Of a DNA stretch of 64,000 nucleotides, positions 1-64,000 are shown one piece after another; the first letter of the stretch is position 1; every line of letters begins with the position of its first letter. The notes under the pieces are model-generated. The model did not search any database, was not told where the DNA came from, and saw only the letters and a program-made list of their open reading frames with translations. The DNA comes from Vermamoeba vermiformis (taxonomy: Eukaryota), in the NCBI GenBank assembly GCA_045837725.1, contig JBEWZL010000282.1, positions 1 to 64,000 of the forward strand. Reading direction: 5' to 3'. A program made the position numbers and the translations under genes.

Positions 1-370
1 AAGAGTTGGCAAGAGCGAGAAAGCAGTTCCCTGACTGCAACTTGTAAGTAACGTACTTTTAAATAATAATTCAATTTTTTAACTAACTCAAGCAGCAACT
101 TGAATCATCCCGATGCGATCTACGCTCGCACGCTCTATTGCAGGGCTTCTCGTATGGAGCAGTACACCAGCATTCTATTGCTGGGCGAGAAGCTCAAACG
201 AGATGCCATCATTCGAGACTACATCGAAGGTAAGTACTTAGTTTATTTTATCTTATTTTGTGAAAATTTTACTAATTGATTTGTTTTTAGCTCTCACCGG
301 CCAGCTTGATGAATCCGTAGGACCTTTTGTTGACCTCGATGCGGAATTAGCCGCACGAGGCTTGAATTAA
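1..370 (+). CDS. 3' end of a spliced gene of unknown function (partial, runs off the window)
   Basis: Three exons joined at gtaagt...ag introns give an open frame, ELARARKQFPDCNF/NLNHPDAIYARTLYC...RDYIE/ALTGQLDESVGPFVDLDAELAARGLN*, with TAA at 368-370. Confidence 0.65.
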
Positions 371-1052
371 TCAATAATTCGGTACTTGTAATTGGCCGTA
401 AGGCCCCCCCCGTCCCCCTGGCGGACGGGGTCTTATTAAATAAATATACCCCCGTCCCCTTGGCGGACGGGTATCAACCAATTTTGTAATTTGCGGATTT
501 CTGAGGCTGAACCTGAAAGGTTAGGTACTACTTTCCAACCTGACCTCAATGCGGAATCAGCCGCACGACGTTGCTGATACTTGTAATTGGCTTTATGCCC
601 CCCCCCCATCCCCCTGGCGGACGGGGTCCTATTAAATAAATATACCCCCGTCCCCCTGGCGGACGGGTATCCATCAAGTATTTCAAGCCCAACATACCTG
701 AGGCTGAACCACACAGGTCAGGTATAAAGTAAGCACCTAGTGAGGTTGAGGTTGTGCATTAGCATTGAGTATGTACCTGATGCTGAACCTATCAGGTTGA
801 GGTATTTGCTACAAACCTGATGCAGGAGGTAAAGGTACATGACAGCGATCCCGAGGTGGATACAGCACCCCCCCGTCCGCCAGGCGGACGGGTCCTTATT
901 AAATTAATATACCCCCGTCCGCCAGGCGGACGGGTATCCATCAATTTTATAACTGGGTATACCTCAGGCTGAACCTGGCAGGTTAGGTACTATTTACTTT
1001 CCCAGTGTAGCATGGGTTGATAACGTGCCCCCGTCCACCTGGCGGACAGGGT
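330..1052. repeat. Degenerate tandem array of about 200-270 bp units carrying GC-rich hairpins
   Basis: Seven CCCGTCC-N7-GGACGGG stem-loops (~408, 451, 604, 647, 872, 914, 1030), six of them paired across a TATTAAAT(A/T)AATATA spacer. Four copies of CT(G/C)A(G/T)GCTGAACC-N-AGGT(T/C)(G)AGGTA (~501, 698, 777, 963). Two copies of GACCTC(G/A)ATGCGGAAT(T/C)AGCCGCACGA (~332, 542). Confidence 0.9.
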
Positions 1053-1254
1053 CAGTTATCAACTAAGGCACCAATTTCCCAGTATACAGGCTACTCCAAA
1101 CATCTTGTTTATTTAATGTCCATACATTGGCCATGGATGGCGGCTGATTTGTACAAATGTTTGATTGGCCTCTATGGCTGACTTGCCTCACACCCAACCG
1201 CAGCCCCACCAGCCCTAACCCTAAAGGGTCATGATAACTAGAGCTAAAAAACTT

Positions 1255-1665
1255 ACAGGACAAGTCTGCACAGATCCAGGTCTCATCCTGGGGCACGAAG
1301 AAATTTCAGCTACACAAGTCTGGTAATGGTTTTCAGACCAGATCTTTGCATTACCTAATAAGGAATTAAATGGATCTGGCTTAGACCACTTAATTTAGAC
1401 TTACCAATCAACTCGATAGACTCTCTAGGTGATGGTAAGCACCTGCTATCACCATGAAAGCATTCTGTGCAAACTTTTCTAAATTTGAATTTCTCATCAG
1501 ATTAATTTAGAAATTAGTAAAAATTAATGGGAAGTTCTAAAATTTCATTCCTTACCCTTGTTTCACTTCTAATAAAATTGCCTTCACTTGTAGAATATTC
1601 CCTTAAAGCCACTCCTCAGAGAACACCCACCATAAGCTCCTGGACCTCATCCCCTGCAATCCAGC
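1255..1665 (-). pseudogene. Possible decayed spliced gene relic
   Basis: Three consecutive blocks on the minus strand are bounded by ag/gtaag splice signals with intron-sized gaps, but no frame stays open across all of them. The region is CpG-depleted. Confidence 0.25.
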
Positions 1666-1825
1666 TGAGATGTGAAAATATAAATATTTTGACGCCATGG
1701 ATAGCTTAAACAATGGTATTGCTAATGAGGAATCTGCTGGAGGATCTGAATAGATCTAGCACCAAAAAACGGTCATTTTTGCTTGAACCAGCCCTGGGGG
1801 GTTTGTGGTCAAAATTTGGCCATAC

Positions 1826-1965
1826 CATATGCTGTTATAGCATATGCTTTCAATAACAGCACATGCAGTCATGGAAAAAAATAGGGCATCATGGTCTTCA
1901 ATAATGGCACGTGCTTTTGTTGCAAATAATAGCATATCATATGCTAAAAAATAGCATATGCTAAT
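1826..1965. repeat. Cluster of short AGCATATGCT-type palindromes
   Basis: CATATGCT-GTTAT-AGCATATG (1826-1846), AGCACATGC (~1858), GGCACGTGCT (~1906), AGCATAT-C-ATATGCT (1931-1945), TAGCATATGCTA (1952-1963). Confidence 0.6.
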
Positions 1966-2703
1966 AAACGTAAATTCCGGAGTGCCAACTTCTTCCTACC
2001 AATCAGCCAGTAGATCCAGGATCTGGTCTAAATAATGTGCCACTGCTGACAACCCTATACTTTCCCAATTGCTGTGACTTTACTAGGGATATATTCCCCC
2101 TAGTATAAAGATGCAAATTGGACAAATAAAACATTATGCATAAAATCTTACATGTAAAAGGCTTTTTTAACAATTTAACCAATTCTGCCTCATTAATTAA
2201 TTTGCTGACCGAGTCTATTTGCACACTTGGCTCACCTTCTGCACTTTGTGCCAAAGTCTGCAGCAGTGAGCCAAGACACGCAAAGAATCAACGTGGCAAA
2301 TCTGATAAAAAGAATTTGCATCAAAGAAAGCCCAATTGGAGTGACAAAAAAGATTAGTAGAGCTTTGATAGTGCTGCAAGATCTCGACAACAGAGGCTGT
2401 AATATCAATTCAGTTGCTCTCCTAACCAAGCCCTTTATTTACTCCAATAGCAATGCACCTGGAAAGGAGCATTCATTTCAAAAGGTCCACCCAATTCAAC
2501 AATGTTCAGCACTGACAAAAACAGTTCAATTTAAATTAAATCTAAATGAAAGAACAAAAATAAAATGCAACTGGGTGGTACTGCATTGTTCTATGTAGTG
2601 CATTATGGCACAGGGTGTGCTGTAGCTGGAATATTTAACCTGCTATTCACAGCTATAACATTAAACAAGGCTGACAGGTAAGGCTTCACAGTCAGCAATA
2701 TGT

Positions 2704-5700
2704 TTATTTCTTCTTTTTGAAATTAAATTCAATTTGCAACAGGTATTTCAGCTTGACTTGAGCTGTGTCATATACAATGAACTCATTGTACAACAATTCA
2801 CTCTTTTTCACTGCCTCTGACTTCACACATTTACCAAATGGCACCACAACATCACCATCAATTGTCTTTGTGTGTGCATCATCTGGGATTGTTGTTCCTA
2901 CACCTTTGGTACTATCATAGCCTGTTAAAACACATCAATATGGAAATCATTCACCCCCCAAGTTAACTTACCCTTTGGTGGTTTGTCCATGTACTTAGCT
3001 TTCTTTAATTCATACATTTCACCCAAGGCCACTTCTGCAAGCAGCATCAATGCCACAGGGCTGTCTTTGTTTGCGTGACAGTAATTGGCACTCTTTGAAA
3101 CCAAATCAGCGAAGTAGAGGCCTTTGCCAAACATATAGCCTGTAACTGGAGCTTCAGGCGGTGCAATACGAAGACCCTTGATGTATGTGTTACTACCGTA
3201 ATTGGTGGATTTGATTGCGACATACCTGCGAGAGAATGCCAACAAAGTTGGTTAATCTGCTGCCGTGCCACAGCAGCATTTTGTTTTTCAATTTTTCGTA
3301 CTTCTTGTAGTTCGTTGCTTCATTGGCACGATCAACTTTAAACACCTCTTTCACTTTCAGCGTATAATCTGTATGCGTTGGTGCGTGCGTATTCTTCACA
3401 TATTCTACGATCTAGTAATTTTAGGTTAAATTTAACGTCACGCTATTGAGTAGGACTCTCTATTACCATTTGGAACTCATCCGAGTCATGATCAAGCGGC
3501 TCCATGGCGCAATTAAGCTTCTTGTAGTGACTCTCTAGCGGGTCATCAGTATCGTCGTCCGCTGAGCGCAACAACGTAGTGGCAATTTCCATCTCCAGCA
3601 ACGAGTAGATCAAATCGACTTTCTCTTGCAGCTGCTCTTGGCTGTCAATAATAGTGGGATTGTCCATGCCAAACGAATGCGGGATCAGTGTGTAAAATCT
3701 GTTCGTAGCATCTGTACGTGGTTAGTACCTTCACAAAATCAAGGCAAGTCACTTACCGACAAACTTGGCTTTCGGTGCGTTGCCTTGCTTAATTAACTCT
3801 TGAATCTCGGTAAGCACCTTGTAACCTTCCATCAAATGGCTTTTGCTCAATTTGCCAAGCGGCATCTGTATTGTGTTAAGCTATCAAATCACTTCACTTA
3901 AACTCTACGCACCTGTTGCACGTCAATCTCCATTTCTAGGAGTGCACGCTTCATGGCTCTGCAAAGTGATTTAATATAGCGCCGCATTAAATCAAAGTCA
4001 CGTACTTGGTATCGAACATCAGCTCGATGAGCGAGGCTAATCGCTGATCTAACTGCGACTTTAGACTTGTCGAATTCTTTTTCTTTGATCTCTTCATCTT
4101 CTTTTTTCATTCCAAAATCGAGTTCGATGGGATAAAACTTTCCTGGCTGCTTGACGAAGTTCTTTCTATTACTCCATTCGTTTAAAGTCTTCTCGTAGTA
4201 CAACTTTTCGAAGTTCTTTTTAGCCGCTGCCTTTGTTGCAAACTGCTCTAGCTTGTTGCCGCCAATAGTCGTGCCTACTCTGCCCCACTTACGGAACACG
4301 TACCACTTGTTGCCATTGTCTTCTTCTAGCAGCTGCAGAGCATAATACGAGTTTGTACCCTTCATAATGTCTGCGCGCATGGTAATTACTAAATACCGCC
4401 GAAAAATTGAAGCTTACCAGTCAAATTCAACATAACGTTGAAAATATCTGACTTTTCTTCCAACACGTGACAGTCTTCGTCGCGACCCGAGTCAGGATCT
4501 ACAGCGGAATTGCCCTTGATTTTTAACTTCTTCTTTGTCGGGTCGCCTAAGAGACATCAGTGATGATGCGCAAATGTACGCGTAGCATTGCATTACATAC
4601 CTTCGCCCTCATCTCCTTCGCCAGCCTCCCATTTCTTTTGCAAACTTCCTTTACTCGAAGCACCGCGTTTGAGCTTCGGTTTCTCCGCTGGCTTGTCTTC
4701 TTCGACCACTAATTTAATCGGCTCGCTAGGTATCCACTGTCGCGGCTTGCCAAAAAAGGTGTATTTCTAATTCGAAATGAGTACACGCCGCTAAGCTTTG
4801 ATCGTTGCTACCTTTTGATCACAAGCCTTGCCTTCTTTAATGGAGTCATAAATGTATTGTTCTTTGTACATCGGAATATTTAACTGCACGGCGGCTTTGA
4901 ACTTGGCGGGTTTGGTTTGCTCGAACAAAATTTTCATGTCAGCAATGACGTGCGATACGTGGCGTTCTAACATAAGGGTGAGCACCGTTTGAATGGAAAA
5001 AATTGAGCTATTGCTTACCAATCGTCGTGCTGTATTGTCCTCCGTATTTGCGAATTAGATTTTTAACTTCTTCTCGAGGTCTAACAAAGAGCAATGTTAG
5101 CTACGAGACAATTCGAAATACAAGTCACGTACTTAGAGAGTTTGCCAACAATAGCGAACACTTGGTCTTCAAATATTCGATCGAGCGGCTTTTCTTCGTA
5201 TTTAATTTCCATCTCCATTTCTGACTCCTGAGTTTGATTGTTATTGTTGTTATTGTTGCTGACATTAGACGTTGATTTGTTGAAGTTCTTATCGAAGTCA
5301 TCGGGCAATTTCGGAATTATTTTTTTCAGCATTTTACGCTAATCTTTACGTTAGTACACGATAGCACAACACTCATTTCATTATAACGAACGTACTTGTT
5401 TAAATTTGAATTTTGCAAGCCATTTGTCGTCAAGCTCTTCTGGATCTGGCATCAGCCACTCAGTTCTTTTAATATCCTTCGACTTGAATAGACACCTAAG
5501 ACGGTCATTGTTACATTGATTCGATCGTGTTGCCTTTGACTTACTTGGACCAGGCCGTTGATCCCGTGCACGCATACTCCTCTCCGTCGAGGCACACCAA
5601 ATCACCGTCGCCGCACTCGGGACACTTTGGCGTCGCACCAAACAACATTCCAGCGGCACAACGATCGACCAATTTTTGAACTCCACCGTGCGTGGGTTGA

Positions 5701-6492
5701 TTGTTTAGCTCGAGCATGTACCTGAATTAATGAGTGCGTGAGTTACCTAACGAAAGCAGGACTTACTTCAAAGTATCGTTTTCGACCTTCTTCAACTTAT
5801 CTTTCAAATCCCACAATAACTTGTTTTCCTCGGCAAGTGCTTTCTTGTATTCCTCGTCCTCTTCGTCTCCTTCGTCGCCATTCAATTTCTGTTTTTTGAC
5901 AACTTTGCCATCGAGTTCATCTTCTGCAGCTCGTTTTTTACCCTTATATATGAACTTAAAACATATTATGGCACGGTATTAAACGTACTTTTCCGTGCGT
6001 TTCCTCGATTTTTTCTTGCAATTTTTGTTGATCCGCCCACCGCAGCTTGTTGAAGCCTAATTTGCGTTTGTAAGAATTAACACTAACAATATATTCACAA
6101 AATATATTACCTGAAAACAATCCAACGTCATAAGCAAGCTTTGACCACGACTTGAAGAAGCAGTCCCAATGATGCCAGATGGGAAACTCGCCGTCGAATT
6201 TTGAAGATTGAACCATTTTTCCTAGGCGAAGCGCTTCTTGTTTAATCGGTTTGTTGCATCCTTTTTCAAAATTTTAGTCGGGTATCGTAAAATTAATATA
6301 AAATATTAATTTAATTTCCTGGAACACGTAGTATGGTGCAATGCACTTATTATTATTGTACACAATAGTATTGCCATCTTACTATTTTTTGAAAGCTTAA
6401 TTGCGGATGGGCTGTCAAAAATTACCTTTACACGTTGAGCGGCCACTGGCCGCGTATTCTATCTTGAACGGCCGCTTAGTAGTTGCGTCCAT
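2704..6492 (-). CDS. PARP1: Poly(ADP-ribose) polymerase 1-like (zf-PARP, PADR1, BRCT, WGR, regulatory and catalytic domains), multi-exon
   Basis: Starts [22 protein letters not shown]. Motifs [15 protein letters not shown] (WGR), [25 protein letters not shown] and [10 protein letters not shown] give an intact H-Y-E triad. One apparent +1 frameshift at ~4060. Confidence 0.95.
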
Positions 6493-6673
6493 GTATTATG
6501 CGCCTGGAATTAATGAACAAAAACAAATGCGGGCTTGTGTTCGTGCCAACAACAACAATGGCGCCAAATTGCAAGTTCTTTCACCCCATTTTTTGACCTG
6601 ATCAGATCGCAAGAACGAACTCATTAAATTAAGTTAAGAGTTATATGCGATGTTTACAAATTAATTTGCTTTA

Positions 6674-7444
6674 TTACAGTTTGGCAGTATTTACATAGTC
6701 GCTCAATCTCAGCCAGGCAATCTTGAATATTTGTTTCAAGGCCTCATCAATCTCTTGGCTCTTACTGTTGTTAATGCGCGTCTTCATGCCGTTAATAATG
6801 GCTTCCTTTTTGTTCTCGCGCACGCAGATAATGAATGGAAATTCGAATTTCGTTTTGTACGCTGCATTGAGCTCATCAAATAATCTAACCTCGTCGGCAG
6901 TCAATGAGTCCAATCCTAATATTAATGAATTGAATTAAATGAAATATCTGTTAACGATCCGCACGAGCTTCACGTCAATTACAATTTAATCCACTGTAAT
7001 AATTCAAAGGAAAGATTTCACTATTCTTACCTGCTGACTTTTGCTCGGAGGTCGATGAGGGAGTCAAAGTGCCTGCTTTAGCAGCTCGGCCAACAAGATC
7101 TGGATCAGAAAAAATTACAAAACGCTCCAAAATAATAATATACCGCACAAGGCATATTACCTGGGTGTGCTTTAATTAAATCTAATTTTTTCTCTTCGCT
7201 AGCTGCCTGCACAGTTTGGCACATTAAATTATGAATTTCTTCAAGGGTTAAATTAGCGAGCTCTGCTTCAAAATTAATAAATTACGCGTCAGAGTAATAC
7301 GTGCATGTACGTACTGCTTCTGTGGATATTAAAAACCTCGCGCACGACCCAGGGAGACTCTTCGAAGATAAATCCAACATGTTTGACAGCGTCTTCCGTA
7401 TTTAATTGAACCAACTCTTGCAATGTGATTTTGTTTTTGAGCAT
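6674..7444 (-). CDS. uraD: OHCU decarboxylase (urate to allantoin pathway)
   Basis: Spliced motifs IFEESPWV, AHPDLVG, STSEQKSAGL, LNAAYKTKFEFPFIICVR, IFKIAWLRL. Confidence 0.9.
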
Positions 7445-7557
7445 TGTATGATTCAGTTGTTGATTTCCGTTGATGATTTTATTAAAAAAGATTTATTCGT
7501 CCTCCTGTTTATTTTATTTCCACCACACGCGATAGATCAACACCAAGCAGTATAACC

Positions 7558-9316
7558 ATGAGCACTGGCTTCGTATGGCACGAGTTGTATATGTGGCATA
7601 ACAACGGAATGTCCGTTGCGTATTATTACCCAAACGCAAGTATGAATTTCGATAGAACTGGCTTTTCAAACGATTTAAAATTATAATTATTATTGCACTA
7701 ATATGTAGCACACATTATAGTCGAAGTCCCACGTTTAATCGCTGCTCTTAGTTCCATCTCGCTTTTTTCCTTTTTTATTTATTTATTAAATTCTATAGAG
7801 GACTTCCTCGAGCCTGGATTGAGCCACTTCGAGTCGCCATCAACTAAAAGAAGATTTTACAACTTGCTCACAGCCAGCAACTTCATCGACCAATTAAGTA
7901 CGATCCGCAGGAGTATAAACGAACCTAATATCATTGTTTAGCCACAATTAAACCTCGCCATGCTACCGATGAAGATGTGCTCATGTTTCATACCTCTGAT
8001 TACTTGCAAAAAGTGAAGGTAAGCGAGATCTACTCGGACAGACACGGGTGCTAATTTGTCACATCCAGGCAATTAGCAACACTGATCGTGGTGGTGAAGT
8101 CACTCCCCTCGTGATCGTATCACCTGGAAGCTATGAGATCGCACTGCTGTCGCTCGGTGGTTGCTTGGAAGCATTGGACAAGGTACCTATTTGATGCGAC
8201 TTAACTCAGCTTAGTGCATTAACTCACCGCAAACAGATCATGTCACAACAAGTTCGCAATGCCTACGCCCTGGTAAGACCGCCTGGGCATCATGCTGAGT
8301 CCGACAAAGGCATGGGCTACTGCATCTTTGGCAACGTGGCCATCACCGCCATGTACGCGAAGAAAAAATACAACTTGAAGAGAATCGCAGTCGTAAGTTA
8401 CACGAACCTGCATCAAATGCGCCGTACTTACGAATGTTGCAGGTCGATTGGGATGTACACCATGGCAACGGCACTCAGAGCGCATTTTACAAAGATCCCA
8501 GCGTGTTGTTCATTTCGATCCATCAAAACAAAAACTTCCCTATTGGTAAAATAATGCTGATTTAATTTAAGACCTCTATTAATACTACAGTTAGATACTG
8601 GTATGGTCGAAGAGAACGGTGAGGGTGAAGGTGAAGGATTCAACATTAACATTCCCTTGCCTCCTGGATCTGGTTACGGTGCCTATGACTGTAAGTCCAT
8701 TCGTATCCGCACTGCAAAATAGAAGATCTAACAACTTGTTAGATGCGTTTGAACAAGTTGTCGTTCCAGCACTTGATATTTACAAGCCTGAATTAATTCT
8801 CGTGTCCTCTGGATTTGGTAAGAAATTAGCACTATTTCGCGTTTAAGTTTTAATCGCGCCAATTTTAGACGCTTGTTTCATGGACCCGCAAGGCAGCATG
8901 TTGTTGAGCTCTTCGGACTTCAGAAACATGGCACGATTGGTAAAAATTGCGGCTGAAAAGTGAGTGGATTCGCATCGCGCTATCAAACACTCCAAGATAA
9001 CACTCTACAGGCATTGTCAAGGTCGTTTGCTCGTGGCCCACGAAGGCGGCTACTCGAATGAACAAGTGCCTTTCTGCGGGGTGGCTGTCGTCGAAGAATT
9101 GAGTGGTAAAGACTCAGGCATCAATGATCCTTTTGCCGCTGTAAGTAATTGTGTTCCCGCTGCGCGCGATTAATACTGACCTATTTGCCAAATTAGGAAA
9201 TTCGCATGATGGGCGATCAAGAGCTTCAACCTCATCAAGAGAAGCGAATTCTACTATCCGCTGCACTGCTTCCTAAGCTTAAAGAAAATACCGCAAAGAT
9301 TTTTGGAACTATTTAG
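7558..9316 (+). CDS. Zn-dependent histone deacetylase-like amidohydrolase (bacterial HDAH/class IIb type)
   Basis: N-terminus [14 protein letters not shown], then [43 protein letters not shown] and HEGGY. About 10 short introns. Confidence 0.9.
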
Positions 9317-9522
9317 TGTAATTCTTTTGAATACAGCACTGGAATTTCAAACGGTAATTATTTATGTTACAGCTGCAGAATTTTTCGGGTTCACTCACCG
9401 GAAATTAGGATAGCTCCGAAAAATTTATTATTACCATATTTGGACTATTTTCTCTCGCGATGATCAATCCTTTAGGTTAGAAAAGCGTGCGCAAATAATT
9501 TAATTTAGAGCTCCTAATCACC

Positions 9523-10465
9523 ATGATTGAATTCGACTTGGAAAAATTTGACCCTATACCGGGAGTGCCAGTGGCATTCTCAGCACAAAAATTCGAGCCT
9601 AATTACCCAGCTATGAGTTGCGCATTTACGCAATTCATTGCCATCGTCATCATCGCCCTGATTATGACTTGGTACTTTGCAAAACAACAAACCTGGCTGG
9701 ATCGGCTGATTTTTGGTTGGTTTGCTTTCGACGCAATGATCCACACCTTCATGGAAGGTTCATTCGTATACGCTTCATTAGAAAACAGATTTCATGGCGG
9801 AGTATCTACTTCGGCTTTGCCTCGCCCGATCACGTGCGTTTGTAAGTAGATGCGTGCCAAAAATACGTCTATTTCTAACCTTACTCAGGGACTGAATACG
9901 GAAAGGCTGATTATCGATGGCTCTACGGCGATCCTAACATTGTCGGGTTAGAAATGTGCGTCTAAATTAATTGAAAATTACCATACTTATCTGACGGAAA
10001 TTGTAGCGTGACGGTACTTATGGAAGCGCCTCTTTGCTGGTTGATATTGTACGGGGTAAGTTCATTCTTCATTTTACCTAGTATTTGTTGCACGAAAGAA
10101 AGGGTTAAAAGAGCTGACACCTTGACAAGATCTTGAAGAACTCGAATTGGCGCCATGTTGTACAATTAGTGTAAGTTTAGAACTTAATACCTTCAATGAG
10201 ATAACGTGTTGATAGAATTTGCCTTGGCGAGGTGTACGGCCTGTACGAGACTTTTGTTCCTGAGTGGATCTACGGCAGCCCAAACTTAGATGGAAGTTCA
10301 TTCCTCTATTTTTGGATCTATCTTGGATCTAATATCCCTTGGCTAGTCATTCCATTGCTGCTAATAGCACAATCTGCCTACGAGATATCCATGGCCTTCA
10401 AAGTCAAAACTTACTACGAATCCAACAATACAATGCTCAAGCTTCGCGCAAAAATGGCCAGTTAA
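9523..10465 (+). CDS. EBP/EXPERA family sterol isomerase-like membrane protein
   Basis: Several hydrophobic helices with FDAMIHTFMEG, WTEYGKADYRW and NIPWLVIPLLL motifs. Confidence 0.85.
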
Positions 10466-10569
10466 TCACTGTACAATAGTTACCATTAAAGAGCGATTTT
10501 GTATAGCGAGAAAATCTTTGAATTCACGAATAATTTCATTCAATTTTACAGCAAGATCGAGGCGAACAA

Positions 10570-11234
10570 ATGTCGAAATTACTCACACACCTTACTTGGG
10601 CCTCAATTACGTCAGGCGTACTGTATTATAGCAACCCGACGCCCCAGTCATTCGATTGTTATGTCAACGAGAGATTGAAATACAAAAAAGAAAAGGAGCC
10701 GTAAGTAATAATTAAATATTTTATTTTAAGAATACCATCTTGTGTGAGTATGAAAATATATTGTTTAGCTAAATTAAATTTTTTGGTCTACTTGATTATG
10801 AATTTTCTCGATCTGCCCTCAAATAATTTTTAACCTAGCGTTTATTTTGAAACGCTGCTGTATTAATATTTACAGTGAGTTTGCAAACTCATTTTGGGGA
10901 ACCGGAGTTGGACAAACGATTCTTGGGTTGGCTGTCAAATACACTTCAGAAAAACAATACAAAAGCTACGGTTTATTCTCCACTTTGAAGGTAATAGCAT
11001 TAAAATAACTACAACCACATTGTTAATATCCTACAGGTACACGCGCAAGACGATCCGAATTCAGCTTACTTAACCTTCATTGGCGCTGCTGGTCGGTGGC
11101 ATTTTATTGAACGATTATCAAAAAATGTTACCGAGCAAGAGATTAAACAACAAGCTAGTGAAGGATTTCAAATCGGAAATATTGTAATTAAATGGAAGGA
11201 GGAAGATCCAAAGCAACAACCAACCAAAAAATAA
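10570..11234 (+). CDS. Small 3-exon protein resembling DUF4359
   Basis: Absent from the ORF track. Splicing gives MSKLLTHLTWASITSGVLYYSNPTPQSF...KSYGLFSTLK/VHAQDDPNSAYLTFIGAAGRWHF...*. The hydrophobic-NP, YxLFS and IGxxG pattern recalls DUF4359. Confidence 0.6.
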
Positions 11235-11266
11235 AGTACTCACTTATAGTTGTATTTTACTATATG

Positions 11267-13280
11267 CTATACAGTTGCTGGTAGTTGAGATGCGTCAGAG
11301 ATCAAAAATTTAGTGTTAGTGAAGTCTTCAAGCAGCGGATTGTATTTGGTTTTGGTCTCGGTGAGCGACGTGTTTGCGTACCTTCGCATGAATTCACTGG
11401 TCGAGAATATAACTCTCGATGCCCTGCAGATAAGTTAGTCCCGAGTACTGCAAATTAGCACGTTCTTACCGATCTTTGATGCCATAGACTTGCTTGTAGA
11501 CTATCTCCAAGTTGTCGAAGTTGGTAGGGAAGTAAATGTCGCACGTGCCCAGTGCTGGCGAATTTAAATAAGAGTGATAAATCTTCGTTTTGTTGCCCTG
11601 AGGTGCTAACATTATGTAAATGCATGTAAAGTGATAGGACTCTTCGCTCTACTTACTTCAGTTCGATGTACGAGAGGGCCATTAACTCCATCTCTCATGG
11701 CGTCTGCAACCAATATTAGCCTTGCATATTACAGATGTTAAACAATACCTTCTAGTTCTTCAAAGTCAGCCAGAATCAGCTGATGTTGAGGGAGCTGCCG
11801 ACGAATTTTCTGTAACATGAGCATTGACGTTGTTGGCAGATAAACAGCACTCTTCTCGACACTTTTCGCAAAACTAAACAGTCCTGATGTATTTCTAACG
11901 TCGATGTAGTCTAGAAACTGTTGTCTTTTCTTCGATTTCAATAAATTCATCAATTCTTCTTTGGAGCTTGATGCTTGCAAGACCGGCAATTGCAACAAGT
12001 CCCAAAACAATTTGTTATCTCTGCCAGATGCGTTGGTACTCGTTATATATTGTAGTCATTGCGTCCTATACTTACTCATTCTTGTCAAGGCCATAGAAAG
12101 CTTTGATCGTCTGCAGATATTGAATAATGAGCGGATCCGTCACGTCCCTTCGTTGTTCGATAAACTCTATTGTACATTAGTTATTAAGCCCGTTACCAAT
12201 TAATGTATGTCCCGTGCCTTTTTCGTTCTTAGCGTCTACCCAAGTCTCATAAAATTTGTTCTGCGCTTCGTCGAACACAACTTTGTCATGAGGCATGTTG
12301 TCCAACACTTCAAGTCCAATAACAAAGCCGTAAAGTGGGCATTAGACTGGTGAACTGTCATAATATACTTTATACTTATCTTATTTTCATTGGTTTCCTC
12401 CCATGTCAAAAAATCTTTGTTTTCGAGTCTGACCTTGCTCGCGTGGTTAGCGAGGGTTTGTTTTTGAATTTGATGAAATTTCTTGCTAACATCGACGATG
12501 GTGTACTGCGTGCTCTCGTAAAGCTTCTTCTCCTTGGTCTGTATTGGAGTTAAAATTGTGCACTCGAAAATAATTGGATCTGCTCACCTTTAAATAATCC
12601 AATATACCGAGGGCACAAGTTCCATTTCCTCCTCCAATCTCAATAATATTTAACGGCGATGTATTTCTAAATTAATGTTAGCGACTGCTCGGGTGCAACA
12701 AATGACTGCGTACTTCTTCGCGCTATTGATGCTGACAATGTAATTTGCTAGAGCTCGTGCATAATGAGGCTTGAATATTTCAACGGGCGTTAGAAAGCCA
12801 TGAGCACCTTGATACTGATTGAACAACGCTTTTTTATACCTAGGTTGTCAATGTTAGAGGTTTTTCATAGCCAAGCAAACGACGTACGCTGACTCGCCGA
12901 ACATTTGCTTGAACTGCAGTGGTTCAGAGATGTGCACGGGTCCTTCGTGGAAATAGCCGTAGTCTTGATTATAAAGATAGTCACGAAAGAACTCGCGCAG
13001 TATCATTGTCTTGGCACTAGTACTGGCGAACTTTGGAATATTCAGATCAATTTTGTTTCGTAATTATGAAGATAGGTCTTACTCGTGAAGAAGGCTTCGA
13101 ACGAAATTGGGAGGGAGCAGATCTGATTAATTTTAAATTAATTACAGAAAAATCAAAAGTCATTTAGTATTTCGCAATCTACAACCAATAATGATCATAG
13201 GAAAGAAAAAATTATCCTTAAATTTACCTGAGGTTGCACCATAAAGATCGAGAGATGCCCACCTTCAAAGAGCCAAACAT
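11267..13280 (-). CDS. NDUFAF7: NDUFAF7/MidA-family SAM-dependent methyltransferase (Methyltransf_28), probably mitochondrial
   Basis: Presequence-like N-terminus, then LREFFRDYLYNQDYGYF, FLTPVEIFKPHY, IEIGGGNGT, LEVLDNMPHD, CDIYFPTNF and YNPLLEDFTN. Confidence 0.8.
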
Positions 13281-13602
13281 TCTTGCGTGTCAAAATGTTC
13301 TTTTGTCTAAAACTAGATATTAAAGCATAAAATAATATAAGGACTTTTGCTTAGTAGCGCCGTTGTTTGGCCACAGGCACCTAAAAGTAAATGCTCAGTT
13401 CCACAAACGGTCTGATCGCTGAACACGAAAAATTAAACTGTGCTAAAAGGCTTAGGACTCAATTAGCAGCCTCCCAAGCGTTGGTGTTCGTGCAATGAAT
13501 TTTTCTGGTTCGTCGTGGAAGAGCAGCCAGACCGAAATTGGAAACGCACAAATAAACTTCTTTTTCTTTTTAACTCGTGTTACCATAGCAACAACAGCAG
13601 CT

Positions 13603-16600
13603 ATGGTACGAAAACATCTAAAATTATATTTATTTTTATTAATTACTGCGGCTATCACGTTCTTCTTATTTGGCGAGCAATTACTCCATCCACAAGTACC
13701 GCCAGTGCAGCCCCCTCCTCTTATCAGAATACCGAACAGCGCAAGGAATTACACCCAACATCAATACACTATTCAAAGTACAGAACCGAGTCATAATATA
13801 GAAGGCATAGTGTTTGGCACCGTACTCAAATCTGCTGAAAATGCGAAAACGACTATATTTGGCTTAGCCGATAGGCTTATGGAAGGACTCAAAGTCCGTG
13901 ACTCGTCAGATAATTTAAAGCTTGCGGTATTTGACGTATTCGGAGCTTTCGAAGATCTTGATATGGACCGAGTGGAAGACGAGAAAAGAATCAAAATATT
14001 AATTTATCCAATGAAAAAATCATACGATCCATGCTTAATACTGACAAAGGATGAGGTACGCAGCAGGAATTTTTCGAAAATTTAAAAATTATTTTTAATT
14101 TTTTAAAATGCAGTGGAAGTCCTCAGGGTGGCAGAAATTACTTAATTCAAGATTAGAATCGCTATATACGGCGGATTTTATTCACGAGATTGAGAAATCA
14201 TTCGGGTAAGTTCTCTACATGTCACAAACCACTCTCATACCAACGCATATTTTCAGGGACAATGAAGGCATTTATCTCCACCTATTACACAATAGTTTAG
14301 AACTTAAAAATGAGTGGAACGTTGATTTGCCCGAGGAGACAACGACCATTGTTAACTCGGTAAGTCGAACGCTGCGTGCTGTCACGTGTCTAACCATTAT
14401 TGCAGGACAACCTCATCGCTGGATTTATGATATCGACAGCTGACTTGCATAGAATTGAAGAAGACATGCGCCAAAAAGTGTTCAGTGGTTCATCCGTCAA
14501 AGAGATTCTTCTCGAAGAGATTAGCACGCAAGTAAGAGAACACTGCCCCGCTTTATAATTATAATTAACGTATTCATTTGTAGGCCTCTAAATTGGAAAT
14601 TGCCGAAGGTGCAGTTACTGAAGACGTGTTCTCTGTGCCAATAGACAGAGATTTCCACGACTGCGAAGTTCACGCACCAATTCCGTGGCCACTACCTTCG
14701 TCAATCGAACACAATACGGCCAATATGGACACACGCGTTTTAATCCCCACTGAGCTAGTTTACCACACCGAAGACTCGGTTGTTCTTCCAGAATGGTTCC
14801 ATGATGCCATAGGAACATTGTTCCAACAAATCTTAACCGTGCAAAATATTCCGCAAATGAAGGCCGAAGATGTCGCTGCCTTACCCGAGCTGGCTTATAT
14901 CAACTTCAATATCAATGATAACAACGATGCTATTCCGTACGGTGACAACGAGGAGTACATTATCTCAATGGATACTAAAACTCACTCGATCAATATAACC
15001 GCACCGTCCGCGTTTGGTGCTCTTAGAGCAATGCAATCGCTTGCTCAGCTCGTGCGCCAAGGACGCGGATTTAACTACATTCCAAACTTCCCCATCACGA
15101 TCAAAGACAGGCCCAAGTTTCCTCACCGTGGCCTGTTGTTGGATACTGCGCGCGAGTACTACAAAGTTTCAACGATCAAAAGCATTGTGAAGTTCTTGGG
15201 AGCTAACAAAATGAACGTCCTACATTGGCATATCACCGATGACCACGCGTTCTCCATTGAGTGCAAGAAGTATCCTGGACTTGCGAAAGGTAGCAAATTC
15301 GGAGGACCTTTTTACACGCAAGAAGAAGTCAAAGAGATTGTTGATTTAGCTACACGACACGGCGTTCGAATCATAGCGGAGATTGGTGGCCCCGCGCATG
15401 CAGGTATGGCAACAGGACTTTTGTCGTGACGCGCAATGCTCATTTTTCACACAGGCTCTTGGATTAACGACCACCACCCCGATATGATCGCCAACTGTCC
15501 TAAATTCAGTTGTCAGAAAGCATGGGGTGTCACGATGAATCCAACACTCGATAAGACTTATGGCATGTTGCAAGATTTTTTTAATGAAATGGCTGCTTTG
15601 TTCCCCGATCCTTACATGCACTTTGGTGGCGACGAAGTAAGTTAAAATGAATTGACGACGAGAAGATTTAACTCGACTGCGCTAGGCAACTCCCGAGTGC
15701 TGGTCACAAGATGCGAATGTTGTTTCGTGGATGAGCGCCCACGGCATGCAAACTAACTACGACAAGCTCATGCAACACTTTGAAACAAAATTCCATGATA
15801 TTGCTTCTTCGATCAAGCGTATTGGCATGCGATGGGAAGAAGTACGTATCATTAAATCTTTGCAATCTTCCTCACCTACGTTGTAGGTTTGGTCTCGCCC
15901 TGGCATCAAGCTAGACTGGCCCATCGTAGTTGCATGGATATCAAAGCCATCAGAAAGTTGGATGAACCCTCTCATTCACAATTACAACGTGTCCTTCTTG
16001 AGCTACAACGGCTGGTATCTGAATCACAATGCAGGTAATGCCTTGCAGTGTATAACAACATGTATAGTACTAACATCTCATGACTAAGGTGGCGTTGGAT
16101 GCCAGTCGTGGAGCGAATGTTACAGCACGCAGATCTTCGATCTCGAACCCAATTCCAAACTTTGGAACCGAGTGTTAGGAGGTAAACATAGCGCTTCATC
16201 TATAAGACAGGGTCCTTAGTATATTCTTAGGCTGTGCCTCTGCATGGGAGATGAGCGACGAGCACTTTACTGGAAGAGATCTGTGGTTGCGCACGGCTAC
16301 TCTTTCCGAGGTCAGTTTGTTTTCTCGTTAACCCAACAGGCCGTAGCTAATAGATATAACAGCCACTATGGACTGCCGAAAGTGTAGTTGCTGAAAATAG
16401 ACAGTCGAAAGACCAAAAAGTGCTACCAAGACTTTTGTAAGAGCGCAGATTCGGGACCCATGTAACATAGTACTAATGCTCCTTTTGCAGAGAAATGTGC
16501 CGCTACTTGATGTCAACGCAGTTCTCAAGCGAAGTATATAAGACTCGCCACCCTTGCTGGCATTTGAGTCAAGATTACCTGGGCTCCAAGAGGACGATCG

Positions 16601-16770
16601 ACCAACAACTATTGAAAGAATATTCTATTAGAGAGGCCGAACGTGATGACTTGATTTGCACACGCGTTAAGAATCATTTCAATCCCCCGAACAAGCAGAC
16701 TTTAACCTGCAAGACAAAGAACTGCATTCGCGAGAACATCGGCACGACACACCACGAAACTCCAGGATGA
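13603..16770 (+). CDS. GH20 beta-N-acetylhexosaminidase, type II membrane-anchored, with long N-terminal extension
   Basis: N-terminal TM helix (LYLFLLITAAITFFLF), then DRPKFPHRGLLLDTAR, NVLHWHITDD, catalytic HFGGDE and VLGGCASAWE. Confidence 0.9.
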
Positions 16771-17173
16771 GGCTGGGTAATTGGATAGTCCGTGCGCAAT
16801 TGTAAATTTGTACATAGAAATACTCTGTATTGGTTGATAGCTGAATGTCTCTGTTAAAACTTCAGACAGATTGAATGCAATCGACCTTTTCACCTGATAA
16901 AACTTCCACAACGACCAAATTATTTGACGTGAGTAATATTATTCATCACACAACGGTAATTTGTATTATCCACAGTTGTTTTTAAATCCGCGGGACAATC
17001 TGCAACGGTCACGGTTGTGAATTTTCCAACTCGCAGTCTACCTCTAATAAATACTTGATAGCGACGTAAGCAAGATATCATAATAGTAGGTGTGGTTCCC
17101 ACGACGAGGTGGAATAAAAATTGAAAAACAAAAACGGCAAAATTGAATTTGTTACGGTCTCGTCACCACCACA

Positions 17174-20100
17174 ATGGCCGAGCGAAAAGAATCCTCACGA
17201 AAGCTAGAAGTTGAGGTTAAAGATGATACTAAGCTAAAACAAAAAGATAAAGAGAAGGAAAAATCACGAGGAAAAACTGCAGACGATCTCGAGATCAAAA
17301 ATAAATCGGACGATAAAAGCTCAAGCGAAAAGCGTGCAGCATTAAAAAGGAGTCACAGTAAATCTGGAAGTTTAACTACAAGAGCAATCACACGAAAAGA
17401 GAGTTCTCATCTCGCATTATCTCCAACTGACAAGCGGTCTGGCAGCCCTACTGTTTCACTGGAATTGGCAAAATCGGACGATTCTGCGTTAAAATCCCAC
17501 AGAGAACAATCAACTCCGCCCACCTCTATTAATCTCTCCAAGTCAGAAGAAAAGCCCAATCCAATGGAATCTTCTCTGGGAGCTACGAAGGAAACGCCCA
17601 AGGACGGTGCTTCCATCAGCGAGGAAGGTGAGCCGACTCCAGAACAAGCAAATGATATCGAATATTGGAAGAAGCGTTGTGGAAACCTGGAGCAGGAAGT
17701 GGTACGGATGAGTGTGCAACGAACGATAAATTATTAAATAGGGCATTTAATAATTCTAATATTCTTAGGAAAAATTAAGATATGCAAATAAGTCATTAGA
17801 AGAACAAGTTAGACAACAGAGGCTGCTTATTGTAAGTTTTACACGGTACCGCCCTACAACGGAAACTCACCGCATCTGCTTGAAAATAGGAAAAATTCCT
17901 TCCCAATTCACCAGCGGGTGCTTCACATCCAAAGACAATTCAAAGAACAAACTCAAGTAAGTTTTAGCTGATTTGGATGCGCTCTATTTTTGGTCACCTA
18001 TTTTTTTTACCTCTACGAGTAATCTTGTTGAAATGAAGTCTATCGTCTCGTATAATTTATTATTCTTTACTCAATTCGGTGGCGTTAATTGCAAAATAAT
18101 TAAACGCATTCCGCGGGCTGATCACCAACGGAAATATTGGTTATCAGGCTATTATCGGCGTAGGCTTGTAACCCAAATTCATTTTTTAATTTAGCGACCG
18201 CAATTAAATTTTTAATTTTTTATCTCGCGGCTGGGATCACCGAATTTTTCTCGCTGCTCTCGTATTTAATATAATTAATGCATTCATTCATTACGATCAT
18301 TTATACATTTTTATACTCCAAAGTTACCGTTACAAACAATTGACGCGAGTTTTCTTTGTGTTCCCGTTCGTATTTTAATTTCCCTACTACCACAGGCGGA
18401 GATGCTAAAGAAGAGGTTGAAAAGCGTACAAAAGAAAAGAAAGAAGAGGAGCTCGTGCCCAAGTTGCAATTGGAGACTTTCAAGCGCACGCACAAGCCGG
18501 CTATTCTTTCCAAAAAAGGTGATTAAACGCCACTGTGCTTTACGTTATTTTTTTGAATTATTTAATGCATTATCTAATTATTGCTTGTACCAGACCCTGA
18601 TGACCGTACACGTGTCGTTGCTGAGATGTTGACTACAGAACAGAGCTATTTGCACGGCATTGAAATTATGCTCAACAATTACTTGTATCCTCTTCGCAAA
18701 GCAGCGCAAAAAGACAAAGACAACACCAAGAAAGACGCACACAAGAAGGTTGAGGGCTCAGACGTTGACTCAATTTTCTTGAATATTGAACAATTGCACT
18801 TAATCAACTCCAACATGTACGAGCAATTGTTGAAGCGCTTGGATGACTGGGAGACCAATGACACTATTGGTGACTTGTTGGCTGAATGGGTAAGTGCGCG
18901 AATGATCGATGGAGCTCGTTGCTAACGTGAGTATTCAGGCTCCTAAATTGAAGCCTTATTGCCGTTACGGAGGTAACTACGAAGCAGCTATTCAGCGCGT
19001 GCAAGAGTTGAAGGAGAAGAACGTCCAGTTCGCTAAGATTCTGGATGCATGCGACCAACAATCAAATGCTTTCAACGGTCTCTCTTTGCGCGATTACATG
19101 ATTATGCCCGTGCAACGTGTTCCTCGTTACAGCTTGTTGTTCCACGTAAGTCATTAGATGCATTAGTGCTGCTACAGAACTAACGTGAAACTCGTTCAGG
19201 ATCTGTTGAAGAAGACTGACAAGGCGCATCGCGACTATGAAAAGCTCACAGTTGCTTGCCTTGAAATTGAAAAGACAGCTAACGCCGTCAACGAGCAAAT
19301 TCGCCAGTTCCAAAACGAGACTAAATTGGCTGAAATTTACAACAGAGGCGGTAACTTCATGGTACGGAAACTTCGTTTATTGCCCCGAGCGAATCTAATC
19401 CTATTGTGCAGATCTTGAAAGATTCGTATCGCCGATTCGTTCGCGATTGGAATATGGAGATCGTTATGGACATGAACGATAAGAAGTTTGGCAAGAAAGA
19501 AGGAGAGTTGATTTTATTCAACGACTTGTTCGTCTCGTCGAATTTCATTATGAGAAAGGCTACGTTGGCTGAAGCTGCCCAAGTTGTACCATTGATGTGG
19601 CTCGAAGTTGATATTGCTAAGCGACAGAAGTGGATGGAGCAATTAAACGGTAAGCAAGTGCTCTTATTAACTCTATATCAATCGCACGTACCACATTTGT
19701 TTATGATGGAGAAAAAACGCTGATCATAATGAACGACACCACATAATCGCCAGTCCAGTCTGATCAAACAAATCCTTCTTTTTCTTCGCGCTACTTCTTT
19801 ACTTCACAAGGAAGTTACTAATACTTTTATCTTTGCCAGCTGAATCTTTGTCCGCCGAGAACGCCGTGATTTTGTACGGCCCTGAACGTGCTTGGTATAT
19901 CAAAGCCAAGAACATGAAGGAGCGCAATGAATTTGTCGAGTACATGGCTAAAGTTGTCGGTATTGCTGATATGGGCGACAAGGCTGCTATGCGCGAAGGT
20001 ACTCGCAAGGGTGCTTTCACCTTCACAATGCCCAAGGGTCACTATGATGGCGAATGGATGGCAGGGCAAATGCACGGAAGAGGCAAATATGTCCGTGATG

Positions 20101-22491
20101 ATGGCGCTGTTTTCGACGGCTACTGGGACGCACGCATCATGGCAGGATTTGGTGTTGTTTCCTTGCCCGATCAAGAGCCATTCACTTCTGGCTGGCTCAA
20201 CAACCGCACGACTGAAGGCGGCAATGTTGAAGTTGCTTCGAAAGAACACGACTTCTGGAGCGCGGGAGTAAGTACAGAATATAAATGATTAGCACGCGGA
20301 GGTAATTAACGATAAATTTAAGGGTCTCACCGACTCTGACTGGCAAGTTTTGTTGCTCGGTGCTCAAGAAGTCACGATGAAGAAGGACGAAAAGATCATC
20401 GAACAAGGTATCACAAACGAGAACTTGTACAAAGTCAAGAGTGGTACTATCCGAGTCGAAAAACAATTGCCCGACGGCAGTAAGAAGCTGTTGGTCAAAT
20501 TGGGTGCCAACGAGACGTTCGGTGACACTTCGGTCCTTCAATCTCTTGCCACGGCAACGGCTAGCGTCATCGCAGATTCAGATCAAGTTGTGTTGCGTGT
20601 CATCCAAATTGATCTCGTCTTCGAGATTTTCAAGAACAACCCTGGCTTGTGCATGCGATTCTACAGACAGATGGCCACAAAGCTCGCTGAACGCTTGCGT
20701 AACTTGCACAACAAGGCTCCTTTGCCCAAGAAAGACGACCTCAAGGCTGAGTCTAGCGATGGTCCTGGTAGCAGCGGTCCCGGCAGTACAGCTTCGAGTG
20801 GCGAACACACTCCGACCCTCACTGAGCGTTTGTCCACTCGCAACTTGAAGCGCATCTCAATGCACTCTGCAGACTTGGACTCCAACTCAGGCACTTCAAC
20901 GCCACGAGAAAGCACTCCTGCTACTGAGCGTAAGAAGGACAAAGACAAGAAGGACAAAGATAAGGAAAAGGACAAGAAGAAGCAGGTTGCCGAAGTTAGC
21001 TTCCATGAGAAGTTTGACTTGCCCTTGACCGAGGTCGTTATCAAAGAAGTCCGTTGTGAAATCAAGATGTCGACGTCGAAGAAGCCCGGTCAAATGTACA
21101 TTTCTCAGCGATACGTCTGCTTCGACTCCAGTCTCTTTGGCTCTCACACCAAGGAAGTCGTGCAGCTTAGCAAGGTCACTGACATCACAATGAAGAAGAA
21201 GGACTTGAAGTTGAAGATGAAAAAGAATCAAGTAAGTAATTTGCTCATCTAAGTTATCCTTTTGAATCGTTTTGGTCCAAATATGATGAACTCCAAACGA
21301 ATTTCATGCGTGTCAGATGATATCCGTGATTTTAAAACCTATCTGAGGGATCCAAATTCATCTTTTTGTTGTCGAAGATGCCACGAACCAATACTAACGT
21401 TTATATAGTACACGTTCATTTTCAATGCTAGCTTAGAAGAAGTTCACAGCTTAATTGTCAGTTTGTGGGAGAAGGCTAAGCAAGAAGCAGGCGAGAGAAG
21501 TGATGGTACTGCTTCTGGTCCTGCCTCCACCGAAGTTTCCTCGCGCAAACTTGAATCTAAGCCAAGTCGACGTATTTCTCTTAATCCACAGACTGCCAAG
21601 GCAAGCTTGGAGCCCAAGGCTACCGAAGAGGATTGGCGCTTAGTGCTCCAAGGTGCGAAGGATCTTCACTTCCAAAAGGATCAAGTGATCTTGAAGGAAG
21701 GTGTCGAGCACCAGTGTGTTTATCAGATCGTTCACGGCAACTGTCGCATCGAAAAGGAGACCCCTGAAGGCGTCAAGAAGGTTCTCGGAAGCATGGAACA
21801 AGGTCAATTGTTCGGTGAAATGTCGTTCTTACAGGGCGGTGGTGCTACAGTCTCTGTCGTGGCTGATGAAGAAGTTACCGTATACGTGATTGAAGGTGAC
21901 TACATCAACGCGCTCTTTGGTCGTCACCCTGATTTGGCTGGTCGCTTCTATCACTTCTTGTCGTCAGTTTTGGCCAACCGCTTGAACAAGCGTGAAAGTG
22001 ATTTGGCTAAGGTAACTAACTCCACGCTCCTACCATCGGCGACCGATGACTAACGATACTTGTCTCAGGCTGAGGAGAAGGCCAAGTCGCGTCGTGCCAA
22101 GTCAAAGCGTATCTCGACTGCAAGCACTGACCTCAGCGCCGATCGCAAGGGACTCGGTGAAAGTGCAGACGAGCTCGCTAAATCGAGTGAAGAAGGCTCT
22201 CATACTGAGAAGAAGCGACGAAAGAAGAAAGACCGCGAGAGTGGCGATGATTGGAGCAAGCTCGAGAATCAAATCAACACCAAGCACGACGAAGTGGAAT
22301 CAGAATTTGCTCGTGCTAACAGCAACTTGAAGGATATTCCAGAAGAACAAGAGAAGAAAAAGAAGACTACTGAGGGAGAGTCCGGTCCTTCCTCCGACAA
22401 CCCAAAGAAGATTCGCAAGACAAAGTCAACGCGCGATACCAAAAAGGACGCTGTGAATCCGACCATTGTTGTTGAAGAAGAGAAAAAATAG
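17174..22491 (+). CDS. RhoGEF (DH-PH) with MORN repeats and a cNMP-binding/GRAM/cNMP-binding module
   Basis: DH: VVAEMLTTEQSYL, IFLNIEQL, IMPVQRVPRYSLL. PH: LILFNDLFV. MORN: YDGEWMAGQMHGRGKY. cNMP: LYKVKSGTIRVE...ETFGD and VYQIVHGNCRIE...LFGEMSFL. GRAM: FHEKFDLP...GQMYISQRYVCF. Confidence 0.9.
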
Positions 22492-22665
22492 GCTAAATAG
22501 GAGTATTAATTTGCTCACTTGTAATAATACCTTTTCAATGTTTGTATGTTAAATAAAATTAAACAGGAAACAAAATCAAGCCGACCAAATTTGGAAATCA
22601 ACGTCGTTCCCGCGCTTTCAATTGAAAAAGGCCGGTTCGTTTTTTCCACCGTTATTTCTAACAAT

Positions 22666-25029
22666 ATGAAGCCTATAAAATACACGTACGCATCTCCAAA
22701 GCGAAAGAGGTCAGAGCTGCTTCCAACAATAAGCGCAATAAGTGTGGAGCCAATCCGCACTTCTACTACTAATAAACCTGAAATCACGGCCAGAAAGGGA
22801 CTAAAAAGGAGTTTATCTGTAAGTTATGCCGATTGTAAATTAAAACCTGGCTGACTGGCAGTTACAGGCAGATTCGGATGTCGTAGAACGCTTGTTAAAG
22901 AAGCGAAAACAGGAGTTTGATACCGTGGATCAAGTTAGTTTAGTAGAGGAGAAGAGGCACTTTGAATTAGAATACGCTAAAGTCGATCTAGTAGAAGAAA
23001 ATCGTGGACCATTCTGGAACGACTTGCCGCTTGAGCTGTTTTCCAAAGTTGCCGAGTTATTAACGCACAGCGAAATTGTTTCGTTGGCTACAGCGTGTAA
23101 GTTGATTATTTGGTGTTGCAATCTTCGATCTAATTGAGTTGCTTGGGCAGGTAGGAGCTCATCTCAATTACTTCAAATGGAAGAGCTATGGAGACGATTT
23201 TATTTTGAGTATAATTGGAAATTAGATGATCATATTAAAGAACAGAAGGAATTAAAGAAAAACGGTCCGCCAGAGCAAGATTCAGATCAAGCCAACTTCT
23301 GGCGCAGCAAGTATAAACAAACGCACGTCAAAGAGTGGATGAAAGAACGAACAAAAACACCCGTTAGAACGTATTCGAAACGATTTCAAATAATTTCACC
23401 AACAAAACCGCGAACTTTATCAAGATCACTTTCCGATCTGCACAACAATAGAAAATGGAGGATTTTAGCGATCAACGTGAATACAAAAGGACAGTTAGGC
23501 CGAGCAGATTGACAAAGTTGTGCTTGAAATGCATCAAAAAGCACCCTGAAGCTGTCAAAAATAAGATCTTCGCGCATCCGCTGAATAATAAAATTCTAGA
23601 ATTTTTGTTTACTACGCGGGAGATCATTACGGTTGAAGACATCAAAGGAATACTGTTTTCCATCGAGAAATTAAATTTTACAGAGTATGTAGTGAAAGTC
23701 TTATTAATTTCTCAATGTTCACAGTATAAATTAATCCTTCGAACGTTTTGCAATGCAACTATTAACTCAATATTACATAGATCAATATTTGAGCCATTAG
23801 AAGTCCTTGAAGAGTTATCGAAGAGATCTTCGTTCATTAAGAAACTTCATTTGGGCGGTGTGCCGTACGATGATGGCAATCTTAATGTCAGTGCTGCTAA
23901 TTAATCGGATATTAAGTTTTTAACGTACCTTTTAAGGCCCTTGCTGAGGTAGTTGAAAAGTTTCAAACCGAAGAACTCCAAGTGACAGTTCAAGCCAATT
24001 CTGCAGGCGAAAAGGTGCTGAAACGATTGAATAAAAGAATCAACAAATTGACTCTTGGTTATGGTCCGATTGAAGGTGCGTTAATTGCAGCTCCGTAAAA
24101 AAACTAATTTGAAACAGGCGATTTCATGCACAAGCTTCAATTCTACTGCCCTAATTTGGTTAAAATTGACTTTGCCAATGCCTCTATTACTGGTTTACAG
24201 TAAGTTAAACTAAAGCAGACAATAGTTTGCTTTGGCTCTAACAGTCTTTGAAAGATTACATCCGCTGTTGGACATGCCTTCAGTGGCCTCTATTAAAGCC
24301 TATTCGTGCACACTAGACGACACATTCGTCACCCAACTTTCACTGAAAAAACCGTTCTTGAAAGAACTGTTCATTTGCTGGAACGAGTGCTCTATTCGCG
24401 TGTCATCATTTATTGGCTTTAAAGGTACTAAGACGATTATAATTCAATATTATTAACTTACTGCTAGAATTGACGAGTTTGGCATTGAGTTACACACCAC
24501 TAGTCTATGATGTGGATCTGGCATTTATTTTGGAAAACAATCCAAATCTCAAGCACTTGGTACGGTGGTTATTAGTATTTTGAATCGTATTTATAATGAA
24601 CAAAAGATTTTAACCAAATGCGGCCTGAGCGAAGTGACGTGCAAAGTATTGTCAACATTGACCAAGTTAGAAGAGTTGATCATTCCCGAAACGCTTCTGT
24701 TCACCGAATATTTTAAACACTTAAGCAAATGCACCTCGATAACTAAACTAGTACGTATCACCGCAACATTCGATCATTTGACTAATCTTTGACAGAATAT
24801 CTCCGACGTGACCCTGATCAACGATGACATGTGCCACTTCATTCCATCATTGCCGCGGTTATCATCGCTCGAAATAGATTCAGTGGCCTTCTTCGAAAGT
24901 CCAGAGTGCGGTGTAGCTCCGTCGTTGAAAACAATTGTGACTCGACCAAAGTTCAAATACGACTTACCGAGCTTGCTGAAGAAATGTCCAAATTTGGAAA
25001 AAATCATTGTAGAAGAGCCTGATTTCTAA
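22666..25029 (+). CDS. F-box and leucine-rich repeat protein
   Basis: F-box WNDLPLELFSKVAELL...SLATAC...ELWRRFY followed by LxxLxL repeats ending LLKKCPNLEKI. Start codon uncertain (22546 or 22666). Confidence 0.75.
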
Positions 25030-25099
25030 TAAACCGGTTCGAGCCTTGGACGAATTTGAGTTTTAATAACAATCTACAAAAGTTGCTGGTTGCTACTAA

Positions 25100-28000
25100 T
25101 TAGCTCAAAAAAGCGAGTGCAGCGAGTCCCAACACAACGCTTGAAGCTGCTGCAACGTGATTGGCCGATGATTTTTGGGAGATCTAGCAGGAGATGATGG
25201 TCAGTTCGATTCTCAATTTAAATTCTCAATAGTTGTACTTACAGTTCCAAATGCTTGCGCGGCCGTCTCGTACAAGTTGACACGTGTCAAAGTACCAGCA
25301 TTGGTGCTGATATCTCCGTCGGTGATTGCGTCCCAGTAGTACATGTGATATTGCGCTGGAGGGAACAAAAACTCGAGCGGAATATCTTCATTGCTGAGAT
25401 AAACTTCGTGGTGCGAGAAGGACAGTTTGGCAGAGGTCGGCAGTGAACTGGGCGGTGACACTCCTCTTGGACATAGCTGCATCCACGAGTGTGTTCCAGT
25501 CTAAGACATTGCCACCTGCAAACGAGCCTGAAGACATCTAAAAATAGAACGTGAACAAAGTTGGTAAAAAAAAGAGGCGCCTTTTGATCGGCAGGTGTAG
25601 ATTCTCAACCAAATTAACATTTCCAAAAAAGGCAAAATGTTATTTACTACTTTTTTCGTGTTACTTACGGAGGGCCCTTCAGTGATGCCACCATGCGTGA
25701 CAATTTTCGCCTTGCCAGCCTGTTCCATCTTGCTCACAAACAGCGCGCACGCACTGCCACACGAGCCGTCAGTGACGATCACAAGGTTCTTCGGGAAGAA
25801 TTTTCGTGCGGGCGTTGCTATTGCAAAGACATCCTCGCAGTCTGAGGGGTAATGTACTAATTTGGTCACGTTACGTGTTGATTGACGTGGTTCGTACCAC
25901 GACAGATCCGACGTAAGATATTTGGTTGTGGTGCCCAACCTGCGTTATAAGCCAGTTAGACCTACATTTCCAAATTAGGCAATATGTTACGTACATCAAG
26001 TATTCGGAGCTGAGAATGACTTGGTTCTGTAAAGATTGCGGAAATTCGTTAGGAGCGGTTACTAAATATGGAATTTATATCAGACGTACCTGCACGAGGT
26101 CATTGTTCGAAGCAGATCTGCGCAAGTCATATTTGCCGTAAACATTGGCACCTGTGAAATCTTCACCGAATGTGGCCAACAAATAATTGGCCAAACAAAT
26201 GTAGCCTCCTCTGTTATGTGAACATTAGTATTACATAACTCCATTAAAGATGTCAAGGATATTATTGTCAAATTTACCGTCTCCAAATAAAAAACCTTTT
26301 CGCAAAAATTAAACCAAAATGCTGATTGGTGCAAAGATGTCGAAATTTAAATTGCACGAGCAACTAGTATTTCTGTAGTCGTGTATATGGATTGACCTAC
26401 CCGTTGCCAGAGACGTCAATGATCGCCGCGTCAAATTTGTTCCGCGCCAGTTGTGCCGCAAAGTCGTCGACGAGTGCGACGAATTCATCCGGACTCGACG
26501 GCAAAAAACTCTCCACGCGCAGCACGGGAATGTTGTTGCCACTCACCGTCGTCAACAGGGCACGCCACGTGCTTAAGTCACTCGTGGCGTAACTGAAGTC
26601 AATGTTGTTCACTGTGGAGGTCTTCACTTGCAGCACTTGCGGATCTACATACGAGGTGCGCTTTCTGGCAACACCCATGCTCTAAAAATGGAAAAAACGG
26701 TGAATTTTTGCAAAGTTAGTTCAGTCTCAGAAATTTCTTGCAAACTTTCAATCACGTAGCGTGGAAGTATAACACTTACTTGTCGGGTATTCAAAGTAGC
26801 ATAATCAGTTTTGACCATTTCAGCGCGGGCTTCAGTGGCATTGGGATTAATAAGTGACTGCAGTCTTTGCTTGCGTTCGAGATGAATGTCCGGCGTGACA
26901 AACGAACCCAATTCTTCGGAAGATCTTTTTCGGGATTGCTATTTCACGAAATCAGAAAGGTCTTCCATAAAAGGAAATAGATTTTGACTTACGGTGGTCA
27001 ATTCAAGTATGGCCCTTTGAGTGCCGAGAACACCTTGGAAAATAATTCCCATATTTGGTACTGTCACTGATTGGCCACCAATGGTCATCGTATGCGAGGC
27101 TGGCACGTTGTTGACTGAATACAGACTTCCTAATATGGTAAAAATGTTAGATCAGGTCCGAATTTTCATTAAAATACTCTGATAAACTACTGCTAATATT
27201 TTTCTAGTTATTCATACCGTCGAAAACAATGAAGCAGCCATAAGGACCCAACGCGACGTTAAAACGAACTTTTTCGTCTTTGTAACCGCGGCAGTAGTCG
27301 TTAGCATAGGACTAAATAGCAATTAAAATACATTAAAATATGATCTAGGATTAATATTAATAATTTAATGCTTACTTTGAGCCATTCCAACGGAGTTTGA
27401 CCGTCAATGGATGTAACTTCTTTGTTGTAATAGAGCGAGGGATCAAAGCCAAATGTAGAAACGAATTCCGTTGGGGTACCGAGCACTAAGCGGAAAAAAT
27501 AATATACAAAGATTAGAAATGGTTACCTATGAGATTTTGGAACTTCATCTGGAAAACGAGATCTGATGCACAACGAACAGTAGTCGCCGCTTACCAGGTG
27601 CAATAGTGGTGAATTTCATATTTCCATTATTATTCGTCACTTGTAAGCCAAATGGACGCAAAACAAAGCCTCGGCTAAATGGTGCTGGCAAGACGTAGCG
27701 CGTGTGAGCGTCTTGCAGACTGTTCAGGAGATTAGCGATGGCTAAATAGTGCATATTAGTATTATGTATGAGTAATTGTGCCAAGAATAACTTACCAGTG
27801 TGGAAAGAGTATTCGTTGGAATAAGTAGCAGATTCGATCGAGTTTAGGCCGGAGTTCAAATCCACCTAGAAGGATGTTAATACGAGAATAAATATTATAT
27901 ATTATATTTGACGGTATTTACGTTAATATTCCAAGGAGCTAAGTTCTGGCTAACGATGTCGGTGAACGCGTACACGTCTGTCATGTACCGCAGCTGGGTA

Positions 28001-28336
28001 ATTGTTGCAGCAGCACGACTGCTATCGTACGGAATGGCATTGAAGCAAGCAGTCATACTGCGAAACATAATTAATTCCGACGATCAGGATAGCGAGTCAG
28101 ATCAGTACAAAATTAATTTCAGTTGGTAATTTCGATTTTCGTTAAACTGGAACGATAATTTAGTGCATGATAATTATGCAATTATTGTAATAAGGATAGA
28201 GGCATTATTTTACTTACTCTGAGACTTTACCGAACCAATACTGACCAACAGAACTCAGGGCGCAGGGATCATTCTGCGCATGAGTACCAATAAATAACAG
28301 GGCGCCTAATATGAATAAACGGATATTATGCGCCAT
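25100..28336 (-). CDS. Secreted, probably GPI-anchored peptidase S41 family protein (paralogue 1)
   Basis: Signal peptide MAHNIRLFILGALLFIGTHA, then LQDAHTRY, IIDVSGNGGG, catalytic VTDGSCGSACALF, FAGGNV and a hydrophobic C-terminus. Apparent +1 frameshift at ~25469. Confidence 0.8.
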
Positions 28337-29074
28337 GTTGTAGTCACTGCAAATGAATTAAAGGGAAAATAACAAAAATTGTAGCACGTGCCCCCACGAT
28401 CGATAGAAGAATTTTTTGCCTGGCCAACAAAATTAGTCGCTACATTAAGGTAATGCATTATTACAAGAGTGGCTAAGGCCAATGTTAAACCAAATGTATT
28501 TTGTCATTGAAGAATGGCAGCTGTTCAGCCGAAGTCACGCGAGGATGTGCTAGATGCCGCCAAAAAAATAACATCGTTGGATCAATGTTACGCACGGCTC
28601 CAACAAAGTAAGTAATTAAATGCAAATTTAATGGAATATTTCCTAATAATTATTCTTTGATTTGGTTTCACATAATTAAATAATTCAAACGAAATCCGTA
28701 TTAATTTCAAGGAGGCGTATTACCAGCTTTGTAAATACGTCATTAGGGTTTTAGTCATAAACCATTCTATTATTGATTTGAACCACAAGTAAATTATTAC
28801 CACTTTCCAAGGCGGCTCACATCCGCGTTCTACTTCAAATATGACATGCTTCACTCCGCTGTGGGGCACTGTTGTGCGTATCAGCGACCAATATCTCCAT
28901 GTTTTGGGAATAAAGGGCAGAATCTTGGTTGGATTTCCCCAACAGTTGAGTTGTGAGTCGACGCGCGTGTCAAAAGCTGACACGATTTTCGTGCAAGCAT
29001 TTCAAACTCATTGAATTGCAATCATTACCACACGTCTAGTGTAGTGTTAGTTATTGCAAATACAAGCCATCACG

Positions 29075-32000
29075 ATGAAGTCTTCAGTGGTGCTTTCGCT
29101 CATCTTCGAATGTCTTTTTGTGTCTTTGATAGTCGCAGATCAGTGCACTTTTATTCCCAATACTAGCAGCGGAAAAGCCTGGGTTGGAACTGTAAGCGCG
29201 TAAGTAAAGCTGCAGTTTGAACAAATTTCAGTTTAACAGGGTAAATTATTATGAAATCATCCGGGATGGAGTTGACTTGTTTATAACTTCACGCAATACT
29301 ATGACTAACGTTATTGTTGACTTAGATTGCAAGCATGCGTTACTAGCATTCCCGCTTCATCAAGTCGCCAAAGTGCAACCATCTCCGTTCTGCGTCAGAT
29401 GGTGGACTTGTATTCATTCACTGACATTGCCAAGAACTCTGGTGATCCTTGGAATATGAATGTAAGTATTATTACACGATAGGATCATGTAAAATCGATT
29501 CAGGAGAATCTTAAAGCAGTTTAGCAATGAATCTAAAACCAGCAATTCGAAAGTTTTTATTAATTCAATCGTAACTACCATTTAATCGATCATATTACTT
29601 ATTTCTAAAGGTGATAATAAGTTCAGCTTTAACGATTCAATTAAATAACTTGACTTTCTAATTAGGTGGATCTGGATGCCGGTTTGAACACAATCGCTAG
29701 CAAAAGCTATTCTCGAGATGCTGACTTTCATAAAGGTACCATATATGTTGGATACTAGTGCTTTACAAACTTGATTCTTTCTGCGAGCCGACCTGTCATT
29801 CAAGCGGTCACGAACAAATTACCAAATCGCCCTAAGCCCACTAATCGTTTATCAATTTTTATATCGTTATTTATGCCATCATAAATTATTTTGACATAGA
29901 GGCACTTCTATTGAAAGAAGGAGTGATCCAAATGCACATGCACAATTAAGAAAAGATAGTCGGTTAACCATGATTTTTAGATTTGACGGCGCTGTTCAAC
30001 TCGTTGAATGATGCGCACACTTGGTATAGCTATCCTGCTCCTTACTCCAACATGGCTGCTTTCAGACCATTCGGAGTGCGACCAGTTTATGATGGATCGA
30101 AGTTGCGATTTTACTTGACCCAATCTCGTAAGTAAAGAAATTCTGGATACCGTATTCGTGACGTTTACGAAAAATAGAAAATTTGAAAAAGCTCGCCAGT
30201 CCACTCCACTCACGTGACATTACTATTTTTAGAATATTTGGATCCGTCATATTACCAGCAACTGTTCAACTTTAACCCCACGACCTACTACGGCGAAGAA
30301 GTGACTCAAATTGATGGCACTGATGTCGTTACTTGGTTCAAGGTACGGAATTATTTTCGATACTTTACGCAACCGAAATTGCAATCCTTCAAAGACACAA
30401 AATTAATTCCCTTAATTTGTAGAATTATGCCAACAACTACGTCGGCTTCTATAAAGATAATTCTGTTCGATTCAATGCTGCTATTAAGCTCTCCGGCTCA
30501 TACGCTGTTTTCTCTGGTAAGGATCCCGACTTTTCAATTTACGACCGAAAAATACTAACTCTATCATAGGTGATCGTTACTCTATAGCCGATGCTCCTAC
30601 TAGCGAGACTATGACTATTAATGGCAATTCAGTTACCGTGCCTCTTGCAGGAGCTTATATTGGCAGTCTGAGCAACCAAGCCGACGCGATCAACAAAATC
30701 GATACTGTAAGAAATACACTTTGCTTGCGTAGAAATGATTATTAATTAATATTTTTGCAGCCTCGTACCTCCACTGGCTCTAAGAAGAGAGTTGCTGTTG
30801 ATGAAAATTTGCAAGTGTTCAGAGGCATGACTTTGCGTCTTGGTCCCGACGTGCACCGCGAAAGAATTGAAATGTTGTCGCCCTTCGTCAACGAGGAAGG
30901 CATCACCCACACTATGGCCACTATTGACTACTCTGCTTTGCCTTCAGTCAAGGTACGTACTTCTTAATTTTATTGCCTAATATGGAGCTGTAACTGACTT
31001 ATTATCGTTACCAGCCTTTGACTAAGAGAGGTACTGCCGCCAGCACGGTTGGTATTAAGACCGGTTCTTCGTCGAACTTGGAGTTGACTGCTGGTACTAG
31101 CGACGGTACTATCTGGCGAGGTCTTTACACCACCGCTGATGGCAACAACGTCCCCGTGTTGCGAATCAGTTCGTTTGCTCCTAATGACGCCAATGCCTTC
31201 TTGACTGTCGTCAGCGACTTTGCAGATCTGATCACGAACAACAAATTCGATCGTGTTGTAGTCGATGTTTCAGGCAACGGGTATGCCATAGATTTGACAC
31301 TATAGGTGCAGTACTAATGTATATCTATTCACAGTGGCGGTATCATCTGCTTGGCTTATTCTGCCATGTCAATTTTCTCGTCTTCATTCAGAGACGTGGC
31401 CGCTATGGAGCGATACGACTTGAGACGCACCAACATGAACATCAATTTGCACAACGTAAGAATCGTATTATTACATATATTAAAGCATTGTATTAATCAT
31501 ATTATGATTTGCAGAGCCGTTATTTGAACGGAACCGATTACAGAAGGTTAGTTTCAAATAAGTTAATTAACGCGTGGCCTTTACTGACCGCATGACAGAG
31601 TTGGAAGTGGTGAAGTGTACGGCAACGACGAGTCTTGGTTCGATACACGCACCGTCACACGTGGTGGTCAATCGACCGACTTGACTCAATTCGTTTTGTT
31701 CCCTGCTGAGTGTTTGCAGTTCACCAACATCATCACCACGGGCCACTACCCGAGCAACCTTCTCTTGGTCACTGACGGTACTTGCGGTAGTGCCTGCTCG
31801 CTGTTCTTGTCTAAGTTCGTCGAATACGGCGTTGGTCAAGTTGTTTCTTACGGTGGCTTCACTGACACTGGTGACGTAAGTGGCTCGGATCTCGATCTTC
31901 TAAAGAACTCTTTCTAATTTGCTTTGTATTAGATGGATACCAGCTCTTTTGCAGGTGGTAACGTGTTGGACTGGCCTGACTTCGTGACTTCCACTTTTGG

Positions 32001-32421
32001 CTTCAGTTTGAACCCCGCTCCTAGTTTCATGCCGACATCTGCCTGTAAGCTTTGTCACCGAAATTTTATTGATTCAATTTCATCATTAACGTGTGTCTAT
32101 AGTCAATCGTTTCAATCACCATGAAATGTATATGGGTCAATCTGCTTCAGTTCCTCGAGAATGGAGAAAGATGCCAGCAGGATATCACATGTATTTCTAC
32201 GACGCACTTGTCAATGATGACGTGAGTACCTCTGACGGTCTTCAAGCTGCAGCGACATTGTACGAGAGTGCTATTGGCGTATTTGGCTCGGTAAGTTTGA
32301 GGGTACTTTGCTTGTCACATCCACTCTAACTGATGATTTTTAGTTCACTCAAAGATCAGCTGCCTCTGTTACCACTATTTCGAGCTTGCTTATTGTTGCC
32401 ATGGGTGTACTTCTTTTTTAA
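29075..32421 (+). CDS. Secreted, probably GPI-anchored peptidase S41 family protein (paralogue 2)
   Basis: Signal peptide MKSSVVLSLIFECLFVSLIVA, then LNDAHTWY, VVDVSGNGGG, VTDGTCGSACSLF, FAGGNV. C-terminus SAASVTTISSLLIVAMGVLLF. Confidence 0.8.
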
Positions 32422-32548
32422 TTTTAGATAAAGTACAAACGGTCAATTTAACTTCTCCAGTTTATGACTTGATTTGCAGTCAGAGATAGATGATAGGCAG
32501 GTTGTGACCACACCACTATTAAATCTAAAAAACCCTGCACTTTATTAT

Positions 32549-34490
32549 CTAATCATCAAAAAGGGATTTGACATTAGCATTTAAATCACTAAATAATTTG
32601 GAGTGCAACTCTTGCAAGAATGGAACTATCTGCAGATTGATCACACCAGAGTAAATAATTGCTTCCCATCCATGCAACATTGACTCTTCCTTGAGCTTGG
32701 CCACATTTGTTTTGTTCTTCTCTTTTGACCATGGCAAAGAATTCTCATTTGCCAAGTACAGTATAACATAAAACAGTGATTCAAAGTCATCTCGCTCTTG
32801 GTAAGTATACTCACTTGTATCATTGAGATGTTGAGATACATTGATTGATGCAAACATCAGAGTGCCAGTGAGACCAATAATCGACTGGTCACGTTGAATA
32901 GCATAGCCCCAATCAATAAGAATAGGTTGTGTGCCATGCATGACTATATTTTTCAGTGAAATGTCAGCATGAAAAATGTTGTTCTGATGTGCATGAACTA
33001 GAGCCTCATTCACTGCTTTGGTAAATGACACTAGGTCACCAACTGCTTCTACATCACAAATAGGAGCTCCTTTAGGATAAGTTATCACAAAGGGATATCC
33101 TTCAACTGGAGTAACTCCACTGGCAAGTAAGACAGGTATTGACAGGGGCCTGATAATGATTGTTAACTCTTTTCATAAACTCAGTTTACATACAGTTTCT
33201 CACTATCCAAGCTATGATTTTGGAGGAGTTATTGCAGACATGCAAGTGAGTTAATCTCCTTCTCAATTTCACTGTTTGTTGCTTCTAGTGGACTGTACTT
33301 CATAATCACTTCAATTTTTGCATTTCTTTGCTGTTCTTTGCTGGAGTGCTTTGGGTTCTCAACAAAGGCACTTGCTACCGTGGGTTGTTTTGCCCCTCCA
33401 CTGATGATGTCATTTATCTGAAACAAACATACAGGGCTTGACCATGATGAATGATAGTGCTTTGCAGAAAAAATTCCATGCTCATTAATTTGAATGGATG
33501 ATGCTGGAATAAAGCCAAGCTTGTTTGCTTCAGTAAACATAAATTGCCACACTAATGCAGAGCCTAAAACAAATGTCAGCCAGATATTGTTATCTATGTA
33601 CTGTTACCTTCTTTCCAACCCACAGGGTATGTTTGGTAAATGTGTACAAACTGCTGGCCTGGTTTGTTGAATAAAAACTTGTGAAGAATACACATGTCGG
33701 TTGGTAATGAAAGCATAAAACTCTGTTCTTTCAGGCTGCGCTTTTCTGAGCTCCATAATGTGGGACACAGCTTTGCCTCGTGCATTATTTAGTTGTTTGT
33801 CTAACTTAATGCACATCACTCCAACAATTGCACTGGCTACAACAGCATTTGTGTACCGACTTTGTTCAACAAACACTAGGTCAGGTATGTCATTCATGCC
33901 ATAAGTTGGAGTCTTATGAGTATTGACAAAGCAAAGCAGGCTGTCCTTATGTTGAAAATGGTCGACAATAAGGGCTTGCAGATCATCTTTAATTTTGAGA
34001 GGCAGATCATTGGCAATTTGCAAACCCATAGTACCTTCACGTGAACCAGTAAAGAGGCTTCGACGTGCTTCATGATCATTGACGTGCAAAAATTTGTTAG
34101 CATTATTTGCGACTTGAGCTGAAGAGGATCTGGTCAGTTTGAGTTCTTCGACATCGGCTTTTAGTTTTGCCAGCTCTTCGTTCCAGCTAGTTCCTAGCGC
34201 AGCGTTAATTGTTGTCAAATTATTCGTGCCGTACCTGATTCACTCTGTGGGTTCTGCGGTTTTTTGATCTTGGCCCACAATTCTCGAAGCAGTGGTTTTG
34301 GAATGGAGTTATCAAAATCAGACAACAAGCAATCCAATCCGTCTTTTGATCCATACATTAGAAGGCGTTTCCCGTTCACGACTTGTGCAATCAGAATTTC
34401 CGCGCTTTTTGCAGGCCAGAACAAGACTTTGCGCGCCCAAACAGCCACCTGCTTTGGATGCCAATCGGGCTTTGGTAGGGTGTCGTTCAT
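32549..34490 (-). pseudogene. Crinkler (CR)-effector-like gene: SAM-like header, REase-like domain and FunK1-like kinase; disrupted
   Basis: Header WHPKQVAVW...ILIAQVVNGKRLL; nuclease-like IPDLVFV...VMCIK; kinase HADISLKNI, LIDWGYA, GTLMFAS, DDFESLFY. In-exon TAA at 33229-33231 and a frameshift near 33700. Confidence 0.7.
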
Positions 34491-35154
34491 TACATTATAG
34501 CGTGCCCATGCCTCCAGTTGCTCGTCAGACCAATGTTCAACTTTTTCAATAATCGCATCTGCTTCAACATTAGTAAGTTAAATCACCTTAGAAATAGGGC
34601 TTAATTAAATATAAATTTCGGGTTTTCGGTTAAATAGAATTTCTCGTGAAGACGTTACTCTAATGCTAAGATCGAAGATCTAATTTAATTCGTTTGATCC
34701 AGTGCAATCAGGCGTCATAATTAATTTCGGCAGCACTGACCATTAGGTCAATTAATTAAAAATCAAGTACCGTTTTCCTCCATGATCTGTTTATAAAATA
34801 AGAAATTAAAATTACAAGACTTCTGGCTTAATACGACGTTTGAAAGAATATTGCTTACCTCGAACAATGGCAAATAATAATATTTAGGCATTTGCCCGTG
34901 CGAAGAATCTGCAATTTTCGCTCAGGATAAAAAATCTCGGGAGTGAGCTCGCAGGATCCAACGGGATCTTAAACTTGTCCCATTTGAAACGGAATAGTCT
35001 GGTGTCATTTGATAGTATCTATCCAATCGTTTGATATGACCAGTTTGTTCACCTCCGTTCCGAGGTAATTTCTATGTGAAATCAAATTTGTTATTTTTTA
35101 TTCGTTTAAGCAAGCAGAGACGAGACGACTTGAATTTTTATTAATTTAAAAAGC

Positions 35155-38100
35155 ATGACGTCGAAGCCTCAGCTTAATATCCGCGCTAAGGCCTTATATA
35201 AATTCGTTCCAGAAAACGAGGAAGAGCTAGATTTAAATGAAGGCGATATAGTTGTTATTTATGAAAAGCATGAGGACGGTTGGTGCGTGGGTAATTTTGA
35301 TGGCAAAGTTGGCTATTTTCCAGCAGCGTATGTAGAAGAATTGCCACCTCCTCAACCGAGGCCAGTGAAAGCAGCTCCATCCACTCCAAAGCTCACAGAA
35401 GCACCTCCTTTGGAAATTAAGCAGGTCTCAACACCTGAAACCGCATCACCAGTCACAACACCGCATTCAGCGCGTCCAGCATCTAAGTCCACAGATGATT
35501 CAGGAATAAATACCAGACCGACAGGTTCTCCGCGACAGTTGCCGAATCCCGGTCATGGCACTATGCGCAAAGGTAATTATAATGATCCTTTATTAACTTG
35601 TAATTATTTAAATTGGTCTACTGGACAGGTTGATCAAAAATTAATTTGAAATTTAAATTTGAATAATAATTGACATAATTGCGCTATGCATCATTTTAAC
35701 TAGTGCGCTTGCAACCAATTGAAGCTTTAATAATCAAATTTTGCGCACGTGAAACGAAGATTTTTTTGGAGCACAAGCAGATCCGCCCATCTGACCTTTT
35801 CAAATTGAATCAAGGAACGAGCAAATTATTTACGTCGCGCTAATTATCTTCATTTGTCTATTTTAGTAATTTTGATCAATTTATCTACCCGTTAATTCCA
35901 ACGTAAACCTTTACAAGGTCCAATTTACTCTTTATTCATAATTTATGTATCCCCATATTAACTATGTATTGTTATTATGTTAATGCAGCATTGGGTAATC
36001 ATCAAAAAACAGCTTCGCTATCGTCGTTTGAAATGAGATCTGGTCCGCTCTCAGCGCCTGCCACGCCACAGTTGGACCGTGTGCCTGAAGGTTTGGTCGC
36101 GGAAAAAAGTAGCTCTGCCTCAAACTCGCCGGCCTTGCCGCCACGAATCACAAAAGAATTGCCCAAGCCTCCACCAAAGCCGCAACGACCGTTGTCAGGA
36201 GGCAAGACATCCGGTGAGAGCACTCCGCCACCGATACCTCCCAAGCGCGAACAAGGCTCCGTCTCACCCACTCAATCATTGTCGAGCTCATCGAGTACCA
36301 CTCCTGCTGCGAGTCCTCTGCAGAGACGCATGTCACGTGACTCGGATTCGTTGACAAGAAGCAACAGCGCTTCAATCAGTGCGCCGAGAATTGTGTTGCC
36401 GCCATCGCCTAAAACAATCACTCCCGAGCAAGGTAAGCAATATGATAGGATTAATATGACGCTACTAGCAATGGATAGTTTTTTAGATCTGGATCTGACA
36501 AAATCTTTTTTTTGTAGAGACGAAACGAGGCTATATCGCTAAAGAAACATATACTACGGAAGTTACTTATATAGAATGCATGGAAACAGCATTAACGGTA
36601 ATATATGAAATTTTAATTAGATTTTTGTTCCGTTGATAGCTAATTTTGGTTCGATCCAGAAATATTACAAGCCGTTGATAGAAAAATCTAAAAACGATCC
36701 CGCGATTAATGTTGATCATTTACGAAATATTTTCTCGTCATTAGAAAATATTATGCCGTTAAACAAGAAACTTTTGCAACGTAAGCGCGATCCAGATCTG
36801 GCACGAGAAAAACTCGAATACTAATCATTTAAATGTAGAGATTGAAGAACGTGTTAAAAACTGGTCTAATACCCAACTTATTGGAGACGTTTTCGTGTTA
36901 TTTGTAAGTATTGTCATCGATCAAAATGAAAGATTTTTTGGCAGGCGAGAAAAATCTAATTTAATTATTTTTTAATTATTTAGGCGCCATTCTTAAAATT
37001 GTACACTACTTATTCAAAAAATTATGAATCGGCTATTCAATCACTGGAAGCGATTCAAGAAGAAGAATGGTTCATTAAACAGTGCGAGAACAAGTTGTTC
37101 GTTGAAAAATTGATTATTACACCTATTCAACGTATTCCGCGGTACAGTTTATTACTAGAAGTAAGTAATATACTTAATTAAAGGTAGATGATGTTAATAT
37201 TAACCTTGTTTTCAGGATCTGTTGAAAAATACGGCCGAAGATCATCCTGATAGTCAAAATATCAGATCTGCTTTGATGACAGTCGTAAGTTACTAGTTAA
37301 TCAAGAAATGAACGTAACAATTATAATATTAACAAATTTATATTATAGAAAGAAGTAGCCGAGCATGTAAATAGCAGCATTAAATTTCACAAAAACGTCA
37401 CAAAATTGCACGACGCAGGTCTCGGTGTAAGTATAGTAATAGGGCTGCCCTAATAATATATTCCATTGACTAATGTCACGTGATTTTTCCTATTATAGCA
37501 CTTGTTGGCACCTCACAGACAAATGGTGCGTGACGCGACATTGAACGTGACAGTGCTCGGTGAGATTGTGAACGGCGTGATTTCCAGCAAAAAATCGAGC
37601 AAGCCGAAAGTGATCAAAGCGCATTTCATTTTGTTCAGCGATGTTTTGACTATTGTCGATGAACCTCTTGCTGAGCGTGCCCAATCAAAAGTAAGCAAGA
37701 AAAAATACCGAAATTTCCGAATTGATTTCTAATTGGTGTTACTAAATATAGGATAAAAAGAAAGGCACTTCTATAGCGAGCAAATTGACTGGCAAGAAAA
37801 AGACGCATTTTGGTGACATTTCGTGGCCTCTTTACCTTATTTGGGTAAAAGATTTATGTACGTACCGCAGGCCTCGATCTCTTTTTTCCACTTCAACCTT
37901 CCTAATTTGGAAATTATCTAGCGAAAACTGGCCTCGAAGTCATTGGTCCCAACACGTCATTTTTGCTGCAATTCGACAACGCCGACGAAAAATCAGAGTG
38001 GCAAGCTGACTTCCAGACATCGATTGAAGCCATCTTGAACGCGAGCGAGACTAACAACGGTACGAATATACTATAGGACTCACTTACTACATATGCCTAA

Positions 38101-39689
38101 CACATGAGTTATAGGCGATATGGTGAATCGCTTCGGCAAGTACATCTTTGAGAACGGTGAAGTGTACGAGGGCATGTGGCGCGAAGGCAAAATGCACGGC
38201 CGCGGACGATTGGAATGGTTTGACAGCGTGTACGAGGGTGACTTCGAATACGGCTTGCGTACTGGCAACGGTACATTGAAGTACACCAGCGATCAGACCT
38301 ACACTGGTGCTTGGAAGACTGGCAGACCTCGTAAGTACACGCGTGTCCGGATGTGGATCCTAACTTTCGCAAAGAGCGATTGCTTACTAATAATCATATA
38401 GATGGCCAAGGTACATTGACTTATGGCAATGGCGACAAATATGTTGGTGAATGGAAGGACGGCAAGAAGCACGGAAGTGTAAGTTCGATCCGGATCCGAT
38501 CAATTTTTTGGTTGTGTGCTTACCGTTGCTTTACTAGGGTACTATGCTCTATATTACTGGCGATAAATATGAAGGTGAATGGCGCAATGACTACGCTAAC
38601 GGCCTCGGCAAGTTGACGTTGGTGACCGGCTTGATCTACGACGGAGATTGGCAAGACAGCAAAGTACGACCTCATAGCACTATTATATGCATATTTAAAT
38701 ATTAACCTAACGTTAATTTGTGTTTAGTTCAACGGTCAAGGCAAGCTGGTCTATCCCAACGGCGGCAAATACAACGGCATGTTTGCAGCGAGTGCGCGCA
38801 GTGGCCGAGGTCAAATGATTTATCCTGACGGCTCCGAGTACAACGGCGAGTGGCGCGATGATAGAGTAAGTACTGCTGTAATTGATGACTATATTACGAT
38901 CAAATTTGATTTGGTTTCCCATCTCTTAAGTGAATATATAACACCGCTCAGAAACACACGATATGTAAAATATTCTTTTTTGTTCCTGGTTTTTTTTTCT
39001 CAATTCCCGCCAATTTACTTTTCCAATGTTTATCCCTGTACGGATACTAATGATGATTTTTTATTGTAGCGCCAAGGCATCGGTAAATTCAACTCTATGG
39101 AAGGGTTTGAATACGATGGTGAGTGGAAAGATGATCGCAAAGAAGGTCGCGGCAAAATGAAGTACGTCGATGGATCTGTTTACGAAGGCATCTGGAAGGA
39201 CGACAAGGTACGGAGTTAATACTATAATGCTGCCTATACGTGTACTAATGTTGTTATTATAGCCTCACGGCACTGGTGTGTTCACTTCAAAGGGCTATTT
39301 GAAGCGGTACGAAGGTGACTTTATCGCGGGTCATCGTCAAGGCCACGGCGTTGCTTACTTTGAAAATGGCGATAAATATGACGGCGAATTCAAAGACAAT
39401 GTCGTAAGTAGACCTCTATTTTCAACTAAAAACAAGAAAAGTGAGTGGATGCCGATCTGAATCTGACAATTTTTTTCAGTTTAACGGAGTTGGCAAGTAT
39501 ATATATGCCAATGGTACTATTGTTGAAGGCAAGTGGGTCCGCGGAGTACGCGATGGTCGTACGACAGTGACTAGTCCTAAAAAGGAATCCAACACATTCG
39601 ATGAAGAGTCACTGAGCTCACTTTATATTATTCCGCCGTCTTTACCGCTGTTCGATGATCCATTGGTCAATTTCATCAACATGAATTGA
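35155..39689 (+). CDS. SH3, Pro-rich, RhoGEF (DH-PH) and multiple-MORN protein (alsin-like core)
   Basis: SH3 ALYKFVPENEEELDL...GYFPAAYVEE; DH ITPIQRIPRYSLLL; PH HFILFSDVL; more than ten YEGxWxxGxxHGxG MORN repeats. Confidence 0.9.
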
Positions 39690-40231
39690 AGAAGTTTATT
39701 TAGCCAAACAATGTACAATAAAAAAACCTTATCCAAAGCTGTGGCAAGGTCTGTAAGCAACGCATCTAAGTTGCTCTTTGACCAGATTTTGTGCGTCGAG
39801 TAGGCCCCTGTATATTCGCAGGGTAAGTTGCAAGCGTATTCATCCAAGTCAGAACTGCCTTCAATATGCTTCGACATTTCTCGGTGCAAATTTTCACAAT
39901 AAAACAACTGATGCAGGGAATTCTAAGCATGTTGATGATCATTTACCAATGTTTTGACTCTGTAGCGCCGGAGACTACACAGCAAAGACACTGTCGGACA
40001 GATCAAACTTGATATGTCGATGCTGTTCGACGAGAAGCTAAAGTAATAGTTTTTTGGCAATAGCGTGCACCAATCGAGCAGCGAGCAAGTGAACGAGTAA
40101 TGCGAGATTTTGCTCTTTGGAGGTCGCGTACTCGATTATTTGCAGTTTAAGTCCGTGCACATAATTTTAACTTTCAATTTTCAAAAATGGATTTATGAAC
40201 GTATCTACAAGGTTATGTTATTTTCTGGCGA

Positions 40232-42195
40232 TTAGAAGAATAGAGAAGCCAACACAGCAATGGCGCCGAGAATGGAAGCGCTGGCAAAGGAAGCGGATGA
40301 GGTAGGAGCATCAGCTTGAGGAGGAGCAGAATCGAGGTCGAGAGTTGAGGTAGTATTGTATTCAGCCCAAGCAGCGAATGAACACGAGTGGTCAAATGTA
40401 GCCTTGCAAGCACCAGGGATGTAGATCCTGTTGCAGCAACGAAGATCGGCGTTGTGTTGCAAGTCGCAGTAGTTGAGGTAAAGATTAGCAAATGATTGAG
40501 GAATGCAACCGCCCAAATTATTGAAGGCAAAGCTGAGTGTAGTAATGTTCTTCAAGTTGCCAATGTCGGGGATCTCGCCGCTAAATTTGTTGCCTTGCAT
40601 AAGCCTGCGTATTTTCATTAGTTATGAATATAATCGAGTAATATATATCGAATACTTACAGAGACTTCAAGCTCTTGAGGTTAGAGAACGAGCTGGGGAT
40701 ATTTCCGGAGAATTGGTTGTAGTGCAAGTGCAACTCTTGCAAGCGAGGCAATTCACCGAGTCTAGCAGTAAGGCAACCAGAGAGTTGATTATAGAATACC
40801 AAACTGTATAAGGAAGGTTAGCTCAGTTAAATTTCGAGTCAGATGTGGTTGCTCGTACATTGTAACCAAGTTAGTGGCGTCACCAATAGCGTCAGGGATA
40901 GAACCAGTCATGTTATTGTTGTTCATAATACTAAGAAAGAATATTAAAGCGTATTCTACAATATTTCAAGCAAGATCTACTTACAATCGCTTCAATTTCT
41001 TAGCGGATCCGATAGTGGCGGGGATAGAACCGACAATCTCGCAAGAAAGAGCATCGAAATCTTCGAGCTTAGTCAAAGCGGTGAACAACCAGTCGGGGAG
41101 GTTAGTCTTCAAAGGGTTATAGTGGAGTTGCCTAATTAAAATTTTCAGTTAATATTTTAGATCTCGATCCCGCATTGTGAATCACGCTGAAAGCTTACAA
41201 TTGAATAAGGTTGGTCAAAACGCTCCAGTTGGAAGGAATAGGACCGCTCCAATTGTTCTTACCGAGAACCCTACAAAAAACAAATCAGGATCAAGATCCG
41301 CTGAAAAAAACACACAAGTATAATCGTTGCTTACAAGTATTGGAGGTTAGTCAACTTGCTAAATTCAGCAGGCAAAGGAGCACCGTTGCCTAGTTGGTTG
41401 TCGCGAACGTTACTAGAGACAATAAAAGTTAATAAACAGAACGGAAAGTTTCCAACGCATCCAGAGTTGGAGCTCTTGCGCACGCGTATCTTATTAAGAA
41501 GAGCTACTTACAAAATCTTGAGCATGTTCAAGTCGTACAAAGACGCGGGGATAGTGCCAGTAAAAGCATTTCCTTCGAGGTTACTAAAAGTTTGTTAGAT
41601 CCGCTTGTTTTTCCGTAAATAACTAATAAAATGCTTACAATGCCTGCAATCCGGTCAATAAACCGAGTTCATTGGGCAAAGTACCCGAGAGATCGTTGTT
41701 GCTGAGATCCCTAAATACATCCATTAGTCACCGTATTTCGCCGAAGACCGGACTCAAAATGACTTACAATAAGACTAAATTGGTCAAATTTCCGATAGCA
41801 GCAGGAATAGTGCCCGTAAGACCAACTTGGAGAGACCTGGATTCGGATCAAAAAGTTAGCGTTGCTCTAAATAAACAGCAGATAACGCGCCGGCGATAAA
41901 AAGTACTTTTTAACGAAATGAATAATGCGAATAAATTCAACTTACAACAAAGTGATTTGGTTGTTAGCGCAGATCAAGCCTTGGAATGAAGAGCAAGCAG
42001 AGGCGACGTTGTTGATGTTCCAAGACTCGGGCAAGTTTTGCCACGAGTTAATCATAGCAGTTAATGCGTCGATTTCTTGCTCTGATTGAGCTAGAGCGGA
42101 TCCGATCAGGAAAAATGCGAAGATTGTTGCAATGAGCTGGAAAGTTAAGATTAGTAACGGTATTATACACTGATAAGGTCCTATAATACCTTCAT
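40232..42195 (-). CDS. Secreted, probably GPI-anchored plant-type LRR surface protein, 11 exons
   Basis: Signal peptide MK/LIATIFAFFLIGSALA; repeats such as LDLSNNDLSGTLPNELG and NNLGGCIP; Cys-containing cap, S/T/P stalk and hydrophobic C-terminus. Confidence 0.85.
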
Positions 42196-43080
42196 AATGA
42201 ATGAGCTTTAGTTTTGGTTGTTTTGTTGAGTGGTTATCAACTGATTGTTGTTTGTTTGAATGAATTGAAAGACGTTCTGAACGACGCTATTTATCCTCGT
42301 CGTGGCAAGAAAATATCGCTCACATTTAGGATATTAAGCGCTGAGATTTAGCGGTTTTAGTTTGGTTCTGGTGTCGACACTTTCCATATATGGTAACAAA
42401 AACCAGTTCGCGTTATAAACTGTCAGTAATTGCACGTATATTCATGAATAACGTAAAAATTAAAATAGTGAATCATTTGAATATTAGTGAATAATGCTGA
42501 TTCACGTCCGGTGTTCAAAGAACGCACCGGATCTTGATCTGCAATTTTGATATTCGGTCTGCGATAGACCTCGATAGAATAACCATTGTTAAAATATGTA
42601 CATTTTTAGAGCATATTAGCAGAAACTAAATCAATAGAGAAGAATGAACGGGTAGATTCAACGTTTGTTAAGTGAACGTTTCAGCTAGGAGGATACCCGC
42701 ATGATAATTTCAACGAACTATGCAGCAATTATATGAATTTTTTTTGCAAAAGGCAGGTTGTATTTTGTGAAGAGAGTTTGGTAAAGGATTTGATCGGATA
42801 TGAAACTTGACTAATTATTCGCCACTTCGCAGATTTAAATATTTAGCATTTTACAATCATATATTTAGTTTATATTAATTAAATCACTCAACACAACATG
42901 ATCACGTACCTTTTTTGCAACAGATCTATGTCCATTTTTGATATCCGTGCCCTGGTTAAGAACCTGTTTAAATTGATCATTGACATTTATGCATTTGCTT
43001 TCAGTTGTGCATGGCTTGAAATAAAATTTTACTGTTAATCCGCTCGTTGGGACACGTTTACCACACGGACCAAATTTAAT

Positions 43081-46000
43081 ATGAGTAAACGGCACGCAGA
43101 TTATGAAGTTGATCATAGAGATAGCAAGAAGCCTCGGATTGACCAAGTAAGCATCATAATTAAGCTTCAAAATTGCATTTGCTAATTCAGGCAATTATTT
43201 AGAACGAAGATGTAACAATGTCGCTTGCCTTGAATATGGCAATCGAAGGTATTTATTGGTTTCAGATAATTTTCGTAATTTTTAAAAATACCAGGTTGTG
43301 ATTAAACTTTTTCTGTTTCAGATCCGCTCCATTTTGACATTGAGAGTCTTCCGTTAGATATCCTCGGCAACCTAATATTCAGATGTTTTCCGTTTGAGTA
43401 TTGGCTCCAAAATTTCGTTTCTGTAAACAAACGTTGGTACCAAGCCGCGATCCAATCCAGCGCCGAAAAGCAATTGATTATAAATGGAAACAACGAAAAG
43501 CAGATATTCAAGTGCTATTCAATAGCATCTCGGTTCAAAATTACGGCAGTTACAGTGACGAACGAAGCCCTGTCCGTCGGCCGTTTAGCCGCGTTACTGA
43601 ATTCCTCACCAAGACTTCACACGTACGCACAATTCCGCGGAAGTGACAGTGATTCTATCAACATAACATTTCCGTTCATGAAAACGGTATACGGGCACAG
43701 CTCTTGGCTCAAAAGATTTCCAAACGCGACGCGAGTTCAATTAATTGACAGTTTCTTCGACTTTCATTCGCAGTTCCCAAGCGTAGAAGAACTAGCCATT
43801 AACGAAACTGACGACATTAAGCAACTATTAACGACTTTCCCGTCGCTAAAAGTATTGCACATCGCTGAAATTTCCAAAGAGCAACTAGACGTGATACCTT
43901 CGACCATTCAAGTTTGTCTCACGCCGTCAACAGATGACAACAGAAATTGGTGGAAATATTATTCGTACGATCAAGTATGGGGAAATGATTACCTCAGAAC
44001 GCCGTTAGAGTACCTAATGACTATACACCAAGATGATAGCAAAATTGAAGAAACTGCAAAGCGAACCTCAGTAGAATACGAACGCAACATAAAACGCCGC
44101 TGCTACGAGTATAAATTTCCGCTAGTTTCTTTAGATCCAACTACAAGTTCTTTACTTTGTTCTTCAGATGTGCTGAAGCATGCTTGGTTCGACCTTTACA
44201 GCGCACCAGATGACCCAAAAAAACTACGACTTTACGCCACTTACATGCCGCCAATGGATGCTCTACGAATGCTAATGAAGAAAAATCAACAGCAACTCGT
44301 TGATGAATTTCTAAATACACATTCAAACGAACTGTTCGAAGAAATGACTCCAGATCTGTTCTCCGAATTAGTCTTATCTTGCGATGCAACAAAGTTGAGT
44401 CAAGCATTCACACGAGAACAACTGGCGGAGATCATGAAGCGTAAAGACAGTAACGGAACATTGGCAATATACTTAGTTTTCGAAAACAAAAGTCCAACAG
44501 TTCTATTGCAGGCCATCAAGAACTTTGGAGAGTTGCCGAGTGACTGGCCAGTAGATGGTACAGTGTTTGATATCGCCGCGGACAGAAGAAGTGTGGATTG
44601 GATGAAGTTTTTAATCACGACAGGTGTCAAATTTGATATTACAAAGATATTCAAAAGGCTTAAACCGATAGAAGACCTGTCCGATCTTCAAGAAATTATA
44701 CGTTCAATCGATAAAGAGAAAGCTTACGCGGGCCAAACAAACTGGCTATTTGACTCAGATTGGTGGCAAACAGGCGCGATTAGCGCAAATCTGATCGATT
44801 TTTTTGTCAGCGAATTCAAATATGATCTTAACACAGCTAAACAAGAAGACGAAGAAAACTCGAAAAGACAATCATTTATGCTCCATTTAATGCATGCTGT
44901 AATTAAGGACGATACCTACACTGGCTTAAGTACGCTTAGTACCATCGTTAAAAAATACAACCTTGACATCAACCAACAAGATGAGGACGGCGAGACACCA
45001 ATACTTGTAGCAATAGATCGATACAGATTATCGGAGCTGAAGTGGCTTCTCGACAACGGTGCGAAGCCTTCTTCACCCAAAGGCACACAACCATTGCACG
45101 TTGTGATGTCAGTGCCAAAAAAAGGCCCCCGCAGACCCAGCTTGGAGACGCTAGAATTTGCAGATATTTTGCTTGCATATGGCGCTGACATTAATGCGTA
45201 CAGTTTTTACGACCACAACAAAAAACAAGCTACAGCGCTGATGAATGCAGCGAAAAATAATCAACCGATTGAAGTCATTGAATATCTGATTGCACGTGGT
45301 GCTAGGACTGATATGACAGGCAGTCGCGGCCAGACATTAATTCATTATGCAGTTCGTTCACAGAACCCTGATTTGATTAGATTCTTTGCCAAGTACGTTG
45401 ATATCAACAAAGTAGATGACGAGAACTGTTCTCCGCTTCACCTGGCTGGAAAGTATCAAGAAACAGAATCCTTCACAACGCTTTTGAAACTCGGTGCAGA
45501 CGTCAATCAAGTTCGACGTGGTCTCACGCAGTTAATGCGAGCGTGCTTGTGGGGCCATTATGCACTGATAGCAGAGCTGATCAAATTTAACGTGAATTAT
45601 CAAGCGGTTAATGAACAAGGTCACTCGTTTGTGCACTTTTTATTGAAACATCAACAACAAGGAAATGGAATTAGCCTCAACGAATGTACGTAGATAATCG
45701 TTATTTGTAACTGAAACGAAACGAGACTAATTCATCTACTTATAGCTAATTTGCTTGTGACGATTAAAGAGAGCGTTGCAACAATGAAAAACGAAGACAT
45801 CAAATTCATTATCGGTGAAGTGAAGAAATACCTGGAAATGGCTAAACAAGACCAGACATTATTCATGAACATCTTCCGCCTATTGCAGATCACACGTGAT
45901 TTTAGCGGAATTTCTCATCGAACACGTGGGTCTTGATATCAACACTCAGGACTTGACCGGCAATGTCTTGTTGAGCTATCCGATGGACAAAGAGGTATTA

Positions 46001-46144
46001 AACTACTTGCTAACTAAGAACCCCAATGTCAACATTCCAAACATGTACGGCGAAACGCCGGTGATGTTGGCGAAAGAGAGATGCGATTCAAGGCCTGTTG
46101 TCAAAGCGCTAATTGAACAAAGCAAGAAGTGCCAAGATATTTAA
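43081..46144 (+). CDS. F-box-like, LRR-like and ankyrin repeat protein (paralogue 1)
   Basis: Basic exon 1 MSKRHADYEVDHRDSKKPRIDQ; F-box-like SLPLDILGNLIF...VNKRWYQA; ankyrin GETPILVA, GQTLIHYA, CSPLHLA. +1 frameshift at ~45877. Confidence 0.8.
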
Positions 46145-46685
46145 CGGACGAGTTTCCCGATGAAATCTCAGAGGGTAATTTTGTCCGCACAACTTCGGCA
46201 TTTTGCCGCTCCTTTAGTAAACTGCAGCTTTCTGGCTGGCCAGCCATTTTTTTCGTGCAAACCAAAGGATCAAACTAATTGTAACATTAATGAACTGGAG
46301 CTGTTAACTGTGGCGCGTGCGGACATGTAGAAGATTAGGTTTGGCAAACCAGCGTAGCGAATTATCGCCAACTTCTCCTTATCCAAAGCTTCGCATTTAG
46401 TAAGTCAACGGCCTTCTTGCCTTAGTTGTTCCGCGGTACAGGATCACAATTCTAATGTATAACTTTAAATTCTTTTTGAAACCGGCTTGGATCTTCTTTC
46501 GATCTCCCTTTCACGGCATAGTTTAAAGCCTAATTTTGACATGGTCAGATATCAATTTGGATTTCTATTAAATATAAAAGATACGGCATCACGTGGGTTC
46601 AACGGTGGCGAGCATAAATAGCGAAACAGTTTCTATTCATTAATCACCTACCAAACATAACGCAGCACAACAATTACTGCCCAAT

Positions 46686-47380
46686 ATGATGTACTTCCTC
46701 GCATTCATGCTCTTCGTTGCAACGCTAACGCCCAGCTACGCACAAATGTCTTGCAGCTGTACGTGCTGTGTTGGCATTAACTGCTCTCCTTCAAACGTTG
46801 GCAGTGCCTCCGCTTCGGACTGCAATAGCTGCGACGCCGCCTGTAGTTCAGCGTACTCTTCGTGCCCTTCATCTGGACAAAGCGGAACTGTCTCGACCAG
46901 CTGCTCATCTGGCGGCGGATCTCCACCTCCATCGACTTCAGGTACGACATCATTATATGAATGTCTATAAATATTCGTTTATTAACATCTATCGATATAG
47001 CTAACTGGGCTGGAACTTACTCGGTTGCCGCCGGATGCGACACTAATACGTGCTGTTGCTTGACTGGAGATGTCGTTGTCACTCAATCCGGTCTTGATAT
47101 CTCCATCACTGGCAGCGTTGAAGGAAACTGCGGCGGAGTTACTTCATGGAATCCTCGCTTTACTCTGAGCAGCTCAACTACTACATCCGCCTCTTTTTCG
47201 TATTTGGGCGACAGCTACCAAGTATCTAAGAACGGCAACCAAGTCACCGTCAACAATTTGTCTGATTCTCGATGCTCCGGACAAGGCACCTGCACTAGCG
47301 GTCCTTGCAGTTCAGCTTCTCTCAAATCCGCTTCTATTTTTGCCATTTTGACTGTCGTCGCCGGACTGTTAGTATTTTAA
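46686..47380 (+). CDS. Small Cys/Ser-rich secreted, probably GPI-anchored protein (2 exons)
   Basis: Signal peptide, CSCTCC and CDTNTCCC motifs, hydrophobic C-terminus IFAILTVVAGLLVF. Confidence 0.8.
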
Positions 47381-47786
47381 ATGCTCAAGGTTTCGCATTT
47401 CGTATTACAATTCATTGCGCAAAAATAGCAATAATAAAGAGATTTTGATAAAATTTTAATCCGCTTCAAAAAATGCGAATTAATATTTTGGATTATTTTA
47501 ATGGCTGCTATAATATACTTAAATTTTAGCAACGCAATCTGGCTTTGCAGGAAAAATAGCTTACTAAGCGAAGGAAAAATTCGAAACGGATACAGATTCA
47601 CACAAGAAAAGGCACCAGCTATACCTACTTGCAGCTATACTAAAATAACGCAGCCATAGAAGACGATAATTTAAGATACAGAGGCTTGTGGTTGTGGTTG
47701 TGGTAGGAAAGGTGTTGTTGAAAAAGTTCGAAATAAAAGCGAGTTCTGCACAGAAAACAACAACACGAACAATTAATTTGCCTTCG

Positions 47787-50700
47787 ATGAGAAAAAGACG
47801 GGCTACCAGTGATAATAATCGTCGCAGTAATAAAAAACGCAGAACAGATAACGTATGTGGAGCTCGATCTTTTGTAACGGTAATTTTTTTCTTAATTTAA
47901 AATTCAGAATGAGGAAAAAATCGCTCTTTGTCTACAAATACGACCATGGAAGGTATATTTCATATTTTTAGCTATTTTTGAATTATTTTAAAATTAATTC
48001 GGATCAGATCCCCAATCCTTTGAAATGGCGAATCTTCCCTTGGAGATTTTAGGCAACCTAATATTCAAATACTTCACCTTCGACTATTGGCTTAAATCTT
48101 TGAGCTATGTCAGCAAGCAATGGTATCAAGCAGCGATCCAATCAAACGCAGACAAGCAATTATTTATTGTTGCCCCGAAGGAGAGCGAACTTCACAAGTA
48201 TTATATCATAGCAGCGCGATATAAAGTCACTGCAATTATATTGAGGCTGATCAACAAGATATCTATTGGTCGGTTAGCCGGACTTCTCAGTTCCTCACCA
48301 AAGCTTCATACTTTCGTGTATCCGCAGCATGATGTCTTGGGCGCTTACTCCAAACACTCTACATTGAAATTTCCCTTCATAAAGACGGCGTTTGTGCACA
48401 GCAGCTTACTCACGAGGTTTCCCAACGCAACTCGGGTACAACTGGCGGATGACAGCGTCTTTTGGGACTCAACGGAGCTATTTCCGAATGTAGAAGAGTT
48501 AGCTGTTCAAAAAATAATAGATACAATGCCAAGCATATTAAAAGGATTCCCGTCACTCAAAGTACTGCACATCGGAGAGATAACGGACAAGGACAAGAAA
48601 TTAGTTCGGAAACAACAAGTTGAAGTTAGGATCAGTTCCATGGAAGACAACAAAGATTGGCGAAAATATTATTCACTCGATCAATTATGGGGATCTGATC
48701 TATATTGGTCGCTAATGGAACACGCTACGGAATGTTACGTGACGAAATACACAGCGAAAAAACCGCATCCGTCAGTAGAATATGAAATCGGATTATTAGA
48801 GCGCCACGAAGATTATCAGTTTCCAGCAATTACAGATTTCATTCCAGACGTATTTTGTCGGCGCAGATCAGTAGCTTGTTCGACGGCAGAACCACCAGTC
48901 TATTTTTGCAAACACTTAGCATTAGAGTTTGAACTGACGCATATGCTCCTTCAAGAAGACAAAAAAGGCATTAAAAGACTGCTGCAAACAAAATCTCAGC
49001 AATTATTCAATGCTATGAAACCACCCGTATTCGCCGGTTTGATTAAAATTGTTGCAGCATCGGAGTTGAAGAAAGTTTACAGCAAAGAGCAATTAGAACG
49101 CATGATGAAGCTTCGTGATCACAATGGAACGATAGTTCAAAGTTTCATCGCTCTGAATTATGACACGGAAGATCTCGACAAAGCGATCGAAAATTTCGGG
49201 CCTTTACCTGAAGGCTGGCAGACCGTAGAAACGAACTCAAAAATCTCATTAGTCCAATTAGCGGGAAATCTCGAGAGATATGATTGGATCGAGTACCTTG
49301 TCAATAATGGAGTCAAAATCGACATCACCAAATTCTTCCTACACGCCTCCAACGAAGCAGAAGACGATAATATGAGAAAAATTCAAAATATAATTCGGTT
49401 AACTCACAAAAAGAACGCTTATTTGACGAAAACGAATTGGCTCTTCGACTCAGATTGGTCAATCCTAGAAACGGAATCAAAGATACAACTTATTGATTTT
49501 TTCGTGGAAGAATTCAAAATCAATCTCAACGAAGCTAAACAAGACGATGAATTCAATGCTAACTGCGAAATATCGTTTGTTAACCATTTGATCGAAAGCA
49601 TGTGGTCAACAGATCTGGAATTATTTAATCACGTCTGGGAGAAATACAAACTTGATATTAATAGAATTGATGGCAATAGATTAACACCATTATTAACGGC
49701 AATACAACAGAGGATGCCGGATATAGTTGTTTCGCTGCTTGAAAAAGGCGCGGCAACAAATTTGCCGAAAAGTAATCTGCCGTTATATCTCACAGTTGCA
49801 GACCTCAAAAAAGATGTCTATGAGTATATAGATACCTTGCTAGCATATGGCGCAGACATCAATGAATATTGCGACGATGATGTTGAAGGATGCAGCGCCA
49901 CAGCATTATTGATGGCTATTGATAAGAACCAGCCATTAGGAGTCATCAAATATCTCATTGTACGAGGAGCAAAGGCAGATCTAGTTGACAGCGATGGTCT
50001 TACTGCGATGCATTACGCTGCCATTAATGGAAGACCGGATCTGGTGCAATTCCTCGCCAAGTACGTGGACGTCAACAAAGTCGATAAAGAGGGCACGTCG
50101 GCACTACATTATACCGTCGATACATATGTGGACAGTCTCGCAACTATTGAAGCACTTTTGAAGCACGGAGCGGACGTGAATCAAGTTGACGAATCGTCAA
50201 TGACTCCGTTGATGAAGGCGTGTTCCAGGTCTCGAATAGAAACTATTGAAGAACTTTTAAAACACAACGTCGATATCAAAGCACGTGACAGAGATGGAAG
50301 GTCTTTTGTGTACCACTTGGCTCGTAATCTGAAAAATGCCCAGAAGTTCAGTTCGAAAGGTATGCGATCCCAATAAGCGAATACATATTAATTACTACGT
50401 TTAGAACAATTGCTGAAGAAAATTAAGCACCTAATGACCGACGATAACATTGCGTTTGTTATTGAAGACGCTAAGCAAGTGTTAGCACAAGCCACAAAAG
50501 AATCAGGCATACTTTTGAATAACATCTTCAATCTGTGCACATCGTCACTGTTCTTTGCGGAATTTCTCATCGAGCACGTGGGCTTCAACATCGACACGCA
50601 AAACTCCAAGGGTGATGTGTCGCTGAGCTATCCGATGAACAAAGATGTGTTCGACTACTTGATGACGAAGAACCCGAACGTTAATATACAGAACAGTAAG

Positions 50701-50811
50701 GGGAATACTCCAGTGATGTTTTACCAAAAGAGGAATAATAATAGCGAAACACACAAGGAGATGCTGGATGCGCTGATTGAGCAAAGCAAAAAACATCCAG
50801 CTCTAGCTTAA
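47787..50811 (+). CDS. F-box-like, LRR-like and ankyrin repeat protein (paralogue 2)
   Basis: Collinear with 43081-46144, including intron positions. NLPLEILGNLIF, GLTAMHYA, MTPLMKA. Exon 2 is 1 nt short in an A-run (~47915-47920); an alternative ATG lies at 47946. Confidence 0.8.
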
Positions 50812-50979
50812 TATATTAAATATTAAACTATGTTTGGAGTAAAGATAAAACGTTTTGAATCCGCACCGAACGGTTGGGTCATTTGTCGTCTACTATGAAT
50901 ACATCGTTTATTATTCACTTTTGATATTTTTATCAAATTATTAACAAATATTATTTTCGCTCGGTTATGTTTTCAGATC

Positions 50980-51918
50980 TTATTCAAAATCAAGTCCGGT
51001 TTGAACTTTCTTCTTCATATGCTTGGGCAATTGGAACTCGCCGTAGATGTCTTGACCAGGCAAAGGAGGGTGAGGCAAGGGCTTGGGGAAGTCAGCTGGA
51101 ACTGCGGCCAGATCGTCTTTCATGGCGTGCGCTTGCAGTTCAGCGGGCAGTTGCGTGAAGGCCACACGAGCCAGTCTGAGTCTGTGAGCCTTGCCTCCTT
51201 GGTCTCTGCATAATAACAGGCCAGTTAGACATGTACATTGGTTGAGCTCATTCCTCAGATAATTATAAATGCTAGAATATGTTTGAAAAGTCGACGGATC
51301 CGATCTGATCTGTTGCGTCTCAGATCGAACAGAAAGTGTCTTATTGAATATTTTCCTCGTGCACTCGCGTATATATATAACGTTTATAATTATTTTACCA
51401 TTATTAATCACATCAACTTACGCCTTGTGAAGAGCCAAGCAGTTACGGTTGTACATCTTGTTAATTTCATTGGCTTCTTTATAGTCTTCGTCAGTACGTT
51501 GAATTGGCTTAATTTCGGGACGCATAACCTTGCCTATTAAGTCATTCGGGTTAATAAAGCAAACCTAGCCCAGATGAAATCCGCTTGCAAAAAAATTCTA
51601 CACTGGGTTAATTTAAATAAATAAATTATGAATAATGGCATTTAAATTATACATATGATATCGGTATATTATTCTATAATTTTAAAAATCGTCTAATATT
51701 TTTAATTAATTACCAAATCGTTCCCACATCTTCATTAGTCTGTTTTGTTCAGTCAAACCATCAGTTCCTTTCTTATCAGTTTTCTTTTTCTTAAATCCAG
51801 TTTGTTTGGGTGCATCATCAGTGCCTCTGACAAACATTGGTCTCGTGCCAAACAGATTAGATCGCTTGTTCAGCGATCGAGTAACCTGGCGCAAATTGAC
51901 CTTAGTAATAAGCGACAT
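50980..51918 (-). CDS. MRPL40: Probable mitochondrial ribosomal protein mL40
   Basis: Basic presequence-like N-terminus, 3 exons. C-terminal AFTQLPAELQAHAMKDDLAAVPADFPKPLPHPP resembles the mL40 LPxELxxxAxxxDxxxxP...PP motif. Confidence 0.55.
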
Positions 51919-52063
51919 ATTGCTAGTAGACTCTGTATAAATAATAAACTACTCTCAGAACCACTCGCTTGCCTAAAAAAATCAAAAATAAAGTTGATAA
52001 AATAAAAGTGGGTTGTAACACCAGTTTTTCGCAAGTTAGCGGCTGTTATGTAATGTATCAACC

Positions 52064-54723
52064 ATGAAGCATATTATATTATTTAGTGCATTAGTGTTAT
52101 GCATCGCGCTCGTGGCTTGCCAGGAGCCTATTCAAGATCTGACACTTGGTCAGCTGGTTATGGTTCGAGATGTGGGCAAAAATGATGCCCTATTTTTCAA
52201 AGTTTTAGTTCAAAATACACCTGTAAGTACATGCTAATAATTTAATTAAATACCTCTACAGAGCCAAACGGCACATCCGCAGTGAAAGTTATTTTGTTCA
52301 TTGCTCGATTTTTATTTGATTTTTGCTTTAATATAATCATACTATTATTTAGCTATTTTTTGGTATTATTCTGTAAATAATTGAAAAAGCCTAGGAAAAT
52401 TATCTTTCACAAAATCGATAAAGAAAATCAGATCGAATAGTACCTCGTTTTAAATTGTGTACGAATGTTGTCGCGATACATTTTCTATCGAATTTTCAAT
52501 ACGAACTAGTACTCGAGCATTTACTAACGCGATCACCTACGATTTTGCGTATTTTCGGAGTATTCTTATTTAATCAATAGCTAATAATTCAATTAATAGG
52601 CTGCCGTTAATTATACTTCACCGTCAGTCGTATTCACCGTATTCAGCATTTCAAGCAATGTTGGCGCCCTTTACGCTTCGACCACCGAGAAATATCCTTC
52701 AACAAATACTAGCGAATGGAGTGCTTTATTTCCGATGAGTAAGTATTTAAATATACTTGTTTTAAGCCATATTATTGCATTTCCTTTTTAAAGTTGATTT
52801 TTAATGAACGTTACACGCGCTAGTACACGAGCTTAAATAACGTTCTATTACGCGGAAATTATCATTCAAATACTGACATAAAACCATTTTCACGAGGTAA
52901 AATACTGATGGCATTTAATTAACAGAGTCAAGCGACAATACTGATTTTTGGATCCCGTCATTTAATACCAATGAATCGAGCCTAACTATTTATTTCGCTG
53001 TTTATTGCACCAACTCCAAGGCCAGTTTGTTGACTATCGAAGCTCAAATTCCTCAGAGTAAGTTATTATCCAACAATACTAACCGTTTCTACTGCCGCGG
53101 AATATTATTGCGACTTTTCTTTTTTTGGCTTTTGGCAGATCTGTTCAGAAAGAGAATTGCATGATTTCATTACAGTAGCCTACAATACTAACGACTGTAA
53201 TCAGATTTCACGCAGTATCAAATCGAAGAGAAAAAATATGAAATTACAACCACAGGTACGAAATGGATCCGTTACACGGTGTTATTCGTTCGTTGTTAAC
53301 GAATTTTTTCTTCGAATTAGTCGGTGCTTATGAACGCAAGTGGTATTATATGGATCAATCGAACGCTGATTTCTTCGTACAAATGGAGCTTTGCAACTTG
53401 GATCAAATGCTCGTCAACTTCGCGGTCAAACAGCCTGACGCTGATTCAGAGCTGTCTGAAGCTGAGTGCATTGATCATCCTGACATTGTGCCACTCGGTG
53501 TAAGTACTAAAGGAATAATAAGAGTAGCCTATTCTCTTACATATACTTACTATAATCGTACAACTTACTAATATAGTAATACGTTTTATAAGACTTCCGT
53601 TGGTACTTTCGGTCCCAATACGCGATTCAATCTCTCGTACACTGTCTGCCCGCGTGTCATGTAAGAATATTTTTCGAAGCCGTTGATGCAGCCCGGCCTT
53701 GTGACCTTCAATCCCTTCGATTGTAATTAACCTTGTTTTTCACTTTTAGGATTTTGGCGCACAAGTCTGCCACGCAAATGTACTATTACAGCGTGTACGG
53801 ACAACGACCCACCACTGACACCGATGTCTCGCGATTCAGATTGACTTTGGTTAGAAATACTGGTACGTGCCATCTGCCAATAATATCATTAAGTGATGGT
53901 ATTTTAACGTTTCTTTGCACGTACAGCTCCTCGCTTGAACGACAACTACCTGCGTGAAAGTGAAGTTTTGCCTCTGCGTATTGGCGATGACTTGCTGTTG
54001 TCTTTTGTGCCTGGAAGTGACTTGGCGAAGAAGTACGTACCATATTAATGCCATAAGGTAGACTTTTTAATTTCGGATCTAATGTTTTTTCGCGTGCTCA
54101 GCTATTCCCTGTACACGTCGCTCAATCAAGGAAATTTCACCAAGGATCAAATAACAGACATGACAAGCACCATGAACAAGATGAATTTGATGAACAGCGC
54201 GTGCTTCTTATCAAACTACGCGTCGTCATTCTCGTATTCACCGACTCGTGAAATCGCATCTGGATCAGATCGCGTCGGTTACAAGGTGTTGACAAATCTC
54301 TACCGCAACCAAAAGTACTTCCAAGATAACAGCACCTTCGAGGTCAACATTATGGCTAATTATGACGGTAAGTATTCATATACTAGAGTAACGGATCCAC
54401 CCACAACCACCTGGATCCAAACAGAGAAATCTTTTATATTGCAAAGGACCTTTATTCGTATACTTTGAAGTAATTTATGAAAATCGAAATGTACGAAGCT
54501 AACGGCGTTGATTGATGTAGGCTACAGTCTGATGTATCGCGCCACCATTATTCCGACCGAATCTACCGGATGGACCTTCCAAATGATCTTTGGTATTTGG
54601 CCAGTTAGTGCTATTGCTATTAGCGTTACTCTTGGCATTATTATCCTCACTCTACTGCTCGTCATTTTGTACTTGGTGTTGATCAAGTACCGCAAGAGAA
54701 ATGTTTACGAATCGGTGCATTAA
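52064..54723 (+). CDS. Type I membrane glycoprotein of unknown function
   Basis: Signal peptide MKHIILFSALVLCIALVAC, multi-exon ectodomain with NxS/T sites, C-terminal TM helix and tail KYRKRNVYESVH carrying a YxxPhi motif. Confidence 0.7.
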
Positions 54724-55500
54724 ATAGAGCAACACATGTACAGTTTATAAACCATAGCAATTTTCGTTAAAATCATGCAATGGAGCGGCAATTCATGATA
54801 CGGCCTCGAAGTGAGATAGTAATGTGGTAAGACCAAATCCAAGGACTTGCGCTTGACGTCTTTTACGTAATATTCGAATTTAGGTTCTATAAATTTATAC
54901 TTATTGTTATGCATTGTTCATCCAATAGAATTTTCTTTGGGCTGACGAAAAAATAATAATCTTTATTTATTCCTTATTTTATTGGCCCTTCTAACTAACC
55001 TTATAATTAATTAACCAATACAATAGCGTACTACTATTATAACAAAATTTTTGGTGTAGGTCAAACGCTATCACCGGTTAGCTTGACCAACCTAGATCGA
55101 TCATTGACGGTTCATAGGCCACGGCGTAAGTAATGGCAATTGCTCGTGCGCTTTAAAACATGATCTTAGAATTCATTCGCAACATCTACGCTAAGATTCT
55201 ACAATTAACCGTCCTCAGCTTATCCAGGATATCCATCATTTTTATCATTTTACAGTGGATATTGAATCAACACAATCAAATAGAAGGCACTGTAACCGTC
55301 AATCAAGTCCAAGAAACCTAAAAGGTCTTGTTGCCACAAGATCCGAACTGGAATTCCAGCCACCGCCGAGAATGCGAGCAGAATAAGCACAGATTATTCG
55401 CTTCCGCTCCGTTTGAGCGCTAACACCAAGTTTAGACCAGAATCGCGTTCGATGAAAGACCGCTGAAAATTCATTGAAATTTGGGCAGGATCTGTACCGA

Positions 55501-55545
55501 TTCTCAGGTCCTGAGAACGAGAAAATCAGAATGCAGTATCAGAAT
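55501..55545 (+). promoter_or_regulatory. Candidate regulatory element upstream of Hsp70
   Basis: Perfect inverted repeat TTCTCAGG-T-CCTGAGAA (55501-55517) followed by further AGAA units, about 140 bp before the ATG. Not a canonical nGAAnnTTCn array. Confidence 0.3.
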
Positions 55546-55656
55546 AACGCCAGATATAGCAACTACTTATTTGGCTGCTGTAAATCCAATTTCAATTCAA
55601 TTATTTGAATCAGAGTATTACCTCAACTCAATAACATCGAATCCAACACCCTCAAC

Positions 55657-57567
55657 ATGATCGGAAACAGCAGAGCTATTGGCATTGATCTTGGCACGAC
55701 CTATTCTTGCGTTGCAGTATGGCGCAATGGTCGTGTTGAGATCATCCCGAATGATCAAGGAAATCGCACGACGCCTTCTTATGTTGCCTTCACTGACTCT
55801 GAAAGACTCATTGGAGATGGTGCCAAGAACCAGGTGGCCATGAATCCCGAGAACACGATCTTCGACTCCAAGCGACTCATTGGACGTAAGTTTTCTGAGC
55901 CCGTTGTTCAAGAAGATATGAAGCACTGGCCCTTCAAAGTCGTTTCTAAGCCCGGCGACAAGCCCTACATCCGCGTCAATTACAAGGGCCAAGAACACGA
56001 CTTTGCGCCCGAAGAAATCTCTTCTATGGTCTTGCTGAAGATGAAGGAAACCGCTGAAGCTTTTCTCGGCCACCCTGTTACTGACGCTGTAATCACGGTC
56101 CCCGCTTACTTCAATGACTCGCAACGATTGGCTACGAAAGATGCAGGCACGCTCGCTGGATTGAACGTGATTCGCACCATCAACGAACCCACTGCTGCTG
56201 CTCTGGCTTACGGACTCGACAAGACCAAAGAAGGCGAGCAAAACATCTTGATCTTCGATCTCGGCGGCGGTACCTTCGATGTAACGCTGTTGACTTTGGA
56301 TGAAGGTGTTTTTGAAGTTCGCGCCACTGGTGGAAACACGCATCTGGGCGGAGAAGATTTTGACAACCGACTCGTCAACCATTTGCTTCGAGAATTCAAG
56401 ACAAAGCATAAGATGGATCCCTCTACTAACTCCAAGGCTATTCGTCGCTTGCGCACTGCTTGTGAGAAAGCCAAGAGAACACTTTCTGCTTCGCCAGTTG
56501 CCTCGATCGAGATCGACGCGTTCTTCCAAGGCGTAGATTTCTACACCCAAATAACCCGTGCCCGGTTCGAAGAGCTCTGCAGTGACCTGTTTAAACAATG
56601 CTTGGAACCTGTCGAGCAAGTGATCCGAGATGCGAGAATGGACAAATCCAAGATCAAAGAAGTCATCCTGGTCGGCGGTTCTACACGCATTCCGAAGGTC
56701 CAACAACTTCTTTCAGACTTCTTTGGTGGCAAGGAGCTCAACAGATCCATCAATCCTGACGAAGCCGTTGCTTATGGTGCTGCAGTCCAAGCTGCGATCT
56801 TGAAGGCCGAGAAAGACGAGAAATTGGACCCTGTCATTCTCGTTGACGTTGCTTCACTCTCTTTAGGCGTTGAGACCGCAGGTGGTGCCATGACAACGAT
56901 AATTCCTCGTCAGACCAACATTCCTGTAGCCAAATCCGAGATCTTTACCACCCATACTGACTACCAACGAGCTGTTACCATCAAAGTCTACGAAGGCGAA
57001 CGACCTCTCACTCGCGACAACCACTTGCTTGGTACCTTCGAATTGACCGACATTCCTCCTGCTCCACGCGGTGTGCCGCAGATCAAGGTAACTTTCGATG
57101 TCGACACTGACGGCGTGGTCACTGTTACTGCTGAAGATGTGGCCACTAAAAACGCTAAGAAGATCACCGTCAACAATGAGCGCAATAGATTGACGCCCGC
57201 TGAAATTGAAGCCATGCTCGCTAAAGCCGCATCCATGAAGGAAGAAGACGACAAACTCCGCAAGAAGATTGAAGCTAAGAACAAACTGGAGTCTTTCGTA
57301 TATGGCGTCAAGAGCAGCTTGAACGAAGATCACGTCAAGACTAAGCTTACTGAAGAAGAGCGAAAGCGCGTACTGGATGCCGTCGAAGAGTGCTTGCAAT
57401 GGATGGAGGCCCGAGCTGATGCTACTGAGCAAGAAATCGAAGATAAAAAGAAACAAGTTGAAGCTGTAGTCAATCCTGTATTCACTAAGCTCTACCAGCA
57501 AGGTGGTCCGGGATCGACTCCAGCAGCCGGATCTCCTGGTCCTACCGTCGAAGAAGTCGATGACTAA
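55657..57567 (+). CDS. HSP70: Cytosolic Hsp70, intronless
   Basis: [32 protein letters not shown] and [10 protein letters not shown]-terminus GPTVEEVDD. Confidence 0.98.
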
Positions 57568-57712
57568 GTGTAAATGGTCTAATTATAGATGATAGCCTTG
57601 ATATTCATTCGAAATTTTAATAAATGTTTTTTCTCATATTGTTCTTGTGGTTGTTCATCGTTTGTTGTGCACTACTACGGTATTAACAATACTAATTTTT
57701 TATCGATAAAAT

Positions 57713-59143
57713 ATGGCGCAAAAGAGTGTTATCCTCGTCACTGGAGCAACAGGCCAGATTGGATCGGAACTCGTGCCTGCTTTGCGAAAAATCTATGGAA
57801 ATGAGAATGTAAGTATATTTATAAATTTATTATTAATTACTCGAATAATTGCACAATAAAGAAATATTAATCGATGTAAGTAAGATCAAATCCATTATTA
57901 ATTTTTTAAATTATACAGGTCATTGCAGGATACAATAAGACACCTCCCACGAAAGTACTCTTGGTATGCAAATATTTAGATAATATTATTATATTTTATC
58001 TGGACTACTAGCAACGCACACAATTCGATCTCATTTCGCCTAATAATATTTTTATTAGGAAGGTCCTTGCGAGAAATTAGACGTGCAATTTAAAGATGCC
58101 ATTGTCGATATTGTCAAGAAATACAACGTAGACGTGATTTATCATTTGGCTTCGTTATTGTCAGCTACATCCGAACAACTTCCGGGCTTGGCTTGGGATC
58201 TTAACCTCGTTTCACTGAAACACGTTCTTGAAATCGCCAAAGAATTCAAAATTAAGAAGGTACGAGATATTCAACGCTGTTTTAAGTCAGGAATTTTATC
58301 TTTTGGATCCGGTTACTTCACGATAAATTTGACCAATTATATAAAGCGTTTAGTACTTAATAATGCATAATAGGTATTCTGGCCGTCGTCTATTGGTGCA
58401 TTTGGACCGACAACACCACGTGACAATACGCCACAGCGCACTGTCCTCGAGCCAACCTCACTCTACGGCGTTACTAAAGTCGCCGGAGAATTGTTGTGCA
58501 ACTATTTTTTCACTCGCCACGGCGTTGATGTGCGTAGTTTGAGGTACGTCATAAACCATTTTAATATCCATTTGGCTCGTGATCGCTGACACGTGTCACA
58601 AAATTGATCGCGAAAACTGATCTGTCGAATTAGATCTGTATCTCTTTCGCCCTTGATCTACGTATCATTCTAATAATATTATATTATAGGTACCCTGGTA
58701 TTATTAGTATCGAAACTATGCCTGGCGGTGGCACCACAGATTATTCCGTTGCGATTTTTTACGACGCGATCCAAAAGGGAGTTTACACTTGCTACTTAAA
58801 GCCCGAGACTTATTTGCCTATGATGTACATGCCTGATGCCATTCACGCTGCAATTAGCTTGATGGACGCGCCGAGTGAAAAATTGACAGTGCGAACCAGC
58901 TATAATTTGACAGCGTTCAGTTTCACGCCAGAAATGATCACGAAAGAATTGCAAAAACATGCGCCGGGGCTTAAAGTCGATTATTCGATCGATCCAGTGC
59001 GCCAATCGATTGCTGACAGCTGGCCTGACAGCATTGATGACTCGCAAGCCCAACTTGATTGGCAATGGAAGCCTCAGTACTCGTTTGAACTCATGGTGAA
59101 AGATTGCTACGAGAAGCTGCGTGCAAGATTGACTTCCAAATAA
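57713..59143 (+). CDS. TDH: L-threonine 3-dehydrogenase (extended SDR type)
   Basis: ILVTGATGQIGSEL, YHLASLLSA, WPSSIGAFG, LYGVTK, RYPGII, PGGGTTDY, LPMMYMPD and RQSIADSWP. Confidence 0.92.
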
Positions 59144-59234
59144 AGTAAGTCCAAATTTGGCGATAGTTTTTCAGTCCTTCAAAAACTTTTCAATTAACCA
59201 ACAATTTTATTTACAATTAACGTTGCTAAGTAAG

Positions 59235-59573
59235 CTATTTACAAGTGTTAAATTTTGATTTGAAGAATTTCGTTGAGGATCTTTGATAAGTGCGCGAGAA
59301 AGAATTATTCTTCGAGCGGGATCTGCCATAAGAATTGTCGATGTAATTCTTTTCTCTTTTCGCCTTCGTCTTGTTGCTTCTCTTGACTCTTCTCGGTGCA
59401 TGCTTAGCTGCGTTGAAAAGTTCTAAGAAATCTGGTTGCCAATACCAGCCTGATAGCGGAAACAAGTCATGGAAAAAAACCGGTTGCAACATATTCGATT
59501 TGCATTGTCTTACAGGCCAAATGAATTCATTGCCGTAGATTTCAATGTTAAATATTTGCACCTGCCCGCTCAT
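59235..59573 (-). CDS. Short basic hypothetical protein (paralogue of 61662-62108)
   Basis: Intronless 112-aa ORF whose C-terminal half aligns with the ORF at 61662. Confidence 0.4.
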   Translation of the reverse strand: MSGQVQIFNIEIYGNEFIWPVRQCKSNMLQPVFFHDLFPLSGWYWQPDFLELFNAAKHAPRRVKRSNKTKAKREKNYIDNSYGRSRSKNNSFSRTYQRSSTKFFKSKFNTCK

Positions 59574-59735
59574 TCGTGATGTTCTATGTTGATTTTCAAA
59601 CTAATTAGTGCGAATCTGCATTCATCGGATTTATTTCATTCAAATTTCCTCTAAAGTTCTAATTCTTTTTCTTTCAATCGTTAAGTTTGCGTATTCTCCA
59701 CATAAAGAATATAATTTGGGTAATTACAAGTATTG

Positions 59736-61410
59736 TTATTGTTTTCTGTTGAAGATTGACTTGGCGAGTGGTTCAAACGACTCCAGTCCTGGATAACGCA
59801 CTTGGCTGAAAATTGAAAGCCAAATCTCGCGAGGAAGTCGATGGAACAAATCACTTCGTGCAACAATGTGAAGAACCAAGGCAGTGTCTTCGTATCGTTG
59901 TTTTTGCAATTCGTAATTGCGTTGTGAAAATACATTGCTGTTCTGGACATCAAATAGGTTCACTCTCAACAATGCAAAGTTATTTTCTAACGCTTTTTTC
60001 ACGGTTTTCTGCAATTCTTCGTCAAGTCTAGCGTGAAGGTTCAATTCTCGCAGATTTGAATTGGTGCTGATTATCTCGATTAAGTCTTCTGAAGTCATTG
60101 AATAAGTTGAAAGTGATCGTAGCGTAGTGTTTTGTTTCAGTACATTAGCGAAGGAAAGCGGAAAGTCATTAAAGATGTAGATCTCGAAACGTGTCAAAGT
60201 GTCATTCACCATCAACGCTTGTTCGATTGATTGTACACTTTCCAACGATGATCTTCCACTAAGCCAGAGACTTTTGAGTGTCTTATTTTGGCAAAGCAAA
60301 TTGCTTAATGCCTGTGAAATGGTGGTTCGGGTGAGTGTCAGATTCGTGATGGATGCGTTTCCCGCGAGTGCCAATAGTAAATCTTCGTGGCTAGAGTTTG
60401 GCGTTATCATCGAAACGTTAACTAATTCGAATTTGTGAATAGTTTGAGTAGTCTTCAAGAACTGAAATAGCGGATCTGCTGATCCTTCAATCGTCAATCC
60501 TTTCAATACCAGACTCGTCACAGAAGTATTGACCAATAACGCGTCAAAAAATCCTTTCAACAATTCGGTGGAAAGATTCACTGAGTCAAGTTGTATTTCT
60601 TTAAGGGTCGTGTTGTGCTTGATTCCGTTGCCAAGTGTTGCGATATCGTGAAGGCGTGGATCTCGGCTTCGACCGAAGATGTGAGGAGGCCCGTTGATAA
60701 CAATCTTTGTTACTGAACGATTGTGCTTGAGACCTTCTGCCATAGACATCATATCTTGGGTCGAGCGAATGCAATGAGTGTTGATTTCAGTCATGACTTC
60801 ATTGCTCGGTCAAAAAGTTGAAAAATCCAACTGCTGCATTTTCATCAAGAACAATCGGAATATGAATGCCTTCATATGAAACTTCATTCAATGTTAATTT
60901 TTTGATGGACTTGTTGCGCGCAAGAGCCTTCGAGAGTTGTTTCCAGTCTTCGTAGATCGAGTTAGATTTGGCCTCGCGATCCAAGGTTGCCCTCAACTCC
61001 GTGATTGAAGTGTTATTTGCAATACCCTCATAGAGATGGGTATGATTTCCAGAATAAGACGTAATGTCGAGTGTTTTGAGAGCGGATGTGTGAGACAGGA
61101 CTTCGCCAAAGCTTTTGTATTCGTCATGGAAAGTACCATAATTTAGGAGTGAAAGAGTTTCGATTATATTTTCATTTGTTTGTAGTTTCTGCAAGAGCCA
61201 TTCTGAAAAACGAGGCTCATCTGCGATCTCAAGCAAACCAAATTGTTCCTGAATTATTTCTGACTGCCGAAAAAAATTGAGCGCTTCTTCGCTACCAACT
61301 CCGTCAATTTTCTGAATGAATTAAGGTTAATTAAGATTTTTCGGATATTTTTTAAAGTATTGTTTCCTCACCAGTAATGGCGTTAAGCCCACCCTGATCT
61401 CAATATTCAT
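59736..61410 (-). CDS. RNI-like LRR protein with C-terminal F-box-like motif
   Basis: Repeated LxxNxTLxxLxL units; tail LFHRLPREIWLSIFSQV. ORFs 60799-61236 and 59736-60794 join through a 1-nt frameshift at ~60808. The 5' exon is uncertain. Confidence 0.7.
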
Positions 61411-61661
61411 TTCGCTCGCTGTTTTTTTACAACGCTATTTTCTCTATGATATGTGGTTGTGGTATTCAGTTGGTGGAAGTCCGTGACATGCGTGTCACAC
61501 TGACATTTCATTTTCTAGATCCCTTGATGCATGCGGGATTCAAACAAGTGACCAATGTTTATCTTTGTCGAACATTAATTATATGATTATTACATTTTAC
61601 TGGAGATACGACTGTTTTTTTAACAAGGAAATTGACGTTATTGCTTCACCGCTTAAGGAAG

Positions 61662-62108
61662 CTATTTACAAGGGTTGTATTTTGTTTTGCAGAACTTTTT
61701 CGATGGTCTCCGAGGCACAGGGTTGACTTGGTAGCGACGTTGCTCGTTTGATCGGCGAGAAGAATTGAACAAATTCTTATTCTTATTGTTCTCCGCTTTG
61801 GACCGATTTCTTCGTTGTTCTCGTCTCGTTGCCTGCTTCGCTTCGTTGTAGAGCTCGACAAAGTCTTTAGACTTAGTCCGTAGTGCAAACTCGCGACAGA
61901 CTTTCTCTAATATCAGTTCCATTCGGTAGCGCAGCGGATCTCTTCTTTCAAGATCACTAGTTTTGTATTGCCGTTTCTTTGACAACATCATTTCATGGTG
62001 CCGGAACCAGAAAGAAAACTGAACGAACCTTAGCCGCTGTGTTCGAAGCTTCTCAGTCTCAATTCGAAGAGAATCTATGTTTAATTGAGTGGTGGGTAAC
62101 TTGGGCAT
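61662..62108 (-). CDS. Short basic hypothetical protein (paralogue of 59235-59573)
   Basis: Intronless ORF from MPKLPTTQ. DFVELYNEAK...KFCKTKYNPCK* versus DFLELFNAAK...KFFKSKFNTCK*. Confidence 0.45.
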   Translation of the reverse strand: MPKLPTTQLNIDSLRIETEKLRTQRLRFVQFSFWFRHHEMMLSKKRQYKTSDLERRDPLRYRMELILEKVCREFALRTKSKDFVELYNEAKQATRREQRRNRSKAENNKNKNLFNSSRRSNEQRRYQVNPVPRRPSKKFCKTKYNPCK

Positions 62109-62358
62109 TTGTGGTGTTGCTGTTCTTGGACTCTTTGTAGTCTGTTTTAAAAAAAAATGAACTTTTTTTGTTTGTCCGTCGAACAACTACGACAAGAATG
62201 CACTTAATTCTTCTCTAATTTAATTCTTGAGCATATTAAGAATTGAAATTGCACAAATGGGTACTGTCAGGTGATTCATTTAGGCGACATCGCGTGATCC
62301 ACACAGAAAAACGAGTGTCAACAAATGAATATCCTTATTAAACAAATTTTCAGTACAT

Positions 62359-63117
62359 ATGCAACGCATTGTCACCGAAGCAATGAAAAGACAGACAAAA
62401 ACGGCTTCGGCAATTAAATCCAGCAAACCGATCCGAAAGAAATTGCCGCCTTTCAATTACGGGAAAGATTTCAAGGCCATTGATGTTAGAAAAAATCCAG
62501 AAGAATATCAAGTAGGAAAAGGTAATTATAAATCAGATTTCTCGCGTTCATATGAAAATAATTTTAGGTTGCAAACTGGAATACTGATCTGATCTTTCTT
62601 TAGGAGAGCAAGGCGTGCTTTTAGTCGAGCCCTATAAATCAGAAATATGCCAATATTGGCGATTTAAGACGCCCGAGATCGCCGAGAACTCAGCGAAGAA
62701 GATCTACTCGATGTTTTTGGATTACAAATCGAAAAATGACTTTGTAGGCAAGCATTCAGCCAATAAGTCCAAAATTATTGCCGTATGAATAATATATATG
62801 CATTATTAGGAATGGATATGGCTAGGAAATTCTTACAAATGGGATACACGCGCTCGCGACGTTACGCGAACCATAAGACCGGCAGAAAATGGTCGGATCC
62901 GAAGGAAAAAGGGAGTGATGACGAGTTTAAGGAGCATACAATACCTAACAAGATCGCAAAATCCAAGAAAGAACGTCAAAGCCAAGAATTGTTGCCGAAA
63001 GATGAAGATCCGATAAAAGCCGCCAGCGCTCGAGTATTTTACGGCTATTATTTGCAAGCGAGAGAAGACGACGAATATAAAAAGAAAAAGAAGGAGCATC
63101 AAGATCGTTATGGTTAA
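62359..63117 (+). CDS. DUF4385 family protein
   Basis: YQVGKGEQGVLLVEPYKSEI, WRFKTPEIA and DFVGMDMARKFLQMGYTRSRRYANHK across 3 exons. Confidence 0.85.
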
Positions 63118-63335
63118 CTGATCTGTCTTTTTTGATTAGGATAAACTAAAAACGATATTGCTAGCAATCTAATTTGAATTTTTTGATAGCTATTTATACG
63201 ATCAAGTTATCCATCTGTTCTAGGACCTCGTACAAATATGATCAAAATAGGATGAAAAACAAGTAAAGACAGCCGTTTAAAATGGATGAGATCCGGTCAA
63301 ACTTTGGTCAAACCAAAGAATTTATGGTAGCTAGG

Positions 63336-64000
63336 TTAAGTTTGAGTGGTGCAAGAATTGAATGCGGTCTCTTTGACCAAACACTCTCTGTACCACAACT
63401 GATGCTTCACTGGTCCACTGTTGTTCGGTACGGCGAGTGTGGTTGAGGACTGAGGTGCGACAAGTTGCGTGCCAGTCGCGGCAGACACGACACGATGCGT
63501 GAAATCAGTCGTCAAGTCAGCTGTCAGAGAACATTAGAAAGAGCTTTTTTACAAACTTAGGGCCTTACTTCTAGCGGTCGTTGTCTTAATTGTGAAGTCG
63601 CTAGTTTGGCCACTTGAGCATTGCGTTGGCTCTTGAACTGTCACTTCCACTTCAGGACCGAGAACAACTTGACATCCTCCCCAGTTGCGAATCAGTGACA
63701 GTTGATCGGCGTTCAGATCTGATTTTGACATTTTGACACTTAGATCAAAGTAAGAGCGGATAGTACAAACTTACCATGGAAGATGTAAGCGGGTTCTGAA
63801 TCGATTTCTGCGGCGTTCTTCAGCGCCATTGTCAAATTAACGCCGTACGAAGTGATGTACATGAGAGCCATCGCTTGACCAGCCTGAAGCGTCGTGTAAT
63901 ACGCTGGCGAAACCGAAAAATCATTACCGATTAACGGTGAAATTTTGCTCTTCTTAATATCTCGCCCTTTGGGTCCTAATAATTTTTTTGTTAGAATCGT
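63336..64000 (-). CDS. 3' end of a spliced gene of unknown function (partial)
   Basis: Three exons splice in frame: YYTTLQAGQAMALMY.../...NWGGCQVVLGPEV.../TDLTTDF...CTTQT*. Confidence 0.6.

Follow-up and report, generated by a model that had tools for sequence, protein, structure and literature searches.

Two sharply bounded islands of about 2 kb, at 1044-3073 and 32382-34039, stand almost stripped of CpG in a 64-kb window of Vermamoeba vermiformis DNA (the window being the whole stretch of 64,000 nucleotides that was analysed), and we posit that both probably record long-kept local 5mC at CpG in an otherwise unmethylated genome, with slow deamination proceeding under purifying selection. Outside both islands the observed/expected ratio (o/e) of CpG is 1.16. 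It drops below 0.3 in 7 of 128 segments of 500 bp, all of them within 1001-3000 or 32501-34000, and the lowest value beyond those seven is 0.60 (501-1000). The longest CpG-free gap outside the two islands and a set of hairpin repeats measures 144 bp, and all other genes and ORFs of the window, including HSP70, are CpG-normal. Poisson expectations are based on the background rate of 0.0493 CpG per bp. The first island comprises:

1044-3073, no strand: CpG-depleted island 1, 13 CpG in 2030 bp; symmetrised CpG o/e 0.17, TpG/CpA o/e 1.39, GC 0.391
2386-3073, no strand: wholly CpG-free core of island 1, 688 bp with 0 CpG
1044-2703, no strand: stretch downstream of PARP1, without a family match

The 13 CpG of island 1 compare with 100.1 expected (P 6e-28) and all lie in 1044-2385 (positions 1141, 1199, 1296, 1414, 1693, 1770, 1910, 1969, 1978, 2210, 2279, 2292 and 2385), in keeping with a first-pass annotation of this DNA that had counted about a dozen in 1080-2400. 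The same annotation had called 2401-3060 CpG-free; that gap proves wider, extending over the whole core (probability of 0 CpG in 688 bp at the background rate, 1.8e-15), and the 689 bp from 2385 to 3074 are the longest CpG gap in the window. Given the background rate, the right edge of the island lies at most about 61 bp from 3074 at 95%. Besides the stretch downstream of PARP1, island 1 takes in the gene's 3' UTR, its last exon and last intron, and half of the penultimate exon. Farther into the gene, 3541-3600 holds 5 CpG (3553, 3556, 3560, 3567 and 3575), as rich as had been noted. The second island, overlooked in that annotation, has these features:

32382-34039, no strand: CpG-depleted island 2, 10 CpG in 1658 bp; CpG o/e 0.16, TpG/CpA o/e 1.52
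32549-34783, minus strand: predicted gene whose 3' end encodes a FunK1-like kinase domain, with DUF6826 matched weakly; its first mini-exon and its start codon are predictions from the sequence alone
35134-35646, plus strand: neighbouring SH3-domain gene, divergent from the kinase gene

Island 2 holds 10 CpG against 81.8 expected (P 1e-23) and consists of the body and 3' end of the kinase gene, reaching about 110-170 bp past its stop codon. The 5' part of the gene, about 750 bp (34040-34783), is CpG-normal, the remainder being depleted, and CpG-normal too is the promoter region common to the kinase and SH3 genes (about 34800-35150).

What disappeared as CpG is found again as TpG or CpA. The abundance of TG and CA remarked on earlier is real, TpG/CpA o/e in islands 1 and 2 exceeding the background value of 1.08, and the summed frequency of CG, TG and CA, which stands at 0.180 +/- 0.011 in 2-kb segments of the background, comes to 0.1725 for island 1 and 0.1865 for island 2; because this sum is conserved, the lost CpG is balanced by the gain in TpG/CpA. 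The fall in GC, from 0.412 in the background to 0.391 and 0.384 in islands 1 and 2, matches the CpG loss. Every one of the four NCG trinucleotides is depleted and every NTG enriched, with no context preference within NCG, and the depletion is found in exons and introns as well as in intergenic DNA. For dinucleotides other than CG, TG and CA, the largest shift from background is 0.36 in island 1 (CC/GG) and 0.12 in island 2. In both islands, then, the CpG deficit is matched by TpG/CpA whatever the coding status, the pattern of 5mC-type CpG decay, and the constant sum together with the synonymous-site shifts described below upholds the earlier view of a mutational scar, CpG to TpG/CpA, made in place.

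The depletion does enter PARP1, as the first-pass annotation had proposed; its edge falls inside the penultimate exon:

2704-6492, minus strand: PARP1 gene, with zinc-finger, BRCT, WGR, helical and catalytic domains by likeness to P0001, a 940-aa V. vermiformis protein
2704-2921, minus strand: last exon with the stop codon (2704-2706), 0 CpG, carrying a 10-residue motif
2922-2971, minus strand: last intron, 50 nt, GT..AG, 0 CpG
2972-3176, minus strand: penultimate exon with the island edge inside, 0 CpG in 2972-3073 and 4 in 3074-3176

The 5' 103 nt of the penultimate exon hold 4 CpG (3074, 3110, 3159 and 3169) and the 3' 102 nt none; upstream of 3074 the coding sequence carries 5.77 CpG per 100 nt, and the first 3.4 kb of the gene are CpG-normal. 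The gene is collinear with P0001, which has domains PF00645, PF08063, PF00533, PF05406, PF02877 and PF00644, and shows the domain set that identifies PARP1. Two motifs of 19 and 10 residues are identical to P0001; the catalytic residues of PARP1 go by the name His-Tyr-Glu. Pfam PARP is recovered on the last two exons (E 3.9e-29 and 6.2e-15) and WGR at E 1.4e-21, and the CpG-free exons are identical to the V. vermiformis protein at 62/71 and 67/69 residues. Both the Pfam matches and this orthologue confirm that PARP1 is intact despite the depletion. The gene is also expressed: in RNA from a near-identical strain, one contig runs from the penultimate exon straight into the last, the intron between them having been removed.

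The protein sequence does not account for the missing CpG. Given its amino acids and the codon usage of ORFs across the window, the last exon should hold 11.7 +/- 2.6 CpG and holds none; taken together with the CpG-free part of the preceding exon (its 3' half), it has 0 against about 16 expected from the amino-acid sequence. When the 57 last-exon codons were resampled synonymously from the CpG-normal exons, 9.6 +/- 2.2 CpG were obtained and none of 20,000 draws gave 0. With expectations so far above 0, the depletion is not an amino-acid effect. The shift is visible at the third base before a G-starting codon, which in the CpG-free PARP1 codons is C in 0/21 cases and T in 13/21, against C in 58/210 and T in 54/210 in the CpG-normal exons (in-frame codons taken from tblastn columns). 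Two polymorphic sites run in the direction expected of CpG decay. Position 2941, in the last intron, is T in the window and C, forming a CpG, both on the other haplotype of a DNA run (depth 482/757) and in a metagenome strain (2.5/2.5); position 2836, among the differences listed, is G, forming a CpG with C2835, in 6/6 RNA reads of a divergent lineage.

Nor is CpG loss a property of PARP1 as such. A metagenome scan yielded 80 PARP1 loci, the closest 61% identical in its best segment; being too distant for comparison of synonymous sites, they served solely as a control for CpG at the 3' end. In 35 of them (L001-L034, the head of the table, plus L050, the locus of best identity), whose matches stop at most a few residues short of the C-terminus, CpG o/e in the last 370 nt is, at the median, 0.94 times that farther upstream, and 0/35 have 0 CpG, a lack of 3' depletion from which we conclude that the loss is not intrinsic to the gene. 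Amino-acid divergence from P0001 is higher in the last exon (9/71 against 19/447; P 0.008); we rejected this as evidence of CpG decay, since this variable loop shows no change of CpG type among the 9.

The kinase gene repeats the pattern under looser constraint. By codon usage its depleted ORF pieces, which hold 6, 1 and 3 CpG, should have 24.1, 16.4 and 30.5, and its CpG-normal pieces fit expectation (15 vs 17.2 and 11 vs 12.6). Arg CGN codons are the classic nonsynonymous sites of CpG decay (Arg to Gln), and in island 2 the first two bases of such codons account for 6/10 surviving CpG, against 6/26 in the normal part of the gene, a borderline difference (Fisher P 0.053). Relative to a 79%-identical orthologue (P0125), 6/38 replacements in the kinase exon are of CpG-decay type and 0 run in the reverse direction; three of the six are Arg to Gln (CAA), and more distant relatives retain Arg at 2/3 of these sites. 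The proportion of CpG-type replacements does not differ significantly from that in the PARP1 control (6/38 vs 2/19, P 0.71). Both the survival in Arg codons and the CpG-type replacements suggest a slow process on which selection has acted. The relatives found for this gene are metagenomic only, none viral; the V. vermiformis transcriptome gave no match to it of at least 364 aa, and a word-index search among longer proteins with the boundary-spanning ORF piece returned nothing, which is weak evidence. A viral origin of the gene was considered, but the one IMG/VR locus with a match covered no more than 21 residues and was rejected.

Where the depletion of island 1 came from is a separate matter. 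The first-pass annotation had pictured methylation spreading from a silenced repeat or element on the left into the gene, with a gradient inside it, a picture that finds no support here. The repeat is:

392-1053, no strand: hairpin repeat in 4 spaced copies (196-267 bp apart), GC-rich palindromes of the CCCCGTCCGCCAGGCGGACGGG type, not CpG-depleted

CpG o/e in the two halves of 1-1000 is 1.14 and 0.60, which leaves this tandem hairpin repeat undepleted. There is no outward-fading gradient either: depletion is strongest at the PARP1 end, where 2386-3073 has 0 CpG, and not in the presumed source, 1044-2385, which keeps 13. Island 2, moreover, is a gene body and no repeat flank. The repeat copy nearest island 1 reads GGACAGGG in the window, whereas 8/8 aligned contigs of the DNA run have G at 1048, and the palindrome has 0 matches in IMG/VR. 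In the stretch between the repeat and PARP1 (1044-2703), no Pfam family was found in the three longest ORFs, no Rfam match beyond one sub-threshold miRNA match inside the hairpin repeat, no tRNA by tRNA search, no usable Atlas match for its 129-aa ORF (recognition low), and no second copy anywhere else in the window; Pfam, Rfam, Atlas and window self-comparison thus give nothing that marks it as a transposon or viral remnant. Its tandem repeats number just two, both tiny, and no RNA contig aligned over it; the stretch is apparently silent. Word depth in the DNA run, which by the method's own warning is not copy number, is uneven here, at about 270-580 over most of the stretch against about 700 over PARP1, with peaks of 4395 at 1000-1186 and 1018 at 1935-2121. 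A (CCCTAA)2 match at 1213-1224 was dropped, because 10/100 shuffles match at the same setting.

Four other accounts of the islands have to be weighed. That selection against CpG, for instance on RNA, shaped them at an unraised mutation rate is the least probable: nothing speaks for it specifically beyond the general point that selection might act on synonymous sites by themselves; the depletion also takes in introns and some 1.6 kb of DNA that is apparently untranscribed, and the exact balance of CG with TG/CA points to mutation. We consider it highly improbable that CpG-poor segments were joined to host genes by mis-assembly or transfer of foreign DNA, abrupt as the change of composition inside exons is. 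The chimeric join that the first-pass annotation had named as a danger to its reading is largely refuted for the PARP1 part by a contig from an independent water metagenome (X4, record 10, 2925-3125) that crosses the edge at 3074, reaching 149 letters to one side of it and 52 to the other, and differs from the window by one letter and one gap. The locus is likewise continuous in the RNA contig that joins the last two PARP1 exons, those CpG-free exons encode the native PARP1 C-terminus, and dinucleotides beyond CG, TG and CA differ less from background. Within island 1, 1374-2682 reaches about half the word depth of PARP1 in the DNA run, and a metagenome strain has no aligned contig over 1561-2495; part of the island may accordingly be an insertion absent from some haplotypes or strains.

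Sharp edges and the almost complete removal of neutral CpG recall fungal RIP and the CpG/TCG hypermutation of repeats, in which sharply bounded C-to-T conversion is linked to DNMT-like enzymes. A RIP-like burst here, duplication-triggered hypermutation of CpG by such an enzyme with the edges marking the ends of duplicated segments, would accord with the raised word depth at 1000-1186 and 1935-2121 (with the same proviso about copy number) and with loose ends that point to related copies elsewhere; word depth hints at repeats only for 1000-1373 and 1935-2121. Against it, neither island has a second copy in the window, all NCG contexts are affected with no single preferred one, and the last PARP1 exon is not duplicated in the DNA run, where it shows 0 differences and, at 614.6, nearly the full depth found elsewhere in the gene (about 700). 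The frame-inactivating, indiscriminate mutation of RIP is not what is seen: neither PARP1 nor the kinase gene has lost its open, conserved frame, and surviving CpG is concentrated in Arg codons, which points to gradual loss filtered by selection. Vermamoeba is not a fungus, and RIP is not known outside fungi. On the whole we hold this account to be very unlikely. Ankyrin paralogues, tried as a RIP control, were uninformative, their proteins being only 40% identical. Somewhat easier to entertain, yet still unlikely, is methylation linked to transcription, over gene bodies or where convergent or read-through transcription meets certain gene 3' ends, and not to the silencing of elements. Each island does cover the 3' part of a minus-strand gene facing a plus-strand gene, and the kinase gene is depleted throughout except for its promoter-proximal 750 bp or so, as in gene-body methylation; but the first 3.4 kb of PARP1 and every other gene of the window are CpG-normal, and at least five other convergent long-ORF sites (near 25000, 41800, 47500, 50900 and 59200) are undepleted. 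Two islands in 64 kb, with the 5'-spared pattern in the kinase gene alone, do not resemble gene-body methylation of the animal or plant type, and one comparative study reports that no transcription-linked gene-body methylation was found in Acanthamoeba, Cyanophora or Naegleria (PMC12344493).

We return to long-standing local methylation as the preferred reading. 5mC would have been maintained at CpG in the two islands over a long time, and methylated cytosine would deaminate to thymine, a conversion by which every CpG without selective protection would have become TpG or CpA. On this account 5mC would be the cause of the CpG loss, the domains may be heterochromatin-like, and their edges would have stayed fixed. 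Purely repressive methylation fits poorly, because the depleted PARP1 exons are transcribed and spliced. No DNMT was found among the 10 long window ORFs scanned, and a literature search found nothing on 5mC in Vermamoeba. In animals CpG o/e is a proxy for historical germline methylation, and the islands share with animal CpG decay the CpG deficit, the TpG/CpA excess and, three times here, the change of Arg to Gln; they differ in that depletion is confined to two islands of about 2 kb (o/e 0.16-0.17) against a background of 1.16, the inverse of vertebrate CpG islands.

The closest parallel is Acanthamoeba castellanii, also an amoebozoan, in which 5mC lies on young transposons and on 381 genes (2.4%), most of which are silent and whose enriched functions include kinase activity (Sarre et al. 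2025, PMC12344493). There, as proposed here, a small minority of loci including kinase genes carries CG methylation in a mostly unmethylated genome. That methylation was itself observed, whereas the window is known from its mutational footprint alone; and the methylated genes of Acanthamoeba are silent and covered over promoter and body, whereas here the last exons of an expressed housekeeping PARP1 are included and the promoter-proximal 750 bp or so of the kinase gene are spared. Amoebidium appalachense, likewise a unicellular eukaryote, uses 5mC against genomic parasites, with methylation reported on transposons and endogenised giant viruses (Sarre et al. 2024, PMC11244446); unlike Vermamoeba it belongs to another supergroup, and no viral insertion is evident in the window.

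PARP1 exemplifies the mutational cost that such a domain would impose on a neighbouring essential gene, its synonymous CpG all lost and its protein unchanged at CpG-type sites, and the kinase gene, being under looser constraint, would have had Arg-to-Gln changes fixed by the same process. It is a more speculative and rather doubtful extension that small methylated domains of about 2 kb in Vermamoeba, their edges fixed within tens of bases until every neutral CpG was erased, reflect maintenance-type epigenetic inheritance over evolutionary time, can cover the 3' ends of essential genes that nevertheless stay active, and are perhaps positioned not by repeats but, for instance, by 3'-end or convergent transcription or by hemizygous insertions. 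Vermamoeba is one of the main laboratory hosts of giant viruses and Legionella. If the footprint corresponds to live 5mC, it would join Acanthamoeba as an amoebozoan with targeted methylation, and segmentation of the genome by CpG o/e alone would then map the silenced compartment, with its transposons, viral inserts and expanded kinase families, no methylome being needed.

Across its 64,000 bases (G+C 41%) the window carries 2997 CpG, an observed/expected ratio (o/e) of 1.11, and outside two islands and a set of hairpin repeats its longest CpG gap is 144 bp. Island 1 (1044-3073) holds 13 CpG against 100 expected at the background rate (Poisson P 6e-28), and none lies between 2385 and 3074, a 689-bp gap that is the window's longest; the probability of zero CpG over 688 bp at that rate is 1.8e-15. 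These counts bear out the first-pass annotation, which had reported a CpG-poor stretch running into the 3' exons of PARP1, and its observation is confirmed and extended by a second island that it lacked, at 32382-34039, with 10 CpG against 82 expected. All 7 of the 128 windows of 500 bp in which CpG o/e falls below 0.3 lie within 1001-3000 or 32501-34000. The features concerned are as follows.

392-1053: tandem hairpin-bearing repeat, four spaced copies, 196-267 bp apart
2704-6492, minus strand: PARP1, with WGR and PARP catalytic domains on its exons
2704-2921, minus strand: PARP1 last exon, 0 CpG
2922-2971, minus strand: PARP1 last intron, 0 CpG
2972-3176, minus strand: PARP1 exon before last, 0 CpG in the 3' 102 nt, 4 CpG in the 5' 103 nt
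About 32549-34783, minus strand: predicted kinase gene, its body coinciding with island 2

In both islands the loss of CpG is offset by a gain of TpG/CpA, so that the summed CG+TG+CA fraction (0.1725 and 0.1865 in islands 1 and 2) stays near that of background 2-kb windows (0.180 +/- 0.011), and G+C falls from 0.412 in the background to 0.391 and 0.384, respectively. With CG, TG, and CA excluded, no other symmetrised dinucleotide ratio departs from background by more than 0.36 in island 1 (reached at CC/GG) or 0.12 in island 2. ACG, CCG, GCG, and TCG are all reduced, while ATG, CTG, GTG, and TTG all rise; together, these shifts look like the pattern of C-to-T change at CpG, in place.

PARP1 is collinear with P0001, a 940-aa protein whose EukProt accession names Vermamoeba vermiformis, which makes the source of the window a close relative of that species. 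The island edge falls within the exon before last, within ~61 bp of 3074 as judged from the background CpG rate. Synonymous-codon resampling from the CpG-normal PARP1 exons (664 in-frame codons, 115 CpG in 1992 nt) predicts 9.6 +/- 2.2 CpG for 57 last-exon codons, with zero reached in 0 of 20,000 draws; with the codon usage of 21 long ORFs in the window as a second expectation, the last exon should hold 11.7 +/- 2.6 CpG and the depleted part of the exon before last 4.0 +/- 1.7, and each has none. The synonymous sites of the CpG-free codons have shifted as predicted for deamination:

Third base C before a G-starting codon: CpG-free 0/21, CpG-normal exons 58/210 (P 0.003)
Third base T before a G-starting codon: CpG-free 13/21, CpG-normal exons 54/210 (P 0.0015)
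NCN codons with final G: CpG-free 0/7 (6/7 end in A), CpG-normal exons 41/114 (P 0.09)

The catalytic motifs are unchanged relative to P0001, in keeping with the earlier statement that the catalytic residues remain intact, and identity to that protein in the last two exons is 62/71 and 67/69 residues. Differences from P0001 number 9 of 71 residues in the last exon (2707-2919), a variable-loop region, and 19/447 in the CpG-normal exons (P 0.008); no CpG-type replacement is among the nine.

Could the depletion be a property of the coding sequence or of gene arrangement? In 35 distant metagenomic PARP1 loci, the median ratio of CpG in the last 370 nt to that upstream is 0.94, with a minimum of 1 CpG; these 3' ends are not CpG-poor, and the depletion is thus not inherent to PARP1 coding sequence. 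Convergent gene arrangement is not sufficient either, because at least five other meeting points of opposite-strand long ORFs in the window are CpG-normal. The other long ORFs with Pfam matches encode predicted HSP70, ankyrin-repeat proteins, a hexosaminidase, cNMP-binding proteins, and an SH3 protein, which by these matches are ordinary cellular genes. Two long plus-strand, intron-free ORFs, at 43306-45690 (795 aa) and 47998-50373 (792 aa), carry ankyrin repeats at their C-termini; they lie 2.3 kb apart, share 40% identity over their whole length, and have normal CpG content (o/e 1.22 and 1.19).

The 3' exon of the kinase gene matches Pkinase_fungal (E 3.2e-13), and FunK1-type kinases make up the Atlas clusters nearest to it. 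The gene's first ~750 bp, adjoining the promoter region that it shares with the diverging SH3 gene, are CpG-normal (15 and 11 CpG against 17.2 and 12.6 expected), whereas from 34040 to ~110-170 bp beyond the stop its ORF pieces hold 6, 1, and 3 CpG against 24.1, 16.4, and 30.5 expected. Of the 10 CpGs that survive in island 2, six start an Arg CGN codon, at which a transition would alter the protein, compared with 6/26 in the gene's normal part (P 0.053). An exhaustive HMMER search returned 333 relatives at E <=0.001, three of them at <=1e-30, and metagenomic or Logan contigs are the source of each of the ten best-scoring of the 333. Relative to the closest orthologue (P0125, 79% identical), 6 of 38 replacements have CpG in the orthologue and TpG/CpA in the window; the reverse class has 0 members, limited by the few CpGs that remain in the window's copy. 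Arg gives way to Gln (CAA) in three of the six, and more distant relatives have Arg at two of these three sites, so that Arg is probably ancestral. The proportion of CpG-type replacements does not differ significantly from the PARP1 control (2/19; P 0.71). The N-terminal two thirds of the protein belong to no recognised family; the ORF piece across the island edge (33607-34239) matches just DUF6826, below threshold (E 9e-5), and a word-index search gave it no relatives among longer proteins.

A chimeric join at the island 1 edge is ruled out by a contig of X4, an independent water metagenome; the contig bridges 3074 at 2925-3125 (149 letters on one side, 52 on the other) and differs from the window by one letter and one gap. 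In a near-identical strain (X7), RNA contigs show the predicted PARP1 introns removed, the last included (joint 2920 to 2971, its shorter side just 25 letters). X1, a DNA run with the same species label, covers 30/30 bins; its depth over the last exon is near full (614.6) with 0 differences, so that exon is CpG-free in both haplotypes alike. Position 2941 is CpG in the other X1 haplotype (482/757) and in X4, and position 2836 is CpG in 6/6 RNA reads of a divergent lineage (X19); both are still polymorphic in the direction expected of CpG decay. All 59 aligned X19 reads are <95% alike to the window, and 53/59 over 1000-6600 are <90% alike; X19 shares its label with X1, and the label thus spans clearly divergent lineages. 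Exon differences between the window and X19 are for the most part transitions.

The first-pass annotation had read the depletion as a scar of 5mC spreading into PARP1 from a silenced repeat or element on its left. The mutational scar is well supported by the balance of CpG loss and TpG/CpA gain; spreading from the repeat is not supported. The repeat unit at 392-1053 is made of GC-rich palindromes (CCCCGTCCGCCAGGCGGACGGG), with AT-rich spacers and another conserved block (CTGAGGCTGAACCTG..AGGTTAGGTAC) on their flanks; the palindrome has no exact match in IMG/VR. X1 word depth at 1000-1186 is about sixfold that over PARP1, which makes a dispersed family probable. The repeat itself is not CpG-depleted and was rejected as a visible source of spreading, and CpG loss is total over the PARP1 end and partial (13 CpG) in 1044-2385, with no fading away from the 1044-2703 stretch. 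That stretch received no assignment from Pfam (three longest ORFs), Rfam, tRNA, tandem-repeat, in-window copy, or Atlas searches, and two telomere-like CCCTAA units at 1213-1224 are non-significant (matched in 10/100 shuffles at one mismatch). X1 word depth, which is not copy number, is ~270-580 across most of 1374-2682 and ~700 in PARP1, with peaks of 1018 at 1935-2121 and 4395 at 1000-1186; X4 has no contig across 1561-2495, although such holes prove nothing. The uneven depth and the hole could reflect repeated pieces and an insertion not common to all haplotypes. One X1 contig (depth 84) omits 268 bp at 1462-1731, and loose ends at 1113, 1240, 1933, and 1976 run into related but different sequence, suggestive of structural variants or of further copies of island 1 pieces.

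On established knowledge, CpG-specific transitions in all contexts point to cytosine-5 methylation followed by deamination. We posit that CpGs in the islands would have been methylated and then deaminated. That the frames are open, that Arg codons survive, and that the PARP1 loss is purely synonymous indicate that the loss was slow and filtered by selection, and disfavour a RIP-type burst. Our literature search on Vermamoeba with methylation, DNMT/5mC, or CpG found no cytosine methylation study; a genome paper (PMC11702301) reports wide GC3 variation in V. vermiformis, put down to regional mutational bias. In Acanthamoeba castellanii, according to PMC12344493, 5mC marks 381 genes (2.4%) and young transposons and co-localises with H3K9 methylation, and the methylated genes are mostly silent, often viral in origin, and enriched for functions that include kinase activity. 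Our islands, seen only as a sequence footprint, resemble these loci in kind; unlike them, island 1 takes in expressed exons of a housekeeping gene and island 2 spares the 5' end of the kinase gene. Candidate recruiters of methylation would be a silent inserted element beside PARP1 and the lineage-specific kinase gene. Almost no neutral CpG is left in the islands, which implies long-standing stability of both the domains and their edges.

Follow-up and report, generated by a model that had tools for sequence, protein, structure and literature searches.

The locus and its transcripts

The locus described here lies in the window, by which we mean the whole analysed stretch of 64,000 nucleotides of Vermamoeba vermiformis DNA, and it is one real, expressed gene on the + strand. 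The first-pass annotation had placed it between 18590 and 22053, and both ends have to be moved outwards: position 18590 is intronic (intron 4), the true start being 17174, four exons upstream, while the stop codon at 22053 falls inside intron 11 (22012-22068) and the open reading frame continues beyond it for 140 more amino acids.

17174..22491, + strand: whole coding region, 12 exons, 1348 amino acids, stop codon 22489-22491
17174-17701, 17769-17831, 17890-17956, 18396-18518, + strand: exons 1-4
18594-18889, 18939-19145, 19200-19361, 19412-19649, + strand: exons 5-8
19840-20267, 20323-21231, 21409-22011, 22069-22491, + strand: exons 9-12
22492..22575, + strand: 3' untranslated region, poly(A) site near 22562-22571, from RNA read ends

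All 11 introns are of the GT..AG type and were read directly off spliced public transcript contigs (runs X1-X3), and five of the 11 joints are also present in raw RNA reads of run X21. The transcript chain was pieced together from contigs of three runs, with single records covering parts of the gene: record 6 of X2 corresponds to 17178-19502, record 10 of X3 to 19227-20964, record 8 of X2 to 19985-21818, and record 4 of X1 as well as record 12 of X3 extend to 22571. Intron 10 (21232-21408) interrupts the GRAM domain, and the removal of intron 11 is seen as a joint 22009>22067, present both in contigs of X2 and X3 and in 19 reads of X21. At the 3' end, 17 X21 reads have loose ends past 22562 that finish in a run of A, and contig 12 of X3 stops at 22571; no RNA depth was found in 22741-23274 in any run. 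The gene is under purifying selection: of 37 differences listed between it and related X21 transcripts, 36 are synonymous, and six of them fall within the phosphate-binding cassette (PBC) of the first cNB domain.

It may be objected that the locus is an artefact of two neighbouring genes, one for a RhoGEF and another for a cNB-GRAM-cNB protein, or of a mis-assembly. No single transcript record spans the whole gene, and an X1 record that jumps from 17259 to 20950 by way of two Lys/Glu-rich stretches tells us that chimeric contigs do occur here. Against this, record 10 of X3, which contains four correct GT..AG joints, starts in the last DH exon, passes through PH and MORN and extends beyond cNB-A. 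The joined exons keep an uninterrupted frame over all 11 joints, beginning with the first ATG that follows an in-frame stop and ending at 22491, and independent full-length proteins of other organisms show this collinear order of domains as well. The transcripts do not split the locus into two genes, and the fusion of DH-PH to cNB-GRAM-cNB in one transcript, as initially proposed, is borne out by the spliced contigs; we consider an artefact extremely improbable.

A RhoGEF head on a cNB-GRAM-cNB cassette

From the disordered N-terminus to the charged tail, the encoded protein is arranged in the following order:

aa 1-161, + strand: disordered Ser/Lys/Glu-rich N-terminus, preceding the coiled coil
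17657..17898, + strand: predicted coiled coil, aa 162-200, aligning with the N-terminal region of the relatives P0159 and P0011
18605..19319, + strand: DH (Dbl-homology, RhoGEF) domain, aa 265-468, exons 5-7, Pfam RhoGEF
19427..19958, + strand: PH-like domain, aa 488-601, exons 8-9, weak Pfam PH
20004..20207, + strand: about three MORN repeats (two canonical, one degenerate), aa 617-684, Pfam MORN 1.6e-7 in exon 9
20323..20712, + strand: cNB-A, aa 705-834, Pfam cNMP_binding 4.2e-12 in exon 10
20713..21000, + strand: disordered Ser/Lys/Asp-rich linker, aa 835-930, pLDDT <50 in P0001 residues 346-403
21001..21477, + strand: GRAM domain, aa 931-1030, Pfam GRAM 2.2e-11 in exon 10, split by intron 10
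21622..22002, + strand: cNB-B, aa 1079-1205, Pfam cNMP_binding 3.3e-18 in exon 11
22003..22488, + strand: charged disordered C-terminal tail, aa 1206-1348, which needs the removal of intron 11

All domains named in the first-pass annotation are thus present, the PH domain probably so, on the + strand and in the order it gave. Pfam was searched on single exons, and the DH domain passes the curated RhoGEF cut-off of 27.6 bits in exon 5 (E 4e-13, 50.4 bits) and exon 6 (1.1e-15, 58.7 bits), with a further match in exon 7 (0.019); profile positions 1-80, 83-148 and 150-180 are matched in these consecutive exons. The conserved stretches TTEQSY (CR1) and PVQRVPRYSLL (CR3), which we take to be the catalytic motifs, are readable in the sequence. 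Matches in the PDB sequence search include a putative Rho/Rac GEF (8zlf) and FGD6 (9jb3); with DH exon 6 as the query, spurious designer-PPR matches were ranked above the true RhoGEF ones.

The PH domain is weakly matched in the window (Pfam E 0.028 and 0.033; down to 7e-6 in orthologues) and stands out clearly in the AlphaFold model predicted for its orthologue P0011, where it forms a beta-sandwich with a C-terminal helix; the window sequence can be aligned throughout this part. The DH/PH tandem of P0011 superposes on that of p115-RhoGEF over 355 columns, with TM 0.76 and rmsd 4.1, and its fold also matches NET1, intersectin and PDZ-RhoGEF; residues 13-54 of the same model are a single long helix. 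For the MORN region, where about two repeats had been proposed, the model of P0001, a fragment with 94% identity, has six beta-strands with pLDDT >90, which corresponds to about three hairpins, and nowhere else in the clade alignment A2 are invariant columns so densely packed.

The cNB-GRAM-cNB order on the C-terminal side is confirmed and recurs in P0001, where the complete GRAM domain is seen at residues 430-530 (Pfam 1.8e-11) and the counterpart of the C-terminal tail (residues 730-843) has pLDDT <50. The cassette model has pTM 0.74, with the cNB domains folded as beta-barrels at pLDDT >90, and its best fold matches are the tandem-CNB regulators PKG, PKA-R and Epac2 (regulatory domain), as well as CRP. 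A predicted docking of DH-PH against MORN plus cassette (P0159 residues 205-560 and 561-1115) scored 0.00 in a run without alignments or controls, which is evidence neither way.

The cassette is of the GbpC/GbpD type, as had been proposed: it is homologous to that of the GbpC orthologue of Tieghemostelium lacteum (P0042, KYQ94307.1, of Roco architecture) with E 9.7e-52, and cassette proteins of the RasGEF type are its sequence homologues too. Over its full length the window protein can be aligned with P0159 (identity in 564 of 1219 columns) and P0011 (364 of 985). According to our tree (a quick method, LG+G4), its closest cassette relatives are a clade of 12 RhoGEF-type proteins with SH-aLRT 97, which as representatives stand for at least 12; those of its members that have names belong to Rhizamoeba, Pyxidicula and Arcella, and MORN was detected in 10 of them. 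The GbpC orthologue is not the sister of this clade, which is not nested among the RasGEF-type cassettes either. Four more RhoGEF-type rows (P0025, P0077, P0079, P0101), two of them flagged as long branches, lie outside it, for which an independent origin of the fusion is only suggested.

The architecture had been described as unrecognised; that it should be unrecognised or rare is not supported. Besides the clade itself, RhoGEF is joined to the cassette in 11 of the 16 matches of one homologue search and in 15 of 90 scanned cassette proteins, the architecture is present in UniRef for Arcella, and the Physarum genome paper of 2015 has, in its available part, one sentence on cNMP-binding proteins with RhoGEF domains (PMC4758236). 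In the literature searched, as far as the sources were available, this is the only printed mention of the two domains together in an amoebozoan. The combination of RhoGEF and cassette therefore appears to be a conserved amoeba family, uncharacterised but not unique. The cassette itself, judged by the heads to which it is attached (RasGEF, RhoGEF, RasGAP, RhoGAP, RGS, kinases, with one kinase-type relative in Balamuthia, DEP proteins, PP2C and PLD), behaves as a promiscuous plug-in and is also seen in Rigifila, beside Amoebozoa. The placing of the gene among Amoebozoa derives from its own named relatives and from the Balamuthia protein; the HSP70 of the window (55660-57564) has best matches at 91-92%, and at about 66-67% its single-domain matches from named organisms include Physarum and dictyostelids, with animals and plants scoring equally.

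Phosphate-binding cassettes and the putative ligand

In cNB-A the PBC, FGDTSVLQSLATATASVIA at 20518-20574, reads FGD...ATATASV, with Asp in place of the usual Glu and Ala782 in place of Arg; in cNB-B, FGEMSFLQGGGATVSVVA at 21811-21864, FGE is kept and Ala1153 replaces Arg. Both alanines align with the phosphate-binding Arg of the PKG I CNB domains (residue by residue for cNB-B), and a canonical control row, P0141, has Arg at this position. The early remark that the Arg is missing from both PBCs therefore holds, but the loss is not special to this protein: none of the 85 cNB-A rows and none of the 174 cNB-B rows of the family has the canonical Arg. Among the latter, 164 retain Glu, 140 have Thr or Ser directly behind the Arg position and 137 have Ala at the position after that, and in the clade the Gly, the Glu, the Arg-replacing Ala and the following Ser and Val of cNB-B show either no variation or a conservation of at least 90%. 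The Thr/Ser that follows the Arg position presumably corresponds to the guanine-contacting Thr of PKG. This unusual PBC is conserved rather than decayed, and since the Arg is absent from every cassette domain examined, that of the GbpC orthologue included, its loss is weak evidence on ligand binding either way. PBC-B of P0042 is of the same Arg-less type; cNB-A of this orthologue has an Arg three residues on (TTARL), where the window protein has Ser, and therefore the affinity of GbpC may hang on a residue that is missing here.

Taking these data together with the analogy to GbpC, we put at about 0.6 the probability that the gene encodes a multidomain Dbl-type RhoGEF, recruited to the membrane and switched by its cNB-GRAM-cNB cassette in response to a putative ligand. 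GRAM, with some help of PH and MORN, would bring the protein to the membrane or cortex, as in GbpC; the two cNB domains would constitute an allosteric switch, cNB-B being the better candidate for a working sensor; and the binding of a small ligand, for which cGMP or a related nucleotide is the most plausible candidate, would release the adjacent GEF domain, which would then load a Rac/Rho-type GTPase and lead to actin remodelling. By analogy we infer here the GEF activity and its GTPase substrate, the autoinhibition, and the existence and identity of the ligand, and the control of Rho/Rac by cyclic nucleotides through this protein would follow from them. Counted against this reading are the canonical Arg gone from both PBCs, the Asp of PBC-A, the missing counterpart of the +3 Arg of P0042, and the position of the RhoGEF clade, not sister to the GbpC orthologue.

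The first three of these points would equally suit a cassette that is independent of nucleotides, in which the cNB domains are pseudo-receptors serving, together with GRAM, as a structural, autoinhibitory or localisation scaffold, and control is exerted by membrane recruitment or by partners rather than by cGMP or cAMP. The available part of one source on Dictyostelium (PMC8684759) can be read in the same direction: GbpC of D. discoideum is reported there as the sole high-affinity (4 nM) cGMP-binding protein of that organism, and gbpC-null cells lose all high-affinity cGMP binding, with no other functional cGMP target evident, though GbpD bears the same cassette. We nevertheless hold a ligandless cassette to be somewhat unlikely, as PBC-B belongs to the best-conserved stretches both in the clade and over the 174 rows, which would not be expected of an empty pocket, and the Thr/Ser after the Arg position is so widely retained. 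A family-wide loss of Arg with strict conservation of the remaining PBC may also indicate a changed specificity, for instance for a nucleoside or another purine derivative, and the fold matches do include Trypanosoma 'cAMP-independent' PKA regulatory subunits with inosine or guanosine (6hyi and 6hyq, by their entry titles). These entries, however, rank under PKG and PKA-R and the likeness is at the level of the fold, while GbpC, whose orthologue has the same type of PBC-B, is the protein with the reported nanomolar affinity for cGMP; a ligand other than a cyclic nucleotide seems to us improbable.

The preferred reading, a ligand-switched RhoGEF, gains its interest from Dictyostelium, in which cGMP steers cell polarity through GbpC. 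Should the cassette drive a Dbl-type RhoGEF, many free-living amoebae would be able to pass a second-messenger signal on to Rac/Rho and actin through a single protein; the literature searched yielded no direct link of that sort between cGMP and a RhoGEF. Because the whole family is devoid of the canonical phosphate-binding Arg, the ligand of the cassette bears both on how an Arg-less PBC could bind cGMP tightly, as reported for GbpC, and on whether the dozens of GTPase regulators with such a cassette are gated by a ligand at all. It would be a tentative suggestion, and one that we rate as possible rather than probable, that the cassette with the Arg-less PBC is a general plug-in ligand sensor of Amoebozoa, placed on at least nine kinds of G-protein regulators, and that the window gene couples its ligand, either cGMP bound without Arg or some purine, directly to Rho/Rac and actin. 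The gene family being uncharacterised but not unique, the value lies in a testable hypothesis rather than in surprise.

Comparison with known systems

Epac1 and Epac2, the cAMP-regulated RapGEFs, provide the working analogy, in which the cNB domain autoinhibits the GEF and the ligand releases it, and the Epac2 regulatory domain (1o7f, 2byv) is among the fold matches of the window cassette. The PBC of Epac carries the canonical Arg, its cNB domains are N-terminal and accompanied by DEP rather than GRAM, and its GEF is of the CDC25 type. Epac and the Dictyostelium proteins have, moreover, been argued to be convergent, in the available part of PMC1273635.

In Alsin (ALS2), MORN repeats follow directly upon DH-PH, as in the window protein (PMC8773251, in the part available), and two relatives, P0008 and P0063, have weak, sub-threshold Pfam matches to PH_alsin. 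Alsin, however, carries an RCC1-like domain at its N-terminus, a VPS9 domain at its C-terminus and eight MORN repeats, and is without cNB or GRAM, whereas Pfam matches neither RCC1 nor VPS9 in any exon of the window gene, so it is only the DH-PH-MORN order that the two proteins share. The Physarum proteins mentioned above have in common with ours the RhoGEF and cNMP-binding domains, a likeness known from that one sentence, which comes without functional work.

GbpD (RasGEFU) has, like the window protein, a GEF domain followed by a C-terminal cNB-GRAM-cNB cassette (available parts of PMC11988041 and PMC1273635), but its head is a CDC25-type RasGEF that acts on Rap1, without a MORN array. It appears to be the closest characterised GEF-plus-cassette protein and, as the accessible text of PMC8684759 sees no functional cGMP target besides GbpC, high-affinity binding of cGMP is by implication not known for it. 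Since Pfam finds neither RasGEF nor RasGEF_N in any exon and the head is DH-PH, the window protein is, by its domain content, not an orthologue of GbpC or GbpD and has instead a different head on the same cassette. In GbpC this cassette, with the Arg-less PBC-B as judged by its orthologue P0042, follows LRR-Roc-COR-kinase-RasGEF instead of DH-PH-MORN. GbpC is, within the sources available, the one member of the family for which ligand binding, activation of the GEF by cGMP binding to the cassette, and association with the membrane and cortex through GRAM have all been reported (PMC6320773 for the last two).

Extent and expression of the gene

The gene described here is real, expressed and under selective constraint, and it belongs to a conserved family of Amoebozoa whose architecture is coiled coil, DH-PH, MORN, cNB (cyclic nucleotide-binding domain), GRAM, cNB. 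The window is eukaryotic, since its coding frames are fragmented into short pieces. Four public sequencing runs (X1, X2, X3, X21) were aligned to 16600-24600, and in contigs of X1, X2 and X3 eleven GT..AG-ended stretches are left out, so that these contigs derive from spliced RNA. The raw reads of X21 are RNA of a relative (316 of 387 aligned reads are 90-95% alike to the window), with joints at 18888>18938, 19145>19200, 19360>19411 (1 read), 21231>21409 (23 reads) and 22009>22067 (19 reads). The joined exons give an open frame of 1348 aa, from 17174, the first ATG past an in-frame stop, to the stop codon at 22489-22491; poly(A)-ending reads and one contig end place the 3' end of the gene at about 22562-22571, and depth in the aligned runs is zero at 22741-23274.

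Introns (GT..AG, from X1-X3 contigs) and transcript contigs of the gene
17702-17768, 17832-17889, 17957-18395, 18519-18593, 18890-18938, 19146-19199, + strand: introns 1-6
19362-19411, 19650-19839, 20268-20322, 21232-21408, 22012-22068, + strand: introns 7-11
17178-19502: X2 record 6
19227-20964: X3 record 10, last DH exon to past the first cNB domain (cNB-A)
19985-21818: X2 record 8
21168-21979: X1 record 4
21868-22571: X3 record 12

The whole gene is covered by overlapping records only, none of which spans its full length. The first-pass annotation had read the locus as 18590..22053, but that start falls in intron 4 and not at the gene start, and that end is a stop codon within intron 11, past which the frame continues to 22491, so that the annotation lacked exons 1-4 at the 5' end (260 aa) and exon 12 (140 aa). 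Its question whether RNA would reveal one gene or two is answered by the overlapping spliced contigs, X3 record 10 among them: the locus is not split, and we regard it as almost certainly a single gene.

One X1 contig connects 17259, in the Lys/Glu-rich N-terminal region, with 20950, in the Lys/Asp-rich linker ahead of GRAM, and has a single additional base at the joint; this is most probably a chimera made in assembly across low-complexity repeats. At 20935-20986 several contigs break or diverge in sequence. The introns are short (49-439 nt), 7 of 11 start with GTAAGT, and several have a branch-like CTAAC or CTAAT motif 8-25 nt ahead of the AG. These signals resemble fungal-type ones, yet the named relatives of the gene are amoebozoan.

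Other features of the window
3898-4413, - strand: WGR-domain exon (1.4e-21), which suggests part of a PARP-type gene
14584-15900, + strand: multi-exon beta-hexosaminidase gene immediately upstream of the RhoGEF gene (Glyco_hydro_20 9.8e-33, Glycohydro_20b2 5.2e-12)
32549-33172, - strand: kinase-like exon, best match Pfam 'Fungal protein kinase' (3.2e-13)
35134-35649, + strand: SH3-domain exon, then Pro/Ser-rich sequence
43306-45693 and 47998-50376, + strand: pair of long paralogous ORFs without introns (795 and 792 aa), 2.3 kb apart, alike in their N-terminal regions and with ankyrin repeats at the C-terminal end (Ank_2 3e-27, 1.3e-29); looks like a tandem duplication of an ankyrin-repeat gene
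55609-57567, + strand: HSP70 ORF without introns, 652 aa between stops, sharing only about 66-67% identity with named cytosolic HSP70s whatever their group, against 91-92% with metagenome proteins; appears to be a divergent paralogue and a poor marker for taxonomic placement

Domain architecture and its relatives

Domains were searched in Pfam exon by exon, and structure was taken from AlphaFold models of two stand-ins: P0001, a fragment that agrees with the window protein at 790 of 836 aligned residues, and P0011, an orthologue of full length that is 37% identical.

Pfam matches, + strand
Exons 5, 6, 7: RhoGEF, profile 1-180 (E 4e-13, 1.1e-15, 0.019)
Exon 8: PH, weak (E 0.03)
Exon 9: MORN (E 1.6e-7)
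Exon 10: cNMP_binding and GRAM (E 4.2e-12 and 2.2e-11)
Exon 11: cNMP_binding (E 3.3e-18)

The P0001 model (mean pLDDT 77.4, pTM 0.74) folds into three blocks, the end of PH with MORN and cNB-A, then GRAM, then the second cNB domain (cNB-B), with linkers and tail disordered. The P0011 model (pLDDT 82.7, pTM 0.66) runs from a long N-terminal helix through an all-helical DH, a PH sandwich and six MORN strands to the cNB-GRAM-cNB cassette. Foldseek matched the cassette to PKG, PKA-R, the Epac2 regulatory domain and CRP, and the DH/PH of P0011 to p115-RhoGEF (TMt 0.76), NET1, intersectin and PDZ-RhoGEF. The order DH, PH, MORN, cNB, GRAM, cNB proposed at first pass is borne out, with the PH as a probable domain, weak in Pfam in the window and clear in the model of the orthologue P0011.

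When P0001 was compared by full HMMER search with 1.84 billion representative proteins, 5471 of them passed E<=1e-3, and 133 passed E<=1e-30. Of the top 150, Pfam was run on 90: every one of P0006-P0050 and, from P0052-P0112, those that reach 560 aa.

Heads joined to the cassette among the 90 scanned relatives
RasGEF: 29, one of Roco/GbpC type
RhoGEF: 15
RGS: 10, two with RhoGAP as well
DEP only: 7
Protein kinase: 6
MORN only: 4
RasGAP: 3
RhoGAP-SH3: 2
PP2C, AHSA1, AIR9-Ig, PH: 1 each
cNB/GRAM only: 10

One RasGEF protein also has a PLD domain. The RhoGEF combination, unrecognised at first pass, recurs in 15 of these 90. An Arcella protein of RhoGEF type has a UniRef entry titled 'Cyclic nucleotide-binding domain-containing protein', and a word-based search with P0159 gave 16 matches, 11 with RhoGEF. 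Named RhoGEF-type members come from Rhizamoeba, Pyxidicula, Arcella, Vermistella and Protostelium, and those of other types from Flabellula, Clydonella, Balamuthia and Tieghemostelium; all named members are amoebozoan with the sole exception of Rigifila.

Concatenated cNB-A and cNB-B of 73 of 76 labelled proteins (273 columns; the three left out are without two cNB matches of at least 90 aa) were placed in a quick IQ-TREE tree (LG+G4), with P0141 as outgroup, which has a canonical phosphate-binding cassette (PBC) and a label assigned by the analyst, not from Pfam. Twelve RhoGEF-type rows, P0001 among them, group in a single clade (SH-aLRT 97), the fragments P0001 and P0002 bearing this label by inference; P0159 (1253 aa), a cluster-mate of P0002, has RhoGEF, MORN, two cNB and GRAM in Pfam. 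MORN is detected in 10 of the 12 members, and nowhere else in the clade alignment are invariant columns packed as densely as in this stretch. P0025, P0077, P0079 and P0101, also RhoGEF-type, fall outside the main clade, and Pfam detected no MORN in them; their placement hints at separate RhoGEF-cassette fusions, two being long branches in a quick tree. The RhoGEF clade does not have the GbpC orthologue as its sister in this cNB tree; nearest to the clade, with weak support (85), are DEP and kinase cassettes.

Phosphate-binding cassettes

Alignment of the PBC of cNB-B (PBC-B) with PKG I pairs FGEMSFLQGGGATVSV with FGELAILYNCTRTATV, so that Ala1153 occupies the Arg position and the next residue, Thr1154, is kept; PBC-A has Ala782 at the Arg position and Asp for Glu. 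The canonical Arg is thus missing from both, as the first-pass annotation had noticed. At the column of the Arg of P0141, the canonical control, Arg is found in 0 of 85 cNB-A and 0 of 174 cNB-B rows, and Ala is commonest (29 and 121 rows). Of the 174 cNB-B rows, 164 retain the Glu, 140 have Thr or Ser directly after the Arg position, and 137 have Ala after that. Judged by these alignments, the loss is family-wide and not special to the window gene. PBC-B residues in the RhoGEF clade, the Arg-replacing Ala included, are invariant or at least 90% conserved. Among the 37 best-supported differences between window and X21 transcripts (207 further exist, and the comparison took in reads of 90% likeness or more) 36 are synonymous, six of them within PBC-A.

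The same Arg-less pattern is seen in P0042, the Tieghemostelium lacteum GbpC orthologue (PBC-B FGEITYLLSGEATAHVV), and cGMP binding has been reported for GbpC. PBC-A of P0042 has an Arg three residues past the canonical position (TTARL), likewise P0031, P0037, P0047 and P0098, and this +3 Arg (T-[ST]-A-R) might be a displaced phosphate contact. It could divide binders from non-binders; the window protein has Ser there. GbpD presumably has an Arg-less PBC as well, and we know of no ligand binding for it.

Proposed function and comparison with GbpC and GbpD

By analogy with GbpC, the RhoGEF would be recruited to membranes via GRAM, PH and MORN and switched by its own cNB domains, cNB-B being the likelier working site. 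We give such cassette-regulated RhoGEF function a probability of about 0.7; that the ligand is a cyclic nucleotide is a more tentative suggestion, to which we lean somewhat less than to its opposite. Literature searches, with subscription papers mostly outside their coverage, found no functional study of the RhoGEF-cassette combination. Cyclic nucleotide-binding domains have been noted among RGS architectures (PMC3971589), and an excerpt of PMC8773251 describes alsin as RLD, DH/PH, eight MORN repeats and VPS9.

According to excerpts of PMC6320773 and PMC11988041, GbpC and GbpD are GEFs that carry two cNB domains and GRAM between, cGMP binding activates the GEF, and GRAM mediates membrane association. 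An excerpt of PMC1273635 argues for convergence between these proteins and Epac. The window gene is not an orthologue of GbpC or GbpD because it is without RasGEF: the cassette is common to both systems, whereas the catalytic head of the window protein is a RhoGEF.

Follow-up and report, generated by a model that had tools for sequence, protein, structure and literature searches.

How does a gene come to lose nearly all CpG dinucleotides from most of its length in a genome generally rich in them, and is it this loss that has broken the gene? The question is raised by a minus-strand locus in the 64,000-nucleotide stretch of Vermamoeba vermiformis DNA analysed here (hereafter the window). A sequence-only reading of this DNA had noticed about 9 CpGs in approximately 1.5 kb, had assigned this deficit to a dying Crinkler-like gene, and had supposed that the host methylates the gene like a transposon and that deamination is destroying it.

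CpG depletion in the window

Recounting gave exactly 9 CpGs between positions 32441 and 34000 (at 32793, 32882, 32892, 33379, 33698, 33739, 33779, 33857 and 33963), as compared with 57.9 expected from base composition of these 1560 bp, so that the manual count proved accurate. The observed-to-expected ratio of CpG (o/e) in this island is 0.16, with values of 0.18, 0.05 and 0.26 in successive 500-bp segments of 32501–34000, and for the whole 64-kb window, which has a G+C content of 41.2%, it is 1.11. Among 56,078 overlapping 1560-bp windows lying outside both depleted islands found in this DNA the lowest number of CpGs was 51 (mean 76.9, sd 9.5), and a single line of the neighbouring peptidase gene (31621–31680) contains 8 of them, exactly as had been stated. 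Thus, about 85% of CpG sites are missing from a stretch of approximately 1.6 kb. The loss is confined to this dinucleotide, since GpC has an o/e of 1.23 in the island and in the background alike. It is accompanied by a symmetric excess of TG and CA (1.55 and 1.53 as compared with 1.08 and 1.07 in the background), and TA with its o/e of 0.64 falls under the background value of 0.75. CpG-specific loss combined with gain of TpG and CpA, by which 5mC domains are recognised, was therefore registered relative to the flanks and, as described below, relative to homologues.

The depleted island (unstranded, 32441–34039) is composed of a core (32441–33697), retaining 4 CpGs, and a right edge (33698–34039). 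The left boundary, previously placed near 32450, is indeed sharp: the CpG at 32440 is followed by none before 32793. To the right the transition is gradual and takes about 340 bp, with CpGs spaced by 40–106 bp from 33698 to 34040 and normally distributed past 34040. The reported return of CpGs in the 5′ ~500 bp of the gene was reproduced as well, and its 5′ part (34001–34577, approximately 540 bp) has a normal o/e of 0.92. On the left the island begins where the neighbouring gene ends: the 3′ part of the peptidase gene occupies positions 31500–32455 of the plus strand and its transcript reaches at least 32455, so that the 3′ ends of the two convergent genes are separated by less than 100 bp. 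A scan of positions 32300–32700 for bacterial promoters and terminators gave nothing meaningful for a eukaryote.

The other CpG-depleted island (1060–3074, unstranded) contains no recognisable gene between 1060 and 2700, where open reading frames matched no Pfam family, and further includes the last exon and an intron of a PARP gene (2706–3074, minus strand). There is no CpG between 2385 and 3074, and the PARP part is therefore entirely CpG-free. The catalytic domain of PARP was recognised with E-values of 1.5e-15 and 2.5e-30, and the 3′ end of this gene is intact, its intron (GTAAGT...AACAG) being canonical and its last exon open; erosion thus reaches a housekeeping gene that is itself intact. 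When each island was compared with the window by blastn and tblastx, only self-matches were obtained, plus short palindromic repeats at 400–1000 (island 1). At the level of such comparison the two islands are unrelated in sequence.

Gene architecture and lesions

Four open pieces of the minus strand can be joined via three short GT...AG introns, with a possible 13-nt first exon further upstream. This exon and a putative intron 1 (34562–34770) would together occupy positions 34562–34783 with the ATG codon at 34783–34781, as predicted from the nucleotide sequence alone. Exon 2 (34235–34561), which has normal CpG content, encodes a SAM-like N-terminal domain homologous to the N-termini of two metagenomic relatives, L003 and L004. 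The next intron (34194–34234, 41 nt, GTACGG...CTAG) is presumed from the frame, which it restores between open reading frames, and in L003 and L004 a donor follows the matching ...ESG just as it does here. Exon 3 (33608–34193) codes for a coiled coil and a restriction-endonuclease-like (REase) domain, DUF6826. It is separated from exon 4 by an intron of 44 nt (33564–33607, GTAACA...TTTTAG), assigned from the sequence and from RNA of a relative, where a joint links 33565 and 33654 and 41 letters match the exon flank, so that this intron is spliced out. Exon 4 (33194–33563) comprises a linker and the N-lobe of a kinase, while exon 5 (32549–33149) contains the C-lobe of FunK1/Pkinase_fungal type and ends with a TAG stop at 32549–32551. 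The intron between them (33150–33193, 44 nt, GTATGT...CAG) keeps the frame between open reading frames, and its acceptor at 33149/33150 is the one used in RNA of a relative (joint from 33149).

The domains were recognised with different degrees of certainty. The kinase exon scored 49.6 bits against PF17667 (Pkinase_fungal; cut-off 24.1), and with this score over the gathering cut-off and with the motifs HxD...KN and IDWG present it belongs to FunK1; all 24 invariant columns of family alignment A1 are kept in it. The DUF6826 match of exon 3 (E 9.1e-05, 23.1 bits) lies under the curated cut-off of 26.6. Exon 3 can be aligned to relatives over the PD...ExK core, and the Atlas clusters nearest to its domain are those of DUF6826 and Pkinase_fungal (scores 0.93, 0.92 and 0.90), while a search of the REase piece against longer proteins gave no match. 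The catalytic Glu of E-x-K, present in four of five aligned relatives, is replaced by Cys in the window. The N-terminus is 47–55% identical to those of L003 and L004, and for L003 this part scored 21.5 bits against SAM_2 (cut-off 20.5). For the window itself no Pfam family was found with the N-terminal 120 amino acids at E≤0.1 and no sequence from PDB gave a match below E 0.39; the nearest Atlas clusters of the N-terminus, with scores of 0.88–0.89, are SAM clusters, which may serve as a lead only. Because L003 and L004 share the whole layout, the head, normal in CpG, and the body, poor in it, are, as judged from homology, parts of one conserved architecture with a SAM-like head, a coiled coil, an REase-like domain and a kinase. 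Other relatives carry differing N-terminal heads on the shared REase-kinase body.

A nuclease of REase fold together with a protein kinase constitutes a C-terminal toxin module of Crinklers (CR), and the window's gene has it in the form of DUF6826 followed by Pkinase_fungal. The N-terminal header of Crinklers is a Ubl fold with LxLFLAK, ending in HVLVxxP. Neither this header nor the Pfam Crinkler family was found in the window or in L003, and for the heads of distant relatives L006 and P0009 Pfam gave no match. The designation “Crinkler-like” is therefore appropriate for the C-terminal part of the gene and inappropriate for its N-terminus, which is SAM-like. According to the review PMC5289972, the REase plus kinase architecture accounts for about one sixth of CR C-termini and some CR headers are alpha-helical; for the latter reason the gene may belong to a broad CR-like class.

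The supposition that the gene is broken held. A TAA codon at 33229–33231 is in frame and within exon 4, and homology with the relative L001 continues across it in a single frame. In RNA of an expressed relative the corresponding position is occupied by a sense codon, Lys, and the reads continue past it (loose end at 33251). The second lesion is a candidate frameshift within 33642–33696 of exon 3, visible relative to L003, L004 and L001. In L003 segments 1227–1361 and 1419–1457, which are 57 nt apart, share a frame, while in the window the frame changes from 33697 to 33641 over 55 nt, and L001 supports the same composite reading across this place. The frameshift could be an assembly error, because the window and the sole contig of the X1 DNA run differ by one base at 34605 and by one base at 34891. 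With both disabling lesions lying inside homologous coding sequence, the window copy is, according to its sequence, now a pseudogene. The sequence-only reading considered the TAA reachable by C>T or G>A changes. It is not a product of CpG deamination: no sense codon is converted to TAA by a single CpG transition, and the Lys codon of the nearest expressed relative is one transversion away from it.

Relatives and the source of CpG loss

The metagenome scan gave 45 loci, six of which (L001–L006) are close and represent four distinct genes. The closest DNA obtained in this way has 49% protein identity; P0151, a relative with 79–80% identity, was compared as protein, its contig not being among the loci that the scan gave. 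CpG o/e of the gene region is 0.61 for L001, 0.86 for L002, 0.92 and 0.93 for L003 and L004, and 0.29 for L005 and L006, while the flanks of L001–L004 have values of 1.0–1.16. Thus, three of the four distinct genes are CpG-normal or mildly reduced. Exon frames are open in the relatives with an o/e of 0.86–0.93, which lie on other contigs, and in L005/L006 at 0.29 as well. Because the latter exons are open and the CpG-free 3′ end of the PARP gene is intact, CpG loss does not by itself kill genes here. In L006 the head is spared (o/e of 1.02 at positions 1–305 and 0.30 at 701–2279). The gene of L005/L006, an unrelated metagenome locus, has a KilA-N gene next to it and belongs to a block of at least 6.8 kb that is poor in CpG. 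Loci L007–L045, which belong to genomes of other composition and have no gene-specific CpG loss themselves, were uninformative for this comparison.

Homologues equally poor in CpG, which would have made the deficit a matter of donor composition, were not the rule among the close relatives. At aligned codon positions of the island part L003 and L004 have 39 CpGs each and L001 has 17, as compared with 6 in the window, and for L002 the corresponding numbers are 18 and 3. The 5′ part of the gene serves as an internal control, and there relatives and the window are at parity (6 and 10 CpGs, respectively, in the comparison with L003; 9 and 10 with L004). Taken with the o/e of 0.86–0.93 in L002–L004, these data led us to reject donor, foreign or family composition as an explanation. 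The bias from CG to TG or CA, for which alignment to family copies had been proposed, was registered: at the 39 places where L003 has CpG the window has CA in 11 cases, TG in 5, CG in 2 and other dinucleotides in 21. Similarly, three CpGs in RNA of the expressed relative (33221–33250) are represented by CA, TG and CA in the window.

The same signature is visible in the protein. Forty of 179 aligned columns of the kinase exon differ from the relatives with 79–80% identity, three R>Q changes and one T>M among them, and the window has only 2 Arg in the aligned exon, while these relatives have 8, 6 and 8. Comparison with P0160, which comes from another record and is 90% identical in protein, reveals an additional R>C change in the window, at a TGT codon. 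P0160 has R>Q and T>M in common with the window, and for this reason most of the erosion, as far as protein alignment can tell, predates the window copy and is not peculiar to the broken one. The claim that deamination is destroying the gene is thus correct for amino acid replacements (three R>Q, one T>M and one R>C) and wrong for the knock-outs, which are a TAA out of reach of a single CpG transition and a frameshift indel.

The shift of composition inside the gene, near 34040, makes one think of a 3′ part that came, together with its composition, from a CpG-poor paralogue or haplotype or from a foreign donor by way of gene conversion or recombination. Modularity of such families, in which relatives have different heads on the same REase-kinase body, and the existence of a second similar copy are in favour of this scenario. 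However, the conserved architecture of head and body in L003 and L004 makes a foreign 3′ part unnecessary, the left edge is located in intergenic DNA rather than at a domain boundary, and the right edge is graded, having no step. Three of the four relatives' genes are not CpG-poor, and a CpG-poor source copy would itself still need methylation to be explained. Such an import therefore seems very improbable to us.

Data of the X1 DNA run indicate that the family is multi-copy: a second variant covers the gene with a depth of ~330–460, the depth of the reference being ~445–680. Five X1 contigs share only a patch ending at 34532. Changes in the X1 variant are balanced (52 places with C>T or G>A and 45 with T>C or A>G), and among the 40 of 498 differences listed there are 26 best-supported single-letter ones, which separate the window from the second variant and from the expressed relative; a CpG is created in just 2 of these, which is no demonstration of a CpG-rich second copy. 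On the basis of this balance and of the 2 cases in 26, the second copy is probably eroded as well. Ankyrin paralogues of the window (43306–45693 and 47998–50376), tried as a duplication control, turned out to be uninformative, since they have 67–86% identity in short patches only.

The presence of at least two similar copies in X1 and the CpG-type amino acid changes shared with the 90%-identical P0160 are also compatible with duplication-triggered, RIP-like hypermutation targeted to CpG, which would have hit duplicated copies in bursts instead of slow deamination under standing methylation. CpG-targeted mutation of this kind (TCG>TTG) is reported for some basidiomycetes. Classical RIP, which converts CpA to TpA and resembles our case in being C-to-T hypermutation of duplicated DNA as described for ascomycetes, was rejected, because here CpA and TpG are enriched, not depleted, and TpA is not enriched; the same excess of CA and TG with TA below background also speaks against the RIP-like process. 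Moreover, the duplicated unit seems to include the CpG-normal 5′ ~540 bp (weak evidence from depth bins 34180–34581), and the CpG-free zone of island 1 enters the PARP gene, which has no copy within the window. All this makes hypermutation in bursts quite improbable.

Proposed methylation footprint and comparison with known systems

The silence of the gene, implied by the idea of its transposon-like treatment, agrees with the RNA data at hand. Contigs of same-strain RNA (X5) have zero depth over 32572–35117, while contigs of both neighbours, the peptidase and an SH3-domain gene, are present, although contigs of one run can show presence and not absence. Spliced peptidase contigs are identical to the window; one of them (record 12) has three introns spliced and 0 differences, and ends at 32455. 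RNA sets X21 and X23 belong to a diverged strain under the same species label, none of 502 and none of 936 reads, respectively, being at least 99% alike. A relative is expressed in this diverged strain, is spliced at the same introns and matches the P0001 group (79–80% protein identity).

The composition of the island, its asymmetry relative to homologues, the lesions and the absence from one same-strain RNA data set were observed directly. In our opinion the island is, with somewhat better than even chances, a mutational footprint left by CpG methylation that had long been present on one silenced copy of a multi-copy gene family. According to this scheme, methylation would be standing on a silent multi-copy gene, and methylated CpGs over the 3′ ~1.6 kb would have been deaminated to TpG and CpA. 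The zone would extend leftward as far as the end of the convergent transcript of the expressed peptidase gene (32455), and on the right it would stop approximately 540 bp inside the gene, close to the promoter region that this gene and the expressed SH3-domain gene have in common. The TAA and the frameshift would then be ordinary mutations, accumulated when the gene had already been silenced or was under relaxed selection, rather than products of deamination. It is 5mC itself, together with the enzymes, the chromatin state, the silencing and the setting of the boundaries, that we infer in this scheme. Thus, the initial idea of transposon-like methylation with subsequent deamination is supported by the CG>TG/CA signature, by the broken state of the gene and by a composition that is not that of a donor, but it has to be amended in two points: the lesions were not made by deamination and the erosion predates this copy.

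The proposed limits would fit the picture published for early-branching fungi and several protists, where, as reported in PMC12695648, 5mC marks silent repeats, while 6mA and H3K4me3 are found at first nucleosomes of active genes. The same source describes 5mC peaking where 5′ 6mA fades in species with gene-body 5mC, and this conforms to another possibility, namely gene-body-type methylation of a mostly active gene, with the first ~500 bp spared and with a rise toward the 3′ end. Pseudogenisation would in this case be recent and unrelated, and convergent, overlapping transcription with the peptidase gene may have been the trigger, the 3′ ends being so close. The 5′-sparing profile of the window does recur in L006, L005/L006 are CpG-poor with open exons, the CpG-free 3′ end of PARP belongs to an intact gene, and the kinase exon has kept its invariant columns. 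Nevertheless, the loss affects only two zones of 64 kb, HSP70 and other genes of the window being CpG-normal; the excess of TG and CA is symmetric on the coding strand and does not suggest that the more damaging direction was selected against; and in the fungi examined so far, according to PMC12695648, 5mC resides on transposons and not in gene bodies. Methylation of an active gene body is therefore regarded by us as unlikely.

To return to the proposed footprint of methylation on a silenced gene, sparing of the head in the window and in the unrelated L005/L006 allows one to speculate that genome defence takes the REase-kinase body for a selfish element and methylates it in more than one lineage, the exchangeable head on the promoter side being spared. 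We give little credence to this idea so far. If it is true, Crinkler-type “toxin cassettes” would be targeted by 5mC silencing as a class distinct from transposons, in agreement with the notion of “transposons to toxins”, and the locus offers a test case for the question of whether Crinkler-type nuclease-kinase genes act as selfish elements. If methylation is confirmed, it would mean that a generally CpG-high genome marks a protein-coding family for silencing, and not only transposons, within boundaries for which neighbouring active genes seem to be responsible. A local CpG o/e below 0.3 together with gain of TG and CA would then be a marker of past methylation that can be read from sequence without a methylome. 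CpG-depleted, presumably methylated silent repeats are already known, and what is new here is the target, an intron-bearing SAM-REase-kinase gene instead of a transposon. Epigenetic silencing of a Crinkler-type selfish gene is, as an idea, also in print (PMC12957317); our literature searches, which were aimed at other questions, gave no publication where REase-kinase genes are described as eroded in CpG.

The closest parallel is provided by 5mC-marked, CpG-depleted silent repeats and transposons of Spizellomyces, Naegleria and Acanthamoeba, as presented in PMC12695648. They share with our locus the local, sharply bounded loss of CpG, the gain of TG and CA, an otherwise CpG-rich genome, a silent multi-copy target and the sparing of 5′ ends by active promoters. 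The difference is that here the target is a cellular-looking, intron-bearing gene with no recognisable transposon, and that 5mC is deduced. Among protein families, FunK1/Pkinase_fungal kinases with DUF6826 are alike in the kinase score, in the upstream position of DUF6826 and in Atlas clusters with both domains, while the window differs from them by a DUF6826 match under the cut-off and by the broken state of its copy. Crinkler effectors of PiCRN8 type (PMC5289972, a review summarising Zhang et al. 2016) also have an REase-fold domain followed by a protein kinase, an exchangeable N-terminal head and a multi-copy family. The likeness with them is one of sequence, and the window's gene deviates from Crinklers in its SAM-like head without Ubl/LxLFLAK and in the Cys replacing the Glu of E-x-K. 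Finally, AACRNL of teleosts, reported in 2026 (PMC12957317), has an ADP-ribosyltransferase as its toxin, H3K27me3 as its mark, another host and no sequence kinship with the gene considered here, but according to this report it is likewise a Crinkler-type toxin gene that behaves as a selfish element and is silenced epigenetically by its host.

CpG-depleted island 1 and the repeats on its left

The CpG-depleted island 1 occupies positions 1060–3074, and not a single CpG was registered in it from 2385 to 3074. Its right part belongs to a PARP gene on the minus strand, where the last exon is intact and is accompanied by a canonical 53-nt intron, while in the left part (1060–2700) no coding sequence was recognised. 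Diverged repeat units of ~125–200 bp lie between a gene end (~370) and the island. Embedded in them is a G+C-rich 22-bp palindrome (pattern CCCCGTCC.CC.GGCGGACGGG), which was found in 7 copies at 408–1051, against none expected by chance. The CpGs of the palindromes are retained despite the adjoining depleted island.

Paralogues of the window genes

Several hundred RNA reads of the runs X21 and X23, obtained from a diverged strain, match the peptidase gene only within a 37-bp patch (31769–31806) and then diverge; this patch is common to a highly expressed peptidase paralogue. In five contigs of the DNA run X1 a patch of the SAM-like head of the broken REase-kinase gene (34500–34532, protein ...HWSDEQLEAW...) is the sole match and everything beyond it is different; the genome therefore contains several more family members with related heads.

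A single X1 contig spans positions 34605 and 34891, and at both it has one base fewer than the window. These differences reflect either strain divergence or a small assembly error, and bear on the trust that can be placed in single-base frameshifts of the window.

Two tandem intron-free ORFs (43306–45693, 795 aa, and 47998–50376, 792 aa) are paralogous to each other. Both carry ankyrin repeats at the C-terminus, their first ~630 aa had no match in Pfam, and their similarity at the DNA level is limited to short patches (67–86%). CpG o/e is normal in both (1.22 and 1.19).

A metagenomic relative of the REase-kinase gene

Sequences L005 (1–6832) and L006 (1–2969) belong to one metagenome locus and are 99.8% identical. 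The gene encoded there is a relative at 40% identity, composed of a head that is Ubl-like or of another kind, a coiled coil, a REase and a kinase. Normal CpG content at this locus is restricted to the first ~520 bp of L006. The CpG-poor block surrounding the relative (o/e 0.27) extends over at least 6.8 kb and additionally contains a KilA-N-domain gene, a HEAT-repeat ORF and a possible SET-like ORF.
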